Both the position numbers and the translations under genes were made by a program. DNA of 64,000 nt from an uncultured Bdellovibrio sp. (GTDB taxonomy: Bacteria > Bdellovibrionota > UBA1018): the NCBI GenBank assembly GCA_964490895.1, contig CAZBEI010000116.1, forward strand, positions 14,639-78,638. The letters run 5' to 3'. Shown piece by piece: positions 1 to 64,000 of the stretch. The notes under the pieces are model-generated. The model was not told where the DNA came from and ran no database searches. It saw only the letters and a list, made by a program, of their open reading frames with translations. Each line of letters starts with the position of its first letter. Position 1 is the first letter of the stretch.

Positions 1-1
1 A

Positions 2-700
2 CCAAAAGAAAAGCCAATAAGTCTTGTTGAAAAAATCCAAACCGATCAAAACTACAGCACCGTTTTAGTACAAAAATTCGAATCTCAACTCATCAAAAAG
101 CAAGATGTGGAGATCTCCGTGTACCTTAAAACCCTCACCGAGACCCTCGCGCAGGCCACCCCCCTAAAAAATGCACCCATCGGGGTCATTACGGTTTCGG
201 ATCCTGAAAACAAGTGGAGAACTTATGCCCTCCCCGAAGCCCGCATTTACCTCCCCATCGAACTCCTCAAAAACCTCAACTCAGAAAGCGAACTGGCTGC
301 GACCCTGGCTTTCGAGCTTGCAAAACTTAATCAAAACCTTGTGTTTAAACAAATTGAAAATCAATTTCCACTCAGTGACCCCAGCGAAATCGAAGACCAA
401 TTGCACTCGCTTGAGTTTTTTACACCCCGCGGAATTTTCGCATTCAAAGAAGAAGATTTGTTCTTATCTGTCGTACAAGCTGTGGACATTTTGTACCGTT
501 CCAGATTCGACCCCAGGGGGCTTCTGGCTCTGTGGAATAAATTTATCAAAAATCCAAAATATTCTCCACTGGATTCTAGCACTCTCCAAAAACTTCTCGA
601 AAAAACTTATACCCTTTTGGCGATCTACACTCCTCTCCGAAATCCCATCATTCGCTCCAACCGATTTATCGACATCCAATCAAGGATCAAAAACTTATGA
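2..700 (+). CDS. 3' part of a gene truncated by the window edge; M48 (BepA/HtpX)-like peptidase domain whose HExxH zinc motif is replaced (LAATLAFELAKL), so probably a catalytically inactive pseudo-peptidase
   Basis: Reading frame open from nt 2 to the stop at 698-700; the listed ORF starts at an internal GTG at 107. The segment YALPEARIYLPIELLKNLNSESELAATLAFELAKL follows the M48 active-site consensus (..ALPGG.I.v..gLl..l.n..ELaaVlAHElgH) but both His are absent. Confidence 0.45.
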   Translation, partial: PKEKPISLVEKIQTDQNYSTVLVQKFESQLIKKQDVEISVYLKTLTETLAQATPLKNAPIGVITVSDPENKWRTYALPEARIYLPIELLKNLNSESELAATLAFELAKLNQNLVFKQIENQFPLSDPSEIEDQLHSLEFFTPRGIFAFKEEDLFLSVVQAVDILYRSRFDPRGLLALWNKFIKNPKYSPLDSSTLQKLLEKTYTLLAIYTPLRNPIIRSNRFIDIQSRIKNL

Positions 701-1716
701 AAGACCTCTTGCAAGAAATCAAAAATTTCAAAACATCAACTCTCATCCAAAGCATGCGACCCTTGCCCGGTGACGCCAGCACTAGAAAATATTTCCGAAT
801 TACCCTGCACAACAAAAAAAGTTTTGTCCTGATGAAAACGGATTCCTTCGAAGAAAAAAAATCAGATCTTCCATTTTTAGTGGTCCAAAATCACCTTGAA
901 ACCGCAGGTGTCGTGGTGCCCAAAGTTTATGACTATGACCCCAAACAAGGATTTATTTTATTGGAGGACTTGGGAGATACAACTTTGTTAAAAAAACTTC
1001 AATCCATCTCTCACACAGAACAAGAACGCCACCTCTACGAAAAAGCAATCGACGCCTTGGTAGACCTGCAAGTATTTGCTTCCCCTGCGAATAAGCCCGC
1101 TGTCATTGAACCTTACAAACTGCGCTTTGATGTAGAAAAGCTGATGTGGGAAGTACATTTCACCATTGAACATTTTTATAAATATTATTTAAAAAAAGAA
1201 ATCAAAGGGGGTGACCTCAAAACAATGCTCAGCGGTTTTTCTGAAATCTCCGAAATTCTCGAAGCACAGCCCGTTGTACTCACCCACCGGGACTATCACA
1301 GCAGAAACATCATGGTTGTGCCACACAGAAAAAAAATAGAACGCCTGGTCTTGATTGATTTTCAAGACGCGCGGCTTGGACCCAAACACTATGACTTAGC
1401 TTCACTCTTGAGAGATAGTTATTATCAATTGGACGACATTCAAGTGGATCGTCTGATTGATTATTACATTGCCAAATGGGAAGCTAAAATGGGCGATAAA
1501 ATGAACCGGAAAGAATTTCGGCGTATTTTTGACCTGATGGCTGTGCAGAGAAGTTTCAAAGCGATTGGGAGTTTTGCCTCTTTTTATCACTTAAGAGGCA
1601 ATCCTCTGTACCTTAAATACATTGGAACGAGTTTTGAAAATATTCGACGATCGCTTCAAAAATACGCCAAATACCATCCCCTAAAAGAGGTGCTTTTTCA
1701 TTACTACAATTTCTAA
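697..1716 (+). CDS. amgK: Aminoglycoside-phosphotransferase-fold kinase, likely anomeric MurNAc/GlcNAc kinase (AmgK-like)
   Basis: N-terminal GDASTRKYFR motif and catalytic loop LTHRDYHSRNIMV (HxDxxxxN) with downstream IDFQDA. Directly followed by a sugar-1-P nucleotidyltransferase gene, as in the AmgK-MurU peptidoglycan recycling pair. Confidence 0.55.
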   Translation: MKDLLQEIKNFKTSTLIQSMRPLPGDASTRKYFRITLHNKKSFVLMKTDSFEEKKSDLPFLVVQNHLETAGVVVPKVYDYDPKQGFILLEDLGDTTLLKKLQSISHTEQERHLYEKAIDALVDLQVFASPANKPAVIEPYKLRFDVEKLMWEVHFTIEHFYKYYLKKEIKGGDLKTMLSGFSEISEILEAQPVVLTHRDYHSRNIMVVPHRKKIERLVLIDFQDARLGPKHYDLASLLRDSYYQLDDIQVDRLIDYYIAKWEAKMGDKMNRKEFRRIFDLMAVQRSFKAIGSFASFYHLRGNPLYLKYIGTSFENIRRSLQKYAKYHPLKEVLFHYYNF

Positions 1717-2527
1717 CGCTCTTATTTTAGCCGCTGGCTTAGGCACCCGGCTCAAACCTTTTACAGAGACCACCCCAAAAGCTTTGCTCCCTCTCATGGG
1801 CATCCCCATGCTTCAGTTTGCCATTGATTTGCTGAGAGAGGCGGGGGTAAAAAAAATCGTAGCCAACATCCACCATTTGCCCAAACAAATGCGAGAAGGA
1901 TTTGAGAAACTTGACCTTCGCGGTGTCTCACTCCAGATCAGCGACGAAAGTGGACATCTGTTAGGAGGTGCTGGTGGAATTAAAAAAGCTGCCGCTCAGT
2001 TTGACAGAAATGAACCTTTCTTTCTCATGAATACTGAACCGCTCTGTGCTATCGATCTAAAAGCTTTAGCGGATTGGCATTTTAAAATGGGAAAACTTCT
2101 CACTCTGGCCATTTTGCCAAAAAGCGAAGAAGACAGTGAAGAAACCTATACAGAGATCGCTATTGACTATAAAACCTATCAAATCACTGGCCTTGGTCCA
2201 AAAACCAGGGAGCAGCCCTTTTACAGCGGCATCGCAGTGATGGATCCTAAGGTTTTAGATAAAATACCAGAAGACGTTCCCTCTCATATTGTCCAAGAAA
2301 TTTTCACCCCAATGATCGCCGCCCGTCAGGCCGGGGCCTATCTGTACGATAAATTTTTTGTCAATATAGGTACTCCACGAGATTGGCAGAAAGCCCATTT
2401 TGCTTTGGTGGAGGCCATGGAGAAAGGCACTCTCCCCAAAGTTTGGGCTGAGAGAATAAATAGCGTTTCAGAAAAATTAGCCCCCGGCGTTTGGATAAGA
2501 AAAGGCTGTGCTTGCGAGAGCCCTTAG
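1715..2527 (+). CDS. murU: Sugar-1-phosphate nucleotidyltransferase, MurU-like (N-acetylmuramate-1-P uridylyltransferase candidate); start codon uncertain
   Basis: The conserved N-terminal signature ALILAAGLGTRLKPFTETTPKALLPLMG is encoded at 1718-1801, upstream of the first ATG (1784) and immediately after the amgK-like stop (1714-1716). There is no ATG/GTG/TTG in that stretch, so the start is a rare codon (e.g. ATT 1724) or there is a sequence error. Confidence 0.5.
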   Translation, partial: NALILAAGLGTRLKPFTETTPKALLPLMGIPMLQFAIDLLREAGVKKIVANIHHLPKQMREGFEKLDLRGVSLQISDESGHLLGGAGGIKKAAAQFDRNEPFFLMNTEPLCAIDLKALADWHFKMGKLLTLAILPKSEEDSEETYTEIAIDYKTYQITGLGPKTREQPFYSGIAVMDPKVLDKIPEDVPSHIVQEIFTPMIAARQAGAYLYDKFFVNIGTPRDWQKAHFALVEAMEKGTLPKVWAERINSVSEKLAPGVWIRKGCACESP

Positions 2528-3567
2528 TCTCTCCTGCCTCTAAAATCTTGCGCTTTGTGGCTTGTCAGTTCGCGTGGTTCAAACTCTAACCCGCCGAGCG
2601 CTTCATAGGCAATGCTACTTTGTCCCTTTGGAGATATAATAGTGGGATAGGTGGTATTTACGTCTGTTAAAATAAGACGTTTCTTAGTTCCTTCGGCCAC
2701 AAACCAACTCCAGTCATTCTCAGAACGATTCGAAAGCTGAATGCCAACCATTTGAGTCACACACTCGATACAATATTTTTTTGTCAATTGCCCCCCATTG
2801 ATTTTGCAGGTTCCATCTGGCAAAAACTCTATTTCTTTAGTGAAAAAAAGATTGTACGTCTCGTCTATTTGTGTTTCTTCGCCTTTTTCGCCAAAACGTA
2901 TTCCTGTACATTTGAATTCTATGGAGTCACGAAATGACCCGTGAGCATAGTTCACCTCTGCAGGCGAAATCTTTTTTTTATTATACACTTTTTTTCCATC
3001 AGGCGAAGTTTTCACCGTTGTTTTTTCTACCTCTCCTAAAAGTCGCTGAAAACTATACACTGGCCCAATGAGTGATTTATTTTTTCTGTTTTGATTAGCA
3101 GCCAGCAATTGCTCCAAATCTTTTTCTGATATTTTTCTTAGCTGGACTGGGCTTGGTACTGAGTGGGCGCCATATTGACCTGATCTATTTTGCTTATATT
3201 TGCTGGTTGTGAGCGTTGCCCTATCGCCGTTGGGCGAAATCTCAATGAGCCATCCCATGTCATAAGTATAATCTATTTTGCCATCTGCATTTTTTTGCTG
3301 GTGAACCTTTACTACGGTTGTAGACTCTTCTCTGTCTATTTTTGGGTTTGTGCGATAAATCTGCACTGCCTTGAGATCTCCCTTTTTGTCTTTTGTAATT
3401 TTAAAGAACTTTGAGGGGGGGTTGTTTGGATTGTCTGCCGCTTCTGGATTTTCATAAATCCAATAGCTTTTATCTTCTGCAAAGGAGATTTTCAGGTTTG
3501 TGTATATAGCGACAAAACAGGCTAGCACCACCAACATCGGCCACTTATTATATTTTTTAATATTCAT
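2524..3567 (-). CDS. Secreted/membrane-anchored hypothetical protein
   Basis: 347-aa ORF with N-terminal hydrophobic signal/anchor (KWPMLVVLACFVAIYTNL); no recognisable catalytic motif. Confidence 0.4.
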   Translation of the reverse strand: MNIKKYNKWPMLVVLACFVAIYTNLKISFAEDKSYWIYENPEAADNPNNPPSKFFKITKDKKGDLKAVQIYRTNPKIDREESTTVVKVHQQKNADGKIDYTYDMGWLIEISPNGDRATLTTSKYKQNRSGQYGAHSVPSPVQLRKISEKDLEQLLAANQNRKNKSLIGPVYSFQRLLGEVEKTTVKTSPDGKKVYNKKKISPAEVNYAHGSFRDSIEFKCTGIRFGEKGEETQIDETYNLFFTKEIEFLPDGTCKINGGQLTKKYCIECVTQMVGIQLSNRSENDWSWFVAEGTKKRLILTDVNTTYPTIISPKGQSSIAYEALGGLEFEPRELTSHKAQDFRGRRD

Positions 3568-3911
3568 TGTCTTTTACCTCTATATTTTATTTAACAGCCA
3601 TACAAATAAAAGGAAGCAAGTCTTGTGCCAATTTTTTAAAACCTCGCCCACAAAAAAGTTATTGCTTTAAATTGTGCAATTTCAATAAGCTATAGAGTTT
3701 GGTTTTCTCAAATGTGTTTGAGATCGTTTCTCGGATTCCATGTGAGTGACTAAAAAGTAGACAGTATTTTAGCTGAACACATAAAAAACGTTGTTTTTAG
3801 CGAAGAATTTGAGGTTTTTTGATTTATGTTATCTTTCTAATCTTGTGTCAAAATCTTGTGCAATTTTGTTTTTTAAAATTTCTCTATATTATTTTTAGGA
3901 TTTTTAGGTAA

Positions 3912-4133
3912 TTGATTGAGCGGAAAGCATCGACTTCAGGTGGAACATGCTTTCAGTGTTCTCGAACAAGACCCCAGACTGCCATCATTCCATTTGAGGA
4001 ATACGAATCTATGCTGGAAACTCTAGACATTCTTGAAACTGAGCCCGGCATTGTAAAAAAACTCAAAAAAGCACAAGAAGAAATAAAAGCCGGTGATTTT
4101 GTAAAATGGAATAAGGTTAAACGAAAGTCCTAA
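3912..4133 (+). CDS. Phd/YefM-family antitoxin-like ORF, probably 5'-degraded and orphan
   Basis: C-terminal AIIPFEEYESMLETLDILETEPGIVKKLKKAQEEIKAGDFVKW resembles the YefM/Phd core (..AVLIS.EEYESLqETLEll). The N-terminal 23 aa do not fit the family. Downstream is a strong AAGGAG (4154-4159) followed by a 3-codon stub ATG GGA TTG TAA (4171-4182), which looks like the relic of a deleted toxin gene. Confidence 0.35.
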   Translation: MIERKASTSGGTCFQCSRTRPQTAIIPFEEYESMLETLDILETEPGIVKKLKKAQEEIKAGDFVKWNKVKRKS

Positions 4134-4196
4134 CGCTGAGGCCAAATCAAAATAAGGAGTGTTCGAAATCATGGGATTGTAACTGGAGACCCAAGC

Positions 4197-5069
4197 CTAC
4201 CGCGCCCCTCCCGTACGCAAAAGATCCTTCACAACACTGTACATCACCACGGGGAGGACTTCTAAATCGTCTACCTCACGCAGGGCTCCATGCCCTTTGG
4301 AGGCCAACTCCCTACAAAGCGCGAGGGAAGCTTTTTCCTTTCCCATTTTTAAAACTACCAAGTGTGGAAACCGAGGCGCTAAATACGCAGGATCTCGACC
4401 TGCTGTGTATTTTCCATCTGTCAAAAGTACCGTGGAGGGGGGTCTGCCTTTTCCTCTTTCTAAGAGTGCGTCGACTAAAGCAAGCGAAGTTTTTAGCCCC
4501 TCCTCTAAGTGTGTGTAACCTTGGGCTGGAACATCTAAAAAGCGCTCTACCAATTGTTCAATCGAAATTTTTTCGTCAGGACGTTTCAGGAGAGCTGCTT
4601 CGTTTTCAAAAGCCACAATCCCGATGGGATCCTCTGGAAATTGCAACAACACAACAGCCAGAGCCACAGCAGTCAGCGCGAGTTTTTCTCCCGTCATCGA
4701 CAAGCTTGTATCCACCGTGAGGATCACACCTTGTTTCCGGTGGAGCTGATAGTTCATCCAAATCATTTCAGGGGACGAAAGAAGTGGGTCGTTTTCGAGG
4801 GTCTCCTCTAAATCAAGTTCGGGTTCCATGGCATTTTCTGGAAGTTCGTTCCAAGGCGAAATATTTTGGACTACGGGATGGGTGACGGACCCTAAAATAT
4901 TTTGGGCTTGCTCTAAAACAGCCTGGGCAGAAATTTTTCTAAGATTTTTCGCGATTTTTTTAAACTGTGCCTTTGCTTTAAACTCGTGATATCGCGTCGC
5001 TACATCCCACCCCGACAGAGAAGAAATGTCTAAATCTCCATCCGAAATTTCCGCAGCTTCGGGGGGCAA
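4197..5069 (-). CDS. von Willebrand factor A (VWA) domain protein, partner of the upstream MoxR-type ATPase
   Basis: MIDAS-like motif ILTVDTSLSMTGEKL (DxSxS). 290 aa. Lies immediately downstream of the AAA+ ATPase on the same strand. Confidence 0.65.
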   Translation of the reverse strand: MPPEAAEISDGDLDISSLSGWDVATRYHEFKAKAQFKKIAKNLRKISAQAVLEQAQNILGSVTHPVVQNISPWNELPENAMEPELDLEETLENDPLLSSPEMIWMNYQLHRKQGVILTVDTSLSMTGEKLALTAVALAVVLLQFPEDPIGIVAFENEAALLKRPDEKISIEQLVERFLDVPAQGYTHLEEGLKTSLALVDALLERGKGRPPSTVLLTDGKYTAGRDPAYLAPRFPHLVVLKMGKEKASLALCRELASKGHGALREVDDLEVLPVVMYSVVKDLLRTGGAR

Positions 5070-5119
5070 GAAAAAGGGCTTGTCAAAAACAAGAAGGGGA
5101 GGGACCTTATCTGCCGGAA

Positions 5120-6061
5120 CTAAAGTTTTTTTTTTAAAATCTGATCAATCCACCCTTTGATTAGAACCGCTGTTTCTTCTTGTGTTGAGAGACCGGACTC
5201 CGCATTTCTTTCCATTTCGATCCGTGTGGGAAGGCTTAAAAGAGCTGCTTGGACAAAGGCTTGTTCAAATTTTTTCCCATGCTTTAGAAACACTGCACAC
5301 AGTTGACTGATGCTGAGCGCTGCCCTGACCGAAGCACCTCTCCTCACTTGGGGATGTTGCCGTGTGAGCCGGCAAAGTTGCACTGAAGCTTGTACCAAAA
5401 GAGTTTCCATTTGCTTTTCTAAATCTGTTTTACCCAAGCGAGTTTTTAGAATTTCAATTTCCTCTCCTTCGCTCTGATAATCAATGACCACGAGTTCAAA
5501 TCGGTCTAAAATCGCTTCGCTGAGATGAGAGGTCGCAACAAATTCTTTTGGATTTTGAGTGGCGAGTACTAAAAAACCTAACTTTGCTCTTATTTCTCCG
5601 AGGCGAGGTACCATTATAACTTGCTCGTCGATGGCAGGGAGTAAAATATTCTGAACTCCCTCCGGCAATCGGTTGAGCTCATTGATAAATAAAATCCCAC
5701 CACTCTGCATGGCCTCTACCAATGGCCCTGCAAAAAAAGAGTCCTTCGAAAATCCTTTTTTAATCACACTGGGAGGATCAAACCAACCCGTCAGCTTTTG
5801 TTCTGAGTATCGACTGTCTCCGTCCACACGAAAAACTGGGACACTGAACTCGCAAGTCGCTGCTAAAGCTAAATGCGTTTTGCCCACTCCCACGGGTCCT
5901 TCCAAAAGAACATTTTTCTTAGCCTCGATGCATGCACGCAGCATTTCTAATTCTTTTTGTCTTCCTATACACTTGGCTATACCTGTGGCTATAGACTTGG
6001 CTATACCCTTGGCTTCGCTACGCAGCTTATTTTTTTCTGCTAACACTTTTTTTGCCCTCAC
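5120..6061 (-). CDS. MoxR/CbbQ-like AAA+ ATPase
   Basis: Walker A LLEGPVGVGKTHLA and Walker B-like LFINELNRLP. 313 aa, typical MoxR size. Its start overlaps the kamE stop by 4 nt (6058-6061). Confidence 0.65.
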   Translation of the reverse strand: MRAKKVLAEKNKLRSEAKGIAKSIATGIAKCIGRQKELEMLRACIEAKKNVLLEGPVGVGKTHLALAATCEFSVPVFRVDGDSRYSEQKLTGWFDPPSVIKKGFSKDSFFAGPLVEAMQSGGILFINELNRLPEGVQNILLPAIDEQVIMVPRLGEIRAKLGFLVLATQNPKEFVATSHLSEAILDRFELVVIDYQSEGEEIEILKTRLGKTDLEKQMETLLVQASVQLCRLTRQHPQVRRGASVRAALSISQLCAVFLKHGKKFEQAFVQAALLSLPTRIEMERNAESGLSTQEETAVLIKGWIDQILKKKL

Positions 6062-6831
6062 TTAGGTTTTGTCTTTATATTTTTTCTACGGATAAATTCT
6101 TCCACAATAAAACTGGCGACCTCAGATGGCTTTGTTCCTACCCCAAATCCTGCGTCAAAGCCACACTCGAGCGCCATGGGGTGAGTCACTCTAGGACCCC
6201 CTGCTACAAAAATGAGTTTGTCTCCTAAACCTGCTTTTTTTGCTTGGTCAGTAAGCTCTTTCATGTCTTTGATATGAATATTGTGCTGAGAAACCACTTT
6301 GGAAACTAAAACAGCATCTGCTTTTAACGCAGAGGCTGTTTTGAGAAGTTCCTGATTTAAAACCTGGGCCCCAAGATTTTTAGCTTCCAGCCACTCGTAC
6401 CGCTCCAGCCCATAATCTCCAGCAAAGCCTTTCATATTAAAAATCGCGTCAATACCTACCGTATGGGCATCATAGCCAGTACACGCACCTAAGACAACGA
6501 GTTTTCGTCCGATTTGAGTTTTTATCAATTCGTCTATCTCATCGCGTGAGCGTTTTTGTGCGGCGATTTTAAGAACTTTAACCTTCGTAAAGTCTAAAGA
6601 GTGTTTTGTGTTTCCATAGACCACAAAAAGAGAAAATCCATTGGCTGCTTTTTCCATCGTAGCAATTTTAACTGACTCAAACCCCATTTTGTGGACCAGT
6701 TGCGAAGCGGCTTCTCTGGCTTCGGGGGAGGGTTCTACGGGGAAAGTAAAGCAGAGCTGAACAGTACCATCCCCCATGATGTCTCCGTAAGGCTTTAATT
6801 TTTTTAAATCGGGTTTGGTTTCTGCTCTCAT
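6058..6831 (-). CDS. kamE: Lysine 5,6-aminomutase beta subunit (B12-binding, KamE)
   Basis: Cobalamin-binding signature GACTGYDAHTVGIDAIFNMKGFAGDYGLERYE with N-terminal KPYGDIMGDGTVQLCFTFP. This follows the Clostridium sticklandii KamE sequence closely over its whole length. Confidence 0.8.
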   Translation of the reverse strand: MRAETKPDLKKLKPYGDIMGDGTVQLCFTFPVEPSPEAREAASQLVHKMGFESVKIATMEKAANGFSLFVVYGNTKHSLDFTKVKVLKIAAQKRSRDEIDELIKTQIGRKLVVLGACTGYDAHTVGIDAIFNMKGFAGDYGLERYEWLEAKNLGAQVLNQELLKTASALKADAVLVSKVVSQHNIHIKDMKELTDQAKKAGLGDKLIFVAGGPRVTHPMALECGFDAGFGVGTKPSEVASFIVEEFIRRKNIKTKPK

Positions 6832-6873
6832 TAAGAATGAGAATTTCTCTCAAAATATGGAATAAATCAAATT

Positions 6874-9336
6874 TTATTCACAAAGGGCAACATCCGCACT
6901 GTTTGTGCTCCAACCATCGGAGGTCGTTATAAGCGATACATTTTCAGAGGTGTCAATCACTCTCACATTGATATAGTATTTTTTATCCAGTTTTAGATTG
7001 AGGTCTGTTTCAACGGCCGTTGTTTCTATTCCACTACTTTTCCACTTGAGAACATCAGTTAGTTTGGGTGCACTCCCAATAGAATACTCGTATCTTAAAA
7101 GATCACTAGAGCTTGTAGGTATCCATGAAATAAGCGGGCTGTGAGTGAGAGAGTTACAAGACTCGCCATCTTTGACAGACTCGACAGCAACCGGTGGATC
7201 CATGTCTAATCGTTTTGCTGGAATGTGCCCATTGATATTTACCTGCCAGTGTGTCAGTTTGCCAATGATTTTTTCCCCAAAATCATCAGAGCCATCGATC
7301 ACTTTGAGAGTCCACGTTCCAGCTGACATTTCGTTTAAAAAAGCATTTGCTAAAAAATGTGCATGATCTAGATTCACTTGAGCAATGCTGCTATTGATAT
7401 TCATTAAGATACTTTTAGTCCCACTGGGAGAGTAGAGTTCTATGCCCAAAGTTCCAGCATCATCATGAGTAACGTCGGCTACAATTTCAATAGTCTCAAT
7501 TTCTAGGTTGTGTCGAACTTTTATAGAAGACATTACTCCATCGGCATCTTTGTCTGGGATTTCTAAAGAAAGCTCTCCGCTCCCATAAATCCACCTCTCA
7601 CTATCTTGCAGGTCAACGCGGTTTAAATCTTTTGTCTGAACATAGGATCCAAGTGGATAGGCATAATTTTTTGCCATAGCCACTGCTGCATCTGTATCGA
7701 TGAGTCCAAATCCGTACTGATTATGGAAATAAACCTCTGCTGCGTTTTTTGTCCACCCTTCTTGATAAGTGTAACTTTCTAAATCGAGTCCATCTGGGTG
7801 CCCTGTTGCTCCGCTGTCAGGCTGTATGCGCCTTGCCGTTTTTGCAAGGATGTATTTCATGTCTCTCCAACTCATGTTCGGATTGACACTCAACGCAAGT
7901 GCAGCAACACCCGCGGTTATCGGAGCAGCGGAGGACGTCCCATTCATCCTGCTCGTATAATTACAATTCGGGTTGAGGAGAGACTCGCCCCTTTCGAAGG
8001 GGGTAGTAGCCGTACTCTTTGACAAACCACAGTCACACCCACTAAGATCCGTTGTGACAATAGCAGGATCTCCATTATATCCATGCCCAGCTGGAGCACT
8101 AATCCACACATTTGATCCAGGAGAGGAGTATTGTGTAATTTTACCACTCGAATCGATTGCAGCAGCTGAAATCATTTGAGGGTAGGAGTTGATGGGGTCA
8201 AAATTTGAATTCCCATAATATGCAATCCCATTTAAGAACGGGTTACAAGCTCCAAGATTCTTTCTAAAGTCATTTCCAGCAGCCTTTACATAAATGGCTC
8301 CTTTTCCAGAGCGCAAGTGACTGACCCCAAATTCGAGCTGTTTTAAGTAGAAGGGATCCATATCCGAAACAATGCATTGGGGAGTGCCATAGCTATAATT
8401 AAAAACATCAAAGTCACCCTCTGCCTGATTTTGCAGCATAGAAGTATCCTGTATGCGTCCATCATCTAGCGATAAAAAGAGGAATCCTGCAATGTGAGCA
8501 CCTGGAGCAACGCCTCTACTTCCTATTCCATTCCATCCCGTTGCTGCAATAATTCCAGATACAGCAGTGCCGTGAAAACTACCTCCAGAACAGCTTTTGG
8601 GGGTGGGATCACCCATCCAAGGAGAAGGAAGGTTGTAGTTTTTTGAGACTCCAGGAATGATATTGTCTGCTAAATCTTCATGTTTAATTTCAATACCCGT
8701 GTCAGAAACAGCAATTTTAATACCCGCTCCACTGATTCCTTCAGCGATTGTTTTGTCCATATGAAGGTCCACCCCAGGTACTCCTGAAATATTCGAAAAA
8801 GCTTTTTGACCTATATTTTTGAGATGCCATGCTTCTGTTTTTAAGGGGTCTCCTAAAACATGAATTGAAAAGGGGCCCAATATTTCTGCGATGCCATTTT
8901 TTGTCGCAAAAACTGCGATTCTTTCAAATAAGCCTGGATTATTGGGTATCCCCTCTATTTTTCCGGTCTCGAGATCAAACCTCGCCCAAGGGGGGAGGTT
9001 GTTTGAAAAAAACAAAAGCTTGCTATCTAACAACTGTGGCGCAAACGAATATAAAAAATCTTGTTTCCCGATAAGTATAGGTTTTCCAGAAATCAATACC
9101 CGGGAAGGTATTGAAGCTGGGGGAGGAGGGGGAGGAGGAGTGGAAGCAGGAATAGGCTCTAGGTTTGGCCCAGAAGATGGAGTATTCGCAGGCTTTGGCA
9201 AAGAAACAGCGGGTATCCGATCGGGCGTATTCTCTGGAGTTTGAATTTCAGTTTTTTTTGACACTGTCAGCGTTGAGGGTTGAAAACAAGCTGATGTAAA
9301 AAACATGACTGAAATAACTAATGTGACTGTTTTCAT
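6874..9336 (-). CDS. Secreted subtilisin-like serine peptidase (S8 family), 820 aa, with a Pro-rich N-terminal linker
   Basis: Catalytic triad motifs VSDTGIEIKHEDL (Asp), SFHGTAVSGIIAA (His) and GTSSAAPITAGVAAL (Ser). Signal peptide MKTVTLVISVMFFTSA; run PPPPPPPASIPS. Confidence 0.8.
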   Translation of the reverse strand: MKTVTLVISVMFFTSACFQPSTLTVSKKTEIQTPENTPDRIPAVSLPKPANTPSSGPNLEPIPASTPPPPPPPASIPSRVLISGKPILIGKQDFLYSFAPQLLDSKLLFFSNNLPPWARFDLETGKIEGIPNNPGLFERIAVFATKNGIAEILGPFSIHVLGDPLKTEAWHLKNIGQKAFSNISGVPGVDLHMDKTIAEGISGAGIKIAVSDTGIEIKHEDLADNIIPGVSKNYNLPSPWMGDPTPKSCSGGSFHGTAVSGIIAATGWNGIGSRGVAPGAHIAGFLFLSLDDGRIQDTSMLQNQAEGDFDVFNYSYGTPQCIVSDMDPFYLKQLEFGVSHLRSGKGAIYVKAAGNDFRKNLGACNPFLNGIAYYGNSNFDPINSYPQMISAAAIDSSGKITQYSSPGSNVWISAPAGHGYNGDPAIVTTDLSGCDCGLSKSTATTPFERGESLLNPNCNYTSRMNGTSSAAPITAGVAALALSVNPNMSWRDMKYILAKTARRIQPDSGATGHPDGLDLESYTYQEGWTKNAAEVYFHNQYGFGLIDTDAAVAMAKNYAYPLGSYVQTKDLNRVDLQDSERWIYGSGELSLEIPDKDADGVMSSIKVRHNLEIETIEIVADVTHDDAGTLGIELYSPSGTKSILMNINSSIAQVNLDHAHFLANAFLNEMSAGTWTLKVIDGSDDFGEKIIGKLTHWQVNINGHIPAKRLDMDPPVAVESVKDGESCNSLTHSPLISWIPTSSSDLLRYEYSIGSAPKLTDVLKWKSSGIETTAVETDLNLKLDKKYYINVRVIDTSENVSLITTSDGWSTNSADVALCE

Positions 9337-10080
9337 TTAATTAATTTCCGATTGATGATCAATGATTTCTATTTGTGCATTCGTAATTTTTTTATCTGTG
9401 CTTAAACCAGCTACTATAGAGATGAGGTCTCTTTCGTGGGGAGGGCTGAAAAAAACTACACTTATCCTCTCATTAATGTGCTTGATGCTCAATTGATGGC
9501 GCTCTGCAAGATCTTCAAGGTCGGTCCCCGGTCTATATCCGGCAATGATTGTGCCTGTGACAATTCCAAACCTGTGATTCACTGGATCTTCGACAACTAG
9601 TCGGGATTTGTTTTGTGATATTTTCAATTCTGAGAGATTCTTTATGTTCATTTTGTCTGTTTTGTAGAAAACGACACTACCCATGCGATAGACAATGGGA
9701 CCCAAATTTCTGGAATAGTGGCCCTCATCAATAAAGTCCATATCATTTCTGATGACATAGTTTGTTTTATTAATTTTCAACAACGGAAGCCCAGCAATTT
9801 TTCTTTGTTGTTCTTTTCTGTGTTTTATAAATTCTTTAAATTGAATAGCTGTTAATTTTTTATTACCATCTATCCCCTCGAAAATGTCTGGCTGTACCCG
9901 ATAGGGACTTTGTGCTTTATTTTGTACTCTATTGAAAGACGTACTGGGTGAGTACGCAGGGGCGCGATCTACCTTTTGCTCCTGTCTCAGGTCGGGCCCT
10001 TGGTTAAACAATGAAAAGACAAAACAACCAACGGCAACCACTGTAATAGAAAGAAAAAATAAAGTATTGTGTTTTTTCAT
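9337..10080 (-). CDS. Secreted hypothetical protein, directly abutting the S8 peptidase gene (0-nt gap)
   Basis: 247-aa ORF with signal/anchor (LFFLSITVVAVGCFVF). Its stop is immediately adjacent to the peptidase start codon. Confidence 0.4.
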   Translation of the reverse strand: MKKHNTLFFLSITVVAVGCFVFSLFNQGPDLRQEQKVDRAPAYSPSTSFNRVQNKAQSPYRVQPDIFEGIDGNKKLTAIQFKEFIKHRKEQQRKIAGLPLLKINKTNYVIRNDMDFIDEGHYSRNLGPIVYRMGSVVFYKTDKMNIKNLSELKISQNKSRLVVEDPVNHRFGIVTGTIIAGYRPGTDLEDLAERHQLSIKHINERISVVFFSPPHERDLISIVAGLSTDKKITNAQIEIIDHQSEIN

Positions 10081-10159
10081 AAATCCCCCCTCCCAAGAGC
10101 CCTAGATTAGAATAGTAACACGTTGCACTATACCCTCTCAACGTATTTTTTGTTTAAAA

Positions 10160-11782
10160 TTAGTTTAATAAATTACACGCCGTTTCCACTGTGGCAGGCG
10201 TGTCCGTTTTGACTGTGTTAAAAAATCTCAAAAAAGGATTGAGGTAATCAGGATCTCGCTCTATCACTCCGTCATGGCCTTTGCCGCCTGTTTCTGTACG
10301 ACTGACTGTTGCAAATGCTTTTTCTTCGATGGCCTTAAAAAGTCCTTTTTGATGGACGCCCTCTAAATGAGCTGCTGTTTCCTTCAGAACTTTTTGAGCC
10401 CAGTTCTCAATCATCCCACCTGGCTTAAAGCTGATCTCAGAGCCTAAGTCTCTTGCCCCATTAAAGATATATTTTGCATTTTTAATGCTCATCCATCGAT
10501 CTTGTAAAAGCGGGGTGTGCATGGCTTCGGTGGCCATTCCTAAAAGTTGAATGGTTTGACCAGTCAACACACCTACAAAATTAAACATTGCATCCATCAA
10601 ATGGCTATAAAAAATATCTCCACATTTATAACGAGTGGGAGGCATAAATTTTATGGGTGCGTTGGGAAAAATATCTCGCGTCATTTGAGCTCTTGCAATC
10701 TCAAGCAAAAAAACGTTCGGATGTTCTGGGTTCATCTCTTGCGCGTGCCCAAGTCCCATCAAATCCTCTGTCATGTGTGCATTTTTTGCAAAACATTCGT
10801 TGATAAATTGAGAAGCCAAAACTTGGTGGCCATTTTCGATCGCATCTGCCGTGGTGAGGTAATTGTCCTCCCCTGTGTGAATCACAATTTGAGAGTGCGC
10901 AATTACTAAACGCGAAAAATGTTGATCAATGAGAGTCCTTTTCATATTGATGTCCCGGAAAAGAATTCCATACATCGCGTCGTTTAAGAGGAAATCTAGT
11001 TTTTCTAGCCCCCCCAAGACCGCGATTTCTGGCATGCAAAGCCCGGAACAGTAGTTGGTGAGTCGAATGTAGCGTCCCAGTTTTAAGCTTTCTTCGTCCA
11101 AAGCCTTGCGCATGATCTTAAAGTTTTCTTGAGTGGCATATGTTCCACCAAAGCCTTCTGTCGTAGCTCCATGGGGAACATAATCTAAAAGAGATTGCGC
11201 CGTACTGCGGATCACAGCAACGGCATCTGCCCCAGCTTGAGCAGCAGCTTGAGCTTGAATGACATCATCATAAATATTTCCTGTCGCCACAATCACATAG
11301 AGCAAAGGGCCTTCTTTGCGATGAACCTGAAAGCTATCGGTTGCCTTTTTTCGTAGCGCATCTCGCTCTTCTCTTTTCTCAGTCAGAGTCCTTTTTGCGT
11401 CAAGACAAAGAGCTTTTGCTTTCTCTATGATTTTGGATTCTAGGGCAAAAGGAATTTTGACAAGGTTTATTTTCCCAGAACAAACTTGTGCTGCCAGTTC
11501 TGGGGCAGGCATTTTATGTCGAATCATCCCATTTACAAATGAGCGCAGAACTCCTTTGTTTAAGCAGCCTTCTTTGTTTAAGAGTTCCACCACTTTGTTG
11601 GCCATAGGAAACCACTGTCTTCCTTGTAGGGTCGCACCATGGACTCCTAAAAGTCTCAGAGTCGCACGTTCTATGGCAACCGTCGTGTGCGTTTGGATGA
11701 GTTTGTCAATGGGAACAGCAATTTGTTTTGCGAGCTCTCGACACCGATCAATGATCTTTAGATCTAACGGGAGGTGAGACAT
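10160..11782 (-). CDS. kamD: Lysine 5,6-aminomutase alpha subunit (PLP-binding, KamD)
   Basis: Long collinear similarity to KamD, e.g. PLLYVIVATGNIYDDVIQAQAAAQAGADAVAVIRSTAQSLLDYVPHGATTEGFGGTYATQENFKIMRKAL and ...NYCSGLCMPEIAVLGG...LNDAMYGILFRDINMKRT... Confidence 0.85.
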   Translation of the reverse strand: MSHLPLDLKIIDRCRELAKQIAVPIDKLIQTHTTVAIERATLRLLGVHGATLQGRQWFPMANKVVELLNKEGCLNKGVLRSFVNGMIRHKMPAPELAAQVCSGKINLVKIPFALESKIIEKAKALCLDAKRTLTEKREERDALRKKATDSFQVHRKEGPLLYVIVATGNIYDDVIQAQAAAQAGADAVAVIRSTAQSLLDYVPHGATTEGFGGTYATQENFKIMRKALDEESLKLGRYIRLTNYCSGLCMPEIAVLGGLEKLDFLLNDAMYGILFRDINMKRTLIDQHFSRLVIAHSQIVIHTGEDNYLTTADAIENGHQVLASQFINECFAKNAHMTEDLMGLGHAQEMNPEHPNVFLLEIARAQMTRDIFPNAPIKFMPPTRYKCGDIFYSHLMDAMFNFVGVLTGQTIQLLGMATEAMHTPLLQDRWMSIKNAKYIFNGARDLGSEISFKPGGMIENWAQKVLKETAAHLEGVHQKGLFKAIEEKAFATVSRTETGGKGHDGVIERDPDYLNPFLRFFNTVKTDTPATVETACNLLN

Positions 11783-11791
11783 GTTTAAAAC

Positions 11792-12835
11792 TTACGAATA
11801 AGCTTCCATAAAAATACGGTTTAACTCTGGGCTTTCTCTCAAAATATTAAGGGCCGTTTCTGCATGAGATTCGCAATAGCCGTTTCCAATTCGCAGTTCA
11901 ATATCAGCCCCAATGCCCTCTGCCCCTAGAGCTGCCCTTTGGAAACTTGTAGACATACTAAAAAAATAAACAATCCCATGTGTTCGGCAAGTGAGAATTG
12001 AGGACATTTCGGTATCTGGAATATTGGCAACATTGATGACAAGATCAGCCATCCGCCCTTTTGTCGAATCCCAAACTTTTTCCATTACAGCGACTCCATT
12101 TCTTGCGTCAGCATGGATCACTTCGTCCACAAAAGAAAGAGTGGAGAGGCGATCGATTGCTTCTTTGCTATAGTCCACTGCAATTGTTTTTACCCCTGGC
12201 TGTTTTTTAGCTTGATAGAGGCAAAGCATTCCTGACTTTCCACCACCGCCAATCACTAAAACAGTATTTCCTGCCTGCACGAGCTTTTCGGTTTGAGCGG
12301 GAGCTCCTGCTACATCCAAAACTGCAAGGGCGACTGTTTCTGGAATATCGTCGGGCAATTTTGAAAAAACTCCTGATGCAAACAATATCGCATGCCCCTC
12401 AATATCGACTCGGTCCGTTTTAGGGTGGATTTCTTTTATCTTCTTTATAGAAAGTGGCGTGAGTGAAAGAGAAACCAGAGATGCAATTCGATCTCCAACT
12501 TTGATTGGTTTTTGCTTTACTGGAAAAGTGGGTCCAATTTGCGCAACTGTTCCAATAAACATCCCCCCAGAACCCGTGACGGGATTGTGGAGTTTTCCTC
12601 GTTTATGGACAAGTTGTAAGAGAAACGTTTCAATTTTCTTTATGTTCCCTTCGCAACTTTCAGAAATTTGAAGAAAGCTCACAGAGTCAATATTGAGACT
12701 TTCAACCTCTACTAACAGTTCGTCTTCAGCAATCGGCAAACTTGGATCTAAGGTATCTGCCTGTTGAGGAAGTGTGCCTCTAGGCTCTAAAACTCTCCCT
12801 GTTCCCAAGGGATCAGGACTCCTAAATGAACTCAT
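11792..12835 (-). CDS. kdd: L-erythro-3,5-diaminohexanoate dehydrogenase-like (Kdd) NAD(P)-binding dehydrogenase
   Basis: 347 aa with Rossmann GxGxxG (VLVIGGGGKSGMLCL). Located 9 nt upstream of kamD on the same strand, with its start abutting the stop of the upstream dehydrogenase gene. Confidence 0.55.
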   Translation of the reverse strand: MSSFRSPDPLGTGRVLEPRGTLPQQADTLDPSLPIAEDELLVEVESLNIDSVSFLQISESCEGNIKKIETFLLQLVHKRGKLHNPVTGSGGMFIGTVAQIGPTFPVKQKPIKVGDRIASLVSLSLTPLSIKKIKEIHPKTDRVDIEGHAILFASGVFSKLPDDIPETVALAVLDVAGAPAQTEKLVQAGNTVLVIGGGGKSGMLCLYQAKKQPGVKTIAVDYSKEAIDRLSTLSFVDEVIHADARNGVAVMEKVWDSTKGRMADLVINVANIPDTEMSSILTCRTHGIVYFFSMSTSFQRAALGAEGIGADIELRIGNGYCESHAETALNILRESPELNRIFMEAYS

Positions 12836-13891
12836 TTACAATGACCTCGCTTGATTTAATTTTTCTTCAACAATTTCATCAGCCACTTGGTGCGAAGTGG
12901 TTTCTTCTCTCTTAGATCGCTCTAGAATTTCTGCCATGGTGGAGTAAATTTTTTCGACGTGGGCAAAGGCACGCTCTTTATTGTAACCCCCAGGGAACAT
13001 TTTTTCGTGATAAATATTGATCAGCCCTCCAGCATTGATCACATAGTCTGGAGCATACAATATATTTCTTCGTAACAACTCATTTCCGATCTCTGATGTG
13101 GAAAGTTGATTGTTGGCAGCTCCTGCTATGATTTTTGCACGAATCCGAGGCAAGGTGGTTTCGTTCAGAGTTGCTCCTAAAGCAGAGGGAGAAAAGAGAT
13201 CACATTGAACGTCATAAATCGCATCCGGTCTTGTGATCTCGATCGAATATTTCCGTGTCACACGGTCTATTTTGTCCGGATCAATATCACAGCCAATTAT
13301 TTTTGCACCGTCACTCATGAGATGCTCGATGAGGAAATAGGAAACACTTCCTAGGCCCTGGAGTGCAATGGTCATATTTCGGAGAGTTTGACTTCTAAAA
13401 GCATGCTTAGCACAAGCGCGCATGCCATGAAAAACACCCCACGCTGTGGCAGACGAAGGATCGCCACTTGAACCAGGTTCTCCTTCGATCCCTAAAATGT
13501 GCTTTGTCTTTCGCTTGATGACTTTGAGATCCTCAGAGTCTGTACCCACATCTTTTGCAGTAATATAGTGCCCGCCCAGTCGGTCGACAAATTCTGCAAA
13601 GCGCTCAAACTTTTTTTCCGTTTTTTCGGTCTTAGGGTCCCCCATGATGACCGCTTTTCCACCCCCCCAGTTCAAACCTGAGATAGCAGCCTTGTAGGTC
13701 ATACCTTTAGAAAGCCTCAAAACATCGACCAAGGCCTCAGCTTCAGTTGCATAACTCCACATTCGACAGCCCCCAACGGCTGGGCCAAGCACTGTAGAAT
13801 GGAGAGCAATAATGGCTTTTAATCCTACACGAGAATCACAACAATATACGATTTGCTCAAAGTTTTCGTCTTTAATCCATTCAAATACCAT
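12836..13891 (-). CDS. Leucine/phenylalanine dehydrogenase-family amino-acid dehydrogenase
   Basis: MVFEWIKDENFEQIVYCCD...LGPAVGGCRMW...GLNWGGGKAV...YITAKDVGT...APDYVINAGG matches Glu/Leu/Phe/Val dehydrogenases closely. The listed ORF starts at TTG 13912, but the family N-terminus aligns to ATG at 13891. Confidence 0.75.
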   Translation of the reverse strand: MVFEWIKDENFEQIVYCCDSRVGLKAIIALHSTVLGPAVGGCRMWSYATEAEALVDVLRLSKGMTYKAAISGLNWGGGKAVIMGDPKTEKTEKKFERFAEFVDRLGGHYITAKDVGTDSEDLKVIKRKTKHILGIEGEPGSSGDPSSATAWGVFHGMRACAKHAFRSQTLRNMTIALQGLGSVSYFLIEHLMSDGAKIIGCDIDPDKIDRVTRKYSIEITRPDAIYDVQCDLFSPSALGATLNETTLPRIRAKIIAGAANNQLSTSEIGNELLRRNILYAPDYVINAGGLINIYHEKMFPGGYNKERAFAHVEKIYSTMAEILERSKREETTSHQVADEIVEEKLNQARSL

Positions 13892-14051
13892 ATGACTTCC
13901 CCATTGTGTCAAGGGTCTAACCTATCAAGGGTGTTGGAGGAAAATCAAGTGGGAATTAGGGGCTCCCCTCCATACCTTGCAGATAAAATATTTTAAAAAT
14001 AAAAAAAGCCAACTAATGGTACACCTTATAGAATAAAGGAGACTGTAAAAA

Positions 14052-14240
14052 ATGAAAGACGACTATAAGCTCAAGGGGCCTACGGCAAAAATGCAAATAG
14101 AAGTAGAAAAGGAAGTGCAAGAAATTTTACTTTCTATGGAAAAATATTCAAAATTTTCAGTGTCTGAGTTGACCAACACAGCACTCAAAAGATTTATCTC
14201 TGCTCACAAAGATTTTTTGATGCCGGTGGCAGCAAAATAG
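14052..14240 (+). CDS. Small hypothetical ORF (62 aa) with good RBS (AAGGAG 14038-14043)
   Basis: An ATG preceded by aaggagactgtaaaaa. The product is hydrophilic and low in GC with no recognisable motif. It ends at a TAG that is immediately followed in frame by a foreign-looking gene fragment. Confidence 0.3.
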   Translation: MKDDYKLKGPTAKMQIEVEKEVQEILLSMEKYSKFSVSELTNTALKRFISAHKDFLMPVAAK

Positions 14241-14404
14241 GATCGCAATGCCATCCGCGAGGCATGCCTACAAATCAAGAACTATGATGGCGCCCTCGGT
14301 AAATGGTCCTTTGATAAGAACGGTGACACCACTCTTAAAACAATGAGTGGTCTGATTGTCAAAGATGGCAAATTCGAGTTCTTGACTCAGCTGGGCTTGG
14401 AGTA
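14241..14404 (+). pseudogene. 3' fragment (about 54 codons) of a LivJ/LivK-type branched-chain amino-acid ABC transporter substrate-binding protein
   Basis: Translation DRNAIREACLQIKNYDGALGKWSFDKNGDTTLKTMSGLIVKDGKFEFLTQLGLE* is the typical C-terminus of Leu/Ile/Val-binding proteins. GC is visibly higher than in the flanks. There is no start codon and no upstream body. Confidence 0.5.
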
Positions 14405-14421
14405 GAGAGACTGAATATTAC

Positions 14422-15372
14422 TCACTCGACAACGACTTTTTTGAAACTATAGGTCACTTTTATAAACTCCACATTGCTTTGAATCACTTGCTCCAAAAGA
14501 TTGAAAGAAGCAGCCTCTTTTCTCTTATTATCTCTCAAGTGCTCAAGCTCAGACCTTCTTGCTTCTGGTATATTGTCGTTCTTTTCTAATTCTAAATTTA
14601 ACTCTGCCAACTCTTTTGTTCTAGAATTTTCACACAAAAAAACACAAAGAAGATGAGTGTGAGACGTGCCTGGTTCGATAATTGCTTGAAAATTCGAAGT
14701 CCAATTTCTATCCGGTGCACTATATTGTTCTGCAATATGTTTTATAAATTTTTGTGGAGAACCTTTTATTTCGTCACTCACACTCTTATCTAAATCAAAG
14801 TAGAGATCAGCCTTTGTGCCTTTTAAGGTTTCGTAAGAAGCAAACAAGTCTTTGCCCTTTAATCCACCAAATTCAATTTCAATGCCAATCAACTCTTCTC
14901 TTGCTCTGTCATAAAGGGGGAGTTCTACTTTCGTATGCCCAGTCTCTTTAATTTCAGTAAAACCATCCTCGTTTGAATTTTGAGAATAAAAAGCGTTCCT
15001 CTTAATACTATTATTTTTAGAATTGCTCTCTGCCTTATTGGCCATTTTCTTATTGGCCATTTTTTCGACTTCATCTTGCTCTTTGTCCATAGACGCAAAA
15101 ACATACCTCGTGTTCACAGTATTTTCGCTCTTCTGAACTGCGGTTTTTGGGGTATCGCTTTTTGGATTGACTGGCTCAGATGGCGCCTTATTTACATATC
15201 CATATTTGGATAAACTTGTCGTAATGGGACTGCAACGCGACAAAACAAGGAGGGTCAAGATCAATCCTAAAAAAACAAAAATCGTACTTTCTAATAGTCT
15301 GTGATGAGGCTTATTTTCATTCTTATTCAAATTTATTTTCATCAACATAAAACACCTCTGGCCATTGGCCAC
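14422..15372 (-). CDS. Membrane-anchored hypothetical protein (start probably internal, near MKINLNK)
   Basis: Hydrophobic segment TIFVFLGLILTLLVL. Contains a 15-bp x2 tandem repeat (15034-15063) that encodes MANKKMANK. Confidence 0.4.
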   Translation of the reverse strand: MANGQRCFMLMKINLNKNENKPHHRLLESTIFVFLGLILTLLVLSRCSPITTSLSKYGYVNKAPSEPVNPKSDTPKTAVQKSENTVNTRYVFASMDKEQDEVEKMANKKMANKAESNSKNNSIKRNAFYSQNSNEDGFTEIKETGHTKVELPLYDRAREELIGIEIEFGGLKGKDLFASYETLKGTKADLYFDLDKSVSDEIKGSPQKFIKHIAEQYSAPDRNWTSNFQAIIEPGTSHTHLLCVFLCENSRTKELAELNLELEKNDNIPEARRSELEHLRDNKRKEAASFNLLEQVIQSNVEFIKVTYSFKKVVVE

Positions 15373-15379
15373 TGCTAGA

Positions 15380-16234
15380 TTAATTCATCCGCAGATTATC
15401 TTTGGCAACTTTATAGAGCCCAATGTGTACACCACGCAAAGCATTCTGCACTGAAACAGCCCACCTAAGTTCTAAACCTACTGATATTTGTTTTATGAGA
15501 TTATCCTCTACTGCTTGTAAATATTCTTTTGGCGTATTGCTGCTTTCAAATGGGATTAAATAAATATCCCCATTTTTTTCTAAAAGAATAAGCACTGTCA
15601 AATCTTGACTCCTTCTAGCAATGCCACACTCGTACAAAAGAAAAACTATTTCTGGATTGTTTTTAATATTAAAACTATTCCCAGTCAGATTGGTAAGTTT
15701 TTCGCTGATGTTGGTTCGATCTGCAATTTCAGCATGAATAACCTCAGAATCTGCAGATTCGCCACCATCTAAAGTCCGCTTGAGCTTAATAGACAATCTC
15801 CCTTGAACTTTTATATTTTCTTGTGCGCCATTTTTTGAAACACTGCCTACAGTCACATCTGTGGTAACAGGTGCAGCTATCGCAGTAGTAGATGGGACAG
15901 AATTTTCAGAAATGTTTAGAGTGGATGGTGTTGGACTTTCAGCTTGAGAGTCATTAATTACACTATTTGGGATTTCACTATTTGATACAGGTACGACAAC
16001 AGGGGTCTCGGGGGCTGCAATACTGGGCTTTCCAGAACTAGAACTAGGAGAAATATGAACAGGCTCTGGCAACTCGCCTTGTGTAGACCCTTCGGCCTTC
16101 TTGGGTACAGAAGGCTTTTTTTCCTCTTCTTTATTACAAGCTCCACTGTACAAACTCAAGGTTGAGATCAAAGTCATAGCTAAAACGAGATTCCCAACTT
16201 TTTTTTCTAAATGTGTTTCTTTCAACATAACCAA
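15380..16234 (-). CDS. Lipoprotein with Ser/Pro/Thr-rich linker, hypothetical
   Basis: Signal peptide with lipobox-like LYSGAC, a low-complexity S/P/T stretch, then a structured C-terminal domain. Confidence 0.45.
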   Translation of the reverse strand: MVMLKETHLEKKVGNLVLAMTLISTLSLYSGACNKEEEKKPSVPKKAEGSTQGELPEPVHISPSSSSGKPSIAAPETPVVVPVSNSEIPNSVINDSQAESPTPSTLNISENSVPSTTAIAAPVTTDVTVGSVSKNGAQENIKVQGRLSIKLKRTLDGGESADSEVIHAEIADRTNISEKLTNLTGNSFNIKNNPEIVFLLYECGIARRSQDLTVLILLEKNGDIYLIPFESSNTPKEYLQAVEDNLIKQISVGLELRWAVSVQNALRGVHIGLYKVAKDNLRMN

Positions 16235-16407
16235 CGCTCCTCAAATAAGTTCTTCTTAAAATTAAGAAGAACAACTGTCCATACAGTAGCAAGATGAGTG
16301 CCACCCATGGCCAGTTTAAGTCCTTAATATTTATGGGGACAAAAAGGCTCTAAACTCTCTTTTAATATTAAATTGTATAAGTGTATAGTAACATGTAAAA
16401 AAAATAG

Positions 16408-17118
16408 TCACTCTCCGCGAAGATTTGTGGGCGCTCCTTTGTATTCGCTCGCTGGTGCTCGACTTTGCATCTGCTTTACAAAAGGGAGGTTTTTGAGCTG
16501 GGGGTGGGTTTTTAGAAACTCTTCTAAAACTTGGGTTCTTTGGTCGATTTGACCCAACTCCCCTAAAGATTTCATTTCATAAAACCAAGGGGGAAGGTAC
16601 TCGGTTTCTAGGGTTCTGCTTTTGTGAAAAAGGATCATTGCATCCGCCCATTTTTTTTCATCAAAAAGCATCTTGCCATCTAAAAAAAGCTTCTTAGAAT
16701 CAAGAGGTTCAAACTCTAAATCGACTGGTTTTACTTTCTCAGCTTCGACAAATTTCTCTTTGATCACTTGTTTAGTGATGGTTTTTTCTTGTTCTGGCTC
16801 GGTTAAATTAAAATATTTTCTCCAATAGGCGAGGAGCTTCTTGTCCCCTTCTTCGTGATTTAAACGAGGAGGTAGGAGCAATTTTAGTTTTTGCCCTAAT
16901 TTAATCCGATAGGGAGCCGGTATGCCATTCCACTCTGCAATTTTTTTATAAAAACTCGATCTCCCATAGTAATAGAGAGCCACCATGCTCAAGTTTTTTG
17001 TATTCTCATTCACCGTATGCCAATAAACCTTGTCTTCTTGGGCATAAGAGTACTGAGCAAAAAACAAATGCATGCACAAATACAAAAAATAGTATTTAAA
17101 AACAGCAAACCTGTACAA
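16408..17118 (-). CDS. Secreted LysM-like domain protein
   Basis: Signal peptide. The segment YWHTVNENTKNLSMVALYYYG...IAEWNGI...IKLGQKLKLL fits the LysM pattern (Y.V..GDTL..IA......I...N.I...GQ.L.IP) loosely. Confidence 0.35.
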   Translation of the reverse strand: MYRFAVFKYYFLYLCMHLFFAQYSYAQEDKVYWHTVNENTKNLSMVALYYYGRSSFYKKIAEWNGIPAPYRIKLGQKLKLLLPPRLNHEEGDKKLLAYWRKYFNLTEPEQEKTITKQVIKEKFVEAEKVKPVDLEFEPLDSKKLFLDGKMLFDEKKWADAMILFHKSRTLETEYLPPWFYEMKSLGELGQIDQRTQVLEEFLKTHPQLKNLPFVKQMQSRAPASEYKGAPTNLRGE

Positions 17119-17222
17119 ACAATTCCCAGACCTATTTCTCGCCCTATTTTATATTATGGCTGATTCCTGTGAGATCATCGATGGGAATTTTTTGCCTAGA
17201 AGTTTTTGCCTCACCCTATGGG

Positions 17223-18356
17223 TTAAACCCCCCACCACTTTGACAAAATAGGGTCACTCACAAAATAACCTTCATCATCTTTTAAAATATACCCCAGTTC
17301 CTCGAGTTTTATGACTGCCTTTCTCACTGATGAGTGACCAGGAAGGCGGTGTTTTTTTAAAAAATAAGCTGCAGTTACGGGTTGTTTTGGATCTCTAGCA
17401 ATGGCCTTAAATATTTGTCGTTGTTGAGAAGTCAACACCACAATGGCATTCTCGAAGGTCGTGCGCTCTTGACGAAAGGCTGCATTCAAAATTTCTTCGG
17501 GTGTCACTTTGTCCCAGTTTTTGTGAGTTGCATAACTTTCCCAGGCAAAAAAACCAAGAAGCTGCACATAATAAGGATGTCCTTGACTCATTTGAGCAAT
17601 GATTTCGGATAAAGCCAAAGGCGCTGTATCACCCGATAATAAAAACCTTGAAGCTAAATAATGTGTGGTCTCTGAAATGGGTACAAATCCTAAATCAAAA
17701 CGAAGTGCACTTTGATAAAAAGCTCGCTTTTTATTAAAAAACATCTCTTTTAGCAACGTAGGAAGACTCCCAGAAAAAAAAACGGTTGTGCTTTTAAAAT
17801 GCTGAACAACGGCTCTCAAATATTTTTCAATCTTCCCAGAGGGGTCGTAAGCACATATTTCCTGGATTTCATCAAAAATAATAAGCTTTTTCCCTAATTT
17901 TTTATTCAGATCAAACCAAAGTAAAAGCTCCTCTAAGTCCTTAAAACTGAGTGGATTTGAATCTAGAGAAATACCAAACTCAGGCTCACCTGAGGGACTG
18001 ATAGAAATTTTTGGAGCAAGCTTCGGAAGTCCTTTTTTAATTGTTGCAACCAACTGAGAGAGCGTCCCTCTCTGACTTTTCACAACCTCCTGACCGATGA
18101 GATTCAAAAAAGCTTCTTCTGTTGAGCTTTTAAACAAATCTACAAAAACTACAGTAAACGAATGTTTCTGTTTTAGCTCCGTGGCTACTCTTTCTAAAAG
18201 GCTCGATTTTCCAAACCTGCGTGGAGCCAAAAGTAAGGTGTGCTGCCCTCCCAAAGCGTGCTGCATCAACGTTTTTAGTTCTTGTTTCCGGTTAAAAAAA
18301 ACGCCTTCGCTTGCGATACCTTTCATTTTGAATGGATTGTGAACACTTTGATCCAT
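17223..18356 (-). CDS. AAA+ ATPase of the Arch_ATPase (PF01637-like) type with C-terminal DUF234-like winged-helix tail
   Basis: Walker A LLLAPRRFGKSSLL, Walker B LIIFDEIQEI. 377 aa, stand-alone, no obvious partner gene. Confidence 0.5.
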   Translation of the reverse strand: MDQSVHNPFKMKGIASEGVFFNRKQELKTLMQHALGGQHTLLLAPRRFGKSSLLERVATELKQKHSFTVVFVDLFKSSTEEAFLNLIGQEVVKSQRGTLSQLVATIKKGLPKLAPKISISPSGEPEFGISLDSNPLSFKDLEELLLWFDLNKKLGKKLIIFDEIQEICAYDPSGKIEKYLRAVVQHFKSTTVFFSGSLPTLLKEMFFNKKRAFYQSALRFDLGFVPISETTHYLASRFLLSGDTAPLALSEIIAQMSQGHPYYVQLLGFFAWESYATHKNWDKVTPEEILNAAFRQERTTFENAIVVLTSQQRQIFKAIARDPKQPVTAAYFLKKHRLPGHSSVRKAVIKLEELGYILKDDEGYFVSDPILSKWWGV

Positions 18357-18404
18357 GACACTATTAGTGTGACACCAATAGTGTCGTAAGTCAACTCTGC
18401 CGCC

Positions 18405-20384
18405 CTAAGTAGCAAGATCCATGAGTTCAGAAATATCCATCACCTTGACCTTGCCTTGCATCTCTTTAGACTTCACTCCATCGGTGAGCATTGTCATGCA
18501 AAAAGGACAGCTCGAAGCTACGACCCCGGCATTGGTTTCTAGCGCTTGCTCAGTGCGCGCAATATTGACTCGCTTGCCGGTTTTTTCTTCCATAAACATG
18601 CGGCCCCCGCCTGCCCCACAGCACATGCTTTGATCGTGATTGCTTTTCATTTCTACGACGCGCGCAGAAGGGATTGAAGAAATCACAGAGCGTGGCTCTT
18701 CGTAGATCCCATTCCAGCGGCCCAAGTAACAGCTGTCATGAAAAGTCACAGTCTCATCTACCCCCTTTGTGGGCTTTAACCTTCCGTCCCGAACAAGCTC
18801 TGCAATATATTGCGAATGATGCACAACTTCGTAGTTGCCTCCAAAGTCTTTGTACTCGTTTTTAATCGTATTAAAACAGTGCGGGCAAGAAGTTAAAATC
18901 TTTTTAGGTTTATAGCGATTGAGCGTTTCAATATTGGCTTTCGCTAAAGTTTGATAAAGATACTCGTTCCCAATCCTGCGCGCTGGATCTCCTGTGCATT
19001 TTTCTTCCATCCCTAGAATAGCAAACTTTACCTCTGCTTTTTTTAATAAACTCACCATAGAACGAATGACTTTTTTATTTCTATCGTCATACGATCCGGC
19101 ACATCCCACCCATAAAAGCACATCGACATTGGAATCCTCTGCCATCGTTTTTACAGACAACCCTGATGCCCAGTTAGCTCGATCCGACTGACTGAAAGCC
19201 CACGGAGAGCTATTGGTTTCCATATTTTTAAATACTGTTTGCACTTCGGGTGGAAATCGCGACTCCATCATGACCAAATTGCGGCGAATATCGTAAATTT
19301 TGTCAACTTGCTCGATAAAAACAGGGCACGCAATTTCGCACGCTCGACACGACGTACATGCCCAGATCACATCTTCTGTGACGTTAGAATCTATGATATG
19401 AGAAACCTGATCGCCTTCATGTTTTAAAATCTTATCTTTATTTAAAAAGAGATTATTTTTTAAGTCTAAAATAAGCATTTTAGGCGAAAGCGGTTTGCCT
19501 GTATTCCAGGCAGGACAAAGGTCTTGGCAGCGGCCGCACTCCGTACACGAATAATAATCCAAGGCATCTTTCCACGACAGGTCTGTCACTTTAGCAGCTC
19601 CGTACTGTGTCACTTTTTCGTCTTCGAAGTTGATGGGAGTCATCCCTTTTTCGCGCTGTAGCTTTTTTAAAAAAGTATTAGGCCCCGCAGCCACAATGTG
19701 AAGGTGTTTTGAACTCGGAATATAAACCGAAAATCCGAGCACAATCAAAAGATGCACCCATTTAAAAAAAATACCGAATCCATAATTTGTTGAGGCATCC
19801 AACTGAAACCCACTTAAGCAACTTGCCACAAGACTGGAAACAGGCATTGCATTTTGAAACCATGGAGATTTGCCTAAAAAAGTAAATCCATTCATCAATA
19901 AAATCGACACCATCAAAAGCCCAATAAGGCATAAAATAATGCCAGCGTCTTTGGACTTGCCAAGCCCCTCTGGACGTAGAACATACCTCCGATAACAGGC
20001 AAAAAGCACAGCCAATAAAACTGCTAAAGTAAAAATATCTTGGAAAAAAACTAAAACCGAATATGGGATCTGTCCTATAAATTCAAAATCTGCAGCGCTG
20101 TAAATCGTAGTAGACATTTGTTCGAGTGTGCCCACTGTAATAATGATAAATCCCCAAAAGATAATCGCATGCATGATGCCTGCGCCCCGTTTTTGGAGAA
20201 CTGCTTTTTGCCCCAGGACATTGACAAAGGTAGTCCATATGCGTGCTTTGATTTGATTGAGAGTGGGTCCTTTGCCGCGATGGGACATCATCATTTTGTA
20301 CAATAAATAAAAACGATAGCTAGACAATCCAAAGGCAGAAAATGCAATAGGGAGAAATAGGAAAGTTTGCCAGGTCAAGGTCAT
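18405..20384 (-). CDS. Membrane-bound Fe-S oxidoreductase with two 4Fe-4S ferredoxin motifs and CCG domains (EtfD-like ETF:quinone oxidoreductase candidate)
   Basis: N-terminal multi-TM region; CTECGRCQDLCPA and CTSCRACEIACPV cluster motifs; C-terminal CCGAGGG motifs. Immediately downstream of etfB-etfA on the same strand. Confidence 0.6.
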   Translation of the reverse strand: MTLTWQTFLFLPIAFSAFGLSSYRFYLLYKMMMSHRGKGPTLNQIKARIWTTFVNVLGQKAVLQKRGAGIMHAIIFWGFIIITVGTLEQMSTTIYSAADFEFIGQIPYSVLVFFQDIFTLAVLLAVLFACYRRYVLRPEGLGKSKDAGIILCLIGLLMVSILLMNGFTFLGKSPWFQNAMPVSSLVASCLSGFQLDASTNYGFGIFFKWVHLLIVLGFSVYIPSSKHLHIVAAGPNTFLKKLQREKGMTPINFEDEKVTQYGAAKVTDLSWKDALDYYSCTECGRCQDLCPAWNTGKPLSPKMLILDLKNNLFLNKDKILKHEGDQVSHIIDSNVTEDVIWACTSCRACEIACPVFIEQVDKIYDIRRNLVMMESRFPPEVQTVFKNMETNSSPWAFSQSDRANWASGLSVKTMAEDSNVDVLLWVGCAGSYDDRNKKVIRSMVSLLKKAEVKFAILGMEEKCTGDPARRIGNEYLYQTLAKANIETLNRYKPKKILTSCPHCFNTIKNEYKDFGGNYEVVHHSQYIAELVRDGRLKPTKGVDETVTFHDSCYLGRWNGIYEEPRSVISSIPSARVVEMKSNHDQSMCCGAGGGRMFMEEKTGKRVNIARTEQALETNAGVVASSCPFCMTMLTDGVKSKEMQGKVKVMDISELMDLAT

Positions 20385-20395
20385 TGAAACTCGCT

Positions 20396-21364
20396 CTAGT
20401 GTTCTTTAATTTTTTTAAACTCTTCTTTTAATAGTGGCACAAGAGCAAATAAATCGCCAACAATTCCATAATCTGCTACTTGAAAAATCGGAGCCTCTGC
20501 GTCTATATTGATTGCCACTATGCATTTGGATGTTCTCATTCCTGCCAAATGCTGAATCGCCCCACTGATACCGCAAGCAATATAAAGAGCTGGAGAAACG
20601 ACTTTTCCAGTCTGGCCCACTTGATCTCGATGTGGACGATAGCCAGAGTCTACGGCTGCGCGAGAAGCACCCACTGCAGCCCCTAAAACATCCGCCAATT
20701 CTTCTATGATTTTAAAATTATCCGCGCTCTTAAGAGATCTCCCACCAGACACTACAATGGCCGCTTCCGTGACATCCGGCCTAGCACTTGTACCCTTGAC
20801 GACTTCTAACACTTTTGTTTTGAGGCCAGAAAAATCCACGGCCACAGAGACAACTTCTGCGGACTTCGAAGAGTCTACCTTTGACACTCCAATGGCGTTT
20901 GGCCTGATGCTGGCCACTCTCGGGCCACCACCTAAAAACTCGACCTCTACTGTGGCTTTTCCTGCATAAATGGGGCGCCTCACTTTGAGCGTTGATCCTT
21001 CGATTTGAACTTGCGTGCAATCACTGGCCAGACCCACTCCGAGCTTCGCAGCCAGCTTGGGCATAAAATCTCGACCTGTGGGAGAGTGACTCGCTAAAAT
21101 AATTTCTGGAGAGACCTGTTTTACAACGGCCAAAATAGCGTGTGTGTAGGCTTCTGCAGTATAATATTTTAAAGCAGGTGCTTCGATCAAATGCACTTTC
21201 GAGGCTCCATAGGGACCTAATTCTTTGGAGAGCTGAGAAACGCCCTCTCCTAAAAGCACGACATGGGTTTCGTTTCCTGATTTCGAAGCTGCACCCAAAA
21301 GCTCGAATGTTGATTTTTTAAGCCGTCCCTCTCTTTGTTCTGCAATGACTAAGATTTTTCCCAT
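20396..21364 (-). CDS. etfA: Electron transfer flavoprotein alpha subunit
   Basis: MGKILVIAEQREG... N-terminus and C-terminal FAD-binding PALYIACGISGAIQHLAGM. Confidence 0.85.
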   Translation of the reverse strand: MGKILVIAEQREGRLKKSTFELLGAASKSGNETHVVLLGEGVSQLSKELGPYGASKVHLIEAPALKYYTAEAYTHAILAVVKQVSPEIILASHSPTGRDFMPKLAAKLGVGLASDCTQVQIEGSTLKVRRPIYAGKATVEVEFLGGGPRVASIRPNAIGVSKVDSSKSAEVVSVAVDFSGLKTKVLEVVKGTSARPDVTEAAIVVSGGRSLKSADNFKIIEELADVLGAAVGASRAAVDSGYRPHRDQVGQTGKVVSPALYIACGISGAIQHLAGMRTSKCIVAINIDAEAPIFQVADYGIVGDLFALVPLLKEEFKKIKEH

Positions 21365-21367
21365 GAG

Positions 21368-22141
21368 TTACACCACCTTTGCTTCTTCGTGTAAAAGTCT
21401 GACCAGCTCTTTGGCTTGTAATGCAGGATCTCCTGCAATTTTCTTTCCTGCTTGTTTAGGAGGCGGCAGCTGAAAGTTTTTGTACCGAATCTTTTGGTCA
21501 TTTTCTCCTACACCTAACTCAGCTGCCTTATAGGCTTTCACTTCTTTTTTCTTAGCCTTCATAATATTGGGTAAAGTAGCGTAGCGAGGTTCATTCAAAC
21601 CTTTCTGAGCTGCAATCACTGCGGGCACGCTCACCTGCACCATCTCGTATGCACCACCCTCGATCTCGCGTTTGCACTTCAAAGAATCTGCACTATACTC
21701 CACATTCAAAATAACCGTGACATAGGGAAACCCTAAATACTCCGCTAAAAGTTGGCTCACCTGTGCTGCTCCATCATCAATGGCTTCTTTGCCAGTAAAA
21801 ACAAGATCCACTTTGGCTTCTTTTTGAAGTGCTGCTGCCAATGCTTTTGCAGCACTGTTATTATCTGCAGTTTCTAGCAGCTCAATATGAATTCCACTAT
21901 CTGCTCCCATTGCAAGGGCTGTCCTCAAAGAATCCACCACTCGCGCAGGCCCTGCACTTAAAACCGTCACTGTGCTTCCTGTATTTTTTTCTTTGAGCCG
22001 CAAAGCCTCTTCGATTGCAAATTCGTCATAGGGAGAAATAATCCATTTGACACCTGCTGTGTCAATCCCACTATTGTCAGAATTGAGTTTTATTTTTGTC
22101 TCCGTGTCTGGAACTTGTTTGACACATACATAGATGTTCAT
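21368..22141 (-). CDS. etfB: Electron transfer flavoprotein beta subunit
   Basis: MNIYVCVKQVPDTE... N-terminus typical of EtfB. 257 aa. Lies 3 nt upstream of etfA. Confidence 0.85.
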   Translation of the reverse strand: MNIYVCVKQVPDTETKIKLNSDNSGIDTAGVKWIISPYDEFAIEEALRLKEKNTGSTVTVLSAGPARVVDSLRTALAMGADSGIHIELLETADNNSAAKALAAALQKEAKVDLVFTGKEAIDDGAAQVSQLLAEYLGFPYVTVILNVEYSADSLKCKREIEGGAYEMVQVSVPAVIAAQKGLNEPRYATLPNIMKAKKKEVKAYKAAELGVGENDQKIRYKNFQLPPPKQAGKKIAGDPALQAKELVRLLHEEAKVV

Positions 22142-22157
22142 AAAATAACCTTTCTCC

Positions 22158-23318
22158 CTATTTCAAAATTTCTGCCACTTGTTTGAGTTTCAATTCATCC
22201 AAACACAAAGTGAATCGCACAAACCCTTCTCCCGCCTGTCCAAAACCCTTTCCAGGAGTGGCTACAATACCCTGTTTCTGGATTAAATTTAATACAAAAT
22301 CTTGAGATTTAACGCCCTTTGGCAACTTAGCCCAAACATAAAACGTAGCCTCTGGCTTTTTGCACGTAAGCCCCACTCGGTTGAGCGCAGGAACTAAAAT
22401 ATCCCGACGTTTTTGATAAATCGTTCTCAGTTCTGATCCAAAAGGTTCATACCCTTCTAACGCGGCAATTCCAGCTTCTTGGCAGGCATTAAATACGCCG
22501 GAGTCCATATTGGTTTTAATGAGAGAGAGGGCCTTCAAAATTTCGGCATTTCCAACAACAAACCCCACACGCCAACCCGTCATATTAAATGTCTTAGAAA
22601 GACTATGAAACTCACATCCAATTTCTTTTGCTCCAGGAACCTCTAAAAAGCTTGGAGGAGCAAGACCATCAAAGTAAATTTCCGAATACGCATTATCATG
22701 GCAAACCAAAATCCCATGGTGATGTGCAAAAGAGACAACCTGCTTAAAAAACTCTCGTGTGGCTGTCGCAGAGGTTGGGTTATTAGGATAGTTTAGAAAA
22801 AGAAGTTTTGTTTTTTTTCGGACCTTTTTTTTAAGGTCATCCCAGTCTGGCAGAAAATTTTGAGCCGCTTTGAGTTTAAAAACCTGAGGGATACCCCCGG
22901 CAAAGGCGGTTGCAACCGAATAAACAGGATATCCTGGATCGGGAACCAATACATGATCTCCAGGATTTACAAAAGCCAAAGGGATATGAGCGATCCCGTC
23001 TTTAGAGCCAATGAGAACTAAAACTTCGTTTTCAGGATTGAGCTGCACCTGAAATCGTTTTTGATACCAGTTTGCGATTGCCACTCGAAAAGAATGGAGG
23101 CCAGCATACGAAGGATATTGATGATTGAGAGGATTTTTTGCAGCTCGGTAAAGCTTTTCAATAATAAAATCGGGCGTGGGCAAATCAGGATCTCCAATGC
23201 CCAGAGAAATGAGCGTTCTCCCTTTTTTGATTTCCTGTTGTTTGATTTCGTCGATCCGAGCAAAAAGGTATGGAGGAACTTTTTTTGCACGATCACTCAG
23301 TCGGATCCTGACTTTCAT
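22158..23318 (-). CDS. Class I/II PLP aminotransferase in the dap cluster (LL-diaminopimelate aminotransferase DapL-type or DapC-type)
   Basis: PLP-lysine motif SLSKTFNMTGWRVGF, with NYPNNPT upstream. Start overlaps the dapB stop by 4 nt. Confidence 0.5.
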   Translation of the reverse strand: MKVRIRLSDRAKKVPPYLFARIDEIKQQEIKKGRTLISLGIGDPDLPTPDFIIEKLYRAAKNPLNHQYPSYAGLHSFRVAIANWYQKRFQVQLNPENEVLVLIGSKDGIAHIPLAFVNPGDHVLVPDPGYPVYSVATAFAGGIPQVFKLKAAQNFLPDWDDLKKKVRKKTKLLFLNYPNNPTSATATREFFKQVVSFAHHHGILVCHDNAYSEIYFDGLAPPSFLEVPGAKEIGCEFHSLSKTFNMTGWRVGFVVGNAEILKALSLIKTNMDSGVFNACQEAGIAALEGYEPFGSELRTIYQKRRDILVPALNRVGLTCKKPEATFYVWAKLPKGVKSQDFVLNLIQKQGIVATPGKGFGQAGEGFVRFTLCLDELKLKQVAEILK

Positions 23319-24025
23319 TGGTACTTCTCTTTGAAAAACTGTTCGAGAGGCAACATCCCTGTGAGCCCCGGGAGCTTTGCTTTTTTCTCAGCCAACCAAA
23401 GTGCAACTTCGATCGCTCCCCTTGCAAAAATACTTCTGTCTTTTGCACTGTGAGAAAATATCATCTGGTCATTTGCACCATAGTAACGGACTTCGTGCTC
23501 TCCAACAACCTCTCCAGCTCGAACACTGTGGGTTTGTACGTTTCCAGGTCCCATGGGCGAAATCACTCGCTGCAAGGAAATAGCTGTTCCACTGGGCATA
23601 TCTTTTTTATGGCGATGGTGGGTTTCTAAAATGACAGGAGTGTATTTTAGTTTTTCTAAAATCCCATGCCCTGATTTGAGAATTTCTGTAAAAGCCATGA
23701 CACCTAAAGAAAAATTAGAAGAAAGCACAATCGCTGTTTTTTTTGAAAGATTTTCTATCTCTCTCAAATCATCAATTTTCCAACCGGTGCTCCCTAAAAT
23801 AAAAACTGGCAAAGGAGCACTCAAAAGCGCTTTTTTGATAAGCTCTACCGCTGCCGCAGGAGCCGAAAAATCAATGACGGCCTCTGACTTTAGAAGAGGC
23901 TCTAAAGCTTCTCCTTGACTCGCTTGAGCACAAAGCTCGGCTTGCTGTAAATAGCTGCTTTTCAAAAGCTCTTGGACTGTTTTTCCCATCCGACCCGAAG
24001 CACCGAGTATTCCGATTTTGATCAT
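23315..24025 (-). CDS. dapB: 4-hydroxy-tetrahydrodipicolinate reductase
   Basis: MIKIGILGASGRMGKTV NAD-binding N-terminus and EtHHrhKkDmPSGTA core. The listed ORF extends to 24058, but the ATG at 24025 forms an ATGA overlap with the dapA stop. Confidence 0.8.
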   Translation of the reverse strand: MIKIGILGASGRMGKTVQELLKSSYLQQAELCAQASQGEALEPLLKSEAVIDFSAPAAAVELIKKALLSAPLPVFILGSTGWKIDDLREIENLSKKTAIVLSSNFSLGVMAFTEILKSGHGILEKLKYTPVILETHHRHKKDMPSGTAISLQRVISPMGPGNVQTHSVRAGEVVGEHEVRYYGANDQMIFSHSAKDRSIFARGAIEVALWLAEKKAKLPGLTGMLPLEQFFKEKYQ

Positions 24026-24933
24026 AGCGACTGCCTCTTTTGAGATAGGATCTTGCAAAATTTTAAGCTTTCTTCAAGTTTTTTCTGGCTAGCCTCTTGC
24101 ATAGGAACCAGCGGGAGTCTCAAATAATTTCCGCACCATCCTGCGTAGGCCAAGGCCGCTTTGATGGGTCCAGGATTGCTTTCTATAAATAAATCTCTAA
24201 AAAGAGGGTAATACTGAGTGTGAATTTCGAGTGCACATTTGAGGTTTCCCTTTTCGAACGCACTTTGAAGCGCGACCAAAGCACGCGGAAATAAATTAGA
24301 GGCCACAGAGACAATCCCCCGAGCGCCTAATGCTAGGGAGGGTAAAAAATTGACATCATCCCCAGTAAGAAGGTCTAATTTTTTCCCTGCTTGAGAGAGC
24401 TGATCTCGAATTTCGCTCAAAAAGGAAAGACTCCCCGAAGCTTCTTTGAGAGTCGTGATTTTAGGATGAGCGGCCAACTTTACAATGGTTTCAGGGGTAA
24501 GACTCACGGCCGTGCGTCCCGGGACATTATAAAGCATCACTTCGCAATCAATTGCCTCAGCAATAGTTAAAAAATGTTTGAATAATCCAAATTGAGTCGG
24601 TTTGTTGTAATAGGGCGTAACCAGCAAAACCCCTGCAACACCTTGCTTGGATGCCCACTGAGAAAAAGCTACGGTTTCCGCCGTGTCATTGGTGCCAGTC
24701 CCAGCCACTACTTTTGTATGAGAGCCTTTCAATTCCTCTAAGGCCATGAGTATGAGTGTTTTTTTTTCTTCCTCAGAAAGGGTGGGAGCCTCTCCTGTAG
24801 TGCCACAGGGAATCACTCCTGCTACTTTGGCGGCTTTCTGGTTTTTTAGAAGTTCTTTGTATGCTTTGAGGTCAACTTTGCTGTTTTTATCAAAGGGGGT
24901 AACCAGAGCCGTCCAAATACCGTGCATAAGCAT
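24022..24933 (-). CDS. dapA: 4-hydroxy-tetrahydrodipicolinate synthase
   Basis: GIWTALVTPF... GTTGEAPTLS ... YNVPGRT motifs typical of DapA. 303 aa. Confidence 0.8.
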   Translation of the reverse strand: MLMHGIWTALVTPFDKNSKVDLKAYKELLKNQKAAKVAGVIPCGTTGEAPTLSEEEKKTLILMALEELKGSHTKVVAGTGTNDTAETVAFSQWASKQGVAGVLLVTPYYNKPTQFGLFKHFLTIAEAIDCEVMLYNVPGRTAVSLTPETIVKLAAHPKITTLKEASGSLSFLSEIRDQLSQAGKKLDLLTGDDVNFLPSLALGARGIVSVASNLFPRALVALQSAFEKGNLKCALEIHTQYYPLFRDLFIESNPGPIKAALAYAGWCGNYLRLPLVPMQEASQKKLEESLKFCKILSQKRQSL

Positions 24934-24992
24934 CTGTTACCATAAAAGGGGCGGCTCTAAAATATATATAAAAGCTCGCCCCCTAGAAAGAA

Positions 24993-25622
24993 TTAGTTGA
25001 TTACGGTCTGTTGGACCCATGATCCATTTTTTTGAACATAGGTGTATCTTTCTTTTCCGTTGATTTTATGGATTTGGACTTTGTCCACTTTTTCGACAGC
25101 TCCATTTGTAGAAGGAGTCATAAAAAAATCCACATCCACTTTGTCTCCGCCCTTGTCTTTAAAGTCTGCACAGACAAAAGAGGTGCCATTATTTAATTTT
25201 ACAATTTTCTGGGTGTGAATCTTGTCTAAAGTCAATTGGCGATCCATTTGGCTGATCTCGTCTTTCATTACAAATAAGCCATTGGATTTGGTCTGTTCAT
25301 TTTGAATAAAGGCTTTTAGGTCTTGCTCTACGTTTTTAGGATTCCAAGACGAATGACCTCCTGGTTTTTTGTCTTTTTTATGGCCTGACTTATCCCCTGG
25401 TTTCATAGGGTGTTTCACGTCTCCCCCTGGTTGCTCATGTTTCTTGGGTTCTCCCTTTGGGTGCTCATGTCCCTGTATTTTGGGATCCCCCTGTGGATGT
25501 TCTGCTGCTGACTGATTTTGTTCTTTAGTAGTAGTAGTTGGGTGTTCCTCAGAAAAAGCACTTGGAACTTGGAAATAAAATAAAACGGCACTGGCTAATA
25601 CTGCATTTAATAAATAACGCAT
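24993..25622 (-). CDS. Secreted protein with His/Pro/Gly/Lys-rich repeats (possible metal-binding)
   Basis: Signal peptide, then HPQGDPKIQGHEHPKGEPKKHEQPGGDVKHPMKPGDKSGHKKDKKPGGH, followed by a globular C-terminal domain. Confidence 0.4.
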   Translation of the reverse strand: MRYLLNAVLASAVLFYFQVPSAFSEEHPTTTTKEQNQSAAEHPQGDPKIQGHEHPKGEPKKHEQPGGDVKHPMKPGDKSGHKKDKKPGGHSSWNPKNVEQDLKAFIQNEQTKSNGLFVMKDEISQMDRQLTLDKIHTQKIVKLNNGTSFVCADFKDKGGDKVDVDFFMTPSTNGAVEKVDKVQIHKINGKERYTYVQKNGSWVQQTVIN

Positions 25623-25713
25623 GTTTTCTCCTTTTCTAATTTAAGATATTAAGGCTATACTTTCCTACTTAGGTTTATTTTTTTACTTTTGTAAACAAAA
25701 AAGGGGGCTGCAA

Positions 25714-26700
25714 ATGAATTTAAGCAAGTTTTATATTTTTTTATATTTTCTGTTCTGCATTGTTTTTGGATTGAGAGCCTTTTCAGCTCTACCCCCACAC
25801 TCTGCTGTAGCTCAATACGAATTTACTTACCATGTCACGGTGCCTCAACAAGAGGCCGGCGTAAAATCCATAAAAATGTGGATCCCTTTTCCGGCCGAAA
25901 ATCTCGAACAAAAAATTGTTTCGCATCTGATTTCTACCAATGTCCCTTATCAAATTACAAAAGAAGACAAGTTTGGAAATCGAATGTTTTTTTTATCCGT
26001 CAACACCCAGAACACCTTCCCCATTCAATTCGAAGCGGTCTATAAAATTGAGAGAAAAGAGGCGCTCTCTTTAGGTCTCGATCAACTCGGGAGAGAACTC
26101 CATTGGAGCCCTGCGGAGTTTCTCAACATAGAAAAAAACACCCCTATCCGTGGTGTCATTGCAGAAATTGCCGAGAAAGAGACACAAGGACTCACTGAAA
26201 ACTCAGAAAAAATTAAAAAAATGTACCAATATATTGTCAAAACGATGTCTTATAGCAAAGAGGGCACAGGCTGGGGCAGAGGAGATGCCATCTGGGCCTG
26301 CAGCAACAAAAGAGGAAACTGCACTGATTTTCACTCCCTTTTCATAGGCATGGCTAGAAGTCAAAAAATTCCAGCTCGTTTTGAAATTGGATTCCCTATT
26401 CCGCCCCAAGGCGAGGGCAATGTCCCAGGCTACCACTGTTGGGCGAGAGCCTATTCTGAAAAAACAGGTTGGGTTCCAGTAGATGCAAGCGAAGCTAAAA
26501 AAACAGGTAAAATGCTCGAATACTTTGGTCACCTCCCCAATAACCGAATCCATTTTACAACAGGGAGAGACCTCGAACTCAATCCCAAGCAAGCAGGGGA
26601 ACCACTTAATTTTTTCATTTATCCCTACATGGAGTTAGACAACAAAGCTTCGGAGAACTTCAAAAAAGAATTTTTTGTAAAAACTTTGACAAAATCGTGA
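25714..26700 (+). CDS. Secreted transglutaminase-like (cysteine protease fold) domain protein
   Basis: Signal peptide. Catalytic-core-like WACSNKRGNCTDFHSLFIGMARS (Cys...His) followed by Asp-containing VDASE. Confidence 0.55.
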   Translation: MNLSKFYIFLYFLFCIVFGLRAFSALPPHSAVAQYEFTYHVTVPQQEAGVKSIKMWIPFPAENLEQKIVSHLISTNVPYQITKEDKFGNRMFFLSVNTQNTFPIQFEAVYKIERKEALSLGLDQLGRELHWSPAEFLNIEKNTPIRGVIAEIAEKETQGLTENSEKIKKMYQYIVKTMSYSKEGTGWGRGDAIWACSNKRGNCTDFHSLFIGMARSQKIPARFEIGFPIPPQGEGNVPGYHCWARAYSEKTGWVPVDASEAKKTGKMLEYFGHLPNNRIHFTTGRDLELNPKQAGEPLNFFIYPYMELDNKASENFKKEFFVKTLTKS

Positions 26701-26762
26701 TAACTTTCTTGCAGCGAGTAACATTGTTTATATAGATTCTACTCAGAAAGGCTCTAGCACCT

Positions 26763-27566
26763 ATGGCCATCACACACTCTTTGGACAAACAAGCTTCTTA
26801 TGGCGAAACACTTCGCCAAGATTTTTGGTGGATTCAGCCTATTGCTGTTTTTTGTGGGTTATCTGCCTTTATTCTTTATTCTACTTGGGCAGCATTTCAG
26901 GGAAATCATTATCACTTTGGCCCCTACCTTTCGCCCTTTTACTCTCCTGAGATTTTTGGAGACTCCCCTCACAGCTGGTTTGGACCTAAACCCAGCCTGT
27001 TTCCGCAGTGGGCTCCTTGGTCACCTGCATTTTTAATTCTCTGGATCCCTGCTAGCTTTAGACTGACTTGTTACTATTACCGTGGAGCCTATTACAAGGC
27101 CTTTTGGGCTGATCCTCCAAACTGTGCTGTGGGTGAACCTCGCAAATCTTATCTAGGAGAGCAAACGCTCCCCCTGATTTTACAAAACCTGCACCGATAT
27201 TTCTTTTATTTGGCTGCGATTTTTATTCTTTTTTTATTTCACGACGCTTGGACAGCCCTCTGGTTTACAAATCCGGCTACAGGACTGAAAACTTTTGGAA
27301 TTGGAGTTGGGACTTTGGTGCTGACGATCAATGCCATTCTTTTGGGGGGTTACACCTTTGGATGCCATTGTTTTAGGCATTTTGCTGGAGGATCTTTAGA
27401 CGAAATCTCTAAAAAACCCATCCGCCATAAAGTTTATGAGGGTGCCAGTTGTTTAAATCGACGGCACATGCTTTGGGCTTGGATGAGCCTTTGTTGGGTA
27501 GGTTTTTCGGATATTTACATCCGGCTCTGCTCAATGGGGATTTGGACAGATTGGAGACTTTTTTAA
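26763..27566 (+). CDS. sdhC: Succinate dehydrogenase/fumarate reductase cytochrome b membrane subunit (B. subtilis-type)
   Basis: Multi-TM 267-aa protein with His-containing helices, directly preceding sdhA (1-nt gap). Confidence 0.7.
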   Translation: MAITHSLDKQASYGETLRQDFWWIQPIAVFCGLSAFILYSTWAAFQGNHYHFGPYLSPFYSPEIFGDSPHSWFGPKPSLFPQWAPWSPAFLILWIPASFRLTCYYYRGAYYKAFWADPPNCAVGEPRKSYLGEQTLPLILQNLHRYFFYLAAIFILFLFHDAWTALWFTNPATGLKTFGIGVGTLVLTINAILLGGYTFGCHCFRHFAGGSLDEISKKPIRHKVYEGASCLNRRHMLWAWMSLCWVGFSDIYIRLCSMGIWTDWRLF

Positions 27567-27567
27567 T

Positions 27568-29382
27568 ATGTCAAATGAGCAAACTTTTTCCCATGACGTT
27601 TTAGTCATTGGTGCGGGTGGAGCAGGCCTGAGAGCCGCCATCGAAGCCGCTCAAATGGGTCTCTCTGTTGGACTGATCTGCAAATCTCTTTTAGGAAAAG
27701 CCCACACCGTAATGGCAGAAGGCGGGGTCGCTGCCGCACTTGCCAATGTGGATGATCGAGATAGTTGGAGTGTTCATTTTGCCGACACCATGAGGGGGGG
27801 ACAATACCTCAACAATTGGCGGATGGCAGAGCTGCATGCCAAAGAAGCTCCCGATCGAGTGCGGGAACTCGAAGCTTGGGGAGCAGTTTTTGATCGCACT
27901 CCAGATGGTAAAATCCTGCAGCGAAATTTTGGAGGCCACAAATACCCTCGGCTTGCCCACGTAGGGGATCGCACGGGATTAGAAATGATTCGAACGCTCC
28001 AAGATCACGCCATCCATCAAGGCATCGAAGTCTATATGGAGCAAACCGTGATTCAACTCTTCAAAGATGGTGATCGGATTTCTGGAGCCTTGGCCTATGA
28101 TCGAGAGAGAGGACAGTTCAAAATTTTTAATGCCAAAGCCATTGTGCTAGCCACTGGAGGCATTGGGAGATCCTTCAAAATCACAAGCAATAGTTGGGAG
28201 TATACAGGAGACGGCCATGCGCTGGCCTATCACGTGGGTGCGTCCCTTATAGATATGGAGTTTGTGCAATTTCACCCCACCGGAATGGTCTGGCCTCCCA
28301 GTGTGCGTGGCATTTTAGTGACTGAGGGAGTGCGTGGAGAAGGTGGGATCTTAAAAAATAAAGACGGCAAACGATTTATGTTTGATGACATTCCTGAAAA
28401 TTATAAAAATCAAACTGCCGACAACCCAGAGGAAGGCTGGCGCTACGTCTTAGGGGATAAAAACGCAAAACGGCCCCCAGAGCTGCTCACCCGTGATCAT
28501 GTTGCGCGATGTATTATGAGGGAAGTTAGGGCAGGAAGAGGCTCTCCCCATGGTGGTGTATTTTTAGACATTGCCTGGATCAAAGAAAAGATTTCAAACT
28601 CCGAAGAACATATTAAAAAGAAACTCCCCAGCATGTACCACCAGTTTAAACAGCTGGCCAATATCGACATCACCAAAGAACCCATGGAAGTCGGCCCCAC
28701 TACACACTACATCATGGGAGGGATTTTAGTAGATGGAGACACGCAAATGACTAGCCTGCCTGGACTTTTTGCCGCTGGTGAGTGTGCTGGAGGCCTTCAC
28801 GGAGCCAATCGCCTCGGAGGAAATTCGCTTTCAGACCTCTTGGTCTTTGGAAAACGTGCCGGAGAATATGCCGCAAAATATGCGCTCGAAGTTTCGCATG
28901 GGAAAATGAATGTACAGGAAATTGACGAAACAACCAAAAAAGCCCTAGAACCTTTTGGGAGAACTACTCAGTCCACAGGTCCCTATCAAATTCAACAAAA
29001 ACTCCAAGATATGATGCAAGACGGAGTTGGCATTGTCCGGTCAGACGCAGAGATGAAAAAATCCTTAGAGAGCGTTCTAAACTTTAGAAATAATCTTGAA
29101 CAGATCTCTGTCGATGGAAACAGAGAATACAACGCAGGTTGGCATACCGCATTAGATCTCAATAACCTCTTAACCGTTTCCGAAGCCATCACTCGAGCGG
29201 CCATTGAGAGAAAAGAAAGTAGAGGGGGACACTTTAGAGAAGATTATCCCAACAAAGTAGATTTGTTTGGTAAAATTAATTTAGTGATTCAAAAAGGAAA
29301 AAACGGAGAGATGCAAGTGATACAAAAAGCCATTCCTGAGATGCGTCAAGACTTAAAAAAAGTGATTGAGGAGATGAAATAG
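27568..29382 (+). CDS. sdhA: Succinate dehydrogenase flavoprotein subunit
   Basis: VLVIGAGGAGLRAAIEAA FAD-binding N-terminus; RGGQY, HYIMGGI, GECAGG and NRLGGNSL motifs. Confidence 0.9.
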   Translation: MSNEQTFSHDVLVIGAGGAGLRAAIEAAQMGLSVGLICKSLLGKAHTVMAEGGVAAALANVDDRDSWSVHFADTMRGGQYLNNWRMAELHAKEAPDRVRELEAWGAVFDRTPDGKILQRNFGGHKYPRLAHVGDRTGLEMIRTLQDHAIHQGIEVYMEQTVIQLFKDGDRISGALAYDRERGQFKIFNAKAIVLATGGIGRSFKITSNSWEYTGDGHALAYHVGASLIDMEFVQFHPTGMVWPPSVRGILVTEGVRGEGGILKNKDGKRFMFDDIPENYKNQTADNPEEGWRYVLGDKNAKRPPELLTRDHVARCIMREVRAGRGSPHGGVFLDIAWIKEKISNSEEHIKKKLPSMYHQFKQLANIDITKEPMEVGPTTHYIMGGILVDGDTQMTSLPGLFAAGECAGGLHGANRLGGNSLSDLLVFGKRAGEYAAKYALEVSHGKMNVQEIDETTKKALEPFGRTTQSTGPYQIQQKLQDMMQDGVGIVRSDAEMKKSLESVLNFRNNLEQISVDGNREYNAGWHTALDLNNLLTVSEAITRAAIERKESRGGHFREDYPNKVDLFGKINLVIQKGKNGEMQVIQKAIPEMRQDLKKVIEEMK

Positions 29383-30120
29383 ATGGAGGCAACTTTTAGA
29401 ATCTGGAGAGGCAACTCTGAAAAAGGAGATTTTCAGGATCTCACGACCTCTGTCACTGAGGGAATGGTGGTTTTAGATGCTGTTCATCAAATTCAGGCCG
29501 AAAAGGCAAATGACTTGGCTGTTCGCTGGAACTGCAAAGCTGGGAAGTGTGGATCTTGCTCAGCTGAGGTCAATGGAATGCCTAAACTCATGTGCATGAC
29601 CAGGCTGAGTGATTTGGATTTGTCCAAACCCGTCACCCTCACACCCATGAGAGCTTTTCCAAAAATTAAAGACCTCGTCACGGATGTCTCTTGGAATTTT
29701 AGAGTGAAAAAGAAAATTAAAAAATTTACTCCACGTCCTCCAGACGCCCAGGATGGAACCTGGCGCATGCAACAGACCGACATCGACCGTGTGCAAGAAT
29801 TTAGAAAATGCATTGAGTGTTTTTTATGTCAAGACGTCTGCCACGTGCTTCGAGATCATCACAAACACGAAGAATTTATTGGACCCCGTTTTTTAGTCTA
29901 TACAGCAGCTCTCGAGATGCATCCCTTAGATACTTTGGATCGCCGCGAAGAACTCAAAAAAACTCAGGGCATCGGTTACTGCAATATCACAAAGTGCTGC
30001 ACCAAAGTTTGTCCAGAAAATATCCAGATTACAGACAATGCAATTATCCCACTCAAAGAACGAGTTGCGGATCAGTTTTATGACCCTGTGCACAAGATTT
30101 TAGACTTCATTAGAAAATAA
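29383..30120 (+). CDS. sdhB: Succinate dehydrogenase iron-sulfur subunit
   Basis: Cys clusters CKAGKCGSCSAEVNG, CIECFLCQDVC and CNITKCCTKVCP. Start ATG overlaps the sdhA stop. Confidence 0.85.
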   Translation: MEATFRIWRGNSEKGDFQDLTTSVTEGMVVLDAVHQIQAEKANDLAVRWNCKAGKCGSCSAEVNGMPKLMCMTRLSDLDLSKPVTLTPMRAFPKIKDLVTDVSWNFRVKKKIKKFTPRPPDAQDGTWRMQQTDIDRVQEFRKCIECFLCQDVCHVLRDHHKHEEFIGPRFLVYTAALEMHPLDTLDRREELKKTQGIGYCNITKCCTKVCPENIQITDNAIIPLKERVADQFYDPVHKILDFIRK

Positions 30121-30122
30121 AC

Positions 30123-30593
30123 TCAGGCTGCCTCTTTTGTAACAACCTTCATATCCACACGATAACCTAGAACGGCTAACAGGCGCAGCATTTCGTCTAC
30201 AGATTTCTTATAGTTTGCAGGATCTAGCAAGCGATAGAGCTGGCTTGGAGAAGTTTTGAGTTGACGAATGACTTCGTGCTTACTTAGCCCAGCATGTTTA
30301 AGTAATCCAAGCGCTTCCAGGGTAAGTTGATGAAGGGCCATGTCCCTCAAAAAACCAGGATCTTGGTTGTAATCCAAGAAAGCATCCAAATGGACAGAGC
30401 CCTCTCTGCCTGAACTCAGGATATAGGTAACCGCCCTGTAACCAAGTTCTGAATCTACATAGGCAGTTTTGATCTTGTCTTTGGCAGAAGGCTTTAGGCG
30501 AAGGCGGGAAAACGGCAAGCTCAGGGTTCCTTTAAAAATTCCAATCTCTAAAGTTTTCTTCCGAGAGTTCACTGAAACACAATAAATTTTCAT
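30123..30593 (-). CDS. DUF2442-like protein fused to a C-terminal XRE-type HTH
   Basis: N-terminus MKIYCVSVNSRKKTLEIGIFKGT fits DUF2442. C-terminus GLSKHEVIRQLKTSPSQLYRLL is HTH-like. 4-nt overlap with the upstream DUF4160 gene. Confidence 0.45.
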   Translation of the reverse strand: MKIYCVSVNSRKKTLEIGIFKGTLSLPFSRLRLKPSAKDKIKTAYVDSELGYRAVTYILSSGREGSVHLDAFLDYNQDPGFLRDMALHQLTLEALGLLKHAGLSKHEVIRQLKTSPSQLYRLLDPANYKKSVDEMLRLLAVLGYRVDMKVVTKEAA

Positions 30594-30790
30594 AGCTTTC
30601 CCTCTTTTACAAGGCCATTAAGCAATTTCAAAATCTTGTCATTAATGGCTCCGCTCATCAGAACCCGGGCTTCTAAGTTCCACTTAGCCACTTCTTTGCC
30701 ATCTCTAAAAACATGAACATGTCGTGGGTCATGATCTCCTTTATAAGTGATAAATATATAACCACCGCGACGTAGTTTTCCCATTTTCAT
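30590..30790 (-). CDS. DUF4160-family small protein
   Basis: GGYIFITYKGDHDPRHVHVFRDGKEVAKWNL matches the DUF4160 signature (..yfnDH.PpHfHv...g.ea...i). Confidence 0.55.
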   Translation of the reverse strand: MKMGKLRRGGYIFITYKGDHDPRHVHVFRDGKEVAKWNLEARVLMSGAINDKILKLLNGLVKEGKL

Positions 30791-30793
30791 TAG

Positions 30794-30815
30794 ATATTAC
30801 CACACAAGGTAATAT
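30794..30815. promoter_or_regulatory. Perfect 8-bp-arm inverted repeat ATATTACC-N6-GGTAATAT immediately upstream of the DUF4160 gene; candidate operator
   Basis: Sequence atattaccacacaaggtaatat read directly, 4-25 nt upstream of the minus-strand start. Confidence 0.3.
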
Positions 30816-30827
30816 ATATAAAGAAAT

Positions 30828-31487
30828 TTATTTGCTTTTCTTTTTAAATCCAAATAAGATTGTAATAAGCATTGTCCCCCAGAAAATCAAAAATGCCGGT
30901 GCTTGGGGTGAGTGAAAATTAAGATAAGAAAGCTCTAATCCCTCTAGAATCACTTTCACCCCAATTAAAAAAATAAGGTGATAAGCCGTGTCTTCGAACG
31001 CTGGGAATTTCTCTAAAACATTAATAAACCCGCTGGCTGCAAAGCGCATGATGACAATTCCTAGCACTCCTCCTGTAAAAATAACCCAAAACTTAGGGGT
31101 CAGTGCTACGGCCGCTAAAATAGAATCCAGCGCAAAAGCAATGTCGGTGAGCTCTATGGCTAAAATGGTTTTCCAAAAATGGCGAGATGACTGTGTTGGT
31201 TTTTCTGCCTCCTTTTTTTTGGGAATAAAATGTTGAGCAGCGATAAAAAGGAGGTAGGCTCCGCCTACAAACTTGACCCAGTGCCAGCGCAAAAGCTGAC
31301 TGATCAAACCCAAAGCTAAGAATCTAAATCCAATGGCTCCTACAAGCCCATAGGTAAGCGCTTTGCGTCTTTGCTCTTTGGGCAAACCCTTGGCCAAAAG
31401 AGCAAGCACGAGGGCATTGTCGATCGAAAGGATGCCCTCTAAGAAAACCAGAAGTAAAATGAGAACAAGATCGCCGGAGGTGAACAT
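30828..31487 (-). CDS. TerC-family integral membrane protein
   Basis: LEGILSIDNALVLALLA motif and about 7 TM segments. 219 aa. Confidence 0.7.
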   Translation of the reverse strand: MFTSGDLVLILLLVFLEGILSIDNALVLALLAKGLPKEQRRKALTYGLVGAIGFRFLALGLISQLLRWHWVKFVGGAYLLFIAAQHFIPKKKEAEKPTQSSRHFWKTILAIELTDIAFALDSILAAVALTPKFWVIFTGGVLGIVIMRFAASGFINVLEKFPAFEDTAYHLIFLIGVKVILEGLELSYLNFHSPQAPAFLIFWGTMLITILFGFKKKSK

Positions 31488-31517
31488 AGCCCACTATAAC
31501 GGAAGAGTTAGAAAAAA

Positions 31518-32813
31518 TCATTCGATTCGTTCAGAGGCAGTATCCCACAGTATGCCTATTGTTTTATCATTTGAAAGTAGGCTTTGAATTTTTTCATCGT
31601 ACAATAAGACCTCCTCGCTGTAGAGAGCATGGTGCTTTTCTAGGTACCTGTTTTTATTATTGGGATCTTTTTTTAACCATTCATCAAAAAGCTCGGCGTC
31701 AGATTTTGAAAATTTTTGAGTATAAGCAAACATGCTTGCAGGGTCAGGTGGATTACTTTTAAACTCTGCTTTTAATTCGTTCAAATAAAAGTCTGACATT
31801 TTATGATTGAGGACGAGGTCTGCCTTTTCGGCCAGTTGCATAAAATTAAAATAATCAGTCTCGTTTTTTGGAGGTAAGTGTAGGATTTTACTATACAAAT
31901 CTAATGCCAACAATTTTAGCATTTCTATCTCAGCAGGGCTACATTTTTTGCAATTATCGTAAAGGGTTTTTAAAAGTGCTGTTTGCACTCCATATCCCCC
32001 GTTCAGACTAATATCACAGACATCCATCCCTCTATAGTCATTATCCATTGGACAATTCGTGTGGTGAAAAGCTAAACTTTTTTTATTCCCATCGCTGTGC
32101 CTTGCTTCATGAAATAAGCTAGAAAGTCTCAAAATACTATTTGCCTCTGACTTTAAATTTCCATTAGATAAATCTACACTGGTGAGGTCTGGATCCACAA
32201 AAACAACTCCCACCCTAGGAGAAGAAATGTCAACCATCGAACTGTTTCTCAATTGGAGAGAAACACGCTTTTGATTCTTTTTTCCATACAAATAATACCA
32301 ACTTCCAGAATTTTTAAATAAAAATATTCCGCTTTCTTTTGTTAAAATCTTCTTATAGAAGTCCGAGGGACTGGGCTCTCGGCTGAGAACTCTGCGATTT
32401 ATTCTCTCTAGAAAAACGAAAACTGGAAAATCATGGTTTGGATATTTATAGAAATTTTCTGCATTAACCTTTGTATTACCATCTTGAGTCGTAATGATCT
32501 TGACTCTTTCATAAAGCCAGTTTTCTAGAAGAAAAATCGCGAACAATCCTGAGCTATCAGGTGTTAATTTAAAGTCAGGATGTTTTTTAAAATCAAATTC
32601 AAAAAGCGGCAACAACTCAGGGTCAAAAGTTTTAAACTGAAAGTTTTTTAGGACTTCCAGATCATATTTAATGAGCTCTTCAAGTGGTTTTTCTTGGTCT
32701 GTGGTGTCAAAGTAGAATCCTTTATTTTGTCCAGTTTTTTGGTTGGGACAATTGGATCCAAGTGACCCTAAAGAATAAATAGCTAAAATGAGATAAAGTT
32801 TTTTTTTATTCAT
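31518..32813 (-). CDS. Secreted hypothetical protein containing an HExxH motif (LSSLFHEARHSDG); possible zinc peptidase
   Basis: Signal peptide MNKKKLYLILAIYSLGSLGS. Single HEARH at about residue 225, followed by FHHTNCPMDND. Confidence 0.35.
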   Translation of the reverse strand: MNKKKLYLILAIYSLGSLGSNCPNQKTGQNKGFYFDTTDQEKPLEELIKYDLEVLKNFQFKTFDPELLPLFEFDFKKHPDFKLTPDSSGLFAIFLLENWLYERVKIITTQDGNTKVNAENFYKYPNHDFPVFVFLERINRRVLSREPSPSDFYKKILTKESGIFLFKNSGSWYYLYGKKNQKRVSLQLRNSSMVDISSPRVGVVFVDPDLTSVDLSNGNLKSEANSILRLSSLFHEARHSDGNKKSLAFHHTNCPMDNDYRGMDVCDISLNGGYGVQTALLKTLYDNCKKCSPAEIEMLKLLALDLYSKILHLPPKNETDYFNFMQLAEKADLVLNHKMSDFYLNELKAEFKSNPPDPASMFAYTQKFSKSDAELFDEWLKKDPNNKNRYLEKHHALYSEEVLLYDEKIQSLLSNDKTIGILWDTASERIE

Positions 32814-33394
32814 TTATTCTCTCTTATAAATTCGGCAACCGTGTTGATGCGCTGAAGATTTTTTTCGTCCATTTCAGAATCTATCACGCCACCTAATTTC
32901 TCAAAATTAAGTAAGCACAACGCCTTAATAGCTGTAAAGGTTTCAACTTTTTGTACGCACCTTTGATAAAACTCAAGACCTTTATTTTTATATTGTGGGT
33001 ACGCCGTTAAAACTTCAGCAATCTTGCCTAGCTTTTTGCCTGCTTCAATCAAAAGAGGGTTAAAGTGATGCAACTCTTGTGCTGAAAAGTTCTTTAGCTC
33101 TTCTATAGCAGGTAGTCCAAGCAATGTTTTTTCTATCCGTTCGACAAAATCAAACTCACTGAGCGTAGAATCTATGTCTGCAGTCGTTCTTAAATCAGTT
33201 GTTTTACTTCCAGTTAAGCCTGTTTTTTCAAAAACGAGTGGAGATTTTTCAAGTTTATTATTTTTTTTCAAAATCTGATAGCGAAGAAGGTCGTTTATGC
33301 TCCCCTCGTGAGAGGGTCGAAAGAACAGTAAACCAAGTGAGCAAATAAGGGCTACTGATACATAAATATGGGATTTCAAAAACCTATTAACCAC
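32810..33394 (-). CDS. Secreted hypothetical protein
   Basis: Signal peptide VSVALICSLGLLFF. 4-nt overlap with the downstream gene start. Confidence 0.35.
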   Translation of the reverse strand: MVNRFLKSHIYVSVALICSLGLLFFRPSHEGSINDLLRYQILKKNNKLEKSPLVFEKTGLTGSKTTDLRTTADIDSTLSEFDFVERIEKTLLGLPAIEELKNFSAQELHHFNPLLIEAGKKLGKIAEVLTAYPQYKNKGLEFYQRCVQKVETFTAIKALCLLNFEKLGGVIDSEMDEKNLQRINTVAEFIRENK

Positions 33395-33464
33395 AAAAAA
33401 AATAACCTCATTTCATACTGCGAATTAAATACGCCAAAATACTGCTAACACTTGCTACAAAAGG

Positions 33465-34370
33465 CTAATTCAAGGTGCGAATCCAGTCTTCATAATAGTT
33501 CACATAGTAGTCTGTAAAAAATTTTACTTCGTCAAACAGCTCATCGACTAATTCTTTGGGGTCGATTTTTGACAAAGTAAAAGCGAGCGAAAATTTATTA
33601 TCTAAATATTTGCCCGCAGAATCTTTGATGGCATCAACCTCTTTAGAATTGGATTTCAGCTTTAATTTATAATTTAAGGATGTTTTTCCACTACAATTGG
33701 GGTCATTTGCTGTAACTATTGCTTTAGAATAAAAATCGGAAAGACCGTAGTTTTGACTCCCTTTTTTTATCATAGAATTTTTTAATTGATTATTCGTGAT
33801 AATTTTACATTCATGTTCAAACTTTGTTTTCGCTGTATCTAGCCATTGTGATGTACAATCTATATAAACTTCTGGAAGTGGGGGTGGAAAATCATCCCCC
33901 AAGGGCTGCAGCTTCACATGCACAAAAGCTTCTGTATCTTGCTCTGCCAATTTATTTAAATCAGTCTCTGGATTTTTAGAAATATGACTGCCACTACTCA
34001 CCACAAAAGAAGACCGAGATTCAATCATCTTCAACATTTGCATTTGATCAAATTCCATTTTTTTTAATTCTGAGTTCAGAAGTCCTACAATTCTTGTAAA
34101 AAGATATTTTGCCGTTTCTCCTCGTTTTGACTTTTCTATGATCTTTGGAAAAAGAGGAATCACATCTTGCCTAAACACAGCGCCTTTTGTTTTATGATAA
34201 GCATCATAATCAATAATAGAAGCATAAGCTTTTGCTGCTGTAGCTCCGACACATACAGGCGGACTTTTTGGCATAATTGCTGGAATATCCGCCGCAAACA
34301 CAAACCCATGAACAAATAAGAGTAAGCCCAAAAAAAACTTATTCACTGAGATCTCGTTGCTGTAGATCAA
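33465..34370 (-). CDS. Secreted hypothetical protein
   Basis: Signal peptide FFLGLLLFVHGFVFAA. 301 aa. Confidence 0.35.
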   Translation of the reverse strand: MIYSNEISVNKFFLGLLLFVHGFVFAADIPAIMPKSPPVCVGATAAKAYASIIDYDAYHKTKGAVFRQDVIPLFPKIIEKSKRGETAKYLFTRIVGLLNSELKKMEFDQMQMLKMIESRSSFVVSSGSHISKNPETDLNKLAEQDTEAFVHVKLQPLGDDFPPPLPEVYIDCTSQWLDTAKTKFEHECKIITNNQLKNSMIKKGSQNYGLSDFYSKAIVTANDPNCSGKTSLNYKLKLKSNSKEVDAIKDSAGKYLDNKFSLAFTLSKIDPKELVDELFDEVKFFTDYYVNYYEDWIRTLN

Positions 34371-34986
34371 TGGTACTAGGTTGGGCTTTGTTTTTATAAG
34401 ATGGAGCTTGTATCAAAGCTGGGACTTTAATCAAGTCATCATCTGACCCCATACTCTCTGAACAAAGGTCCTCTGAATGCTCGGTCTGCTGTTTTTGATC
34501 GCATGAACCCTCCTCTTGAGGTTGACTCTTCGGCGATGACTTTATACCATCAAAAGGACCCTGACTATCTGAAGTGGTCTTTGGTGGATTTGCTTCAGTT
34601 TTCTTATCTTTTGCTTCTTTTTCTTCTTTAGCTTCTTTTGCTTCTTTAAATACTTCATTGATATTATCTGCTGCATCCAAAAGTTTGTTCATTAACTTAA
34701 TCAATGGGCCCTTAAGCTCTGGATCACTCACTGTATCTACGAGCTTTTTTATACTTTCTTTCATTTGTGCAAGCTCCTCAGTCAAAGCCTTGAGGCGTTC
34801 TTTGTTGGCTTCTTCCGCTGCACTTGCAATTTTTTCTGAATTTTTATCCATCGACTCTAAATGCTCATTTGTTTCTCTTAGACAACCTGGCTGCAAGAGC
34901 ATGAAAACAAAAGAAAAAACCCCTGCTCTCATTTTTACATTTTTGTTTAACTTTAAAAAAAAAGAGACCAAAAAAACACCCTCCAC
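34339..34986 (-). CDS. Secreted Lys/Glu-rich coiled-coil hypothetical protein
   Basis: Signal peptide MRAGVFSFVFMLLQ, then a long K/E-rich predicted helix. The antisense 144-aa ORF (34574-35008) is low-complexity and was rejected. Confidence 0.35.
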   Translation of the reverse strand: MEGVFLVSFFLKLNKNVKMRAGVFSFVFMLLQPGCLRETNEHLESMDKNSEKIASAAEEANKERLKALTEELAQMKESIKKLVDTVSDPELKGPLIKLMNKLLDAADNINEVFKEAKEAKEEKEAKDKKTEANPPKTTSDSQGPFDGIKSSPKSQPQEEGSCDQKQQTEHSEDLCSESMGSDDDLIKVPALIQAPSYKNKAQPSTIDLQQRDLSE

Positions 34987-35044
34987 TTCAAAGATCTGGA
35001 ACGGATAACACGCAGCATCAATTTAATCAAGAATAAAGTGTGGT

Positions 35045-36208
35045 TTACTTTAAATCCGCTAAAAACTGCTGCCAAGGAACACAATGAACCCGCTCGACTT
35101 GCATAGAATGTGGATCGCAACTGAGATAATAGAGTTGTTTTTTTCCAGGCAAGTCATTGGCAAGTGCAGCAAAAGTTCTTACCTCTTTTTCATCAACGTT
35201 AGATTTTGATTTGATTTCAAGAGCAATAGTTTCTTTTCCTCTGGTTAAAATTAAATCAATTTCTGGTCCATTTTTGGTTTGTAGATAGCTCAATCTGTAA
35301 TCTAATTCGCGGTAAGAATTAAGCCTAAAAACTTCGTTTACAACAAAGGTTTCGAATTCGTGGCCGTAACCAAACGTATTGTGAACAAGTTTAGAGTGAA
35401 TCTCTCCGGTTAAAAACCGCTTTACACCTAAATCAAACCAATAAAACTTTGGGGCCATAAGCTGGCTTTTTCTGATGCTTTGATGAAAAGCTGGCAGTCT
35501 CATCCCAAGATATGTTTCTTCCAATATGTCAAAATAATTTTGTACTGTCTTGTTATCGACATTTATTTCAGCAGCAATGTTTTCATAATTCAAACGCTGA
35601 GCATTCATTTGGGCTGCAATATCTAAAAAATTTTTGAATGGAACTAAATTTCGGACTAATTGCTCTACTAAAATTTCTTCTTTCAAATAGGTTTGTGTAT
35701 AGCTGCGCAAAAAAGCTAAACGCTCCCTATCCTCTTTGGCAGTTAGAATAGGTGGAAGGCTTCCCCAATTTAAAACAAAATCTAAATCAAAATGGGGACC
35801 TAATTCATTGTAGGCAAGTGGAAACAAAGAATAGACAAAAGCTCGACCTCCCAATAAATTTGCGTGTCCACGTTTTAATTTTCTCGCAGATGAGCCCGTA
35901 AGGATAAATTTTAATCCGTGTTTTTCAATAAGCCGATGCACAACGTCTAAGAGTCGGGGGGCTTTTTGAACTTCGTCCAGGATAACCCAGTCAGGGCGTT
36001 GGTTGTTTTTGATTTTCTCTAAAAGGTCAAGTTCAAGTGCCTTTGGATTTCTTGAGTAACGATCCTCTTGATCAGGATCTAACAAATCTACCCAAAAGGG
36101 GGCTTTGGATAAAAACTGTGATTGCAGCCAGGTCGACTTTCCTGTGCCTCGAGCACCAAATAGAAAAAAACTTTTAGAAACAAGTGGATTTAAAAGTCTC
36201 TGGAACAT
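35045..36208 (-). CDS. AAA_14-type ATPase with C-terminal DUF4143 / PD-(D/E)xK-like nuclease-fold domain (copy 1)
   Basis: Walker A LFGARGTGKST, Walker B WVILDEVQK. C-terminal GPEIDLIL...TIALEIKSK (D...E.K motif). Sits 60 nt from tRNA-Lys. Confidence 0.6.
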   Translation of the reverse strand: MFQRLLNPLVSKSFFLFGARGTGKSTWLQSQFLSKAPFWVDLLDPDQEDRYSRNPKALELDLLEKIKNNQRPDWVILDEVQKAPRLLDVVHRLIEKHGLKFILTGSSARKLKRGHANLLGGRAFVYSLFPLAYNELGPHFDLDFVLNWGSLPPILTAKEDRERLAFLRSYTQTYLKEEILVEQLVRNLVPFKNFLDIAAQMNAQRLNYENIAAEINVDNKTVQNYFDILEETYLGMRLPAFHQSIRKSQLMAPKFYWFDLGVKRFLTGEIHSKLVHNTFGYGHEFETFVVNEVFRLNSYRELDYRLSYLQTKNGPEIDLILTRGKETIALEIKSKSNVDEKEVRTFAALANDLPGKKQLYYLSCDPHSMQVERVHCVPWQQFLADLK

Positions 36209-36267
36209 ACTCCATAATTGTCTGCCTTTTATGGACAGTAGTCAATATTTATCTGACCCCATAAAAT

Positions 36268-36340
36268 GAGCCATGATGGATTCGAACCATCGACCCTCAC
36301 ATTAAAAGTGTGATGCTCTACCGACTGAGCTAATGGCTCA
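36268..36340 (-). tRNA. tRNA-Lys (anticodon UUU)
   Basis: Reverse complement folds as a cloverleaf: GAGCCAT TA GCTC AGTCGGTA GAGC A TCACA CTTTTAA TGTGA GGGTC GATGG TTCGAAT CCATC ATGGCTC A. It has a 7-bp acceptor stem, a 5-bp anticodon stem, anticodon TTT and a TTCGAAT T-loop. CCA is not encoded. Confidence 0.85.
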
Positions 36341-36399
36341 CAAAAAGGGACGAAGGCAAGGGTTATCAAAGACGGCTCAAAATCGCAATGACGAAAGCA

Positions 36400-38690
<2,291 letters not shown>

Positions 38691-38702
38691 AACATCACTC
38701 TC

Positions 38703-39860
38703 CTAAATAAGGGCTTCTGCAAAAGTTTTCAAAACTGCTCCGACACCCTTCCCAAACTCTACCGGGTATCCTAAATCATGGAGAGTGAGCTCGAGACAAG
38801 AAATTCCGGTCGTAATATCAAATTTATTGCAATACCCAAAATGAGAAAGACGAAATATTTTTCCTTCTAGTTCGTCTTGACCTCCAGCAATTGTCACTCC
38901 GTATTTATCCCGCATGGTTTTAGGAATCAATTTACCATCTTTAATTGACGGGGGGACTTTTACCGCTGTGACAGCAGGCGAAGGAGCTTTTTTAGCAAGC
39001 ATCTCTAACCCGAGAGCTTGAACTGCATTTCGTGTCGCCAACGCTAAAAGCTCATGGCGTTTAAAAGTATTTTGGAGCCCTTCTTCTTTGAGCAAACGCA
39101 AAGACTCTTGCAGACCCTGAATGAGAGAAATAGCCGGCGTCCAGGCCGTTTGATTCTTTGACAAACCTTTTCTCTCTTTATCTAAATCAAAATAAAATTT
39201 TGGAAGGTTAGAAGACTCCCTGACAGCCCAAGCTCTATCGCTTAAGGCAAGAAAAGCTAGCCCAGGAGGAATCATCAAAGCTTTTTGCGAACCTGTGATC
39301 AAAACATCCAACCCCAATGCATCCATCGGTAAATCAAACACCCCACAGGCAGAAATCGCGTCACAGATCGAGAGCATTTGATAGCTTTTTGCAAGTTTAC
39401 AAATCTCAGGTGTGGGCATTTTTACACCCGTAGAAGTTTCGGAGGCTTGAAATAAAATTGCCTTTGCGTCTATATTTTTTTTCAGAATGCCTTCCAACTG
39501 TTCAGGCTCAACTGCCTCTCCTGGATCTAATTTGATCTCAATGGGGTTTAGGCCGTAAGCCTTAGCAATTTTTGTCCACCGCTCCCCAAATTTTCCGCCA
39601 TTGATTGTGATGACTTTATCTCCCTTAGAAAATAAATTAGAGACGCACGCATCCATTGCACCGGTGCCCGTACACGCCAAAATAAGCACGTCTTGCTTGG
39701 TTTGAAAAATGTATTTTAGTCCGACTTTTACTTCTTCGAACAAGGCCTGAAATTGTGGGGTTCGATGGTGCAATATTGGGCGGGCAAAAACAGAGATGAC
39801 AGATTCTGGCAATGGGGTTGGGCCCGGTGTGAGCAAGTAGGTTTTCTTCATGGCAGCCAC
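38703..39860 (-). CDS. Class V aminotransferase (AGXT/phosphoserine aminotransferase-like)
   Basis: LLTPGPTPLPESV N-terminus and the PLP-lysine region ITGSQKALMIPPG typical of class V aminotransferases. Confidence 0.6.
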   Translation of the reverse strand: MAAMKKTYLLTPGPTPLPESVISVFARPILHHRTPQFQALFEEVKVGLKYIFQTKQDVLILACTGTGAMDACVSNLFSKGDKVITINGGKFGERWTKIAKAYGLNPIEIKLDPGEAVEPEQLEGILKKNIDAKAILFQASETSTGVKMPTPEICKLAKSYQMLSICDAISACGVFDLPMDALGLDVLITGSQKALMIPPGLAFLALSDRAWAVRESSNLPKFYFDLDKERKGLSKNQTAWTPAISLIQGLQESLRLLKEEGLQNTFKRHELLALATRNAVQALGLEMLAKKAPSPAVTAVKVPPSIKDGKLIPKTMRDKYGVTIAGGQDELEGKIFRLSHFGYCNKFDITTGISCLELTLHDLGYPVEFGKGVGAVLKTFAEALI

Positions 39861-39953
39861 CTTACCCTAATTTTTTTTCGCTTTAAAGAAATTAATGAAC
39901 TCACAAAAAATGAGTGCCGCGCGCAGCCACGCTATGCAGTGTTCAGTGGCCTA

Positions 39954-40400
39954 TCAGTGCGGTTGCGTCTTCATAGACTTTACCAGCTTATGATTTTGTC
40001 TCTGAACAATGATTTCGTCAAAGATCTTCATCGCCTCTAGTCGAAGGTCGTTTTCGTAAATAAATCGGTAAAAATTTTCCATGTCGGGATGGTGCCTGAA
40101 ATTTTTAAAAGAAGCCGACATCTCCGTGTTTCCGCTGGCTGCGGCAACGGCTGCCGCATTGCCTCCATCACCTTCTGCAGTAGAAAGCTTGGGAGTTTCA
40201 ATATCTTTGTCGTCGTCTTTATGAGAGTCCTGTTCTGGTTGAGCAGCAGCGAACTTTTTCTCTTCATTCTGCGGGGTGGCTTTATGAACAGCCATTTTGC
40301 CACTCGCTTTTTGAACACTTTTTGGAGCTATTTTTTTCGACTTTTCTTCGGACTTGTGTGGGGGTTTAGACTTGCTTGCCATAGGTTCTCCTTTTAACAA
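39954..40400 (-). CDS. Hypothetical protein with Lys-rich low-complexity N-terminus
   Basis: 148-aa ORF downstream of the sigma54 activator gene. Conserved-looking C-terminus FYRFIYENDLRLEAMKIFDEI. Confidence 0.3.
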   Translation of the reverse strand: MLKGEPMASKSKPPHKSEEKSKKIAPKSVQKASGKMAVHKATPQNEEKKFAAAQPEQDSHKDDDKDIETPKLSTAEGDGGNAAAVAAASGNTEMSASFKNFRHHPDMENFYRFIYENDLRLEAMKIFDEIIVQRQNHKLVKSMKTQPH

Positions 40401-40406
40401 AATTAT

Positions 40407-41888
40407 TTAATTTTCTCTAGTGCCTTCTGTGGGAATGGCCATAATCCCATAACTATGAAGTTTATTGTAAAGCGTTTTAATCGTAATATCGAGGTTTCTT
40501 GCCGCTTTTGATTTATTGCCTTTGTAGTGCTCAAGTACACGTAAAATATGGCTTTTCTCGACCTCTCCCAAGGTCATCTCAAGGTCCATTTTCTTACTCG
40601 AGATTTGTCTGAGAGAAGGCACTCTCACCCCCAGAGGGATATCCTTTTCACTCAAAGTATTTCCTTCTGCTAAAACTTTCATCCGTTCTACCGTATTTTC
40701 GAGTTCTCTGATATTTCCAGGCCATTCGTATTGACTAAAAACATCTAACACTCGAGAATCCACTTCGAATTGCTGATTCAAAAAAAAGCGAACTAAATCA
40801 GGAATATCTTCTCGACGTTTTCTTAAGGAAGGCATCTTGAGCGTAATCGTGTTGAGGCGATAAAATAAATCTTCTCTAAACTTTCCTGCTTGGACCTCTT
40901 TTTCAAGATCTCGATTCGTTGCACTCACCACTCTCACATCCACACAAATGGAGTTTTTCCCCCCGACACGATAAAATTCTCCACTTTGTAAAAACCGCAG
41001 GAGTTTCACTTGGATGCCTAGAGACAACTCTCCAATTTCATCCAAAAAAAGTGTGCCTCTTTCGGCAATTTCACAAAGGCCGATTTTTTGCACAATGGCT
41101 CCTGTAAAGGACCCTTTTTCGTGGCCAAAAAGTTCAGACTCTAAAAGAGACTCTTGGAGATTTCCGCAGTTCACCGTGACAAAGGGGTGGTTTTTTCTCG
41201 GACTCTTGAGATGAATTCTCCTAGCCACGAGCTCTTTGCCTGTTCCACTTTCTCCTTGAATTAAAACAATACTCGATGAAAGTGCCACTTTATCCACCAA
41301 AGAAAGCATGCTCAAGAGTGCTTCACTTTTTCCAACAATCTCTACTTCTTTGAGAAGGGGCGGAGGAGGTGGAGGAGGAGCTATGGCTAGAGTGGCTTCG
41401 GGTTCCTGGTTTTTTCCTAATTTTTTTTGAAGTTCCAATACCGAGTTCTTCGTTTGGGTCATTCTCTCTTGGTTTTCAAGAGCAACACCTAAGTGGGCCG
41501 ACAAAGCTTCGAAAACCTCTACTTCGCCACTAGTAAAACCCAGGGGATTTTCTGAAGAAATATTCAAAACTCCCCAAAGTTTTTTATGATTTAGAGTTTG
41601 AATAAAGAGATCCGTTTTTTTGCTAGAAACCACATGTGGATCCCCTTTCAGAAGTTTGCCAAGTTGTAACTCTTGAGCAGAACAGATCACCCCTACTTTA
41701 AACCGAGGTCGTTTGCCATGGAGAGTGAGCCCTGATTGAGCCAGCAACCTAAAAGATAAAGGAGTGTCGAGTTTCCAAATGCGAATCTCATAGCTGGGAA
41801 AGCTCTGGTGGATGGCATTCATGGCTTCTTGAAAAAAATTTTCGGACTCCAAAAGCGATTGAATTTTTAATACGAGTACCTGCGACAT
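40407..41888 (-). CDS. Sigma-54-dependent transcriptional activator (GAF-like sensor + AAA+ sigma54-interaction domain + Fis-type HTH)
   Basis: VLIQGESGTGKELVARRIH Walker A, ESELFGHEKGSFTGA (GAFTGA variant), C-terminal HTH KAARNLDITIKTLYNKL. Poly-Pro linker APPPPPPP. Confidence 0.85.
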   Translation of the reverse strand: MSQVLVLKIQSLLESENFFQEAMNAIHQSFPSYEIRIWKLDTPLSFRLLAQSGLTLHGKRPRFKVGVICSAQELQLGKLLKGDPHVVSSKKTDLFIQTLNHKKLWGVLNISSENPLGFTSGEVEVFEALSAHLGVALENQERMTQTKNSVLELQKKLGKNQEPEATLAIAPPPPPPPLLKEVEIVGKSEALLSMLSLVDKVALSSSIVLIQGESGTGKELVARRIHLKSPRKNHPFVTVNCGNLQESLLESELFGHEKGSFTGAIVQKIGLCEIAERGTLFLDEIGELSLGIQVKLLRFLQSGEFYRVGGKNSICVDVRVVSATNRDLEKEVQAGKFREDLFYRLNTITLKMPSLRKRREDIPDLVRFFLNQQFEVDSRVLDVFSQYEWPGNIRELENTVERMKVLAEGNTLSEKDIPLGVRVPSLRQISSKKMDLEMTLGEVEKSHILRVLEHYKGNKSKAARNLDITIKTLYNKLHSYGIMAIPTEGTREN

Positions 41889-41986
41889 CTAAGCCCTCCA
41901 AGAGCAGCGTGCATCGTATATTTTTTACACACTCTGGTCAAGGAAAATCTTGAGTATTTTTGTCAAAAAATATAAACTATTACTAT

Positions 41987-43939
41987 TTACTCATACCTCA
42001 ACGCATCGATAGGATTGAGAAGTGAGGCCTTTTTAGCTGGATAGATTCCAAAGATAATTCCAATCGACGCTGAAAAAACAAAGGCAAGGCATACTGAACT
42101 CAAAGAAATCGCGGTGGCCCACCCAGTAAAATAAGCTAAAACAGAAGTCGAAACTCCTCCCAAAATAATCCCAATCACTCCTCCCACCACGCTCACAACC
42201 ACGGCTTCGACCAAAAACTGGAATAAAATATCCTTCCTCATCGCCCCGATCGCTTTTCTGAGCCCAATTTCGCGAGTCCTCTCAGTCACCGAAACCAGCA
42301 TGATATTCATGATTCCGATCCCTCCCACCAAAAGAGAAATAGCTGCAATAGAAGCGAGCAATAGGGCCATGGTATGATTGTTCTCAGTAAGCGTAGCCTG
42401 AATATCAGCCATGTTTCGAATTTTAAAAAAATTCTGCCTTTGCGAGTGGGGCACCTTGTGGCGTTTAAACATGAGCTCTAAAATCGAATTTTGCGTATTC
42501 TCCATTTCATCTAAACTCGAAACTTCGATATCGATATAATCCACATAATTTTTTCCGAGCAAGCGGTGCATTGTCGTGAGGACTGGAACCACCACTCTGT
42601 CGTCTTTATCTTCCCAACTACCTCCCTTTTCAGGCAAAATCCCAATTACTAAAAAGTTCACTCGATTGATTTTCACGGTCTCCCCGATGGGATTTTGATC
42701 TCCAAAAAGTTCCCTCACCAAAGTCACACCTAAAACCGCTACGCGCGCACGCTTTTGATTTTCCTCGTCTGTAAAAAATCTCCCGATTTCAGGATAGGAA
42801 GCATGGATTCTTACATACGAAGGGCTTACCCCCAAAAGATCGGTGGCCCAGTTTTTATTGAGATAGGTCACCTGTGCTTTTCCACTGATATAGGGAGCTG
42901 CTTCTTTGATAGTAGGAATCTCTTGCAAAGACAAAACATCTTCTAATGTAAAACGTGCCGAGGCTCCCGAGTCTTTGGTCACTCCGCCTGTCTTAATAGG
43001 TCCCGGCCTTAGAACCAATAAGTTCGATCCCAGAGAAGAAAGTTGCGCCTCCATGGCTTTTTGTGCGCCATTTCCCAAGGCCATCATTGTGACTACTGCC
43101 GCGACACCAATTAAGATCCCAAGCATCGAAAGTCCTGTTCTGACTTTATTTGCGCTTAAAATTTTTAGGCCTTGTAAAAAATGTACCCCTAGCGAAGACC
43201 ATAAACTCGTCTTTATATTGATGTTTTCTTTTTCTACCGAAGGGACAGAATGTCTTTTTGAATTCACTCGGGAAATCACTTCGTCTGAGTGCACCAAACC
43301 ATCTCGCATCCGAATGATCCGCCTGGTTTGCTGGGCCACCTCTTCTTCGTGTGTCACAATGACAATGGTAATTCCTTTGGAGTTCAGTTCTTTTAAAATT
43401 ACTAAGATCTCTTTTTCACTGACAGAATCTAAATTTCCTGTGGGCTCGTCTGCTAAAATAATTTTGGGGAAATTAACGAGAGATCGAGCAATAGCCACCC
43501 GTTGCTGCTGTCCACCGGAGAGTTCGTTGGGACGGTGCTTAAGACGTGCCCCTAAACCCACTTGGGTTAAAAATTTTTTTGATTTTTCAAAATCAAGTTT
43601 ATTTTCAGAGTATAAGAGCGGCAACGCCACATTTTCTACAGCATTCATCCGAGACAATAAATTAAATTGCTGAAAAATAAAACCAATCTCGTTGCGTCTT
43701 AAAATGGCCAATTCGTCTTCGTCTAAGTGCGATACTTTTTTACCTCGAATAAAGTAATCCCCCGCTGTTGGCACATCCAAAAGACCCAAAATATGCATGA
43801 GCGTTGATTTTCCAGAACCAGACGGGCCCATCAGAGAAACAAATTCGCCTGCTTCTATAGACAAAGAAACCCCATTGAGAGCACAGAGGGTTTGATCCCC
43901 CATTTGATAAATTTTTTTGACTTCTTTGAGCTCTATCAT
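41987..43939 (-). CDS. macB: MacB-type ABC transporter (N-terminal ATPase fused to FtsX-like permease)
   Basis: GPSGSGKSTL Walker A, LSGGQQQRVAIARSL signature, ILADEPTGNLD Walker B. C-terminal 4-TM FtsX-like domain. 650 aa. Confidence 0.8.
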   Translation of the reverse strand: MIELKEVKKIYQMGDQTLCALNGVSLSIEAGEFVSLMGPSGSGKSTLMHILGLLDVPTAGDYFIRGKKVSHLDEDELAILRRNEIGFIFQQFNLLSRMNAVENVALPLLYSENKLDFEKSKKFLTQVGLGARLKHRPNELSGGQQQRVAIARSLVNFPKIILADEPTGNLDSVSEKEILVILKELNSKGITIVIVTHEEEVAQQTRRIIRMRDGLVHSDEVISRVNSKRHSVPSVEKENINIKTSLWSSLGVHFLQGLKILSANKVRTGLSMLGILIGVAAVVTMMALGNGAQKAMEAQLSSLGSNLLVLRPGPIKTGGVTKDSGASARFTLEDVLSLQEIPTIKEAAPYISGKAQVTYLNKNWATDLLGVSPSYVRIHASYPEIGRFFTDEENQKRARVAVLGVTLVRELFGDQNPIGETVKINRVNFLVIGILPEKGGSWEDKDDRVVVPVLTTMHRLLGKNYVDYIDIEVSSLDEMENTQNSILELMFKRHKVPHSQRQNFFKIRNMADIQATLTENNHTMALLLASIAAISLLVGGIGIMNIMLVSVTERTREIGLRKAIGAMRKDILFQFLVEAVVVSVVGGVIGIILGGVSTSVLAYFTGWATAISLSSVCLAFVFSASIGIIFGIYPAKKASLLNPIDALRYE

Positions 43940-44896
43940 TTATTTGCTCTGCTTCACTCCTGTGGGCGAAAATGGGTTGGAGCTTTTTTTGTCTTTTTTG
44001 GCCCGACTCAAATAATCTGGAACTAAAACAATGTCTCCCTCGTTTAAGCCAGCAGTAATCTCCACTCTCTTTCCATCCGAGGCTCCAACTTCTACATTTT
44101 TTTCAATCATTTGCTGAGAACCAGAATTAGGTTTTATCGAAACAAAAAACTGATTATTCTTGGCTAAAACTGCTTGGCTCGGAAGCAAAATGACATTTTC
44201 TTTAGCATTCATATAAAAAATCACGTTTGCAGTCATCCCGCTGCGCATAAACTCAGGTGTTTCTTCGGGCAACACATCCACAATATAAGTAGTCACGTTA
44301 TTGACTGTCTTTGCTTCATAGGCAATATGAACTACTTTGCCCGAGAGGGATTCCTTAGGGTATGCATCCAAAATGATTTTTGCTGTTTGACCCAGCCTCA
44401 CTTGAGAGATATCTGTTTCATCCACTTGGGCTTTTACCGCCAGACGATCTGACATGACAAAAACAGCATCCTGAGAAGTAAAAGTCTGACCCGGCTCCAC
44501 ATTTCTAGAAATAATAGTCCCACTGATAGGCGCCAAAATAGGAATAGGGCGATAGAGCGCTTCCCACTCCGCTATTTCTTTTTTCCCGCTGGGTCTGGCC
44601 GCATCGAGCAATGCGGCCCGCTCCAAAGAACTCATCCAAGCAAGGTTTTGACCTTTTTTTACAGTCTCACCTTCTTTAATAAGCACTTTTTCTATCCGCC
44701 CAGAAATGGGGGGCTTGATTTCCAATCTATTTTCTGGTTGCACCACGCCTGTGGATAAAACTGTGACTTCAAATTTTCCTTTTTGAACTTTGATTTCGCG
44801 ATAGACTGGGGCCGGAGTTTTAGATTTTTCAAAAACAATAAACAAACATACTAAAATAATTCCGATCAATAAAGACCCCAATATTTTCTTAATCAT
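43940..44896 (-). CDS. macA: HlyD/MacA-family periplasmic adaptor subunit
   Basis: N-terminal TM anchor, lipoyl-like and beta-barrel adaptor domains. 0-nt gap to macB. Confidence 0.7.
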   Translation of the reverse strand: MIKKILGSLLIGIILVCLFIVFEKSKTPAPVYREIKVQKGKFEVTVLSTGVVQPENRLEIKPPISGRIEKVLIKEGETVKKGQNLAWMSSLERAALLDAARPSGKKEIAEWEALYRPIPILAPISGTIISRNVEPGQTFTSQDAVFVMSDRLAVKAQVDETDISQVRLGQTAKIILDAYPKESLSGKVVHIAYEAKTVNNVTTYIVDVLPEETPEFMRSGMTANVIFYMNAKENVILLPSQAVLAKNNQFFVSIKPNSGSQQMIEKNVEVGASDGKRVEITAGLNEGDIVLVPDYLSRAKKDKKSSNPFSPTGVKQSK

Positions 44897-46115
44897 GAAA
44901 AACCTCTTTGCCCTGAATTTGCTCCCATGCTGCTTCGCTCGCTATGAGATTTTTTTCTCCCTGAAGCACTTCTTTTTGCCGTACAATCCATTCGCTTTCG
45001 ACCTTATCCCAATCTTCGAATGAGAGCAGGCCATTGTGATATTTGCTTTTTGCAATTTTGGATCGAACCTGTGCCGCCTCTAAAAAATTTCGATCCACAT
45101 TTAACTTCTGAAATGCATTGATCAGCTGATCATAACTAGCTCGAAATTTGAGTAAAATCTGCCTTTTGGTAGCCTCCAGATTGTACTGGGTGGCTAAAAG
45201 ACTGGCCTTAGCGCCTTTGACTTGAAAATAATCTTTTCCCCCACTAAAAAGCGGAAGAGTAAAATTTAACCCCAGACTCCAGATATTGTTATCAGGAAAC
45301 CAAGTCGGGCCTTTTTTTTCATAAATAGCAAATAAATTAATTTGGGGATAGTAGGTAGAAAAAGCAAGGCCGACCTCTTCTTGCGCAATCGCCTCTTCCA
45401 CTAAAGCCCGCTCATACTCTGGTGTTTGGAGTGCGGATTTTTGAATGTCGGGAACCCCCTTTTGAAAAGAAGGGGGGAGCTCTCCACGAATTTCTAGGGT
45501 TTGATTTTCCTCGCCTAAAACTCTACTCAGTTCTGCTCTTGCTGTTTCAATGAATCTTTCTTTGTTATTTTTTTCATAAAGAGCCTCCGCCAAATACGCT
45601 TGAGCCAGTAAGACAGAGCCCTTATTTTCACGCCCACTCTCATAGCGAAGTTTTACTAACTTAAAATTTTCCTCGCGCCTGAGTATAATTTCTTTAGACA
45701 GTTGGGAAGATCCCTGAGCATAAATGAGATTTTCAAAAGCAGTCTTAAGATCAAAACTCACCTTTGCCCGTGCGATTCTCAAAAGAATTTCTGCAATTCT
45801 CTCATTGAGCTTTGCCTTTTTTATTTTGGTGAGAGTTTGTAAGCCCAAAAATAAATTCTGTGTAGCAACCAGAGAAACTCCATAGAGAGGAGAGGCGTCT
45901 TCGCGCTTATAGTTGGCTTGTGCTAAAATCTGAGGAAAAAAGTCTCCAAGGGATCCGCTGGATCCAAACTGTGCTTGATTCAAGTTTTCCTGCACACTTT
46001 TAAGCTCAGGATTGTTTGTTAAAGTTTTTAGAACACAATCTTTCCAAGACAGTGGTTCGCCAGCAAACACAAAAGAAGACAATAAAAGTAAGAAGCAAAT
46101 AACGCTACGCACCAC
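44889..46115 (-). CDS. TolC-like outer-membrane efflux channel
   Basis: Signal peptide. Two-repeat outer-membrane factor architecture. Overlaps the macA start by 8 nt. Confidence 0.65.
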   Translation of the reverse strand: MVRSVICFLLLLSSFVFAGEPLSWKDCVLKTLTNNPELKSVQENLNQAQFGSSGSLGDFFPQILAQANYKREDASPLYGVSLVATQNLFLGLQTLTKIKKAKLNERIAEILLRIARAKVSFDLKTAFENLIYAQGSSQLSKEIILRREENFKLVKLRYESGRENKGSVLLAQAYLAEALYEKNNKERFIETARAELSRVLGEENQTLEIRGELPPSFQKGVPDIQKSALQTPEYERALVEEAIAQEEVGLAFSTYYPQINLFAIYEKKGPTWFPDNNIWSLGLNFTLPLFSGGKDYFQVKGAKASLLATQYNLEATKRQILLKFRASYDQLINAFQKLNVDRNFLEAAQVRSKIAKSKYHNGLLSFEDWDKVESEWIVRQKEVLQGEKNLIASEAAWEQIQGKEVFHD

Positions 46116-46251
46116 ATACCATTATAACGACTTGTAACCTTTGGCAAATCGATGTCTAGGAATGTCTTTTTAAAAATAATTTCCCCACCCCTAGACAAAT
46201 GAGATGCGTTGCGTTACGAAGGTCTTGTCTTCAGTGTGGAGGGTAAAAAAT

Positions 46252-46392
46252 ATGACTAAAGCCTTTTTATTATGCTGTACTTTTTTTATTATAATAGGAT
46301 TCATTCCGGGTCCAGGTCCAGGTGGGCCCGCAACCATTGGTTCTCAAGTGGTCCTTATGGGGCCTTCTACCATTGGCAGACCGGCCCAATAA
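46252..46392 (+). CDS. Small (46-aa) peptide with a hydrophobic N-terminus and Gly/Pro-rich tail, hypothetical
   Basis: Strong SD GGAGGG 7 nt upstream of ATG 46252. Product MTKAFLLCCTFFIIIGFIPGPGPGGPATIGSQVVLMGPSTIGRPAQ. Divergent from the tolC-macAB operon. Confidence 0.35.
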   Translation: MTKAFLLCCTFFIIIGFIPGPGPGGPATIGSQVVLMGPSTIGRPAQ

Positions 46393-46420
46393 GTGAGCCT
46401 TGGTGATCTTCTCATCATTG

Positions 46421-46466
46421 TGGCCTATGCCCAGTGGCCCATGCCCAGTGGCCCATGCCCAAATGA
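46421..46466. repeat. Tandem 14-nt repeat (tggcctat/gcccagtggcccat x about 3.3) in a convergent intergenic region
   Basis: Read directly: tggcctatgcccagtggcccatgcccagtggcccatgcccaaatg. Confidence 0.6.
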
Positions 46467-46501
46467 CCGAGGACGAAAGTAAAAAATTCAAGCAGCGCAT
46501 T

Positions 46502-47359
46502 TTAAAGATCTAAAAGCCTCCTTGAAATACTATAAGCATATTTTGAAAAGCTCACCTTTTTACAATGCACTTGATTTGGAAGACTCATCACCCACTCCGG
46601 CAAAAAACCTTGGTGTTTTACCTCCAAGACTAAAAAATCATTCGGACTGAACTGTTCGACCATCTGGCTTGATTTCAACAACAAATCCACATTATTTTTG
46701 TGTGAGCTCTTTAAGGAAGACGAAAGTTCATGATAAATTACGGACTGAATATTTTCGTCTACAGTCATGCGCAATCCGTTTTTTTCAAAAGCATGTCGTC
46801 GATAACTTACTCGAGCCAGCGGCCTGAGACAAAACTCCTGAATTTTTGAGTTTAAAATGAGCAATCTTTTTTCTAGCTTTTTTTGATCTAGCTTTAGATT
46901 GCGAGCTTGAAGATCTGGACTCATTCCTAAAAACATCCCTGTTTTTAATGCTTCTGCATCACGATCCCCTATTTGAAGACGAAATTTAGAGGAAATGCCT
47001 GCCTCCTTTATCTTGACTTCGATAAAAAGTGCTTCACTTCCCTTGCTGACACTAAAAGCAACACCATTAGGCAAGTATTTTCGAATTCGGACTTTGAAGC
47101 GAGATTTTTGGTTTAAAAAATGCATCTGATAAAGATCTAATAGAGGTGAGTCAAAATAAATACTCTCAATAAATGTAAACCGAGTAGACGGATCTGGATA
47201 AGAAGGCTCCAAATAATACCTCAACAAATCTAAAAGCTCAGGCATATTGCGCCTCGGCACAAAAAACTTGTCTTCCATCCTTAAAAAAGAATCCGCATCT
47301 AGCGGGGTTTGTAACAAGACCTCAGAGTCTAGAGTCCTTACTGTATTTTCTAATTTCAT
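46502..47359 (-). CDS. VTC-domain (polyphosphate polymerase-like / CYTH-like) protein
   Basis: Motifs IYFDSPLLDLY, RFKVRIRKY, LFIEVKIK, RVSYRRHAFE, LVLEVKH and VSFSKYAYSI follow the VTC domain pattern. Confidence 0.55.
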   Translation of the reverse strand: MKLENTVRTLDSEVLLQTPLDADSFLRMEDKFFVPRRNMPELLDLLRYYLEPSYPDPSTRFTFIESIYFDSPLLDLYQMHFLNQKSRFKVRIRKYLPNGVAFSVSKGSEALFIEVKIKEAGISSKFRLQIGDRDAEALKTGMFLGMSPDLQARNLKLDQKKLEKRLLILNSKIQEFCLRPLARVSYRRHAFEKNGLRMTVDENIQSVIYHELSSSLKSSHKNNVDLLLKSSQMVEQFSPNDFLVLEVKHQGFLPEWVMSLPNQVHCKKVSFSKYAYSISRRLLDL

Positions 47360-47480
47360 TTCATTACCCTCCTTTTTGTAAAATATGACCGGACGGGCCT
47401 AAAAACAATCGACACTCCTAGACATGGGGGTTGCGCGTCACCCAAAACCCTGCTAGAAACCGAAACTGGGACTTAATGCG

Positions 47481-48875
47481 ATGCAAAAAACAGGTGGGGA
47501 CCTGATCTCGCTCGAAAGAGCGGGGCAGTTCGAAACATTAGTAAAACAAGTTTCTCACTCTCCTGAAATACTGGATTCGAGGAGCCTTGCTGCGTACGCT
47601 CGGGCCTGTGTTTTTACGGGCAGGACTTCGGAAGCTCAAACCGCCATAAAGAAATTACGCCAAGAAAATCTTGAACAATCAGAGGCTAAAATCGTTCTTT
47701 TACTTTCAGAAGCCGCATTGGCAAGGTTTACACAGGACTGGAAATTGGCTCAAGAAAAAGCAGAGTCAGCACTTCGGCTTGCAAAAAAAATAAATGCGGG
47801 AGAACTGGCTGCTGATTCAGAATTTGCCATTGGTATTTCTTTAGTAGAAAATGGACGCCTTTTTTTAGGCCTAGACTTGTTTGAAAAACTTTCTAAAAAC
47901 CCTACCGCAACGGAATACCGAAGAGGATTAGCAGCTTCTAATTTAGCCTGGATTTTATGGGACTTGGGCAGAGTGGACCTTCTTTACGAAATTTATCCTT
48001 TAGCTCCTTTGTCATTTCAACCCAGACTGAAACTTGCTTTATCTATTGCAAAAAGTGATTTTACTCAAATTCGACTGTGGGTTCAAAATCCGCTTCCAGA
48101 ACTTCCTCCGCAACAAATTTTTTTCATTGCGCTTTTTCTTGTGGAAGCTTTCACAGTACTAGGAAATACAGATGATTTGAGTTTGCTAAAAGCTTCTTGG
48201 GTGGCTTTGTTTTTAAAAAATGTTCTTCTTTCTAATGACCTGAGCCAAACCCTTCTTGCCGAACGATGCATGACCCTCATGGGACACGAAGCAAAATGGA
48301 CCACTCTCCCATCAAATGCTCCCTGGAGAACTCTCTTAGATGCCACTTTTCTAGAAGCCCTATCCTTTGCTAAAGATAGCCCACAGAAAGCGAAAGACAT
48401 TTGGTGTTCTTTGATTAATCCGGTGTGTAGGAAATATTTTATCAATACACCACTCATTCCTGTTTTTGAAAACGAAAGATTTTATCCAGAGACCCCTTGG
48501 AGTATAAATCTTGCCCAGTATTTAAAATTAGAGGTTACAAAAAAAGAGTGTCTGGAAGAAAGATTCATCTTGAAGCGAGATGTGCTCATTTATAAAAAAA
48601 ACAACCAAGAGCGAAGACTCTCCCTAAAACAAAGTCCTATTGCTATTCGATTTCTGCAGGTTCTTTCTACGCACTTCGAAACACCACTTCAGAAAAAAGA
48701 ACTCCATGGACAACTCACGCGATCGGCCTATTCTTCTGTAATACACGATGGCAGAATATTAAAACTTTTAAGCCGATTAGAGAAAAAATTAACTACTGCC
48801 GGGTTTCCAGAGCTTTGGTATTTGCCAAGAGATCACTCCATTGTCTGCACAAGAAAGATAGAGGTACAATCATGA
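47481..48875 (+). CDS. Putative transcriptional regulator: helical (TPR-like) N-terminal region with C-terminal OmpR/PhoB-type winged HTH
   Basis: C-terminus LKQSPIAIRFLQVLSTHFETPLQKKELHGQLTRSAYSSVIHDGRILKLLSRLEKKL fits the Trans_reg_C pattern. Stop overlaps the next gene's ATG (ATGA at 48872-48875). Confidence 0.45.
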   Translation: MQKTGGDLISLERAGQFETLVKQVSHSPEILDSRSLAAYARACVFTGRTSEAQTAIKKLRQENLEQSEAKIVLLLSEAALARFTQDWKLAQEKAESALRLAKKINAGELAADSEFAIGISLVENGRLFLGLDLFEKLSKNPTATEYRRGLAASNLAWILWDLGRVDLLYEIYPLAPLSFQPRLKLALSIAKSDFTQIRLWVQNPLPELPPQQIFFIALFLVEAFTVLGNTDDLSLLKASWVALFLKNVLLSNDLSQTLLAERCMTLMGHEAKWTTLPSNAPWRTLLDATFLEALSFAKDSPQKAKDIWCSLINPVCRKYFINTPLIPVFENERFYPETPWSINLAQYLKLEVTKKECLEERFILKRDVLIYKKNNQERRLSLKQSPIAIRFLQVLSTHFETPLQKKELHGQLTRSAYSSVIHDGRILKLLSRLEKKLTTAGFPELWYLPRDHSIVCTRKIEVQS

Positions 48876-50491
48876 AAACAAGGGGATTAGGGGCGTTGTT
48901 ATTTGTTTTTATCTGTGTCATCTGCTCCGCTGACGAATCAGGGACTGTCTTATTGCGAGGAACGCTTTCGACCGAAAAGGTTTTAGGGATTTCGCAAAAA
49001 ATTTCGAGAGTGATTCGAGTTCCTGGAGAAAGCAGAGAAAAAGAAGAAATCAGTTTGGGCTCTATCACTAGCATTTGCCCAGACCCCTCCTGGTTACTTC
49101 AAGACTCCCTGAGGAATTGGTGGATCACTCCTGCACATGTTATTTTAAGTTCGCTTGAGCCCATAGAAAAAATGCATTTTAAACTCCCTTCTGGGAAAGA
49201 CCTGAAGCTTGAAATGGTGGACACAAGCATGGACTTAGCCCTGCTCAGTTCCTCTTTGCCACTAGAACCTTGTGTTTCGCTGGAGCGAGAGCTTCACTTT
49301 GAATCCATTTCGAATATTGAAACTACGCCTGAAATGGATCCTGTGTCCATTCAAATTGAAACGCCCTATCTTCTCAAGTGGTCTTTCAAAAATAGAGGCT
49401 TAAGTACATTTTTAGGACTTACAAAAGAAAATGGAATTCCTGGAAGAGACGACATGGGCCCGGTTTTAGAAGTCATTGCCCCTGGTTTTTTAGGTCAATC
49501 GGGGGGGGCACTCTTAAAAGAAACATCGCAAACGCTTCGTTTGATTGGAATGATTTTAGCGGTGGATGATTTGGGAATTAAATTGGCAGCACTGCCCTCG
49601 ACAACCCTCTTGAAAAGAATAAACGACCATTTTCTAAAAAAGACACCCTCTGTGATTGACCGAATACGCACGCCGAGTGGAACACTGTACTTAAAAAATA
49701 ATCTCACCCACTTGCGACAATGGACCAGCAATGCCTATAGAGATGCCGGCTCAGGAGGACTCAATGATGGTGGATCTGGGGGCCTAAACGATGGTGGAAA
49801 TTCGAGACTGGCAAACAACCGCGCACCATTTTCGGGAATTATGGAAAACAATAAAAGATGGCTCACTCTTGGAGCGGACTGGGTCGAATACGAAGCTTTC
49901 GAAAAACTTGCAACTTTTGATTTGGAATCTCTGAAATCATTGTTACATGGAATTTATGAAACCAATGGCAACCTCTTTGCCCGCCAAGCTGACAGCGCCT
50001 TGCCACAGTGGCTGCCCACCCTATCTGGTCAAAATGCACTTGCCTATCGTTTTAATGTAGGGATCCGAAAGAAAAAAGACATTGCTAAAAGTATCCTTGC
50101 CAATAAAACGCAAGTCTTTTACCAAGAAAACGTGCTTCCGTCTGTTGGACGAAATTTATTTTTATACCTCCCACCTTCTGCGCAAACCAGGGGGATCGTG
50201 TTTATGTTTACTCTGGCAAAAGATCAGCACTGCAAAACTGAGGAATGCCAAGTCTCTTTGATTGGAAATTATTCTATTCAAACGAGTGAAACCACTTTCG
50301 AAAAAGCTATCGAAGACCACAGGAGCCATCCCAAAAACTGGAGAAAGCTAAAAAATAATGGACTTCGCTATTTTTATGACCAATCACTCTCTATTCTCCT
50401 CACAAGAAAAAGTGGTTTCCAAGTGAGACTCTATCCACAGGATGAAAAACTAGACTTTGCCGAAATCATTACAGGACCTGTTACTTACTAG
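48872..50491 (+). CDS. Secreted trypsin-like (S1 family) serine peptidase with a C-terminal extension containing Gly-rich repeats
   Basis: Signal peptide MKTRGLGALLFVFICVICSA. Triad candidates WWITPAHVIL (His), MDLALLSS (Asp), GQSGGALL (Ser). 24-bp x2 repeat at 49748-49795 encodes GSGGLNDG GSGGLNDG. Confidence 0.5.
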   Translation: MKTRGLGALLFVFICVICSADESGTVLLRGTLSTEKVLGISQKISRVIRVPGESREKEEISLGSITSICPDPSWLLQDSLRNWWITPAHVILSSLEPIEKMHFKLPSGKDLKLEMVDTSMDLALLSSSLPLEPCVSLERELHFESISNIETTPEMDPVSIQIETPYLLKWSFKNRGLSTFLGLTKENGIPGRDDMGPVLEVIAPGFLGQSGGALLKETSQTLRLIGMILAVDDLGIKLAALPSTTLLKRINDHFLKKTPSVIDRIRTPSGTLYLKNNLTHLRQWTSNAYRDAGSGGLNDGGSGGLNDGGNSRLANNRAPFSGIMENNKRWLTLGADWVEYEAFEKLATFDLESLKSLLHGIYETNGNLFARQADSALPQWLPTLSGQNALAYRFNVGIRKKKDIAKSILANKTQVFYQENVLPSVGRNLFLYLPPSAQTRGIVFMFTLAKDQHCKTEECQVSLIGNYSIQTSETTFEKAIEDHRSHPKNWRKLKNNGLRYFYDQSLSILLTRKSGFQVRLYPQDEKLDFAEIITGPVTY

Positions 50492-50664
50492 TGCATTGTA
50501 AAGTTATTTATTAACTATGCTAATGTAGTGTCTTTCGGGTTTTTCTCTGGTCACCTCGCCCCTTAGGTGGATGCATGAGATTTCTAACAGTGAACGTACT
50601 CCCACTCATTTTTGAACATCGCTATTGACGTTTATGGCCATATACAGCAATATAGACGCTGCAT

Positions 50665-51804
50665 ATGGAATATAAAAGAATCCTCAATCCTTTCATTTTT
50701 CTTGAGAAAAAGTCTTTTTTCTTGCTTGGACCCAGATCAACTGGCAAAACTTTTCTTCTCCGGAAACTGCTCCCCTCTCAAACATGCGCTTATATTAACT
50801 TACTGTCTGCGGATATTTTTCTAAGGCTGTCAGCTGAGCCCAGCCTTCTGGGCGAAATGTTGGGAACTCACAAAATGGCAGTGATTGATGAGATTCAGCG
50901 TTTGCCGGAGTTGCTGAACGAAGTACACAATCTCATTGAAGATCACAATGCACGGTTTTTGCTCACGGGTTCTAGCGCCAGACGGCTGAAGCGGGAGCAC
51001 GCAAATATGTTGGGTGGTCGAGCGGGAATGTTACGGTTTTTTCCCCTTGTGTACTCAGAGATTCCTCATTTCAATTTGGAGCAATACCTCCTGTTTGGAG
51101 GGTTGCCACGAGTTTGTGCCTCCGATGAGCCATCCCAAGAGTTGGAAGCTTATGTGAGCGTCTATTTGGAACAGGAAATTAAGCTCGAAGCCAATGTGCG
51201 CCATCTCGGGCCATTCTCCCGCTTTCTAAAATCAGCTGCACTCAATAATGGCGAATTGATCAATTACACAAACATTGCAAGTGATTCGGGTGTGCCTGTG
51301 AGTACTGTTCGCGAATATTATAGCATTCTAGAGGACACGCTCCTTGGCATTCCCCTTGAACCGTGGCTTGAATCAAAGAAGAGAAAGGCCATTCAGACAG
51401 CTAAGTTTTATTTTTTTGATACAGGAGTCTGTCACTACATTTTAGGAACGCGCCAGCTCGACAGAAATTCTAATCTTTGGGGAAAATCCTTTGAGCAATT
51501 TATGTGTGTAGAGATCAAGGCATACTTGTCGTATATTTCGAGCCGAAAAAAGTTAACATTCTGGAGGAGTATCAACAAACATGAGGTTGATTTTTTGATT
51601 GATGACGAAGTGGCTATCGAGGTTAAATCAACAAAAAAGATTCTGCCCAAGCATCTGTCCGGTATGCGCGCATTAAAAGAAGAAAAGATAATTCGCAAGT
51701 TCTACATGGTTTCCGAAGACAAAATTGAGCGAGTTTCGGAGGGGGTATCGATGATGCATTGGAGCAGTTTTTTGAAAGCTCTTTGGGGTGGAGAAATCGC
51801 TTGA
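50665..51804 (+). CDS. AAA_14-type ATPase with C-terminal DUF4143 / PD-(D/E)xK-like domain (copy 2)
   Basis: Walker A LLGPRSTGKTFLL, Walker B MAVIDEIQRL, C-terminal HEVDFLIDDEVAIEVKSTKK. Paralogous to 35045-36208. Confidence 0.6.
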   Translation: MEYKRILNPFIFLEKKSFFLLGPRSTGKTFLLRKLLPSQTCAYINLLSADIFLRLSAEPSLLGEMLGTHKMAVIDEIQRLPELLNEVHNLIEDHNARFLLTGSSARRLKREHANMLGGRAGMLRFFPLVYSEIPHFNLEQYLLFGGLPRVCASDEPSQELEAYVSVYLEQEIKLEANVRHLGPFSRFLKSAALNNGELINYTNIASDSGVPVSTVREYYSILEDTLLGIPLEPWLESKKRKAIQTAKFYFFDTGVCHYILGTRQLDRNSNLWGKSFEQFMCVEIKAYLSYISSRKKLTFWRSINKHEVDFLIDDEVAIEVKSTKKILPKHLSGMRALKEEKIIRKFYMVSEDKIERVSEGVSMMHWSSFLKALWGGEIA

Positions 51805-51959
51805 TTTTTGATAGGTTGGCTTAGGCTCTATATGATGATGGCAGAAACTTTTTCGGAGACTTCTTCGAAGCAGACATCGCCAACGACTTTTCCATCAGCA
51901 AGGCGGTTACAGTAGAGGACAACTTGTTGAACGTGAAATAGCCAGCCCCTCACTTTTAT

Positions 51960-51988
51960 TTGCACAGTGCGTCAATTTGGTGTACAAT
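51960..51988 (+). promoter_or_regulatory. Sigma70-type promoter for the 1311-aa lipoprotein gene: TTGCAC - 17 nt - TACAAT
   Basis: -35 TTGCAC at 51960-51965, 17-nt spacer, -10 TACAAT at 51983-51988, about 29 nt upstream of ATG 52017, with GAGGG RBS at 52006-52010. Confidence 0.45.
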
Positions 51989-52016
51989 CCCCCCGGGTCT
52001 ATGTGTGTGAGGGTGT

Positions 52017-55000
52017 ATGCGATTCCTAGGATTTTTTAAATATTATTTATTTATAATTGTGGTGAGCACCCTTGCTTTAGGCTGCACCCAAAAAAGAGAG
52101 CCGCGCTTTGAACAAGGCTCTGGAGTTGACAACCTAGATGCTCTATCTGATTTTCAAAATAAAGAATTCGATCTAGAAACAGGAAAAGAAATAGGGCCCA
52201 CGCAGCTCAGTCTTTCGTCACAAGTTAAAATCAGTGACAAACTTGCAGATATCAACAACTTTGGTATTGTCTCTTATAAAACAGATGCAAAATTGCTTGG
52301 CTCTATCCCACTCCAAGGCCGAGAAAACTTTAAGTATAAAGTGCGGTACGTTGTTTCTAATAAGTATCTCAAAATCTACAAAGTAGGGAATAAAACCGAC
52401 CTCTCCTACAAAGAACTCCCCTACGCAGAAACTTTGGGTGATGGACAATGGGGTGTGCCCCTCGTGGGCTATGAAATCAAAGGACTCTACCGCATCGAAA
52501 AAAAACTGAATGAACAAGACCAAGAAACTCATCGTTTGATTCCTATCGAAACCAAAGATCTAAGCCAGGCAACGCACGCCAAAATTGACTATAATAGCCG
52601 CACCGTCTTTGAACCCGTCAAAATGGTGGATGTATTTACCGCAAACCTCTTTGATGGAGACTGGTACTATGCAGAAACCATTGTCGAAGCCTCCGAAGAA
52701 AATAAAAGCATGATTGGTTCTTACCTCAACCGAGATTATGGTTTTATAAATGCCACAAAAATCAGGTTTTCTAAGGACTCTAATAAAGTAAGAGGAATCA
52801 ACATCAACCTAGACAAACGCATCGATCAAACAAAAGATATCAACGAAAAAAATGTCTTCGAAATCCCTGTGAACTGGGTAGATCTCAGGACAGCTAAAAA
52901 CGGAAGTGAACCCGGCCTCAAAGGAGAAGTCCACTTAGACAACGGATGGAAAGATAGAAAATACGTAGAAGTCAAATTCTCAGAAATCTTAACAGACGAA
53001 TATGCTAATACGTCTGTCAATAAATTAGTAGACCTCGAAATTGATCAAGATTATTTTTCGTTCACAATATCTAAAACTGGGCAAGGGATCCGCACCAAGT
53101 ATACTTTTTTAAAGTCAGGAAAACGCCCTTATAATGAACGTCAATATTTTATAGAAGACAGGGAAAAATTTGGTTATTATTACAATGTCCAAGCTCATAT
53201 TGATGATTATGGCATTTATAGAAAATCAGACATAGAATCAAAGTTGCGACTCAATCGATTTGATCCAGAAAAAAACATTGTTTTTCACTTCTCCGCTTCC
53301 TCTCCAAAAAACTATCGAGAAATGGCAAGGCAAGTGGTTACATCCTGGAATGAGACCTTTGCAAAATCTGGAGCCAAAAGTAAGGTTATTTTGGACGAAG
53401 GCTTAGATGTCCAACTGGGAGACCTCAGGTACAATACGATCAACTTGATTGACTCTCTTGCAGCAAACCAATTACTGGGATTTGGTCCATCTATCACAGA
53501 CCCTCTTTCTGGAGAAATTATTTCAGCTACGGCTAATATTTATATCGGCCCCTTTAGAGAAAGCATGGCAGGTTTGCTGAGGCGTTATATCTTAGCTCAT
53601 TCGTCAGAAGACCCTAAGATTAAAAATTTAAATCACGCAGGTTTGACTTTTCTATCTGCACCTATTGACAATACGAGCACACCCGCAATGGGCGAAAAAT
53701 TTGAGGCCTCTCGTTTTATTGAAACCTGGATCCAAAACCGCTCTCAAGAAATGGCACAACAAAATCTTTGGGACAAAGAACGAATCTACAATAACAAAAA
53801 ACCATGTGATTATAGCCTTACTGGGAAATATTTGTCTGAATCTATCGAAGCAAAATGTCCAGAAGTACTTGCCTATATTGAACAACTCAAAGCAAATCGC
53901 CAAAGCGTTTTAGAGAATGAAATGGAGGTTTTGAGTTCTTGCATAGAAAAACTCTTGCCAGAAAAACTGATGGCTACCCTTGTTCACGAAATGGGTCATA
54001 ACTTTGGCCTCAGGCATAATTTTACAGCCTCCAATGATACCGCAAACTTTTATGATCAAGCAGTGACTCAGACAAAAGAGGTGGTGCGAAGTTCATCTGC
54101 TATGGACTATGTGGCTTTTGACGAGGATCGGCTCATCATACCTGGCACCTATGACATTGCGGCCATCAAATATGGTTATTCTAACAAAGTAGAATTAAAG
54201 GATGGGAAAGACCTCTCCATTGATCCAAAGCTCAACATTTCAAAAAGCACCCAAGGAGTGGCACTCAAACCCTATAAATTTTGTACAGATAATGATGCAG
54301 AGGATGGATATTGGTCAGATCCCCTTTGTATGCGCCACGATGCTGGCACGACCCCAGAAGAACTCGTCGATCGAATCATCCACGAGTTCGAAGCAAGCTA
54401 TATCATCCACAATTTTAGATGGGATCGCAAGCAGATTGCCTCTCCAGAACAGTTAGTAGCCTCTCGAGTCCAATATACCTATTCACGACTCCACAGAATT
54501 TACGAGGAGTGGAGATACCTACTTGCCTCAGAGATTGGAGAAGAAAAAAAATATCTTGACGATTTTGATGATCCAGGCTCATACGAAAAATTTATTAAAA
54601 AAACAATTAACTCTTCTAAAAAAAGAAACACACTGAACCAATACCGAAAAGCAGCACAAAAAATATTTGATTTTTTCAGTGAACTTGCCTTTCGCCCCAA
54701 CCGTTATTGCATATACAGCGATGGCACAAAAACAGATATCAAAGAACTTGAGCTGATTCGCCAAGAAGTCTATAGAGCCTCTGAGCATTCTGTCAAAAGC
54801 TGTCTTGACTCAGAAGATCAGATTCTACAGGAATATCTAAAATCTAAAAAATATCAAATCATAGACGAAGTGGGCTATTCATTTAGCGACATGAGGTACT
54901 CCAAAGACATTGCCGACATCAAAGAACCACTTGATGTCATTGGAATCATGAACGACAAAATGGCCGTATTGACATTTTTAACCCGCAGGATCTGTCTTGC

Positions 55001-55952
55001 ACAAAAACTAGAAGAATACAACGATTTTTCACCCAACTTTTTGGACGAACCTCCATTTAGAGCTAGGATTTTAGAAAAACTCAAGGAGAGAATTTTTGAT
55101 GGAGTCACTCTCAAAACTAAAACAGAGACAATACAAAATTCCATCCGATTTCTAAAAGAAAAAGATTTCCTCACAACCTTTGTCATCCAATTCTACAATG
55201 GACTCTCTGTGCCAGAAAAAATGGACCTCAATTTACAGAGAGCAACCTCATTTAGATTTATTAGGACTGCCATGCCCAATCAAATCGAAGGGAAAATGGG
55301 TGTGATCAACATGGCACCAACCTATTATGTATTGGCTGGATCCAAAGAAGAATTCTTTAACTATAAGACGCTTCAGAAATATCAAGAATTGGACGAACTC
55401 TCAAGCTTCAGCGCTGACAAAGCAAACGACAAGCCAAACATAGGCCAGTACAAAAATCAAGTCGCCCCCTTTGTACAATCTCTCAAAGAGTTTCCAGATA
55501 AGGAAACATTCTTAGCTCTTAGCTTTAGTAAATATCAATCTTACATGGATCAATTGACCCAAAACCTAAAAGAAACTGGAGCACTTGGAGAAGCTCTTTT
55601 GCAGAAATTAGGAGACACTGGAGTTGCTTATACAAATCAAATAAAATTATTTGCTGGCATCACTCAACTCAAAATCACCCAAAGTGGCTCCTATAATGAT
55701 TTAATAAACTCTCTTGAAACAGATAAAAAAATCCCACCAGCCACAAAAAAAGCCATTTTAAAATCTTTGGACATTTTACCTGCTTCCAGTGAGCTTTTAG
55801 ACGATGCGGTCAATCAATTGATTCTACAAGTCGTTGCAGAGTATGACCAAGCACTGTTAAAACACAACCAGTACATCGCGCAACAAAACGAATATGACGC
55901 ACAAAAGACGCTCCTATTTGAAATCATCGCACGGTTAGCATCACCCAATTAA
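52017..55952 (+). CDS. Large (1311-aa) lipoprotein with metzincin-type zinc metallopeptidase motif HEMGHNFGLRH
   Basis: Lipobox LALGC in the signal peptide. HExxHxxGxxH at about residue 655 (MATLVHEMGHNFGLRHNF). No other recognisable domains. Confidence 0.55.
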   Translation: MRFLGFFKYYLFIIVVSTLALGCTQKREPRFEQGSGVDNLDALSDFQNKEFDLETGKEIGPTQLSLSSQVKISDKLADINNFGIVSYKTDAKLLGSIPLQGRENFKYKVRYVVSNKYLKIYKVGNKTDLSYKELPYAETLGDGQWGVPLVGYEIKGLYRIEKKLNEQDQETHRLIPIETKDLSQATHAKIDYNSRTVFEPVKMVDVFTANLFDGDWYYAETIVEASEENKSMIGSYLNRDYGFINATKIRFSKDSNKVRGININLDKRIDQTKDINEKNVFEIPVNWVDLRTAKNGSEPGLKGEVHLDNGWKDRKYVEVKFSEILTDEYANTSVNKLVDLEIDQDYFSFTISKTGQGIRTKYTFLKSGKRPYNERQYFIEDREKFGYYYNVQAHIDDYGIYRKSDIESKLRLNRFDPEKNIVFHFSASSPKNYREMARQVVTSWNETFAKSGAKSKVILDEGLDVQLGDLRYNTINLIDSLAANQLLGFGPSITDPLSGEIISATANIYIGPFRESMAGLLRRYILAHSSEDPKIKNLNHAGLTFLSAPIDNTSTPAMGEKFEASRFIETWIQNRSQEMAQQNLWDKERIYNNKKPCDYSLTGKYLSESIEAKCPEVLAYIEQLKANRQSVLENEMEVLSSCIEKLLPEKLMATLVHEMGHNFGLRHNFTASNDTANFYDQAVTQTKEVVRSSSAMDYVAFDEDRLIIPGTYDIAAIKYGYSNKVELKDGKDLSIDPKLNISKSTQGVALKPYKFCTDNDAEDGYWSDPLCMRHDAGTTPEELVDRIIHEFEASYIIHNFRWDRKQIASPEQLVASRVQYTYSRLHRIYEEWRYLLASEIGEEKKYLDDFDDPGSYEKFIKKTINSSKKRNTLNQYRKAAQKIFDFFSELAFRPNRYCIYSDGTKTDIKELELIRQEVYRASEHSVKSCLDSEDQILQEYLKSKKYQIIDEVGYSFSDMRYSKDIADIKEPLDVIGIMNDKMAVLTFLTRRICLAQKLEEYNDFSPNFLDEPPFRARILEKLKERIFDGVTLKTKTETIQNSIRFLKEKDFLTTFVIQFYNGLSVPEKMDLNLQRATSFRFIRTAMPNQIEGKMGVINMAPTYYVLAGSKEEFFNYKTLQKYQELDELSSFSADKANDKPNIGQYKNQVAPFVQSLKEFPDKETFLALSFSKYQSYMDQLTQNLKETGALGEALLQKLGDTGVAYTNQIKLFAGITQLKITQSGSYNDLINSLETDKKIPPATKKAILKSLDILPASSELLDDAVNQLILQVVAEYDQALLKHNQYIAQQNEYDAQKTLLFEIIARLASPN

Positions 55953-55966
55953 AAAGAGGGTAAAAA

Positions 55967-56773
55967 ATGCCTCGTAGCTTGTCTTTATTGTTTTATTGCT
56001 TCTTTGGCGCTCTTTGTGCCAGTTTTGTCTCCTCTCTTGGATTCGCAGAATTTCATTTCGAATCAAGTCTTGAGACATCTACTAACCTTGAGCCATTAAA
56101 AAGTGAGCAAAAATATTTAGACTCTTCGCTTTATCTTGTACCAAAGCTTCAACTCACTCCCACCTGGAGCCTAAATGCCCTCATCGAAATCGATCATCAG
56201 GGGACTCAAGATCGTAAAACAACTGTGGAGCGATCCGAACTAGGAGGAGAATATAGCGCTATCCCACTTAACCCCTACTCTTTGCTTACACTTAGGGGTG
56301 CTCTTCTTGTTCCACTGGGTGAGAAACAAAGCACACAAAATAGTATGATCCTTGGTTTTAGATTTGGTCCAGTGCTAAAATTTGACCTTGCCTCTCGTGG
56401 CTTATTCCCATTGATGGGCTCTTTTGAAATCACAGGTTCTCGTGTTTTTTATCTCTACGAAACAGCTCTCAATGGAAAATCTAATAACAAATACATTCTC
56501 AAAAATGAACTCGACTTAGACTTTAAGCTCATTAAAAATCTACACTTTCTAACAACTTTTATTTATCTTTCGGGTTGGAACTATCAAAACACCCTATCTA
56601 ATAAATTTAAATTCTCTGAGGAGCTCTCTTATGAGTTAAGCTCCCATTTTGCATTGGGGCTTGGACACTCAAACGCAGCCTCTGCATTGAGAGCCAATGG
56701 ACAGACATCAAACGTCTCCATTTTTGATCCAAACACTTCGACTCTGTACACAGCTCTTACTTATCTGTTTTAG
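55967..56773 (+). CDS. Outer-membrane beta-barrel-like protein, hypothetical
   Basis: Signal peptide, alternating amphipathic pattern, C-terminal aromatic end TALTYLF*. 14 nt downstream of the metzincin gene with its own GAGGG RBS. Confidence 0.45.
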   Translation: MPRSLSLLFYCFFGALCASFVSSLGFAEFHFESSLETSTNLEPLKSEQKYLDSSLYLVPKLQLTPTWSLNALIEIDHQGTQDRKTTVERSELGGEYSAIPLNPYSLLTLRGALLVPLGEKQSTQNSMILGFRFGPVLKFDLASRGLFPLMGSFEITGSRVFYLYETALNGKSNNKYILKNELDLDFKLIKNLHFLTTFIYLSGWNYQNTLSNKFKFSEELSYELSSHFALGLGHSNAASALRANGQTSNVSIFDPNTSTLYTALTYLF

Positions 56774-56821
56774 AAACCACTTTCGGGCCACGTCCGATTA
56801 ATTCAAACACAAAAAAAAGGC

Positions 56822-59176
56822 TTATTTACTCGTCATTTCCCAGCTGCCATCCCAATCTGTGGCGGGAGGGTTTTTCTTAAACTCAAGGCATCTTTCCATA
56901 AAAACTTCGCATGGGCCGTCCATTTTGTCAGGACTCATACGCAAAGTTTGATTGGCTTGTTCGAACTTGGCCATGGCTTCGTCCCATTTTTGTTTTGTAT
57001 AAAGCTCACGCCCCTCCTGAAAAAACTTTAGACCCTCGCTCGAATATTCGTGTTCTAAAAGCTGAATGAGCTCTACCGCTTTTTTCTTTCCCTTTACTTT
57101 GACAAAATCTAGCACCCGATGAGAGGGGAGTGGCTCGCCCGTTTTTTCAATACTGTCAAAAGTAAATCGAGAGGTGACAATGGTCACACCATAGGGTTTT
57201 GTCAGACCCTCCATCCGAGAGGCTAAATTGACATGATCCCCAATGACAGTGTACTCAAAAATTCGCTCTGAGCCCATGTTTCCAACATTGACCGCTCCGG
57301 AATTGATCCCAATTCCAGCATAGACATCCACCCCATATTGTTCCTTAAAACGAGCTTGATGCTGCGACAGCGCCTTTTGCATCTGGATCGCTGCACGACA
57401 GGCATTTGCGGCATGTTTAGGCTGGTCCAAAGGCGCCCCCCAAAAAGCCATGACCGCATCTCCAATGTATTTGTCTAAAGTTCCCTCGTGGTCAAAAACA
57501 AGGTCTGTCATGATCCCCAAATAGTCATTTAGAAATTGAGCCAACTCCTTGGCATCCATTTTTTCTGAGAAGGTGGTAAAACCCCGAATATCAGAAAATA
57601 AAATGGAGAGCTCTCTTTTCTCACCCCCCACCGAAAGTTTAGAGGGATCTTTTAAGATAGAATCCACGATCGCGGGAGCCACATACTTAGAAAAAGCACC
57701 TTTGATAAATTTTTTATTCTTTTCCTCTTGAACATACTTGATTGCCAAAGTGAGAATAAAAATAGTCCCCATTTCTAGATAAAACAAACTCGTATTCCAA
57801 TTGATTTGATGACTAAAAAGTACCTTGAGGTCAAAAAAACCAAATCCCGCAAAACATGCCATAAATAAAAAAAGAGCTGGGATAGACTCTAACCGCTCTG
57901 TAAAATAAGCAAACAAAAGAGCGCCCAGGAGCATGAGGACATAGACCCAGAGCGAACTACGAGCTCCAGAGCCCGCAGACATAAAATCAGAAGACAAAAT
58001 ATTATCCAAAATATTGGCGTGTCCCTCTACCCCTGGGACATTGTGGTCAAAGGGAAAAGCCCGCATGTCAAATACACCTAAGGCCGAAAGCCCAATCAGC
58101 ACAAAGGCGTCTTTTAAGAGTTCTTTTTTGGAGTTTGAAGCTATTTTTCTCTCTCCGGAGGCGAGTAGTTTTTCTATTGGGATTTCGTCTTCGTCTCCCA
58201 TCACCTGGAGGGCGCGCACATATTGAAAAGAATTGGAGGGACCTCTAAAATTTATTTCCATAGCCCCCAGTGGACTGACGTGAATTTTTTTGTCACTTTT
58301 TGAAAATGAAATAGAAGAAATTTTTTGTTTTTGATCGAGCGAGATTTTAAGATCGTCTTTGAGTATAATTCGGGCCATCTCAAGCGGTAAAGAAGGATAG
58401 GGTTTTCCTCCAATCATCATCACCAAATTGGTCCTTCGAATGTATCCGTCATGATCGGGCCAAGCATCAAAGAATCCACCGTGAGTTGCAGGGTTACTAA
58501 ACATTTGGATATTGGCAATCAGATCAAACCCAAACAAAAATGTAGCTTTTTTCTGGTCAAATCCGAAAGGAGTTTCGAAATTAGAGTAAGCAAATTTTTT
58601 AAAATCTTTCGGAATAGCCGATGATTTTTCGGAATCTCCTGTGATGCACACTTCTTCGGCCGATGCATACGCAGGCTGACACTTGCTTTCCGCTGACCAA
58701 CCGAGCACCAATTCGTTTTTATGGAGTTCGATTGTTTTTTTGAGTTCATAATCAGTTTCGAATTTTTCGATCAACCCTCCCAGTTGATTTTGCTTAAGGA
58801 CAGAACCTAACTCTGCAGAAATCCTTCGATCAGGCTCAGAAAAGGTCATGTCTAAACCCACCACTCGCGCACCTGCTTGAAAGGTTTTCTCAATCAAATA
58901 GGCCGTAATATCTCGGTGCCAGGGCCAGCGTCCCAGTTGCGCAATCGCATCGCTATCGATCTCTACAATGACCACTTTATTTTTGGGCATTTCGGTGCCC
59001 CGTAAGTTAAATTTCAAATTAGTAAAAGTCCCAGAAAGAACTTGCAATGAGGGAAACAGCTTGGTCCTTAAAAATTTATTATAAAGTGTTCCGCTCACTC
59101 CACACTCCGAAATATAATATGTAAATGCAAAGCCGAACAAAATGGGAATTTGAAAAAGCCAAATCTTATTCTTCAT
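56822..59176 (-). CDS. CHASE2-domain membrane sensor adenylate/guanylate cyclase (class III)
   Basis: N-terminal TM plus CHASE2-like periplasmic region and a TM cluster. Cyclase core LSILFSDIRGFTTFSEK...KYIGDAVMAFWGAP...INSGAVNVGNMG. TPR-like tail. Confidence 0.75.
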   Translation of the reverse strand: MKNKIWLFQIPILFGFAFTYYISECGVSGTLYNKFLRTKLFPSLQVLSGTFTNLKFNLRGTEMPKNKVVIVEIDSDAIAQLGRWPWHRDITAYLIEKTFQAGARVVGLDMTFSEPDRRISAELGSVLKQNQLGGLIEKFETDYELKKTIELHKNELVLGWSAESKCQPAYASAEEVCITGDSEKSSAIPKDFKKFAYSNFETPFGFDQKKATFLFGFDLIANIQMFSNPATHGGFFDAWPDHDGYIRRTNLVMMIGGKPYPSLPLEMARIILKDDLKISLDQKQKISSISFSKSDKKIHVSPLGAMEINFRGPSNSFQYVRALQVMGDEDEIPIEKLLASGERKIASNSKKELLKDAFVLIGLSALGVFDMRAFPFDHNVPGVEGHANILDNILSSDFMSAGSGARSSLWVYVLMLLGALLFAYFTERLESIPALFLFMACFAGFGFFDLKVLFSHQINWNTSLFYLEMGTIFILTLAIKYVQEEKNKKFIKGAFSKYVAPAIVDSILKDPSKLSVGGEKRELSILFSDIRGFTTFSEKMDAKELAQFLNDYLGIMTDLVFDHEGTLDKYIGDAVMAFWGAPLDQPKHAANACRAAIQMQKALSQHQARFKEQYGVDVYAGIGINSGAVNVGNMGSERIFEYTVIGDHVNLASRMEGLTKPYGVTIVTSRFTFDSIEKTGEPLPSHRVLDFVKVKGKKKAVELIQLLEHEYSSEGLKFFQEGRELYTKQKWDEAMAKFEQANQTLRMSPDKMDGPCEVFMERCLEFKKNPPATDWDGSWEMTSK

Positions 59177-59214
59177 GCCACTGCCCCCATTAGACGCGAC
59201 CGAAATCCTCTGTT

Positions 59215-59634
59215 ATGATTGAAGTCATGGATGTTGTGGATCAGACCAAAAGCCCGAGAATATTGATTGTGGATGACATGCCCGCCATGCGAAAGCTGAT
59301 CGTGGAAATGCTCGAATTTGGTGGATTTTTTAAGATGCGAGAGGCCGAAGATGGTGAAATCGCCTGGAAGCTTATCCAAGAAGAAGCCTTTGACCTGATT
59401 ATTGCTGATTGGAACATGCCTGGACTCAGCGGAATGGAGCTTTTGCGATCGGTTCGCACTCACCAAAAAACAAAATCCATTCCTTTTTTGATGGTGACAG
59501 GTAGGTGTGAACAAGCCCATATTGACGAAGCTCTTTATGCGGGAGTGAGCGACTACATTGTAAAACCCTTTGATGCAGGGAGCTTGGTCCAAAAAATATC
59601 TGAAATCCGCCTGGGTTCTCATGAGATTAAATAA
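59215..59634 (+). CDS. Single-domain CheY-like response regulator receiver
   Basis: RILIVDDMPAMRKL (acidic pocket), phospho-acceptor Asp in LIIADWNMPG, then T/K residues FLMVTG...KP. The antisense 165-aa ORF was rejected. Confidence 0.8.
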   Translation: MIEVMDVVDQTKSPRILIVDDMPAMRKLIVEMLEFGGFFKMREAEDGEIAWKLIQEEAFDLIIADWNMPGLSGMELLRSVRTHQKTKSIPFLMVTGRCEQAHIDEALYAGVSDYIVKPFDAGSLVQKISEIRLGSHEIK

Positions 59635-59718
59635 AGCCCAAAGAAAAACCCAAACAAAAGACTGATCCACTTCATCGATTTAGCCTCGTTTACTTCATCG
59701 GAAACTTGGGGCTTAGGG

Positions 59719-60816
59719 CTAAACGAGCTTAACAATCACCTTCATAAATTCTGTCTGAAAGCGCTCTTTGGAGAACTGAGAGGCTCTTTGTCGAGAGTCT
59801 TCTTCTCGAAATTGCACTTCGCGGTTTTCGATTTTCAAAACTGCGTCGATTAAACCCTGTGTCGTCTGTGGCTCAAACAACAACCCTGTTTTTTCAGTGA
59901 TTGTCTCTACAGCACCCCCCAGACGGTAGGCAATGACAGGGGCTCCAGAAGCCATGGCTTCGAGCACAGTGATCCCAAAATCCTCAACTCCAGGAAAAAT
60001 AAATGCTCGACATTTAGAAAATAAATCCTCGATCGCCCGGTTCGAAACAGGTCCGAGAAATTCGATCGTAGGACCTGCCATTTTTTTAAGTTTTTTCTCA
60101 TCTTGGCCAGAACCTACAATCATCAGAGGGAGTTTGAGCTCATTAAATGCCCGAATGGCCAAATCAATTCTTTTATAGGGCGCAAAAGCTCCAACTATCA
60201 AATAATTTTTTCCGGGCTTTCTCGGCATAGAAAATCGTGTCAAATCCACAAAAGGGTAAATTACTTTTGACTCACGTCCCCAAAACTCCCGGATTTTTCC
60301 TGCAATAAATTCGCTATTGGCAATCACCGTATCTACCCGTTCGGGCGCACTTGATGCCACATCCCATTTTTGAAGCCTTTTTCTAATAAGGCGGGCTGCC
60401 AAGCGCACTGGCAGCGCGGCGCGGCCTTTTCCAAAATAGTCTTCGAATCGATCCCACATGTAGCGCATGGGCGCATGGACATAACTCACATGGTGAGAGC
60501 CGGGACTTTTTCTGATGCCTTTGGCCACACAGTGAGAAGACGAAATAATAAGATCATACCCCTTGAGCTTAAACGCCTCAATCATGCGTGGCATGAAAGG
60601 CAAAAAAAACCGGTATCTTTTTTCTACCCCAGGAATTTTTTGCAAAGTGCTCGTATGTCGCTTTAAAGTCGTCAAAATGGGCGAAATTTTTCCAGGAACA
60701 TAGAGCAATGTATACAAATCTGCCTTTGGAAAAAGCTCTGCAATAGCCTCGAGCACTGACTCTCCACCCCTCATGCCAGTAAGCCAATCATGAACGAGCG
60801 CGACTTTAAGATTCAT
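59719..60816 (-). CDS. Glycosyltransferase family 4 (GT-B)
   Basis: C-terminal GT4 signature FIFPGVEDFGITVLEAMASGAPVIA (E-x7-E). Confidence 0.75.
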   Translation of the reverse strand: MNLKVALVHDWLTGMRGGESVLEAIAELFPKADLYTLLYVPGKISPILTTLKRHTSTLQKIPGVEKRYRFFLPFMPRMIEAFKLKGYDLIISSSHCVAKGIRKSPGSHHVSYVHAPMRYMWDRFEDYFGKGRAALPVRLAARLIRKRLQKWDVASSAPERVDTVIANSEFIAGKIREFWGRESKVIYPFVDLTRFSMPRKPGKNYLIVGAFAPYKRIDLAIRAFNELKLPLMIVGSGQDEKKLKKMAGPTIEFLGPVSNRAIEDLFSKCRAFIFPGVEDFGITVLEAMASGAPVIAYRLGGAVETITEKTGLLFEPQTTQGLIDAVLKIENREVQFREEDSRQRASQFSKERFQTEFMKVIVKLV

Positions 60817-61924
60817 AAACCTGATTCACCTTGAGAGCAAACACTTGGAGACTGTAGCGCTTGAGCAATTCCTCACGCCGCTCCAGGGGAGGAGCTTTTA
60901 ATTCGTTATTTTCTACTTTTTGAAAACCCTGCACCCACGCGTCTTCTACATTTGGATTCAAAAATAAAACCTCGTCTTTTTTTAAATCTTTTAGGCTCTC
61001 GACGTGAGGAGGAATTTGGGAGACCACGACAGGGGTCCCCAAAGCTGCAGCCTCCAGAGGAGGGAGTCCAAAACCTTCGTAAAGTGAAGGAAAAAACAGG
61101 GCTTTGGCCTGAGACAACAAAATTTTTACCTCTATGTCTGAGAGATCAGGAAGCTCCTTTATATTTTGCAATCCAGCATACTTTGGCTTTTGAAAGGATA
61201 AAACAAGAGGGGTTTTTCCTCCCCATTTTTGAAAAGCCCGCACCAAGAGATCTACATTTTTATGAAATTTCCCATTCGACAAACAAAAAAAGAACCCTTT
61301 AGATTTTATGCCACATTGCGATAAAAGAGTGGCCACCTGTTTTTGAGAAGCAGGCTCCATCATCTCGGGGTCTAAGGCTTGAGAAAGGTTGATCATCTTT
61401 TCTTGAGGAAGAGAAAGCCACTCCGAAATTTCCGCTCTAGAAAACTCAGAAACGGTTGTAATAACCCGTGCTTTTTTTAAAAATCTTTTCAAAAGTATTT
61501 GGTAATAAATTTTTTTCAAAGTATTGCCAAAGATCCTATGATTTAAATCATGAGCTGTGACCACCCAAGGACAAGGGGCTTTGATTAAACTTGAAAAACT
61601 GGTGCTATGATAAAGATCTGCACTCAATTTTTTTAATATCAGGGGAATTTCGATTATTTCTAAGGGATTTAGAAAAGGGGCCCGCATGGGAATGATCCTA
61701 AATCCACAAAAATGATCTCCTAGAAATAGTTTTGGATTAATTAAAAAAACAGGCTCATATTTGAGTCCTTGAGATTTTTCTAACTGCCGCAGTCCTTTAG
61801 CTAAAACCAAAACCCACCTTGCAACTCCACTCAAGTGGGGACTCACCATTCGAGCGTCAATTATGATTCTTGGTATGATTCTTGGTATGATTTTTGGAAC
61901 AACTTTAAGTTTTTGGTGCGACAT
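60806..61924 (-). CDS. Glycosyltransferase (GT4-like) whose N-terminal coding region contains a 12-bp x3 tandem repeat
   Basis: FFPSLYEGFGLPPLEAAALGTPVV signature. N-terminus ...KIIPRIIPRIIIDAR is encoded by the repeat at 61863-61898. Confidence 0.65.
   Translation of the reverse strand: MSHQKLKVVPKIIPRIIPRIIIDARMVSPHLSGVARWVLVLAKGLRQLEKSQGLKYEPVFLINPKLFLGDHFCGFRIIPMRAPFLNPLEIIEIPLILKKLSADLYHSTSFSSLIKAPCPWVVTAHDLNHRIFGNTLKKIYYQILLKRFLKKARVITTVSEFSRAEISEWLSLPQEKMINLSQALDPEMMEPASQKQVATLLSQCGIKSKGFFFCLSNGKFHKNVDLLVRAFQKWGGKTPLVLSFQKPKYAGLQNIKELPDLSDIEVKILLSQAKALFFPSLYEGFGLPPLEAAALGTPVVVSQIPPHVESLKDLKKDEVLFLNPNVEDAWVQGFQKVENNELKAPPLERREELLKRYSLQVFALKVNQVYES
61863..61898. repeat. In-frame 12-bp x3 tandem repeat (atgattcttggt x2 plus atgatttttgga)
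   Basis: Read directly. On the minus strand it encodes IIPR IIPR within a glycosyltransferase N-terminus. Confidence 0.7.
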
Positions 61925-63203
61925 TCTGTTTTCTTTCTAAAGTCCATAATAAACTCAAAGCGGTGACCCACATCATCTGATGAAGGACTTTGGATTCCCA
62001 AAAATTGACCTGTGTCAATCCATTGATATGAAACACAATCCACGCACAAAAAAGTCCACGCGAACTTGACCATGCTATCTTTAAAATAAAAATGCACCAC
62101 AAGATCCATGCAAATAACCCTAAAATCCCGAGGGAAGCGAGCATTTCGATAAAATTATTGTGAGCATGACCCGAAAAAACACTCGCACCTTTGTATTTGG
62201 ACTCTAAATAAAAGCCCGAAAGCTCTAAATTGTGGTGCCAGCCCACTCCCGTCAAAGGCCTTTGCTTAAAAAAAACAAAATTAGCTGCCCACAGATCTTG
62301 CCTTGTCGCCACACCTAAAGAGTCTTTCATTCTTTCTGAAATAAAAGGAAGCCGCCACGCTCCCCAAACAGCCAATACAATCACAGTAGCAAAAACAATG
62401 AGATACTTTTTGGGCAAAGATAAAGCCCCATAGAGTAAAATCCCAATAGGCAAGGCAACCCATAAAATTCTAGAATAAGTCCCAAAAAGTGCCAGTAATC
62501 CCAAGAAAATAGATACCCATGCAAACGCCTTATGTTTCTGAAATGCAATCTCTAGCGCGACAAAAAATGGAAAAATAAAGATGTTTGCAAATGAAAGGTG
62601 ATGTCCTAAAAAACCAATAACATGAAATCGATTGGGGTGGCTGGGAATGACTTGCATCCGAGGCCAACCTGTAAAATATTGAGCCACTCCAATCGCTGAA
62701 ATGAGAGTAAAAGCAATCAGCCAGACATGGAGTAGCCTCTTTTTCTGTTGGGCACTGAGCAGAGACAGACCCAAAACCAACACTATAGGCCAAAAAAGGT
62801 AGAGCGCTTTTGCCATGTCTTTCAAAAAATGGACATGGCTTTTTTTTCCAGCTACCACGAAGGGAAACAGATCGGCAAAAATCAAACTTACTGCACAGGC
62901 CAGAGCCAGAAAAAGAGAGAGGTAAAGATAAGTTTTGATCTGTTTTTGAGCTAATAAGTTTTTTAGATTCAATACCGGGTGCCGTATTTGGCTCAAAAAA
63001 AGACTCCCTACAACAATACCCGCCCCCACGCTCATGGCAGCCATCGAAAACAAAGTACAAACCGAGTAAAAAGCTAGGCTGATAAAAACCAAGTTTGATT
63101 TCGAAGAGTCTCTATCTAATTGAATCAGTGACACATTGTAGGTATACTGCACCGTGGACTGGCAAGCAATGTTTGATAGGATACTAAAACTCATTCTCAT
63201 CAT
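61905..63203 (-). CDS. O-antigen ligase / Wzy_C-family polytopic membrane protein (start uncertain: M at 63203/63200/63194 or further downstream)
   Basis: More than 10 TM helices and a large periplasmic loop with the conserved SRILWVALPIGILLYGAL...H region typical of WaaL/O-antigen polymerase-like proteins. The listed ORF runs to 63278 through a repeat-encoded [12 protein letters not shown]. Confidence 0.55.
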   Translation of the reverse strand: MMRMSFSILSNIACQSTVQYTYNVSLIQLDRDSSKSNLVFISLAFYSVCTLFSMAAMSVGAGIVVGSLFLSQIRHPVLNLKNLLAQKQIKTYLYLSLFLALACAVSLIFADLFPFVVAGKKSHVHFLKDMAKALYLFWPIVLVLGLSLLSAQQKKRLLHVWLIAFTLISAIGVAQYFTGWPRMQVIPSHPNRFHVIGFLGHHLSFANIFIFPFFVALEIAFQKHKAFAWVSIFLGLLALFGTYSRILWVALPIGILLYGALSLPKKYLIVFATVIVLAVWGAWRLPFISERMKDSLGVATRQDLWAANFVFFKQRPLTGVGWHHNLELSGFYLESKYKGASVFSGHAHNNFIEMLASLGILGLFAWILWCIFILKIAWSSSRGLFCAWIVFHINGLTQVNFWESKVLHQMMWVTALSLLWTLERKQNVAPKT

Positions 63204-63759
63204 TACTTTAACTGCTACTTTAACTGCTACTTTGACTGCTCGTTTTCCTAGTGTGTATGCTGATATCCCATCCAACAATATTCCTCAATCTCCCAGTGCT
63301 CCACCACATCTGTTTATTAGCCCCCCTGAAAAAAAAACCTTCGGTTGCCAGCGTCAGCATTTATATCAGGGTAAGCTTTTAGACTGTGATTCAAACCTAG
63401 GAAAAGATGGAGACAATCTGAGGCCCTATCTTTCGCAAGTCCCGGCCTCTTTAGCCGAACTGAATCACTATCAAAAAACAAGGCGAAATATTAGAACCCT
63501 AGCCTACCTGAGCAGTTTGGGGCTCGTGGTCATGGGACTGGGTCTTTTCTTGAGTGGAAACAAGGAGGGAACAGAGGCGATTGCTCTTAGAAATTTACTT
63601 TTTTTCCCCGGGGTCACTCTAGCGGGCGGAAGTTTTGTCTACGGTTTCTACTTGCTTCACACGAACGAGGAACACCTTGTCAAAGCTGTGGATCTTTACA
63701 ATGATGCTTATCCAGAGAAACGAATTGAATTGCGATTTACTACGGAGATAAACCTTTAA
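63154..63759 (+). CDS. Hypothetical secreted/membrane protein with a repeat-containing signal peptide
   Basis: N-terminus [31 protein letters not shown] (signal-like) and an internal TM segment [18 protein letters not shown]. Ends 2 nt before carB. Overlaps the 5' end of the listed WaaL ORF. Confidence 0.35.
63205..63240. repeat. 12-bp x3 tandem repeat (actttaactgct x2 plus actttgactgct)
   Basis: Read directly. Encodes TLTA x3 on the plus strand and AVKV x3 on the minus strand. Confidence 0.7.
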
Positions 63760-63761
63760 AA

Positions 63762-64000
63762 ATGCCACGGCGTAATGACATTCAAAAAATCCTCTTGATC
63801 GGCAGTGGGCCCATTGTCATCGGGCAAGCCTGTGAGTTTGACTACTCTGGCACCCAAGCACTCAAAGCATTAAAAGAAGAAGGCTATCAAGTCATCTTAG
63901 TCAATTCCAACCCCGCCACCATCATGACTGACCCAGAGCTTTCCCAAAGAGTTTATCTGGAACCTCTCACAGTCGAGTTTTTAGAAAAAATAATTGCCTT
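63762..64000 (+). CDS. carB: Carbamoyl-phosphate synthase large subunit, 5' end (continues beyond window)
   Basis: [60 protein letters not shown] is the canonical CarB N-terminus. No stop before the window end. Confidence 0.85.

What the first reader, a model, noticed from the sequence alone, without database searches (positions are those of the whole stretch)
4197..6831. B12-binding KamE overlaps by 4 nt the start of a MoxR-type AAA+ ATPase gene, which is followed by a VWA protein gene: candidate reactivation/cofactor-exchange chaperone for lysine 5,6-aminomutase
The kamE stop overlaps the start of a MoxR/CbbQ-like AAA+ ATPase gene by 4 nt (6058-6061). A VWA-domain (MIDAS) gene follows 50 nt downstream, so all three lie in one transcription unit. 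MoxR-VWA pairs are the known chaperone module for metal or cofactor insertion and release (CbbQ/CbbO, NorQ/NorD, CoxD/CoxE). Adenosylcobalamin enzymes suffer suicide inactivation and usually need ATP-dependent reactivases (DhaFG, EutA, MeaB). No such factor is genetically defined for Kam as far as I know. The VWA gene is also visibly GC-richer than its neighbours.
Basis: partly seen in the sequence, partly recalled or inferred. Interest (0 to 1): 0.7.

Follow-up and report, generated by a model that had tools for sequence, protein, structure and literature searches.

The report
MoxR–VWA chaperone pair coupled to lysine aminomutase
In predatory Bdellovibrionota bacteria, the gene for the vitamin-B12-binding subunit of lysine 5,6-aminomutase is almost always followed by a NorQ/NorD-like ATPase and adaptor pair, in genomes whose sampled loci lack the usual reactivase genes, so the pair is a credible but unproven new kind of helper for a B12 enzyme.

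Summary
KamE (6058-6831, minus strand) is followed by an AAA+ gene (5120-6061) whose first possible GTG overlaps the kamE TGA by 4 nt. A MIDAS-bearing VWA gene (4197-5069) follows 50 nt later.

The arrangement is conserved. Of 70 Bdellovibrionota species loci with enough upstream sequence, 57 have kamE directly upstream of the ATPase. VWA follows in 71/71. The 4-nt overlap recurs in 32/61 loci. In a divergent subgroup the pair lies between kamE and kce.

- The claim that no Kam reactivation factor is genetically defined is outdated. NCBIfam carries KamB/KamC "lysine 5,6-aminomutase reactivase" models, and 26/29 well-flanked anaerobe kam clusters hold them.
- Those clusters never hold the AAA+/VWA pair (0/80). 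Bdellovibrionota loci never hold KamB/KamC (0/81). This fits non-orthologous replacement.
- Against an exclusive role, 13/70 loci keep an intact pair without adjacent kam genes. Three are precise ELFV-AAA-VWA operons. Fused AAA-VWA relatives elsewhere are also kam-less.

Both predicted structures match the NorQ/NorD complex best. Verdict: a NorQD/CbbQO-like remodeller, probably serving KamDE. Cofactor-exchange reactivation is inferred, not shown.

The parts
6058..6831 (-). kamE, the B12- and PLP-binding beta subunit of lysine 5,6-aminomutase
   Evidence: NF052385, 335.9 bits against a cut-off of 280. PF16554 and PF02310 are present. About 50% identical to the solved KamE chains 8t0v, 9q1a and 1xrs. 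The DAHTVG and NMKG motifs are invariant in the alignment.
6058..6061 (-). GTGA junction where the kamE stop (TGA) overlaps the first possible AAA+ start (GTG)
   Evidence: Read directly from the sequence. The same 4-nt overlap is found in 32 of 61 related loci, with a median distance of -4.
5120..6061 (-). MoxR-class AAA+ ATPase of the CbbQ/NorQ/GvpN subgroup; an alternative start lies at 6046
   Evidence: AAA_5 70.5 bits. Predicted structure pLDDT 88.8. Best structural matches are NorQ (E 2e-18, target-normalised TM 0.8) and CbbQ. Walker A is GPVGVGKT. Walker B reads INELNR, with Asn in place of Asp, in all 78 family members examined.
4197..5069 (-). Short (290 aa) VWA/MIDAS adaptor protein
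   Evidence: VWA_2 37.6 bits. Predicted structure pLDDT 88.3. The NorD VWA domain from the NorQD complex is rank 2 by Foldseek and gives the longest alignment. The MIDAS motif DTSLS is kept in 77 of 78 relatives. VWA follows the ATPase in 71 of 71 informative loci.
10160..11782 (-). kamD, the alpha subunit of lysine 5,6-aminomutase
   Evidence: NF052384, 750.3 bits against a cut-off of 600; PF09043.
11792..12835 (-). kdd, 3,5-diaminohexanoate dehydrogenase
   Evidence: NF052381, 246.8 bits against a cut-off of 200.
12836..13912 (-). Glu/Leu/Phe/Val-family amino-acid dehydrogenase (ELFV), first gene of the operon
   Evidence: PF02812 and PF00208. It lies upstream of kdd in about half of the related loci, and directly upstream of the ATPase in the kam-less loci L011, L012 and L052.
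6874..10080 (-). Two-gene cassette inserted between kamD and kamE: a 247-aa protein with an ORF_2_N domain, then an 820-aa subtilase with a P-domain. It is not part of the conserved system.
   Evidence: It is absent from all related loci and has no flanking repeats.
14052..14240 (+). Conserved 62-aa companion ORF, which usually lies directly after VWA on the same strand
   Evidence: 84% identical to the small ORF that follows VWA in L163. This ORF is adjacent to VWA on the same strand in 46 of 71 loci, including kam-less ones. It has no Pfam family.

Best explanation
The AAA+ protein and the VWA protein form a minimal NorQ/NorD- or CbbQ/CbbO-type remodelling machine. It is made together with lysine 5,6-aminomutase, through translational coupling to kamE, and has KamDE as a client.

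Inferred mechanism. The VWA adaptor docks on the ATPase hexamer, and its MIDAS metal ion binds an acidic residue on KamDE. ATP-driven movement of the adaptor then pries the KamE B12 domain open, so that inactive cobalamin can leave and fresh adenosylcobalamin can bind. This would parallel the way CbbQO frees Rubisco from inhibitory sugar phosphates.

In Bdellovibrionota the pair would take the place of the KamB/KamC reactivase found in anaerobes.

Shown here: gene identities, the folds, the conserved operon and 4-nt coupling, and the complementary distribution with KamB/KamC.
Inferred: physical interaction with KamDE, and cofactor exchange as the outcome.
For: 1. Linkage. kamE is directly upstream of the ATPase in 57 of 70 informative GTDB species loci, and VWA follows in 71 of 71.
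2. Coupling. The stop/start overlap of 4 nt is present in 32 of 61 loci and the gap never exceeds 29 nt.
3. In a KamE-centred sample, 6 of 6 loci have the pair downstream.
4. A 48%-identical ATPase (L172) again overlaps kamE by 4 nt and has a Kce-family (BKACE) gene nearby.
5. In the divergent subgroup the order is ELFV-kdd-kamD-kamE-AAA-VWA-kce, so the pair is embedded among pathway genes.
6. Complementary distribution. Of 80 anaerobe-type kamE loci, none has the pair, and 26 of 29 with full flanks have KamB and/or KamC. None of the 81 Bdellovibrionota sources has KamB or KamC.
7. Both predicted structures match the NorQ-NorD complex and CbbQ best.
8. Walker A and MIDAS are intact.
9. Fused AAA-VWA proteins exist, which shows the two work as one unit.
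10. 5,6-LAM is known biochemically to need an ATP-dependent reactivating protein, E2 (PMC9081730, read).
Against: - Thirteen of 70 loci keep an intact pair, with Walker A and MIDAS preserved, but have no kam genes next to it.
- In L011, L012 and L052 kdd-kamDE is missing and the ATPase directly follows the ELFV dehydrogenase gene. In L011 the junction is again a GTGA overlap.
- These three loci are not each other's closest relatives, so the loss happened more than once.
- Fused relatives, 52-53% identical in the ATPase half, sit in unrelated contexts with no kam genes.
- The Walker B aspartate is replaced by asparagine throughout the family, so normal ATPase activity is not assured.
- The VWA protein lacks the N-terminal client-binding domain and linker of NorD and CbbO.
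- All the linkage comes from one phylum that also shares the flanking genes (Ast genes upstream, EtfD/ETF downstream), so some of the synteny is inherited.
- There is no experimental or interaction evidence.
Confidence: 0.45

Rival explanations
1. The pair is a general-purpose MoxR-VWA chaperone whose main client is something other than KamDE. It sits beside kamE because kdd-kamDE occupies a slot just upstream of it in a chromosomal neighbourhood inherited across Bdellovibrionota.
For: - Thirteen of 70 loci keep intact AAA-VWA, often with the small ORF, but without kam genes.
- ELFV-AAA-VWA operons show the same tight coupling.
- Fused relatives in other lineages lie among peptidases or unrelated genes.
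- The flanking Ast and EtfD/ETF genes are also syntenic across loci.
- The small companion ORF travels with the pair and not with kamDE.
Against: - At 48-70% protein identity gene order is usually scrambled unless it is selected, yet here the 4-nt overlap with kamE is kept in 32 loci.
- The pair is embedded between kamE and kce in a deep subgroup.
- Bdellovibrionota kam loci lack any KamB/KamC, although the enzyme is known to need reactivation.
- No alternative client gene is consistently adjacent.
Confidence: 0.27
2. The pair does serve KamDE, but as an assembly or cofactor-loading chaperone for newly made enzyme. It would help form the alpha2beta2 complex or insert AdoCbl or PLP the first time, and would not reactivate damaged enzyme.
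For: - Characterised MoxR-VWA systems such as NorQD, CoxDE and the MoxR system of methanol dehydrogenase mostly act at maturation or cofactor insertion (PMC13036017, read; titles and abstracts listed).
- Translational coupling to kamE would deliver the chaperone at the moment KamE is made.
Against: - Recombinant C. sticklandii KamDE assembles and binds its cofactors without helpers (Chang & Frey 2000, as cited in PMC9081730).
- The protein the pair appears to replace is annotated as a reactivase.
- CbbQO shows that this class can also act repeatedly on mature enzyme.
Confidence: 0.15
3. The pair matures another enzyme of the operon. One candidate is metal insertion into the zinc-dependent cleavage enzyme Kce; Kdd and the ELFV dehydrogenase are others.
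For: - kce directly follows VWA in seven full-length divergent loci, and a kce fragment follows it in L077. A BKACE gene lies near the pair in L172.
- ELFV is the gene coupled to the ATPase in L011, L012 and L052.
- Metal insertion is the classic MoxR-VWA job.
Against: - kce is absent from most loci and from this 64-kb window.
- ELFV is missing from many loci that have kdd-kamDE-AAA-VWA.
- ELFV-family dehydrogenases need no inserted cofactor (established knowledge of the family).
- The gene consistently coupled to the ATPase is kamE.
Confidence: 0.08

Closest known systems
NorQ/NorD, the chaperone that inserts FeB into nitric oxide reductase
   Same: Best structural match for both proteins. 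For the ATPase, NorQ gives E 2e-18 and target-normalised TM about 0.8. For the VWA protein, the NorD VWA chain in the NorQD complex is rank 2 and gives the longest alignment. Both systems are a separate ATPase plus a MIDAS-bearing VWA partner encoded beside the client's genes.
   Different: NorD is 69 kDa, with an N-terminal domain and a linker that are essential for remodelling (PMC13036017). The protein here is 290 aa and is essentially the VWA core with a short N-terminal helix and hairpin. The presumed client is a soluble B12/PLP enzyme and not a membrane haem-iron enzyme. The Walker B motif reads NE and not DE.
CbbQ/CbbO Rubisco activase
   Same: CbbQ is among the top structural matches (6l1q and 5c3c). 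It is the best functional analogy, because it repeatedly frees a mature enzyme from a tightly bound inhibitory ligand using a MIDAS contact and ATP.
   Different: CbbO is far larger than the VWA protein here. The client, the ligand and the lineage all differ. There is no sequence-level orthology (NCBIfam gives only sub-threshold GvpN and MadB hits).
KamB/KamC, annotated as lysine 5,6-aminomutase reactivase (the likely genes for the biochemical E2 factor)
   Same: They occupy the equivalent place in the kam cluster, next to kamDE. The presumed job is the same: ATP-dependent reactivation. The distribution is mutually exclusive in the loci sampled.
   Different: There is no homology. KamC is a MutS2-like ATPase and KamB is unrelated to VWA proteins. 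KamB and KamC lie upstream of kamD, whereas the pair lies downstream of kamE. I found no open-access experimental paper on KamB/KamC.
RavA/ViaA of E. coli
   Same: A MoxR ATPase with a VWA partner that associates with soluble or respiratory enzymes. One of them, LdcI, is an enzyme of lysine metabolism (PMC10585395 and PMC7806604, listed).
   Different: RavA belongs to a different MoxR subgroup and has a LARA domain. It forms a cage with LdcI and is not known to exchange cofactors. No structural or sequence closeness was seen here.
Classical B12-enzyme reactivases and chaperones: DdrAB/GdrAB, EutA and MeaB/MMAA
   Same: The proposed outcome is the same: nucleotide-driven release of damaged cobalamin from an AdoCbl enzyme. 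These genes are also linked to their client's genes.
   Different: The folds are entirely different (an ASKHA/Hsp70-like ATPase, or a G3E GTPase). No similarity was detected in the Pfam, NCBIfam or PDB searches.
CobS/CobT and BchI/BchD chelatase motors
   Same: An AAA+ motor paired with a VWA subunit. Weak NCBIfam hits of both proteins fall on the cobaltochelatase model TIGR02442. Fused AAA-VWA relatives mimic the BchD architecture.
   Different: Scores are far below the cut-offs (about 32 bits against 779). No CobN/BchH-like partner is present. Those systems act on tetrapyrrole biosynthesis and not on a finished B12 enzyme.

Membership tests
MoxR-class AAA+ ATPase (CbbQ/NorQ/GvpN subgroup) | Match to the AAA_5/AAA_3 family models above Pfam's cut-off | tested here: met
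   AAA_5 70.5 bits against a cut-off of 22; AAA_3 44.2 bits against 27.
MoxR-class AAA+ ATPase (CbbQ/NorQ/GvpN subgroup) | Walker A motif GxxGxGKT | tested here: met
   GPVGVGKT in 72 of 78 family members; the remaining variants keep the GKT.
MoxR-class AAA+ ATPase (CbbQ/NorQ/GvpN subgroup) | Walker B motif hhhhDE (Mg-binding Asp plus catalytic Glu) | tested here: inconclusive
   The motif reads (I/V)LFINELNR. The Glu is kept, but the Asp is Asn in every one of the 78 members. The aligned, active Midasin domains have DE at this position. The consequence for ATP hydrolysis is unknown.
MoxR-class AAA+ ATPase (CbbQ/NorQ/GvpN subgroup) | Whole-protein fold like the solved members NorQ and CbbQ, with the ATQNP and DRF motifs | tested here: met
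   Model pLDDT 88.8. NorQ chains rank 1-10 (E down to 2e-18, target-normalised TM 0.76-0.84). CbbQ entries 6l1q and 5c3c follow. The IATQNPKEF and AILDRFEL motifs are conserved.
MoxR-class AAA+ ATPase (CbbQ/NorQ/GvpN subgroup) | Adjacent gene for a VWA/MIDAS partner | tested here: met
   VWA follows the ATPase in 71 of 71 informative loci. Fused versions exist.
MoxR-class AAA+ ATPase (CbbQ/NorQ/GvpN subgroup) | Membership of a named orthologous group (GvpN, NorQ, CbbQ or MadB) by NCBIfam equivalog cut-off | tested here: not met
   The best hit is GvpN at 69.2 bits against a cut-off of 266.8. MadB scores 48.5 against 475. It is a separate, unnamed subfamily.
NorD/CbbO-type VWA adaptor | VWA fold with a complete MIDAS motif (DxSxS...T...D) | tested here: met
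NorD/CbbO-type VWA adaptor | Large N-terminal client-binding domain plus a linker (NorD is 69 kDa; CbbO is larger) | tested here: not met
   The protein is 290 aa. Only about 110 residues (helices and a hairpin) precede the VWA core. NorD's architecture is taken from PMC13036017.
NorD/CbbO-type VWA adaptor | A finger inserted into the ATPase pore, and a C-terminus docking on the post-sensor-1 loop | not testable with these tools
   No complex prediction was available. The long Foldseek alignment to NorD chain G (270 columns) is only suggestive.
Lysine 5,6-aminomutase (KamDE) | Both subunits score above the NCBIfam equivalog cut-offs | tested here: met
   KamD 750.3 bits against 600; KamE 335.9 bits against 280.
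Lysine 5,6-aminomutase (KamDE) | B12-binding DxHxxG motif in KamE, and conservation of the NMKG lysine with solved KamE | tested here: met
   DAHTVG and NMKG are invariant in an alignment that includes the solved KamE chain 8t0v. That this lysine is the PLP-binding residue is my own recollection and was not tested.
Lysine 5,6-aminomutase (KamDE) | kamD and kamE adjacent | tested here: not met
   In this window they are separated by a 3.3-kb cassette. They are adjacent in the related loci.
Known B12-enzyme reactivases (KamB/KamC, DdrAB/GdrAB, EutA, MeaB) | Homology to any known reactivase family | tested here: not met
   Neither the pair nor any other gene in the window or in the Bdellovibrionota loci matches KamB or KamC. 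This was tested by tblastn at E <= 1e-3 and by NCBIfam.
Known B12-enzyme reactivases (KamB/KamC, DdrAB/GdrAB, EutA, MeaB) | Gene linkage with the client B12 enzyme | tested here: met
   57 of 70 loci, with conserved 4-nt coupling.
Known B12-enzyme reactivases (KamB/KamC, DdrAB/GdrAB, EutA, MeaB) | Nucleotide-dependent release of damaged cobalamin and restoration of activity | not testable with these tools
   This needs biochemistry.

The most novel reading that the evidence does not exclude
A MoxR-VWA machine of the NorQD/CbbQO class acts as the reactivase of an adenosylcobalamin enzyme. It would eject inactive cobalamin from KamDE and would have replaced the unrelated KamB/KamC reactivase in aerobic predatory Bdellovibrionota. 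That would be a further, mechanistically distinct solution to B12-enzyme repair, beside the known reactivase types, and the first cofactor-exchange client for this chaperone class.
Probability: 0.35. Interest if true: 0.75.

Novelty: new variant of a known kind. Interest (0 to 1): 0.55.

Why it matters
Adenosylcobalamin enzymes inactivate themselves during turnover and depend on dedicated repair proteins. For lysine 5,6-aminomutase that factor (E2) was described biochemically decades ago, and a 2022 review still describes it only biochemically.

If the pair does this job, MoxR-VWA remodellers would gain a new type of client. So far they are known for metal insertion and for Rubisco activation. 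The finding would also give a clean case of non-orthologous replacement of a reactivase. It could explain how an oxygen-sensitive radical enzyme is kept working in aerobic predators. Finally, it would provide a compact two-protein helper for using 5,6-LAM in biocatalysis, for example in beta-amino-acid or nylon-precursor routes.

Even if the reactivase reading fails, the family is a well-defined, unnamed MoxR-VWA subfamily with an unusual Asn-Glu Walker B motif.

Tried and rejected
- Literature. Searches for KamB/KamC, for 'aminomutase reactivase' and for MoxR plus aminomutase found no paper on either system. One search was wasted on surname matches.
- Promoter and terminator scan. Promoter-like sites occur at the chance rate, and no terminator lies between the three genes. 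This is uninformative beyond 'no boundary seen'.
- Rfam scan of the whole window found only a tRNA. There is no B12 or lysine riboswitch.
- PADLOC gave only generic P-loop hits, so an anti-phage system reading was rejected.
- Horizontal transfer of the VWA gene, suggested by its GC content, was rejected. The excess is small, and the gene is syntenic and 60-70% identical across the family.
- The repeat search around the kamD/kamE insertion found no target-site duplication or terminal repeats.
- I considered that ELFV-AAA-VWA is the ancestral state and that kdd-kamDE was inserted later. I rejected this for L011, L012 and L052, because each is nearer to kam-linked members than to the others, and the deepest kam-linked subgroup already has the full order. 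It remains possible for the basal kam-less clades (L064/L080 and L072/L076/L081).
- The afdb50 fold library was unavailable.


Full report
**What is in the window**

On the minus strand, from 13912 down to 4197, lies one tightly packed gene string:
- a Glu/Leu/Phe/Val-family amino-acid dehydrogenase (ELFV, 12836-13912)
- kdd (11792-12835; NF052381 246.8 bits, cut-off 200)
- kamD (10160-11782; NF052384 750.3 bits, cut-off 600)
- a 247-aa protein with an ORF_2_N domain (9337-10080)
- an 820-aa subtilase with a P-domain (6874-9336)
- kamE (6058-6831; NF052385 335.9 bits, cut-off 280)
- an AAA+ ATPase (5120-6061; AAA_5 70.5 bits)
- a VWA protein (4197-5069; VWA_2 37.6 bits)

The sequence shows GTGA at 6061-6058, so the first possible ATPase start overlaps the kamE stop by 4 nt. 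A second GTG at 6046 is the start used for the database copy of this protein (P0001, 308 aa). The VWA TTG start lies exactly 50 nt after the ATPase stop. No terminator-like site separates the three genes. The VWA gene has GC 0.48 against 0.43-0.44 for its neighbours.

**Is the arrangement conserved?**

The ATPase belongs to a large family whose listed members are 62-71% identical. A scan of one genome per GTDB species with an alignment of this family returned 80 loci. Nearly all are titled as Bdellovibrionota-type lineages (Bacteriovoracaceae, Oligoflexia, Bdellovibrionia); a few carry other titles, which I take to be mis-binned MAGs.

tblastn with the window's proteins shows the order [ELFV]-kdd-kamD-kamE-AAA-VWA in most loci.
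- Of 70 loci with at least 1 kb upstream of the ATPase, 57 have kamE directly upstream. This figure comes, with L036 and L075 counted as linked because their matches overlap.
- VWA follows the ATPase in 71 of 71 informative loci.
- The distance from the kamE stop to the first possible ATPase start has a median of -4 and equals exactly -4 in 32 of 61 loci. It never exceeds +29.
- Starting instead from KamE, six Bdellovibrionota-type KamE proteins on long contigs all have the ATPase and VWA genes immediately downstream.
- A more distant unfused member (ATPase 48% identical) again overlaps a kamE gene by 4 nt and has a BKACE (Kce-family) gene 3 kb away.
- In a divergent subgroup (ATPase 51-56% identical) kce directly follows VWA. 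The pair is therefore embedded in the pathway operon ELFV-kdd-kamD-kamE-AAA-VWA-kce. In L068 the Kce match scores 382.3 bits against a cut-off of 382.

**What canonical kam clusters carry instead**

A metagenome scan used a KamE alignment headed by a solved KamE sequence (8t0v). It returned 80 anaerobe-type loci from gut, digester and sediment samples. None has a homologue of the ATPase or the VWA protein within up to 8 kb, by tblastn at E <= 1e-3.

A representative cluster, L113, reads kce-kdd-kamA-kamB-kamC-kamD-kamE. NCBIfam names two of its genes 'lysine 5,6-aminomutase reactivase subunit KamB' (NF052386, 301.6 bits, cut-off 210) and 'reactivase ATPase KamC' (NF052383, 366 bits, cut-off 300; MutS2-like). 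Of 29 canonical loci with full flanks, 26 carry KamB and/or KamC.

The window and all 80 Bdellovibrionota loci have no KamA, KamB or KamC match.

I found no open-access experimental paper on KamB/KamC. A 2022 review still describes the E2 reactivating protein only biochemically (PMC9081730). The mutually exclusive distribution fits non-orthologous replacement. The 80 canonical loci are, however, a narrow slice, all 70-76% identical to the 8t0v KamE.

**What the two proteins are**

By sequence against PDB chains, the ATPase matches Midasin AAA domains, NorQ and CbbQ. Its predicted structure (pLDDT 88.8) matches NorQ chains best (E 2e-18, target-normalised TM about 0.8), then CbbQ.

MIDAS (DTSLS, then the invariant T186 and D218) is intact here, and the DxSxS part is kept in 77 of 78 relatives. 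Walker A is canonical.

Walker B reads INELNR in all 78 members, with Asn where active Midasin domains have Asp.

NCBIfam places the ATPase in no named orthologous group; the best hit is GvpN at 69 bits against a cut-off of 267.

An exhaustive profile search with the VWA family found 86 clusters (at 50% identity) with E <= 1e-30. These include proteins of about 585 aa whose N-terminal half is 52-53% identical to the window's ATPase. Such natural fusions show that the two proteins work as one machine.

The 2026 NorQD study shows how this class works. A VWA finger sits in the ATPase pore, the VWA C-terminus docks on the post-sensor-1 loop, and ATP-driven rotation remodels the client, which the authors suggest is engaged via the MIDAS motif or the linker (PMC13036017). 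The protein here lacks NorD's N-terminal domain and linker.

**Evidence against an exclusive KamDE role**

Thirteen of 70 loci have the pair but no adjacent kam genes.
- In L011, L012 and L052 the ATPase directly follows the ELFV dehydrogenase gene, and in L011 the junction is again a GTGA overlap. Arginine-succinyltransferase-pathway genes lie upstream, so this is the same chromosomal site with kdd-kamDE missing.
- These three loci are each closer to kam-linked members (68-73% ATPase identity) than L052 is to the other two (61-62%). This points to repeated loss.
- All the exceptions keep Walker A and the NE Walker B motif, and all but one keep the DTSLS-type MIDAS motif; in L064 only a divergent DxSxS match was found. 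None has an in-frame stop.
- Other kam-less loci lie in different contexts. One (L066/L069) is next to a B12-binding radical SAM gene.
- The fused relatives sit among peptidase genes or in what looks like an archaeal contig, with no kam genes within 8 kb.
- A conserved small ORF of 57-72 aa follows VWA in 46 of 71 loci, including kam-less ones. It travels with the pair and not with kamDE.

I could not test whether the kam-less genomes carry kamDE elsewhere.

**Conclusion**

The pair is a real, conserved, minimal NorQD/CbbQO-like remodeller. In most Bdellovibrionota it is translationally coupled to kamE, and it occupies the niche that KamB/KamC fill in anaerobes.

The most likely reading (confidence about 0.45) is that KamDE is its client and that it keeps the enzyme loaded with intact adenosylcobalamin. 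The specific cofactor-exchange step is inferred by analogy with CbbQO and with the known need of 5,6-LAM for an ATP-dependent reactivating protein.

The main rival (about 0.27) is a more general chaperone that merely neighbours kamDE by descent. Other possibilities are first-time assembly or cofactor loading of KamDE, and maturation of another operon enzyme.

I file it as a new variant of a known kind: a MoxR-VWA chaperone with a possible new class of client.

Noticed in passing
window 6874-10080 (minus strand): A two-gene cassette lies between kamD and kamE in the same orientation. It encodes a 247-aa protein with an ORF_2_N domain and an 820-aa subtilase with a proprotein-convertase P-domain. 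None of the 86 related loci has it, and no flanking repeats were found. kamE, the ATPase and VWA may therefore depend on read-through or on a promoter inside the cassette.
   Followed up: partly
window 14052-14240 (plus strand); for example L162:9886-10125 and L165:10016-10231: A conserved small ORF (consensus MKDDYK...SELxNTALKRFISAHKDFLP; 62 aa in the window) has no Pfam family. It directly follows VWA on the same strand in 46 of 71 related loci, including kam-less ones. It could be a third component or a small regulator of the AAA-VWA module.
   Followed up: partly
window 4197-14240 versus 18405-23318: In related loci the order is operon(+), small ORF(+), EtfD(-), ETF alpha/beta(-), aminotransferase(-). 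Here the small ORF and the EtfD/ETF genes keep their orientation, but the whole ELFV-to-VWA block is inverted. As a result the small ORF is divergent from ELFV and no longer follows VWA.
   Followed up: partly
window 1-64000 and loci L002-L081: No lysine 2,3-aminomutase (kamA) was found in the window or in any Bdellovibrionota locus, and kce appears only in a divergent subgroup. The source of beta-lysine, the true substrate of this KamDE, and the role of the ELFV-family dehydrogenase at the head of the operon are all unclear.
   Followed up: partly
window 5680-5700 (ATPase residues about 118-130): The Walker B motif reads INELNR. The Mg-binding Asp is replaced by Asn in all 78 family members examined and in the fused relatives, while the catalytic Glu is kept.
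   Followed up: partly
L011:9940-9960, L012:9960-9995, L052:9960-9980: Three species have kdd-kamD-kamE missing, leaving ELFV joined directly to the ATPase gene. In L011 the junction is again a GTGA stop/start overlap.
   Followed up: yes
L066:7448-9043 and L069 (same arrangement): A kam-less copy of the AAA-VWA pair lies just downstream of a B12-binding radical SAM gene. This could be coincidence, or a hint of a wider link to B12 enzymes.
   Followed up: no
L163:3359-5414: Another genome has a different insertion inside the operon, between kdd and kamD: a radical SAM gene and an epimerase gene on the opposite strand. It also has extra genes between ELFV and kdd. This operon tolerates insertions.
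   Followed up: no
P0417, P0422, P0431 (loci L167-L170): Single-chain AAA-VWA fusions of about 585 aa are 52-53% identical to the window's ATPase in their N-terminal half. They occur outside the kam context, one of them in a contig whose gene content looks archaeal.
   Followed up: partly
window 3912-4133 (plus strand): A 73-aa ORF just downstream of VWA on the opposite strand shows weak similarity to Phd/YefM antitoxins (E 0.007). No toxin partner was seen, and a 600-nt AT-rich non-coding stretch follows it.
   Followed up: no

Follow-up and report, generated by a model that had tools for sequence, protein, structure and literature searches.

Two genes, encoding a 247-aa protein (hyp247) and an 820-aa S8-family protease, lie between kamD and kamE, the genes for the subunits of lysine 5,6-aminomutase, in a 64,000-nt stretch of DNA from an uncultured Bdellovibrio sp. 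(the window). How the two kam genes came to be parted, and whether the protease has any functional connection with lysine degradation, are the questions that this locus raises. A preliminary description of the sequence held that kamD and kamE are normally adjacent and translationally coupled, and that here they are split by a 3.3-kb insertion carrying the protease and a secreted hypothetical gene. The proteins of the window are singletons in the protein collection, and all come from one 83-kb NCBI contig.

Organization of the locus

All genes of the locus are on the minus strand. The first of the operon (12836-13912) encodes an ELFV-family amino-acid dehydrogenase (Pfam ELFV_dehydrog_N and ELFV_dehydrog), a gene that precedes kdd in many Bdellovibrionota loci, and is followed by kdd itself (L-erythro-3,5-diaminohexanoate dehydrogenase; 11792-12835; NCBIfam NF052381, 246.8 bits against a cutoff of 200) and kamD (10160-11782). 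kamE (6058-6831) is 3,328 nt away, and its stop overlaps by 4 nt the gene for a MoxR/GvpN-like AAA+ ATPase (5120-6061; Pfam AAA_5), a conserved operon member. The last gene (4197-5069) encodes a VWA-domain protein (Pfam VWA_2), which synteny indicates to be the ATPase's conserved partner. Between kamD and kamE, the hyp247 gene (9337-10080) follows kamD after a 79-nt spacer, its stop codon is followed directly by the ATG of the S8 gene (6874-9336) with a 0-nt gap, and an AT-rich spacer of 42 nt (6832-6873) precedes kamE; these coordinates, the abutment and the shared strand are exactly as first reported.

Scores against curated profiles identify kamD (NF052384, 750.3 bits against a cutoff of 600) and kamE (NF052385, 335.9 bits against a cutoff of 280) as the two aminomutase subunit genes, in agreement with their original assignment. 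Alignment to the solved KamE structures 8t0v_C and 1xrs_B shows that KamE retains its B12 motif, DAHTVG, and the motif NMKG, both identical to 8t0v_C; KamE is as similar to relatives (70-80% identity) as KamD is. The canonical kamDE operons of Clostridium sticklandii, Porphyromonas gingivalis and Fusobacterium (PMC3958899) likewise have both subunit genes intact and on one strand beside kdd, with conserved B12 and PLP motifs, but their kam genes overlap or are no more than ~111 nt apart. The MoxR-like ATPase and the VWA protein are additions of the Bdellovibrionota-type operon relative to these canonical ones; apart from Kdd, 3-5 kb away, the Firmicutes and Bacteroidota loci used for comparison gave no further homologue of the window operon.

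Comparison with other kam loci

kamD and kamE are contiguous in all 81 comparison loci, approximately 50 of which are from Bdellovibrionota and include the closest relatives. In 79 of these loci the gap never exceeds 111 nt, its median is close to 0 and 4-nt ATGA overlaps are frequent; two further contigs, with the closest KamD proteins found anywhere (79% and 78% identity), have gaps of 7 and 11 nt. Adjacency and translational coupling are thus the normal state, as had been supposed, and the split arrangement occurs in one of 82 loci, in a single genome. The usual Bdellovibrionota order is ELFV dehydrogenase-kdd-kamD-kamE-AAA+ ATPase-VWA, with the ATPase gene downstream of kamE in approximately 45 loci, and no homologue of the S8 protease or of hyp247 is present near the kam genes in any comparison locus. 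This comparison with related genomes, which the preliminary description had proposed, indicates that the split is derived rather than ancestral. Because KamD and KamE score above the curated equivalog cutoffs and the other loci are contiguous, neither misassignment of the two genes nor an ancestral four-gene order accounts for the arrangement; it is a real gene-order change of a single lineage, assembled from known parts.

The 3′ end of kamD and the left edge of the insertion

KamD proteins of the relatives are 521-522 aa long and end in NPF-F[E/D][I/L/V][L/F] followed by the stop, whereas the window KamD ends in NPF-LRFFNTVKTDTPATVETACNLLN. Comparison with these ends places a 1-nt deletion in a T-run at 10230-10235, which shifts the kamD frame, bypasses the ancestral stop codon (TAA, 10218-10220, now out of frame) and appends an insert-encoded tail of 19 residues, which canonical KamD does not have. 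Adding one T to the run restores the ending NPFFEIF, identical to the ends in two comparison loci (L003 and L015); the frameshift may instead be an assembly or homopolymer error. The inserted DNA has its left edge at the ancestral stop, so that the insertion itself stands as described but its size does not: it begins just past 10220-10218 and is ~3.38 kb rather than 3.3 kb.

Composition and expression signals of the inserted DNA

In GC, GC3 and codon usage, both inserted genes score within 1.3 standard deviations of the 51 ORFs of the window, and the compositional check suggested earlier thus gave no foreign signature. The insert holds only these two genes, with no transposase or integrase; no direct or inverted repeats flank its boundaries, and the nearest tRNA is at 36267, so that the sequence shows no mechanism of insertion. 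A mobile element or genomic island was considered and rejected, as integrase, transposase, boundary repeats, a tRNA target and deviant composition are all absent.

The DNA between the ancestral kamD stop and hyp247 forms a 137-nt leader (10081-10217). It contains a 7-bp hairpin (10175-10203) with a U-rich stretch after it, which could be a weak terminator, although the predicted fold is no better than that of shuffled sequence. A promoter scan identified promoter-like hexamers at 10112-10156, and these may provide a second promoter for the inserted genes and kamE; across the region, promoter-like matches are no commoner than in shuffled sequence. A Shine-Dalgarno sequence, GGGAGGGGGG, lies at about 10085-10094. 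In the spacer between the S8 gene and kamE, by comparison, there is only a weak and distant Shine-Dalgarno-like GAGAG, whereas the relatives have ATGA overlaps or short spacers with a Shine-Dalgarno sequence; a 15-nt exact repeat also has one of its copies in this spacer (6844-6858). Because no convincing, classical terminator is present at either the kamD-hyp247 or the S8-kamE junction, and the leader has a promoter-like site, co-transcription of the inserted genes with the kam genes is plausible from the sequence.

The S8 protease

The 820-aa product has a Peptidase_S8 domain (PF00082, 140 bits) and a P-domain (P_proprotein, PF01483, 52.6 bits), and its best PDB matches are 3hjr and 3wqb_A, the Aeromonas sobria protease ASP (E = 7e-76, residues 163-684). 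The catalytic residues D212, H255 and S468, together with N355, are invariant in alignment A3. The N-terminus, MKTVTLVISVMFFTSAC, is a lipobox-like export signal by inspection only, and is followed by a Pro-rich linker, a domain of ~80 aa, the catalytic domain, the P-domain and a C-terminal extension of ~115 aa. Residues 1-196 have no Pfam match, even at E ≤ 1, and the alignment to mature ASP starts at residue 163; close homologues have a He_PIG Ig-like domain in the region of residues 1-196. These features indicate a kexin-like protease of the ASP type that probably lacks an I9-type propeptide. Homologues with a named source are nearly all from Bdellovibrionota.

A putative external chaperone for the protease

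Maturation of ASP requires ORF2, encoded beside the ASP gene (PMC5638518), and several lines of evidence identify hyp247 as a protein of this type. It matches Pfam PF18492 (ORF_2_N) with 32.7 bits, above the gathering cutoff of 29.2. Of the 25 members of its family, 24 match PF18492 and 10 have a Fervidolysin_NPro-like match. ORF2 is the top PDB match of the family profile (3wqb_B, E = 0.0035, and 2mk4_A), and an AlphaFold2 model of hyp247 (pLDDT 82) retrieves 3wqb_B first in Foldseek (E = 1.8e-4, target-normalised TM-score 0.78), followed by furin and subtilisin prodomains. The predicted architecture comprises an N-terminal membrane anchor or signal (a helix at residues 4-25, an export signal by inspection only), a disordered linker, a beta domain and a prodomain-like C-terminal domain (residues 161-240). 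The last of these is predicted to share the alpha/beta fold of the I9-type intramolecular prodomains of subtilisin and furin (1SCJ_B, 9FID, 2Z56_B), but in contrast to them it is part of a separate polypeptide, and no autoprocessing site is therefore needed.

Gene neighborhoods agree with this assignment. Among 56 informative metagenome loci, the S8 gene is directly adjoined by a gene of the hyp247 family in 49, on its upstream side in 27 and on its downstream side in 22; the pairing is also present in loci L081, L083, L087 and L088. The sequence matches and the structural model together point to hyp247 as the adjacent protease's external chaperone, of the ORF2 type; the gene described as a secreted hypothetical is present, but is not anonymous. 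With hyp247 as the protease's chaperone, the insert would be one functional two-gene cassette rather than two unrelated genes. A function would thereby be assigned to a fast-evolving 'hypothetical' protein with only 31 detectable relatives among 1.8 billion representative proteins in a whole-library search.

Origin and consequences of the insertion

We consider it probable, at about 80%, that a self-contained protease-chaperone cassette inserted at the kamD/kamE junction, and that this is a tolerated and probably neutral relocation with no designed functional link to lysine degradation. A gene pair typical of the phylum would have moved, in this lineage, to exactly the junction of the two subunit genes in an otherwise conserved Bdellovibrionota operon. 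Its products would be a membrane-anchored ORF2-type chaperone and, translationally coupled to it, a propeptide-less ASP/kexin-like S8 protease. By analogy with ASP/ORF2 of Aeromonas, the chaperone would act in the periplasm as a detached prodomain, folding the protease and temporarily inhibiting it, after which the protease would be exported or lipid-anchored. The tight translational coupling of kamD and kamE has been lost; because the cassette is in the sense orientation and has no convincing terminator, transcription of kamE and the ATPase and VWA genes would continue, driven by read-through from the operon promoter or by the promoter-like site in the leader. The operon of an obligate alpha2-beta2 enzyme can thus take a sense-oriented 3.4-kb insertion between its subunit genes without visible decay, and the value of the finding is mostly as a worked example, a well-explained oddity of one genome.

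It is unlikely that the pair was instead recruited adaptively and fixed in the operon because co-expression is useful. A surface-tethered, putatively Lys/Arg-cutting protease and its chaperone would then be wired into lysine catabolism, freeing lysine-rich prey peptides whose lysine the co-regulated KamDE and Kdd degrade; prey digestion and lysine breakdown would be co-induced, with kamE and the ATPase/VWA genes partly on the protease's promoter. The host phylum is predatory, ASP-type enzymes have been assayed on Lys-Lys substrates (PMC5638518), and the common orientation, lack of clear terminators and intact downstream genes make co-expression possible. However, the arrangement is confined to one of 82 loci, the 80 cassette loci include none close to kam genes and thus give no recurrent association, and the cassette apparently comes with a leader, a Shine-Dalgarno sequence and a promoter-like site of its own. 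If co-regulation were true, extracellular proteolysis would be linked to amino-acid catabolism in a predatory lineage, but no evidence demands such a link.

Rather less likely still is a disruptive insertion whose polar effects uncouple or silence kamE and the ATPase and VWA genes in a lineage losing the lysine pathway. The lost coupling, the poor ribosome-binding signal before kamE and the frameshift that replaces the conserved F-E/D-I/L-L/F tail of KamD are consistent with this, but KamE, the ATPase and the VWA protein all retain their full length and conserved motifs, with neither truncations nor internal stops, and KamE has diverged no more than KamD. A chimeric contig that placed unrelated DNA between kamD and kamE is very improbable: although the locus is known from a single contig of singleton proteins and has a homopolymer-length difference at the left junction, such an artefact needs two chimeric joins, exactly at an intergenic point, by which the order and strand of the operon are restored, the insert matches its flanks in composition and codon usage, and no repeats that could mislead an assembler are present at the junctions.

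Relationship to the ASP/ORF2 system

The pair has its closest counterpart in ASP/ORF2 of A. sobria (3HJR, 3WQB, 2MK4). In both, the gene for a kexin-like S8 protease with a P-domain forms one unit with a small neighbouring gene, whose product has an ORF_2_N/prodomain-like fold; the window protease probably also lacks a covalent I9 propeptide, as ASP does. The window protease differs from ASP in its lipobox-like signal and Pro-rich linker and in having additional domains at both termini; its chaperone, 247 aa long and only ~15% identical in sequence to ORF2, has an additional beta domain, a long disordered linker and, at its N-terminus, a membrane anchor or signal. The chaperone ends in ...HQSEIN, in contrast to the Gln-Pro-Lys of ORF2, and the tail-in-active-site mechanism of ORF2 may not apply to this non-basic end, although K or R is the last residue in many members of the family. 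The system has been described for five named genera – Aeromonas, Vibrio, Shewanella and Chromobacterium as well as Pseudoalteromonas (PMC5638518) – and the Bdellovibrionota host is outside these. The chaperone gene is downstream in ASP/ORF2 and upstream, with the 0-nt gap, in the window; an ASP/ORF2-type system would thus extend to Bdellovibrionota, where both gene orders occur.

Organization of the kamD-kamE junction

The minus strand of the window carries a run of genes (4197-13912 in the six-frame ORF list) in which kamD (10160-11782) and kamE (6058-6831), which code for the alpha subunit and the beta subunit of lysine 5,6-aminomutase, are separated by two further minus-strand genes: hyp247 (9337-10080), coding for a 247-aa protein, and an 820-aa S8 protease gene (6874-9336), together referred to as the cassette. 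The operon opens with an ELFV-family dehydrogenase gene (12836-13912) and kdd (11792-12835), which matches the NCBIfam equivalog model for 3,5-diaminohexanoate dehydrogenase (Kdd), and continues beyond kamE with genes for a MoxR/GvpN-like AAA+ ATPase (5120-6061), with a 4-nt overlap between its start and the kamE stop, and a VWA-domain protein (4197-5069), all on the minus strand. The S8 ATG directly follows the hyp247 TAA, and spacers of 79 nt and 42 nt separate kamD from hyp247 and the S8 gene from kamE, respectively.

The protease has Pfam Peptidase_S8 and proprotein-convertase P-domain matches, and ORF_2_N (PF18492) is the single domain found in hyp247. Mis-assignment of the kam genes can be rejected, as KamD and KamE score 750 bits (cutoff 600) and 336 bits (cutoff 280) against their NCBIfam equivalog models. 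The ORF list, NCBIfam, Pfam and the sequence agree that the preliminary description gave the coordinates and gene content of the split correctly, and its reading of the split as an insertion proved essentially right.

Comparison of kamD loci

A KamD scan of one genome per GTDB species yielded 80 loci, of which the best approximately 52 are from Bdellovibrionota (Bacteriovoracaceae, Bdellovibrionales and Oligoflexia; 57-84% identity), which places the window in that phylum. Searches with the operon proteins of the window (tblastn) show that the order (ELFV dehydrogenase)-Kdd-KamD-KamE-AAA+ ATPase-VWA is kept in about 45-50 of the 80, and that KamD and KamE are adjacent wherever a locus has both, including in Firmicutes and Bacteroidota. 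The expectation that the two genes are normally adjacent and translationally coupled is thus borne out by related genomes: the distance from the kamD stop to the kamE start is at most 111 nt, with a median near 0, and many junctions are 4-nt ATGA overlaps or short Shine-Dalgarno-bearing spacers. Among 5.8 billion sequences the nearest KamD proteins are just 79% and 78% identical, and on their contigs kamD and kamE lie 7 and 11 nt apart, followed by the ATPase and VWA genes.

Homologues of S8 or hyp247 were detected in none of the kamD comparison loci, either by tblastn or with a family HMM, and the split arrangement occurs in one of 82 loci. Because kamD and kamE are contiguous and the cassette is absent in all comparison loci, gene order identifies the split as derived and confined to this lineage. 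An ancestral four-gene order is rejected by the contiguity of kamD and kamE in all other loci, the closest relatives included.

Boundaries of the inserted DNA

Most Bdellovibrionota KamD proteins are 521-522 aa long and end in NPF-F[E/D][I/L/V][L/F], whereas the KamD of the window, at 540 aa, ends in NPF-LRFFNTVKTDTPATVETACNLLN. At the DNA level the 3′ end of kamD reads CC-TTTTTT-GAGATTTTTTAAC in the window and CCA-TTTTTT-GAGATATTTTAAC in comparison locus L003, such that the T-run at 10230-10235 has a 1-nt deletion relative to its relatives; adding one base restores NPFFEIF and a stop codon at 10220-10218, for a KamD of 521 aa. This old TAA is still there, out of frame, and kamD reads past it, replacing the last four conserved residues (the FEIF/FELL tail) and adding 19 residues encoded by inserted DNA. 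The frameshift could reflect a genuine mutation, or else an error made in sequencing or assembling the homopolymer. At the other boundary, the start of kamE (MRAETKPDLKKLKPYGD) matches those of its relatives (e.g. MKETKVNLKHLKPYGD). Comparison of the KamD end and the kamE start therefore places the putative insertion at approximately 10217 to approximately 6836, inside the 42-nt spacer before kamE, a length of roughly 3.38 kb.

The protease and its predicted chaperone

Both cassette genes are members of known families. The best solved relatives of S8 are structures of ASP, the extracellular serine protease of Aeromonas sobria (3HJR and chain A of 3WQB; E = 7e-76, residues 163-684), followed by furin and kexin. 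The aligned S8 homologues show no variation at the catalytic residues D212, H255 and S468 or at the oxyanion residue N355. Of the S8 homologues with a named source, almost all are from Bdellovibrionota. ASP is a kexin-like subtilase without a propeptide, the maturation of which requires ORF2, a small protein encoded by the adjoining gene, and its active site is occupied by the ORF2 C-terminal tail (PMC5638518).

The hyp247 protein is fast-evolving. A word-indexed protein search returned just hyp247 itself; scanning all of the 1.8 billion representative proteins with HMMER added 31 relatives, with identities of 38% or less. Used alone in a phmmer search of the PDB, hyp247 had no meaningful match, and ORF2 was reached through a family profile and a structure search. 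The family alignment, built from the HMMER relatives and two neighbours of S8 homologues, has no conserved stretch; PF18492 is matched by 24 of 25 members and the Fervidolysin N-prodomain model by 10 of 25, and the best PDB matches of the profile are to ORF2 (3wqb_B and 2mk4_A). An AlphaFold2 model (pLDDT 82) begins with a helix near the N-terminus (residues 4-25), after which come a disordered linker, a small beta domain and a beta-alpha-beta-beta-alpha-beta domain (residues 161-240). Its top Foldseek match is ORF2 complexed with ASP (E = 1.8e-4; target-normalised TM 0.78), with furin, PC1/3 and subtilisin prodomains next. Because the PF18492 matches, the profile matches and the modelled fold all point to ORF2, hyp247 is predicted to be an external chaperone of the ORF2 type, effectively a prodomain supplied as a separate protein to the protease encoded downstream; the gene noted in the preliminary description thus stands, and its label of hypothetical does not.

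The pairing of the two genes recurs elsewhere. The nearest full-length S8 homologue (49% identity) lies among unrelated neighbours, and its start shares a 4-nt overlap with a PF18492 gene; S8 homologues are paired with a hyp247-type gene in three further contexts, where the upstream genes were found by the hyp247-family HMM (two had not been used in building it). Metagenomes searched with S8 on its own yielded no match, and the S8 alignment was used to collect 80 loci with ASP-like S8 genes. Among the 56 informative ones, the chaperone gene is directly upstream in 27, directly downstream in 22 and in neither position in seven; the cassette belongs to the upstream type, whereas in Aeromonas the ORF2 gene lies downstream of ASP. 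Genes of the kam operon were present within 5 kb of the protease gene in none of the 80.

Predicted expression and integrity of the interrupted operon

No terminator-like site was called at the kamD-hyp247 or S8-kamE junction, folding energies of both are no better than those of shuffled sequence, and no riboswitch or other Rfam RNA was found near the locus. A 7-bp GC-rich hairpin (10175-10203) with a partly U-rich stretch behind it might act as a weak terminator. The minus-strand leader between the old kamD stop and hyp247 (10081-10217) contains a strong GGGAGGGGGG ribosome-binding site and, at 10112-10156, two pairs of promoter-like hexamers that overlap each other; upstream of kamE there is just a weak, distant GAGAG, and no promoter-like site is near. 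Transcription of kamE most likely depends on transcripts crossing the S8 gene. Since no terminators are called, the leader has a promoter-like site and kamE has none of its own, S8 is likely to be co-transcribed with kamE, ATPase and VWA genes; its co-transcription with kamD is plausible.

KamE retains its cobalamin and PLP motifs and is as similar to its relatives (70-80%) as is KamD, and neither the ATPase gene nor the VWA gene is truncated. Judged from its sequence, the operon appears free of decay, the kamD tail excepted. The data require no functional link between the cassette and the kam operon, and the arrangement is confined to one contig. That a predator has tied a Lys/Arg-directed protease to its breakdown of lysine is an appealing idea, which we regard as improbable.

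Origin of the insertion

GC content and codon usage had been proposed as a means of distinguishing the insert from its host genes, and a foreign signature is absent: in GC, GC3 and codon-usage likelihood, neither cassette gene departs by more than 1.3 sd from the 51 long ORFs of the window, and the GC profile has no step. The best fit is that the cassette was relocated within the genome, or transferred from a compositionally similar relative; the sequence gives no sign of how it was inserted. Two copies of an exact 15-nt direct repeat (ATATTTTGAGAGAAA on the minus strand) are present. One (6844-6858) is in the S8-kamE spacer, 13-27 nt upstream of where kamE starts, and the other (11833-11847) falls within kdd at its 3′ end, 51-65 nt upstream of where kamD starts. 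The match between them goes no further than 15 nt, and exact 15-mer repeats appeared in five of 300 mononucleotide shuffles. An island mediated by an integrase or insertion sequence is rejected, as the insert has no transposase, integrase or nearby tRNA gene, a repeat search found no target-site duplications or terminal repeats at its boundaries, and its composition is not deviant.

The intergenic points of the kam operon have accepted foreign genes more than once, since an Oligoflexia locus (L049, 12384-15128) carries an independent same-strand insertion of two genes between kamE and the AAA+ ATPase gene, identified by sequence motifs alone as encoding a 430-aa type-II NADH-dehydrogenase-like and a 481-aa class-II fumarase-like protein. 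A Bacteriovoracaceae MAG (L015, 3854-4631) has about 780 nt of extra sequence between kdd and kamD, with short ORFs only.

Other features of the operon and its surroundings

The MoxR/GvpN-like ATPase and VWA pair (4197-6061 in the window) follows kamE in approximately 45 Bdellovibrionota genomes (L004-L054, e.g. L004 12461-14316), and by tblastn no Firmicutes or Bacteroidota locus has it there. Enzyme activases of the MoxR-VWA type occur in other systems, and by analogy the two proteins are candidates for activating or reactivating KamDE. KamDE undergoes suicide inactivation and has an auxiliary protein, E2, that is ATP-dependent (PMC3958899). Within the ATPase ORF, the 5′ end contains a 12-nt tandem repeat (5965-6012; three overlapping 24-nt copies) encoding repeated A-K-x-I units (AKGIAKSIATGIAKCIG) in a region not alignable to relatives.

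The ELFV dehydrogenase gene, conserved upstream of kdd in many Bdellovibrionota, has tryptophan dehydrogenase ScyB as its best NCBIfam match (361 bits, well under the 600 cutoff). Farther away, five consecutive minus-strand ORFs of low GC content (31518-36339; GC 0.35-0.38, z -1.1 to -2.2) end beside the sole tRNA gene of the window (36267-36339) and may form an island. Upstream of the kam operon, at a distance of a few kb, are genes for an Fe-S/CCG-domain oxidoreductase and ETF alpha and beta (18405-22141), and similar genes lie a few kb downstream of it in comparison locus L086 (14942-17569); it is possible that this gene context has been kept for transferring electrons from the oxidation of amino acids or acyl-CoA.
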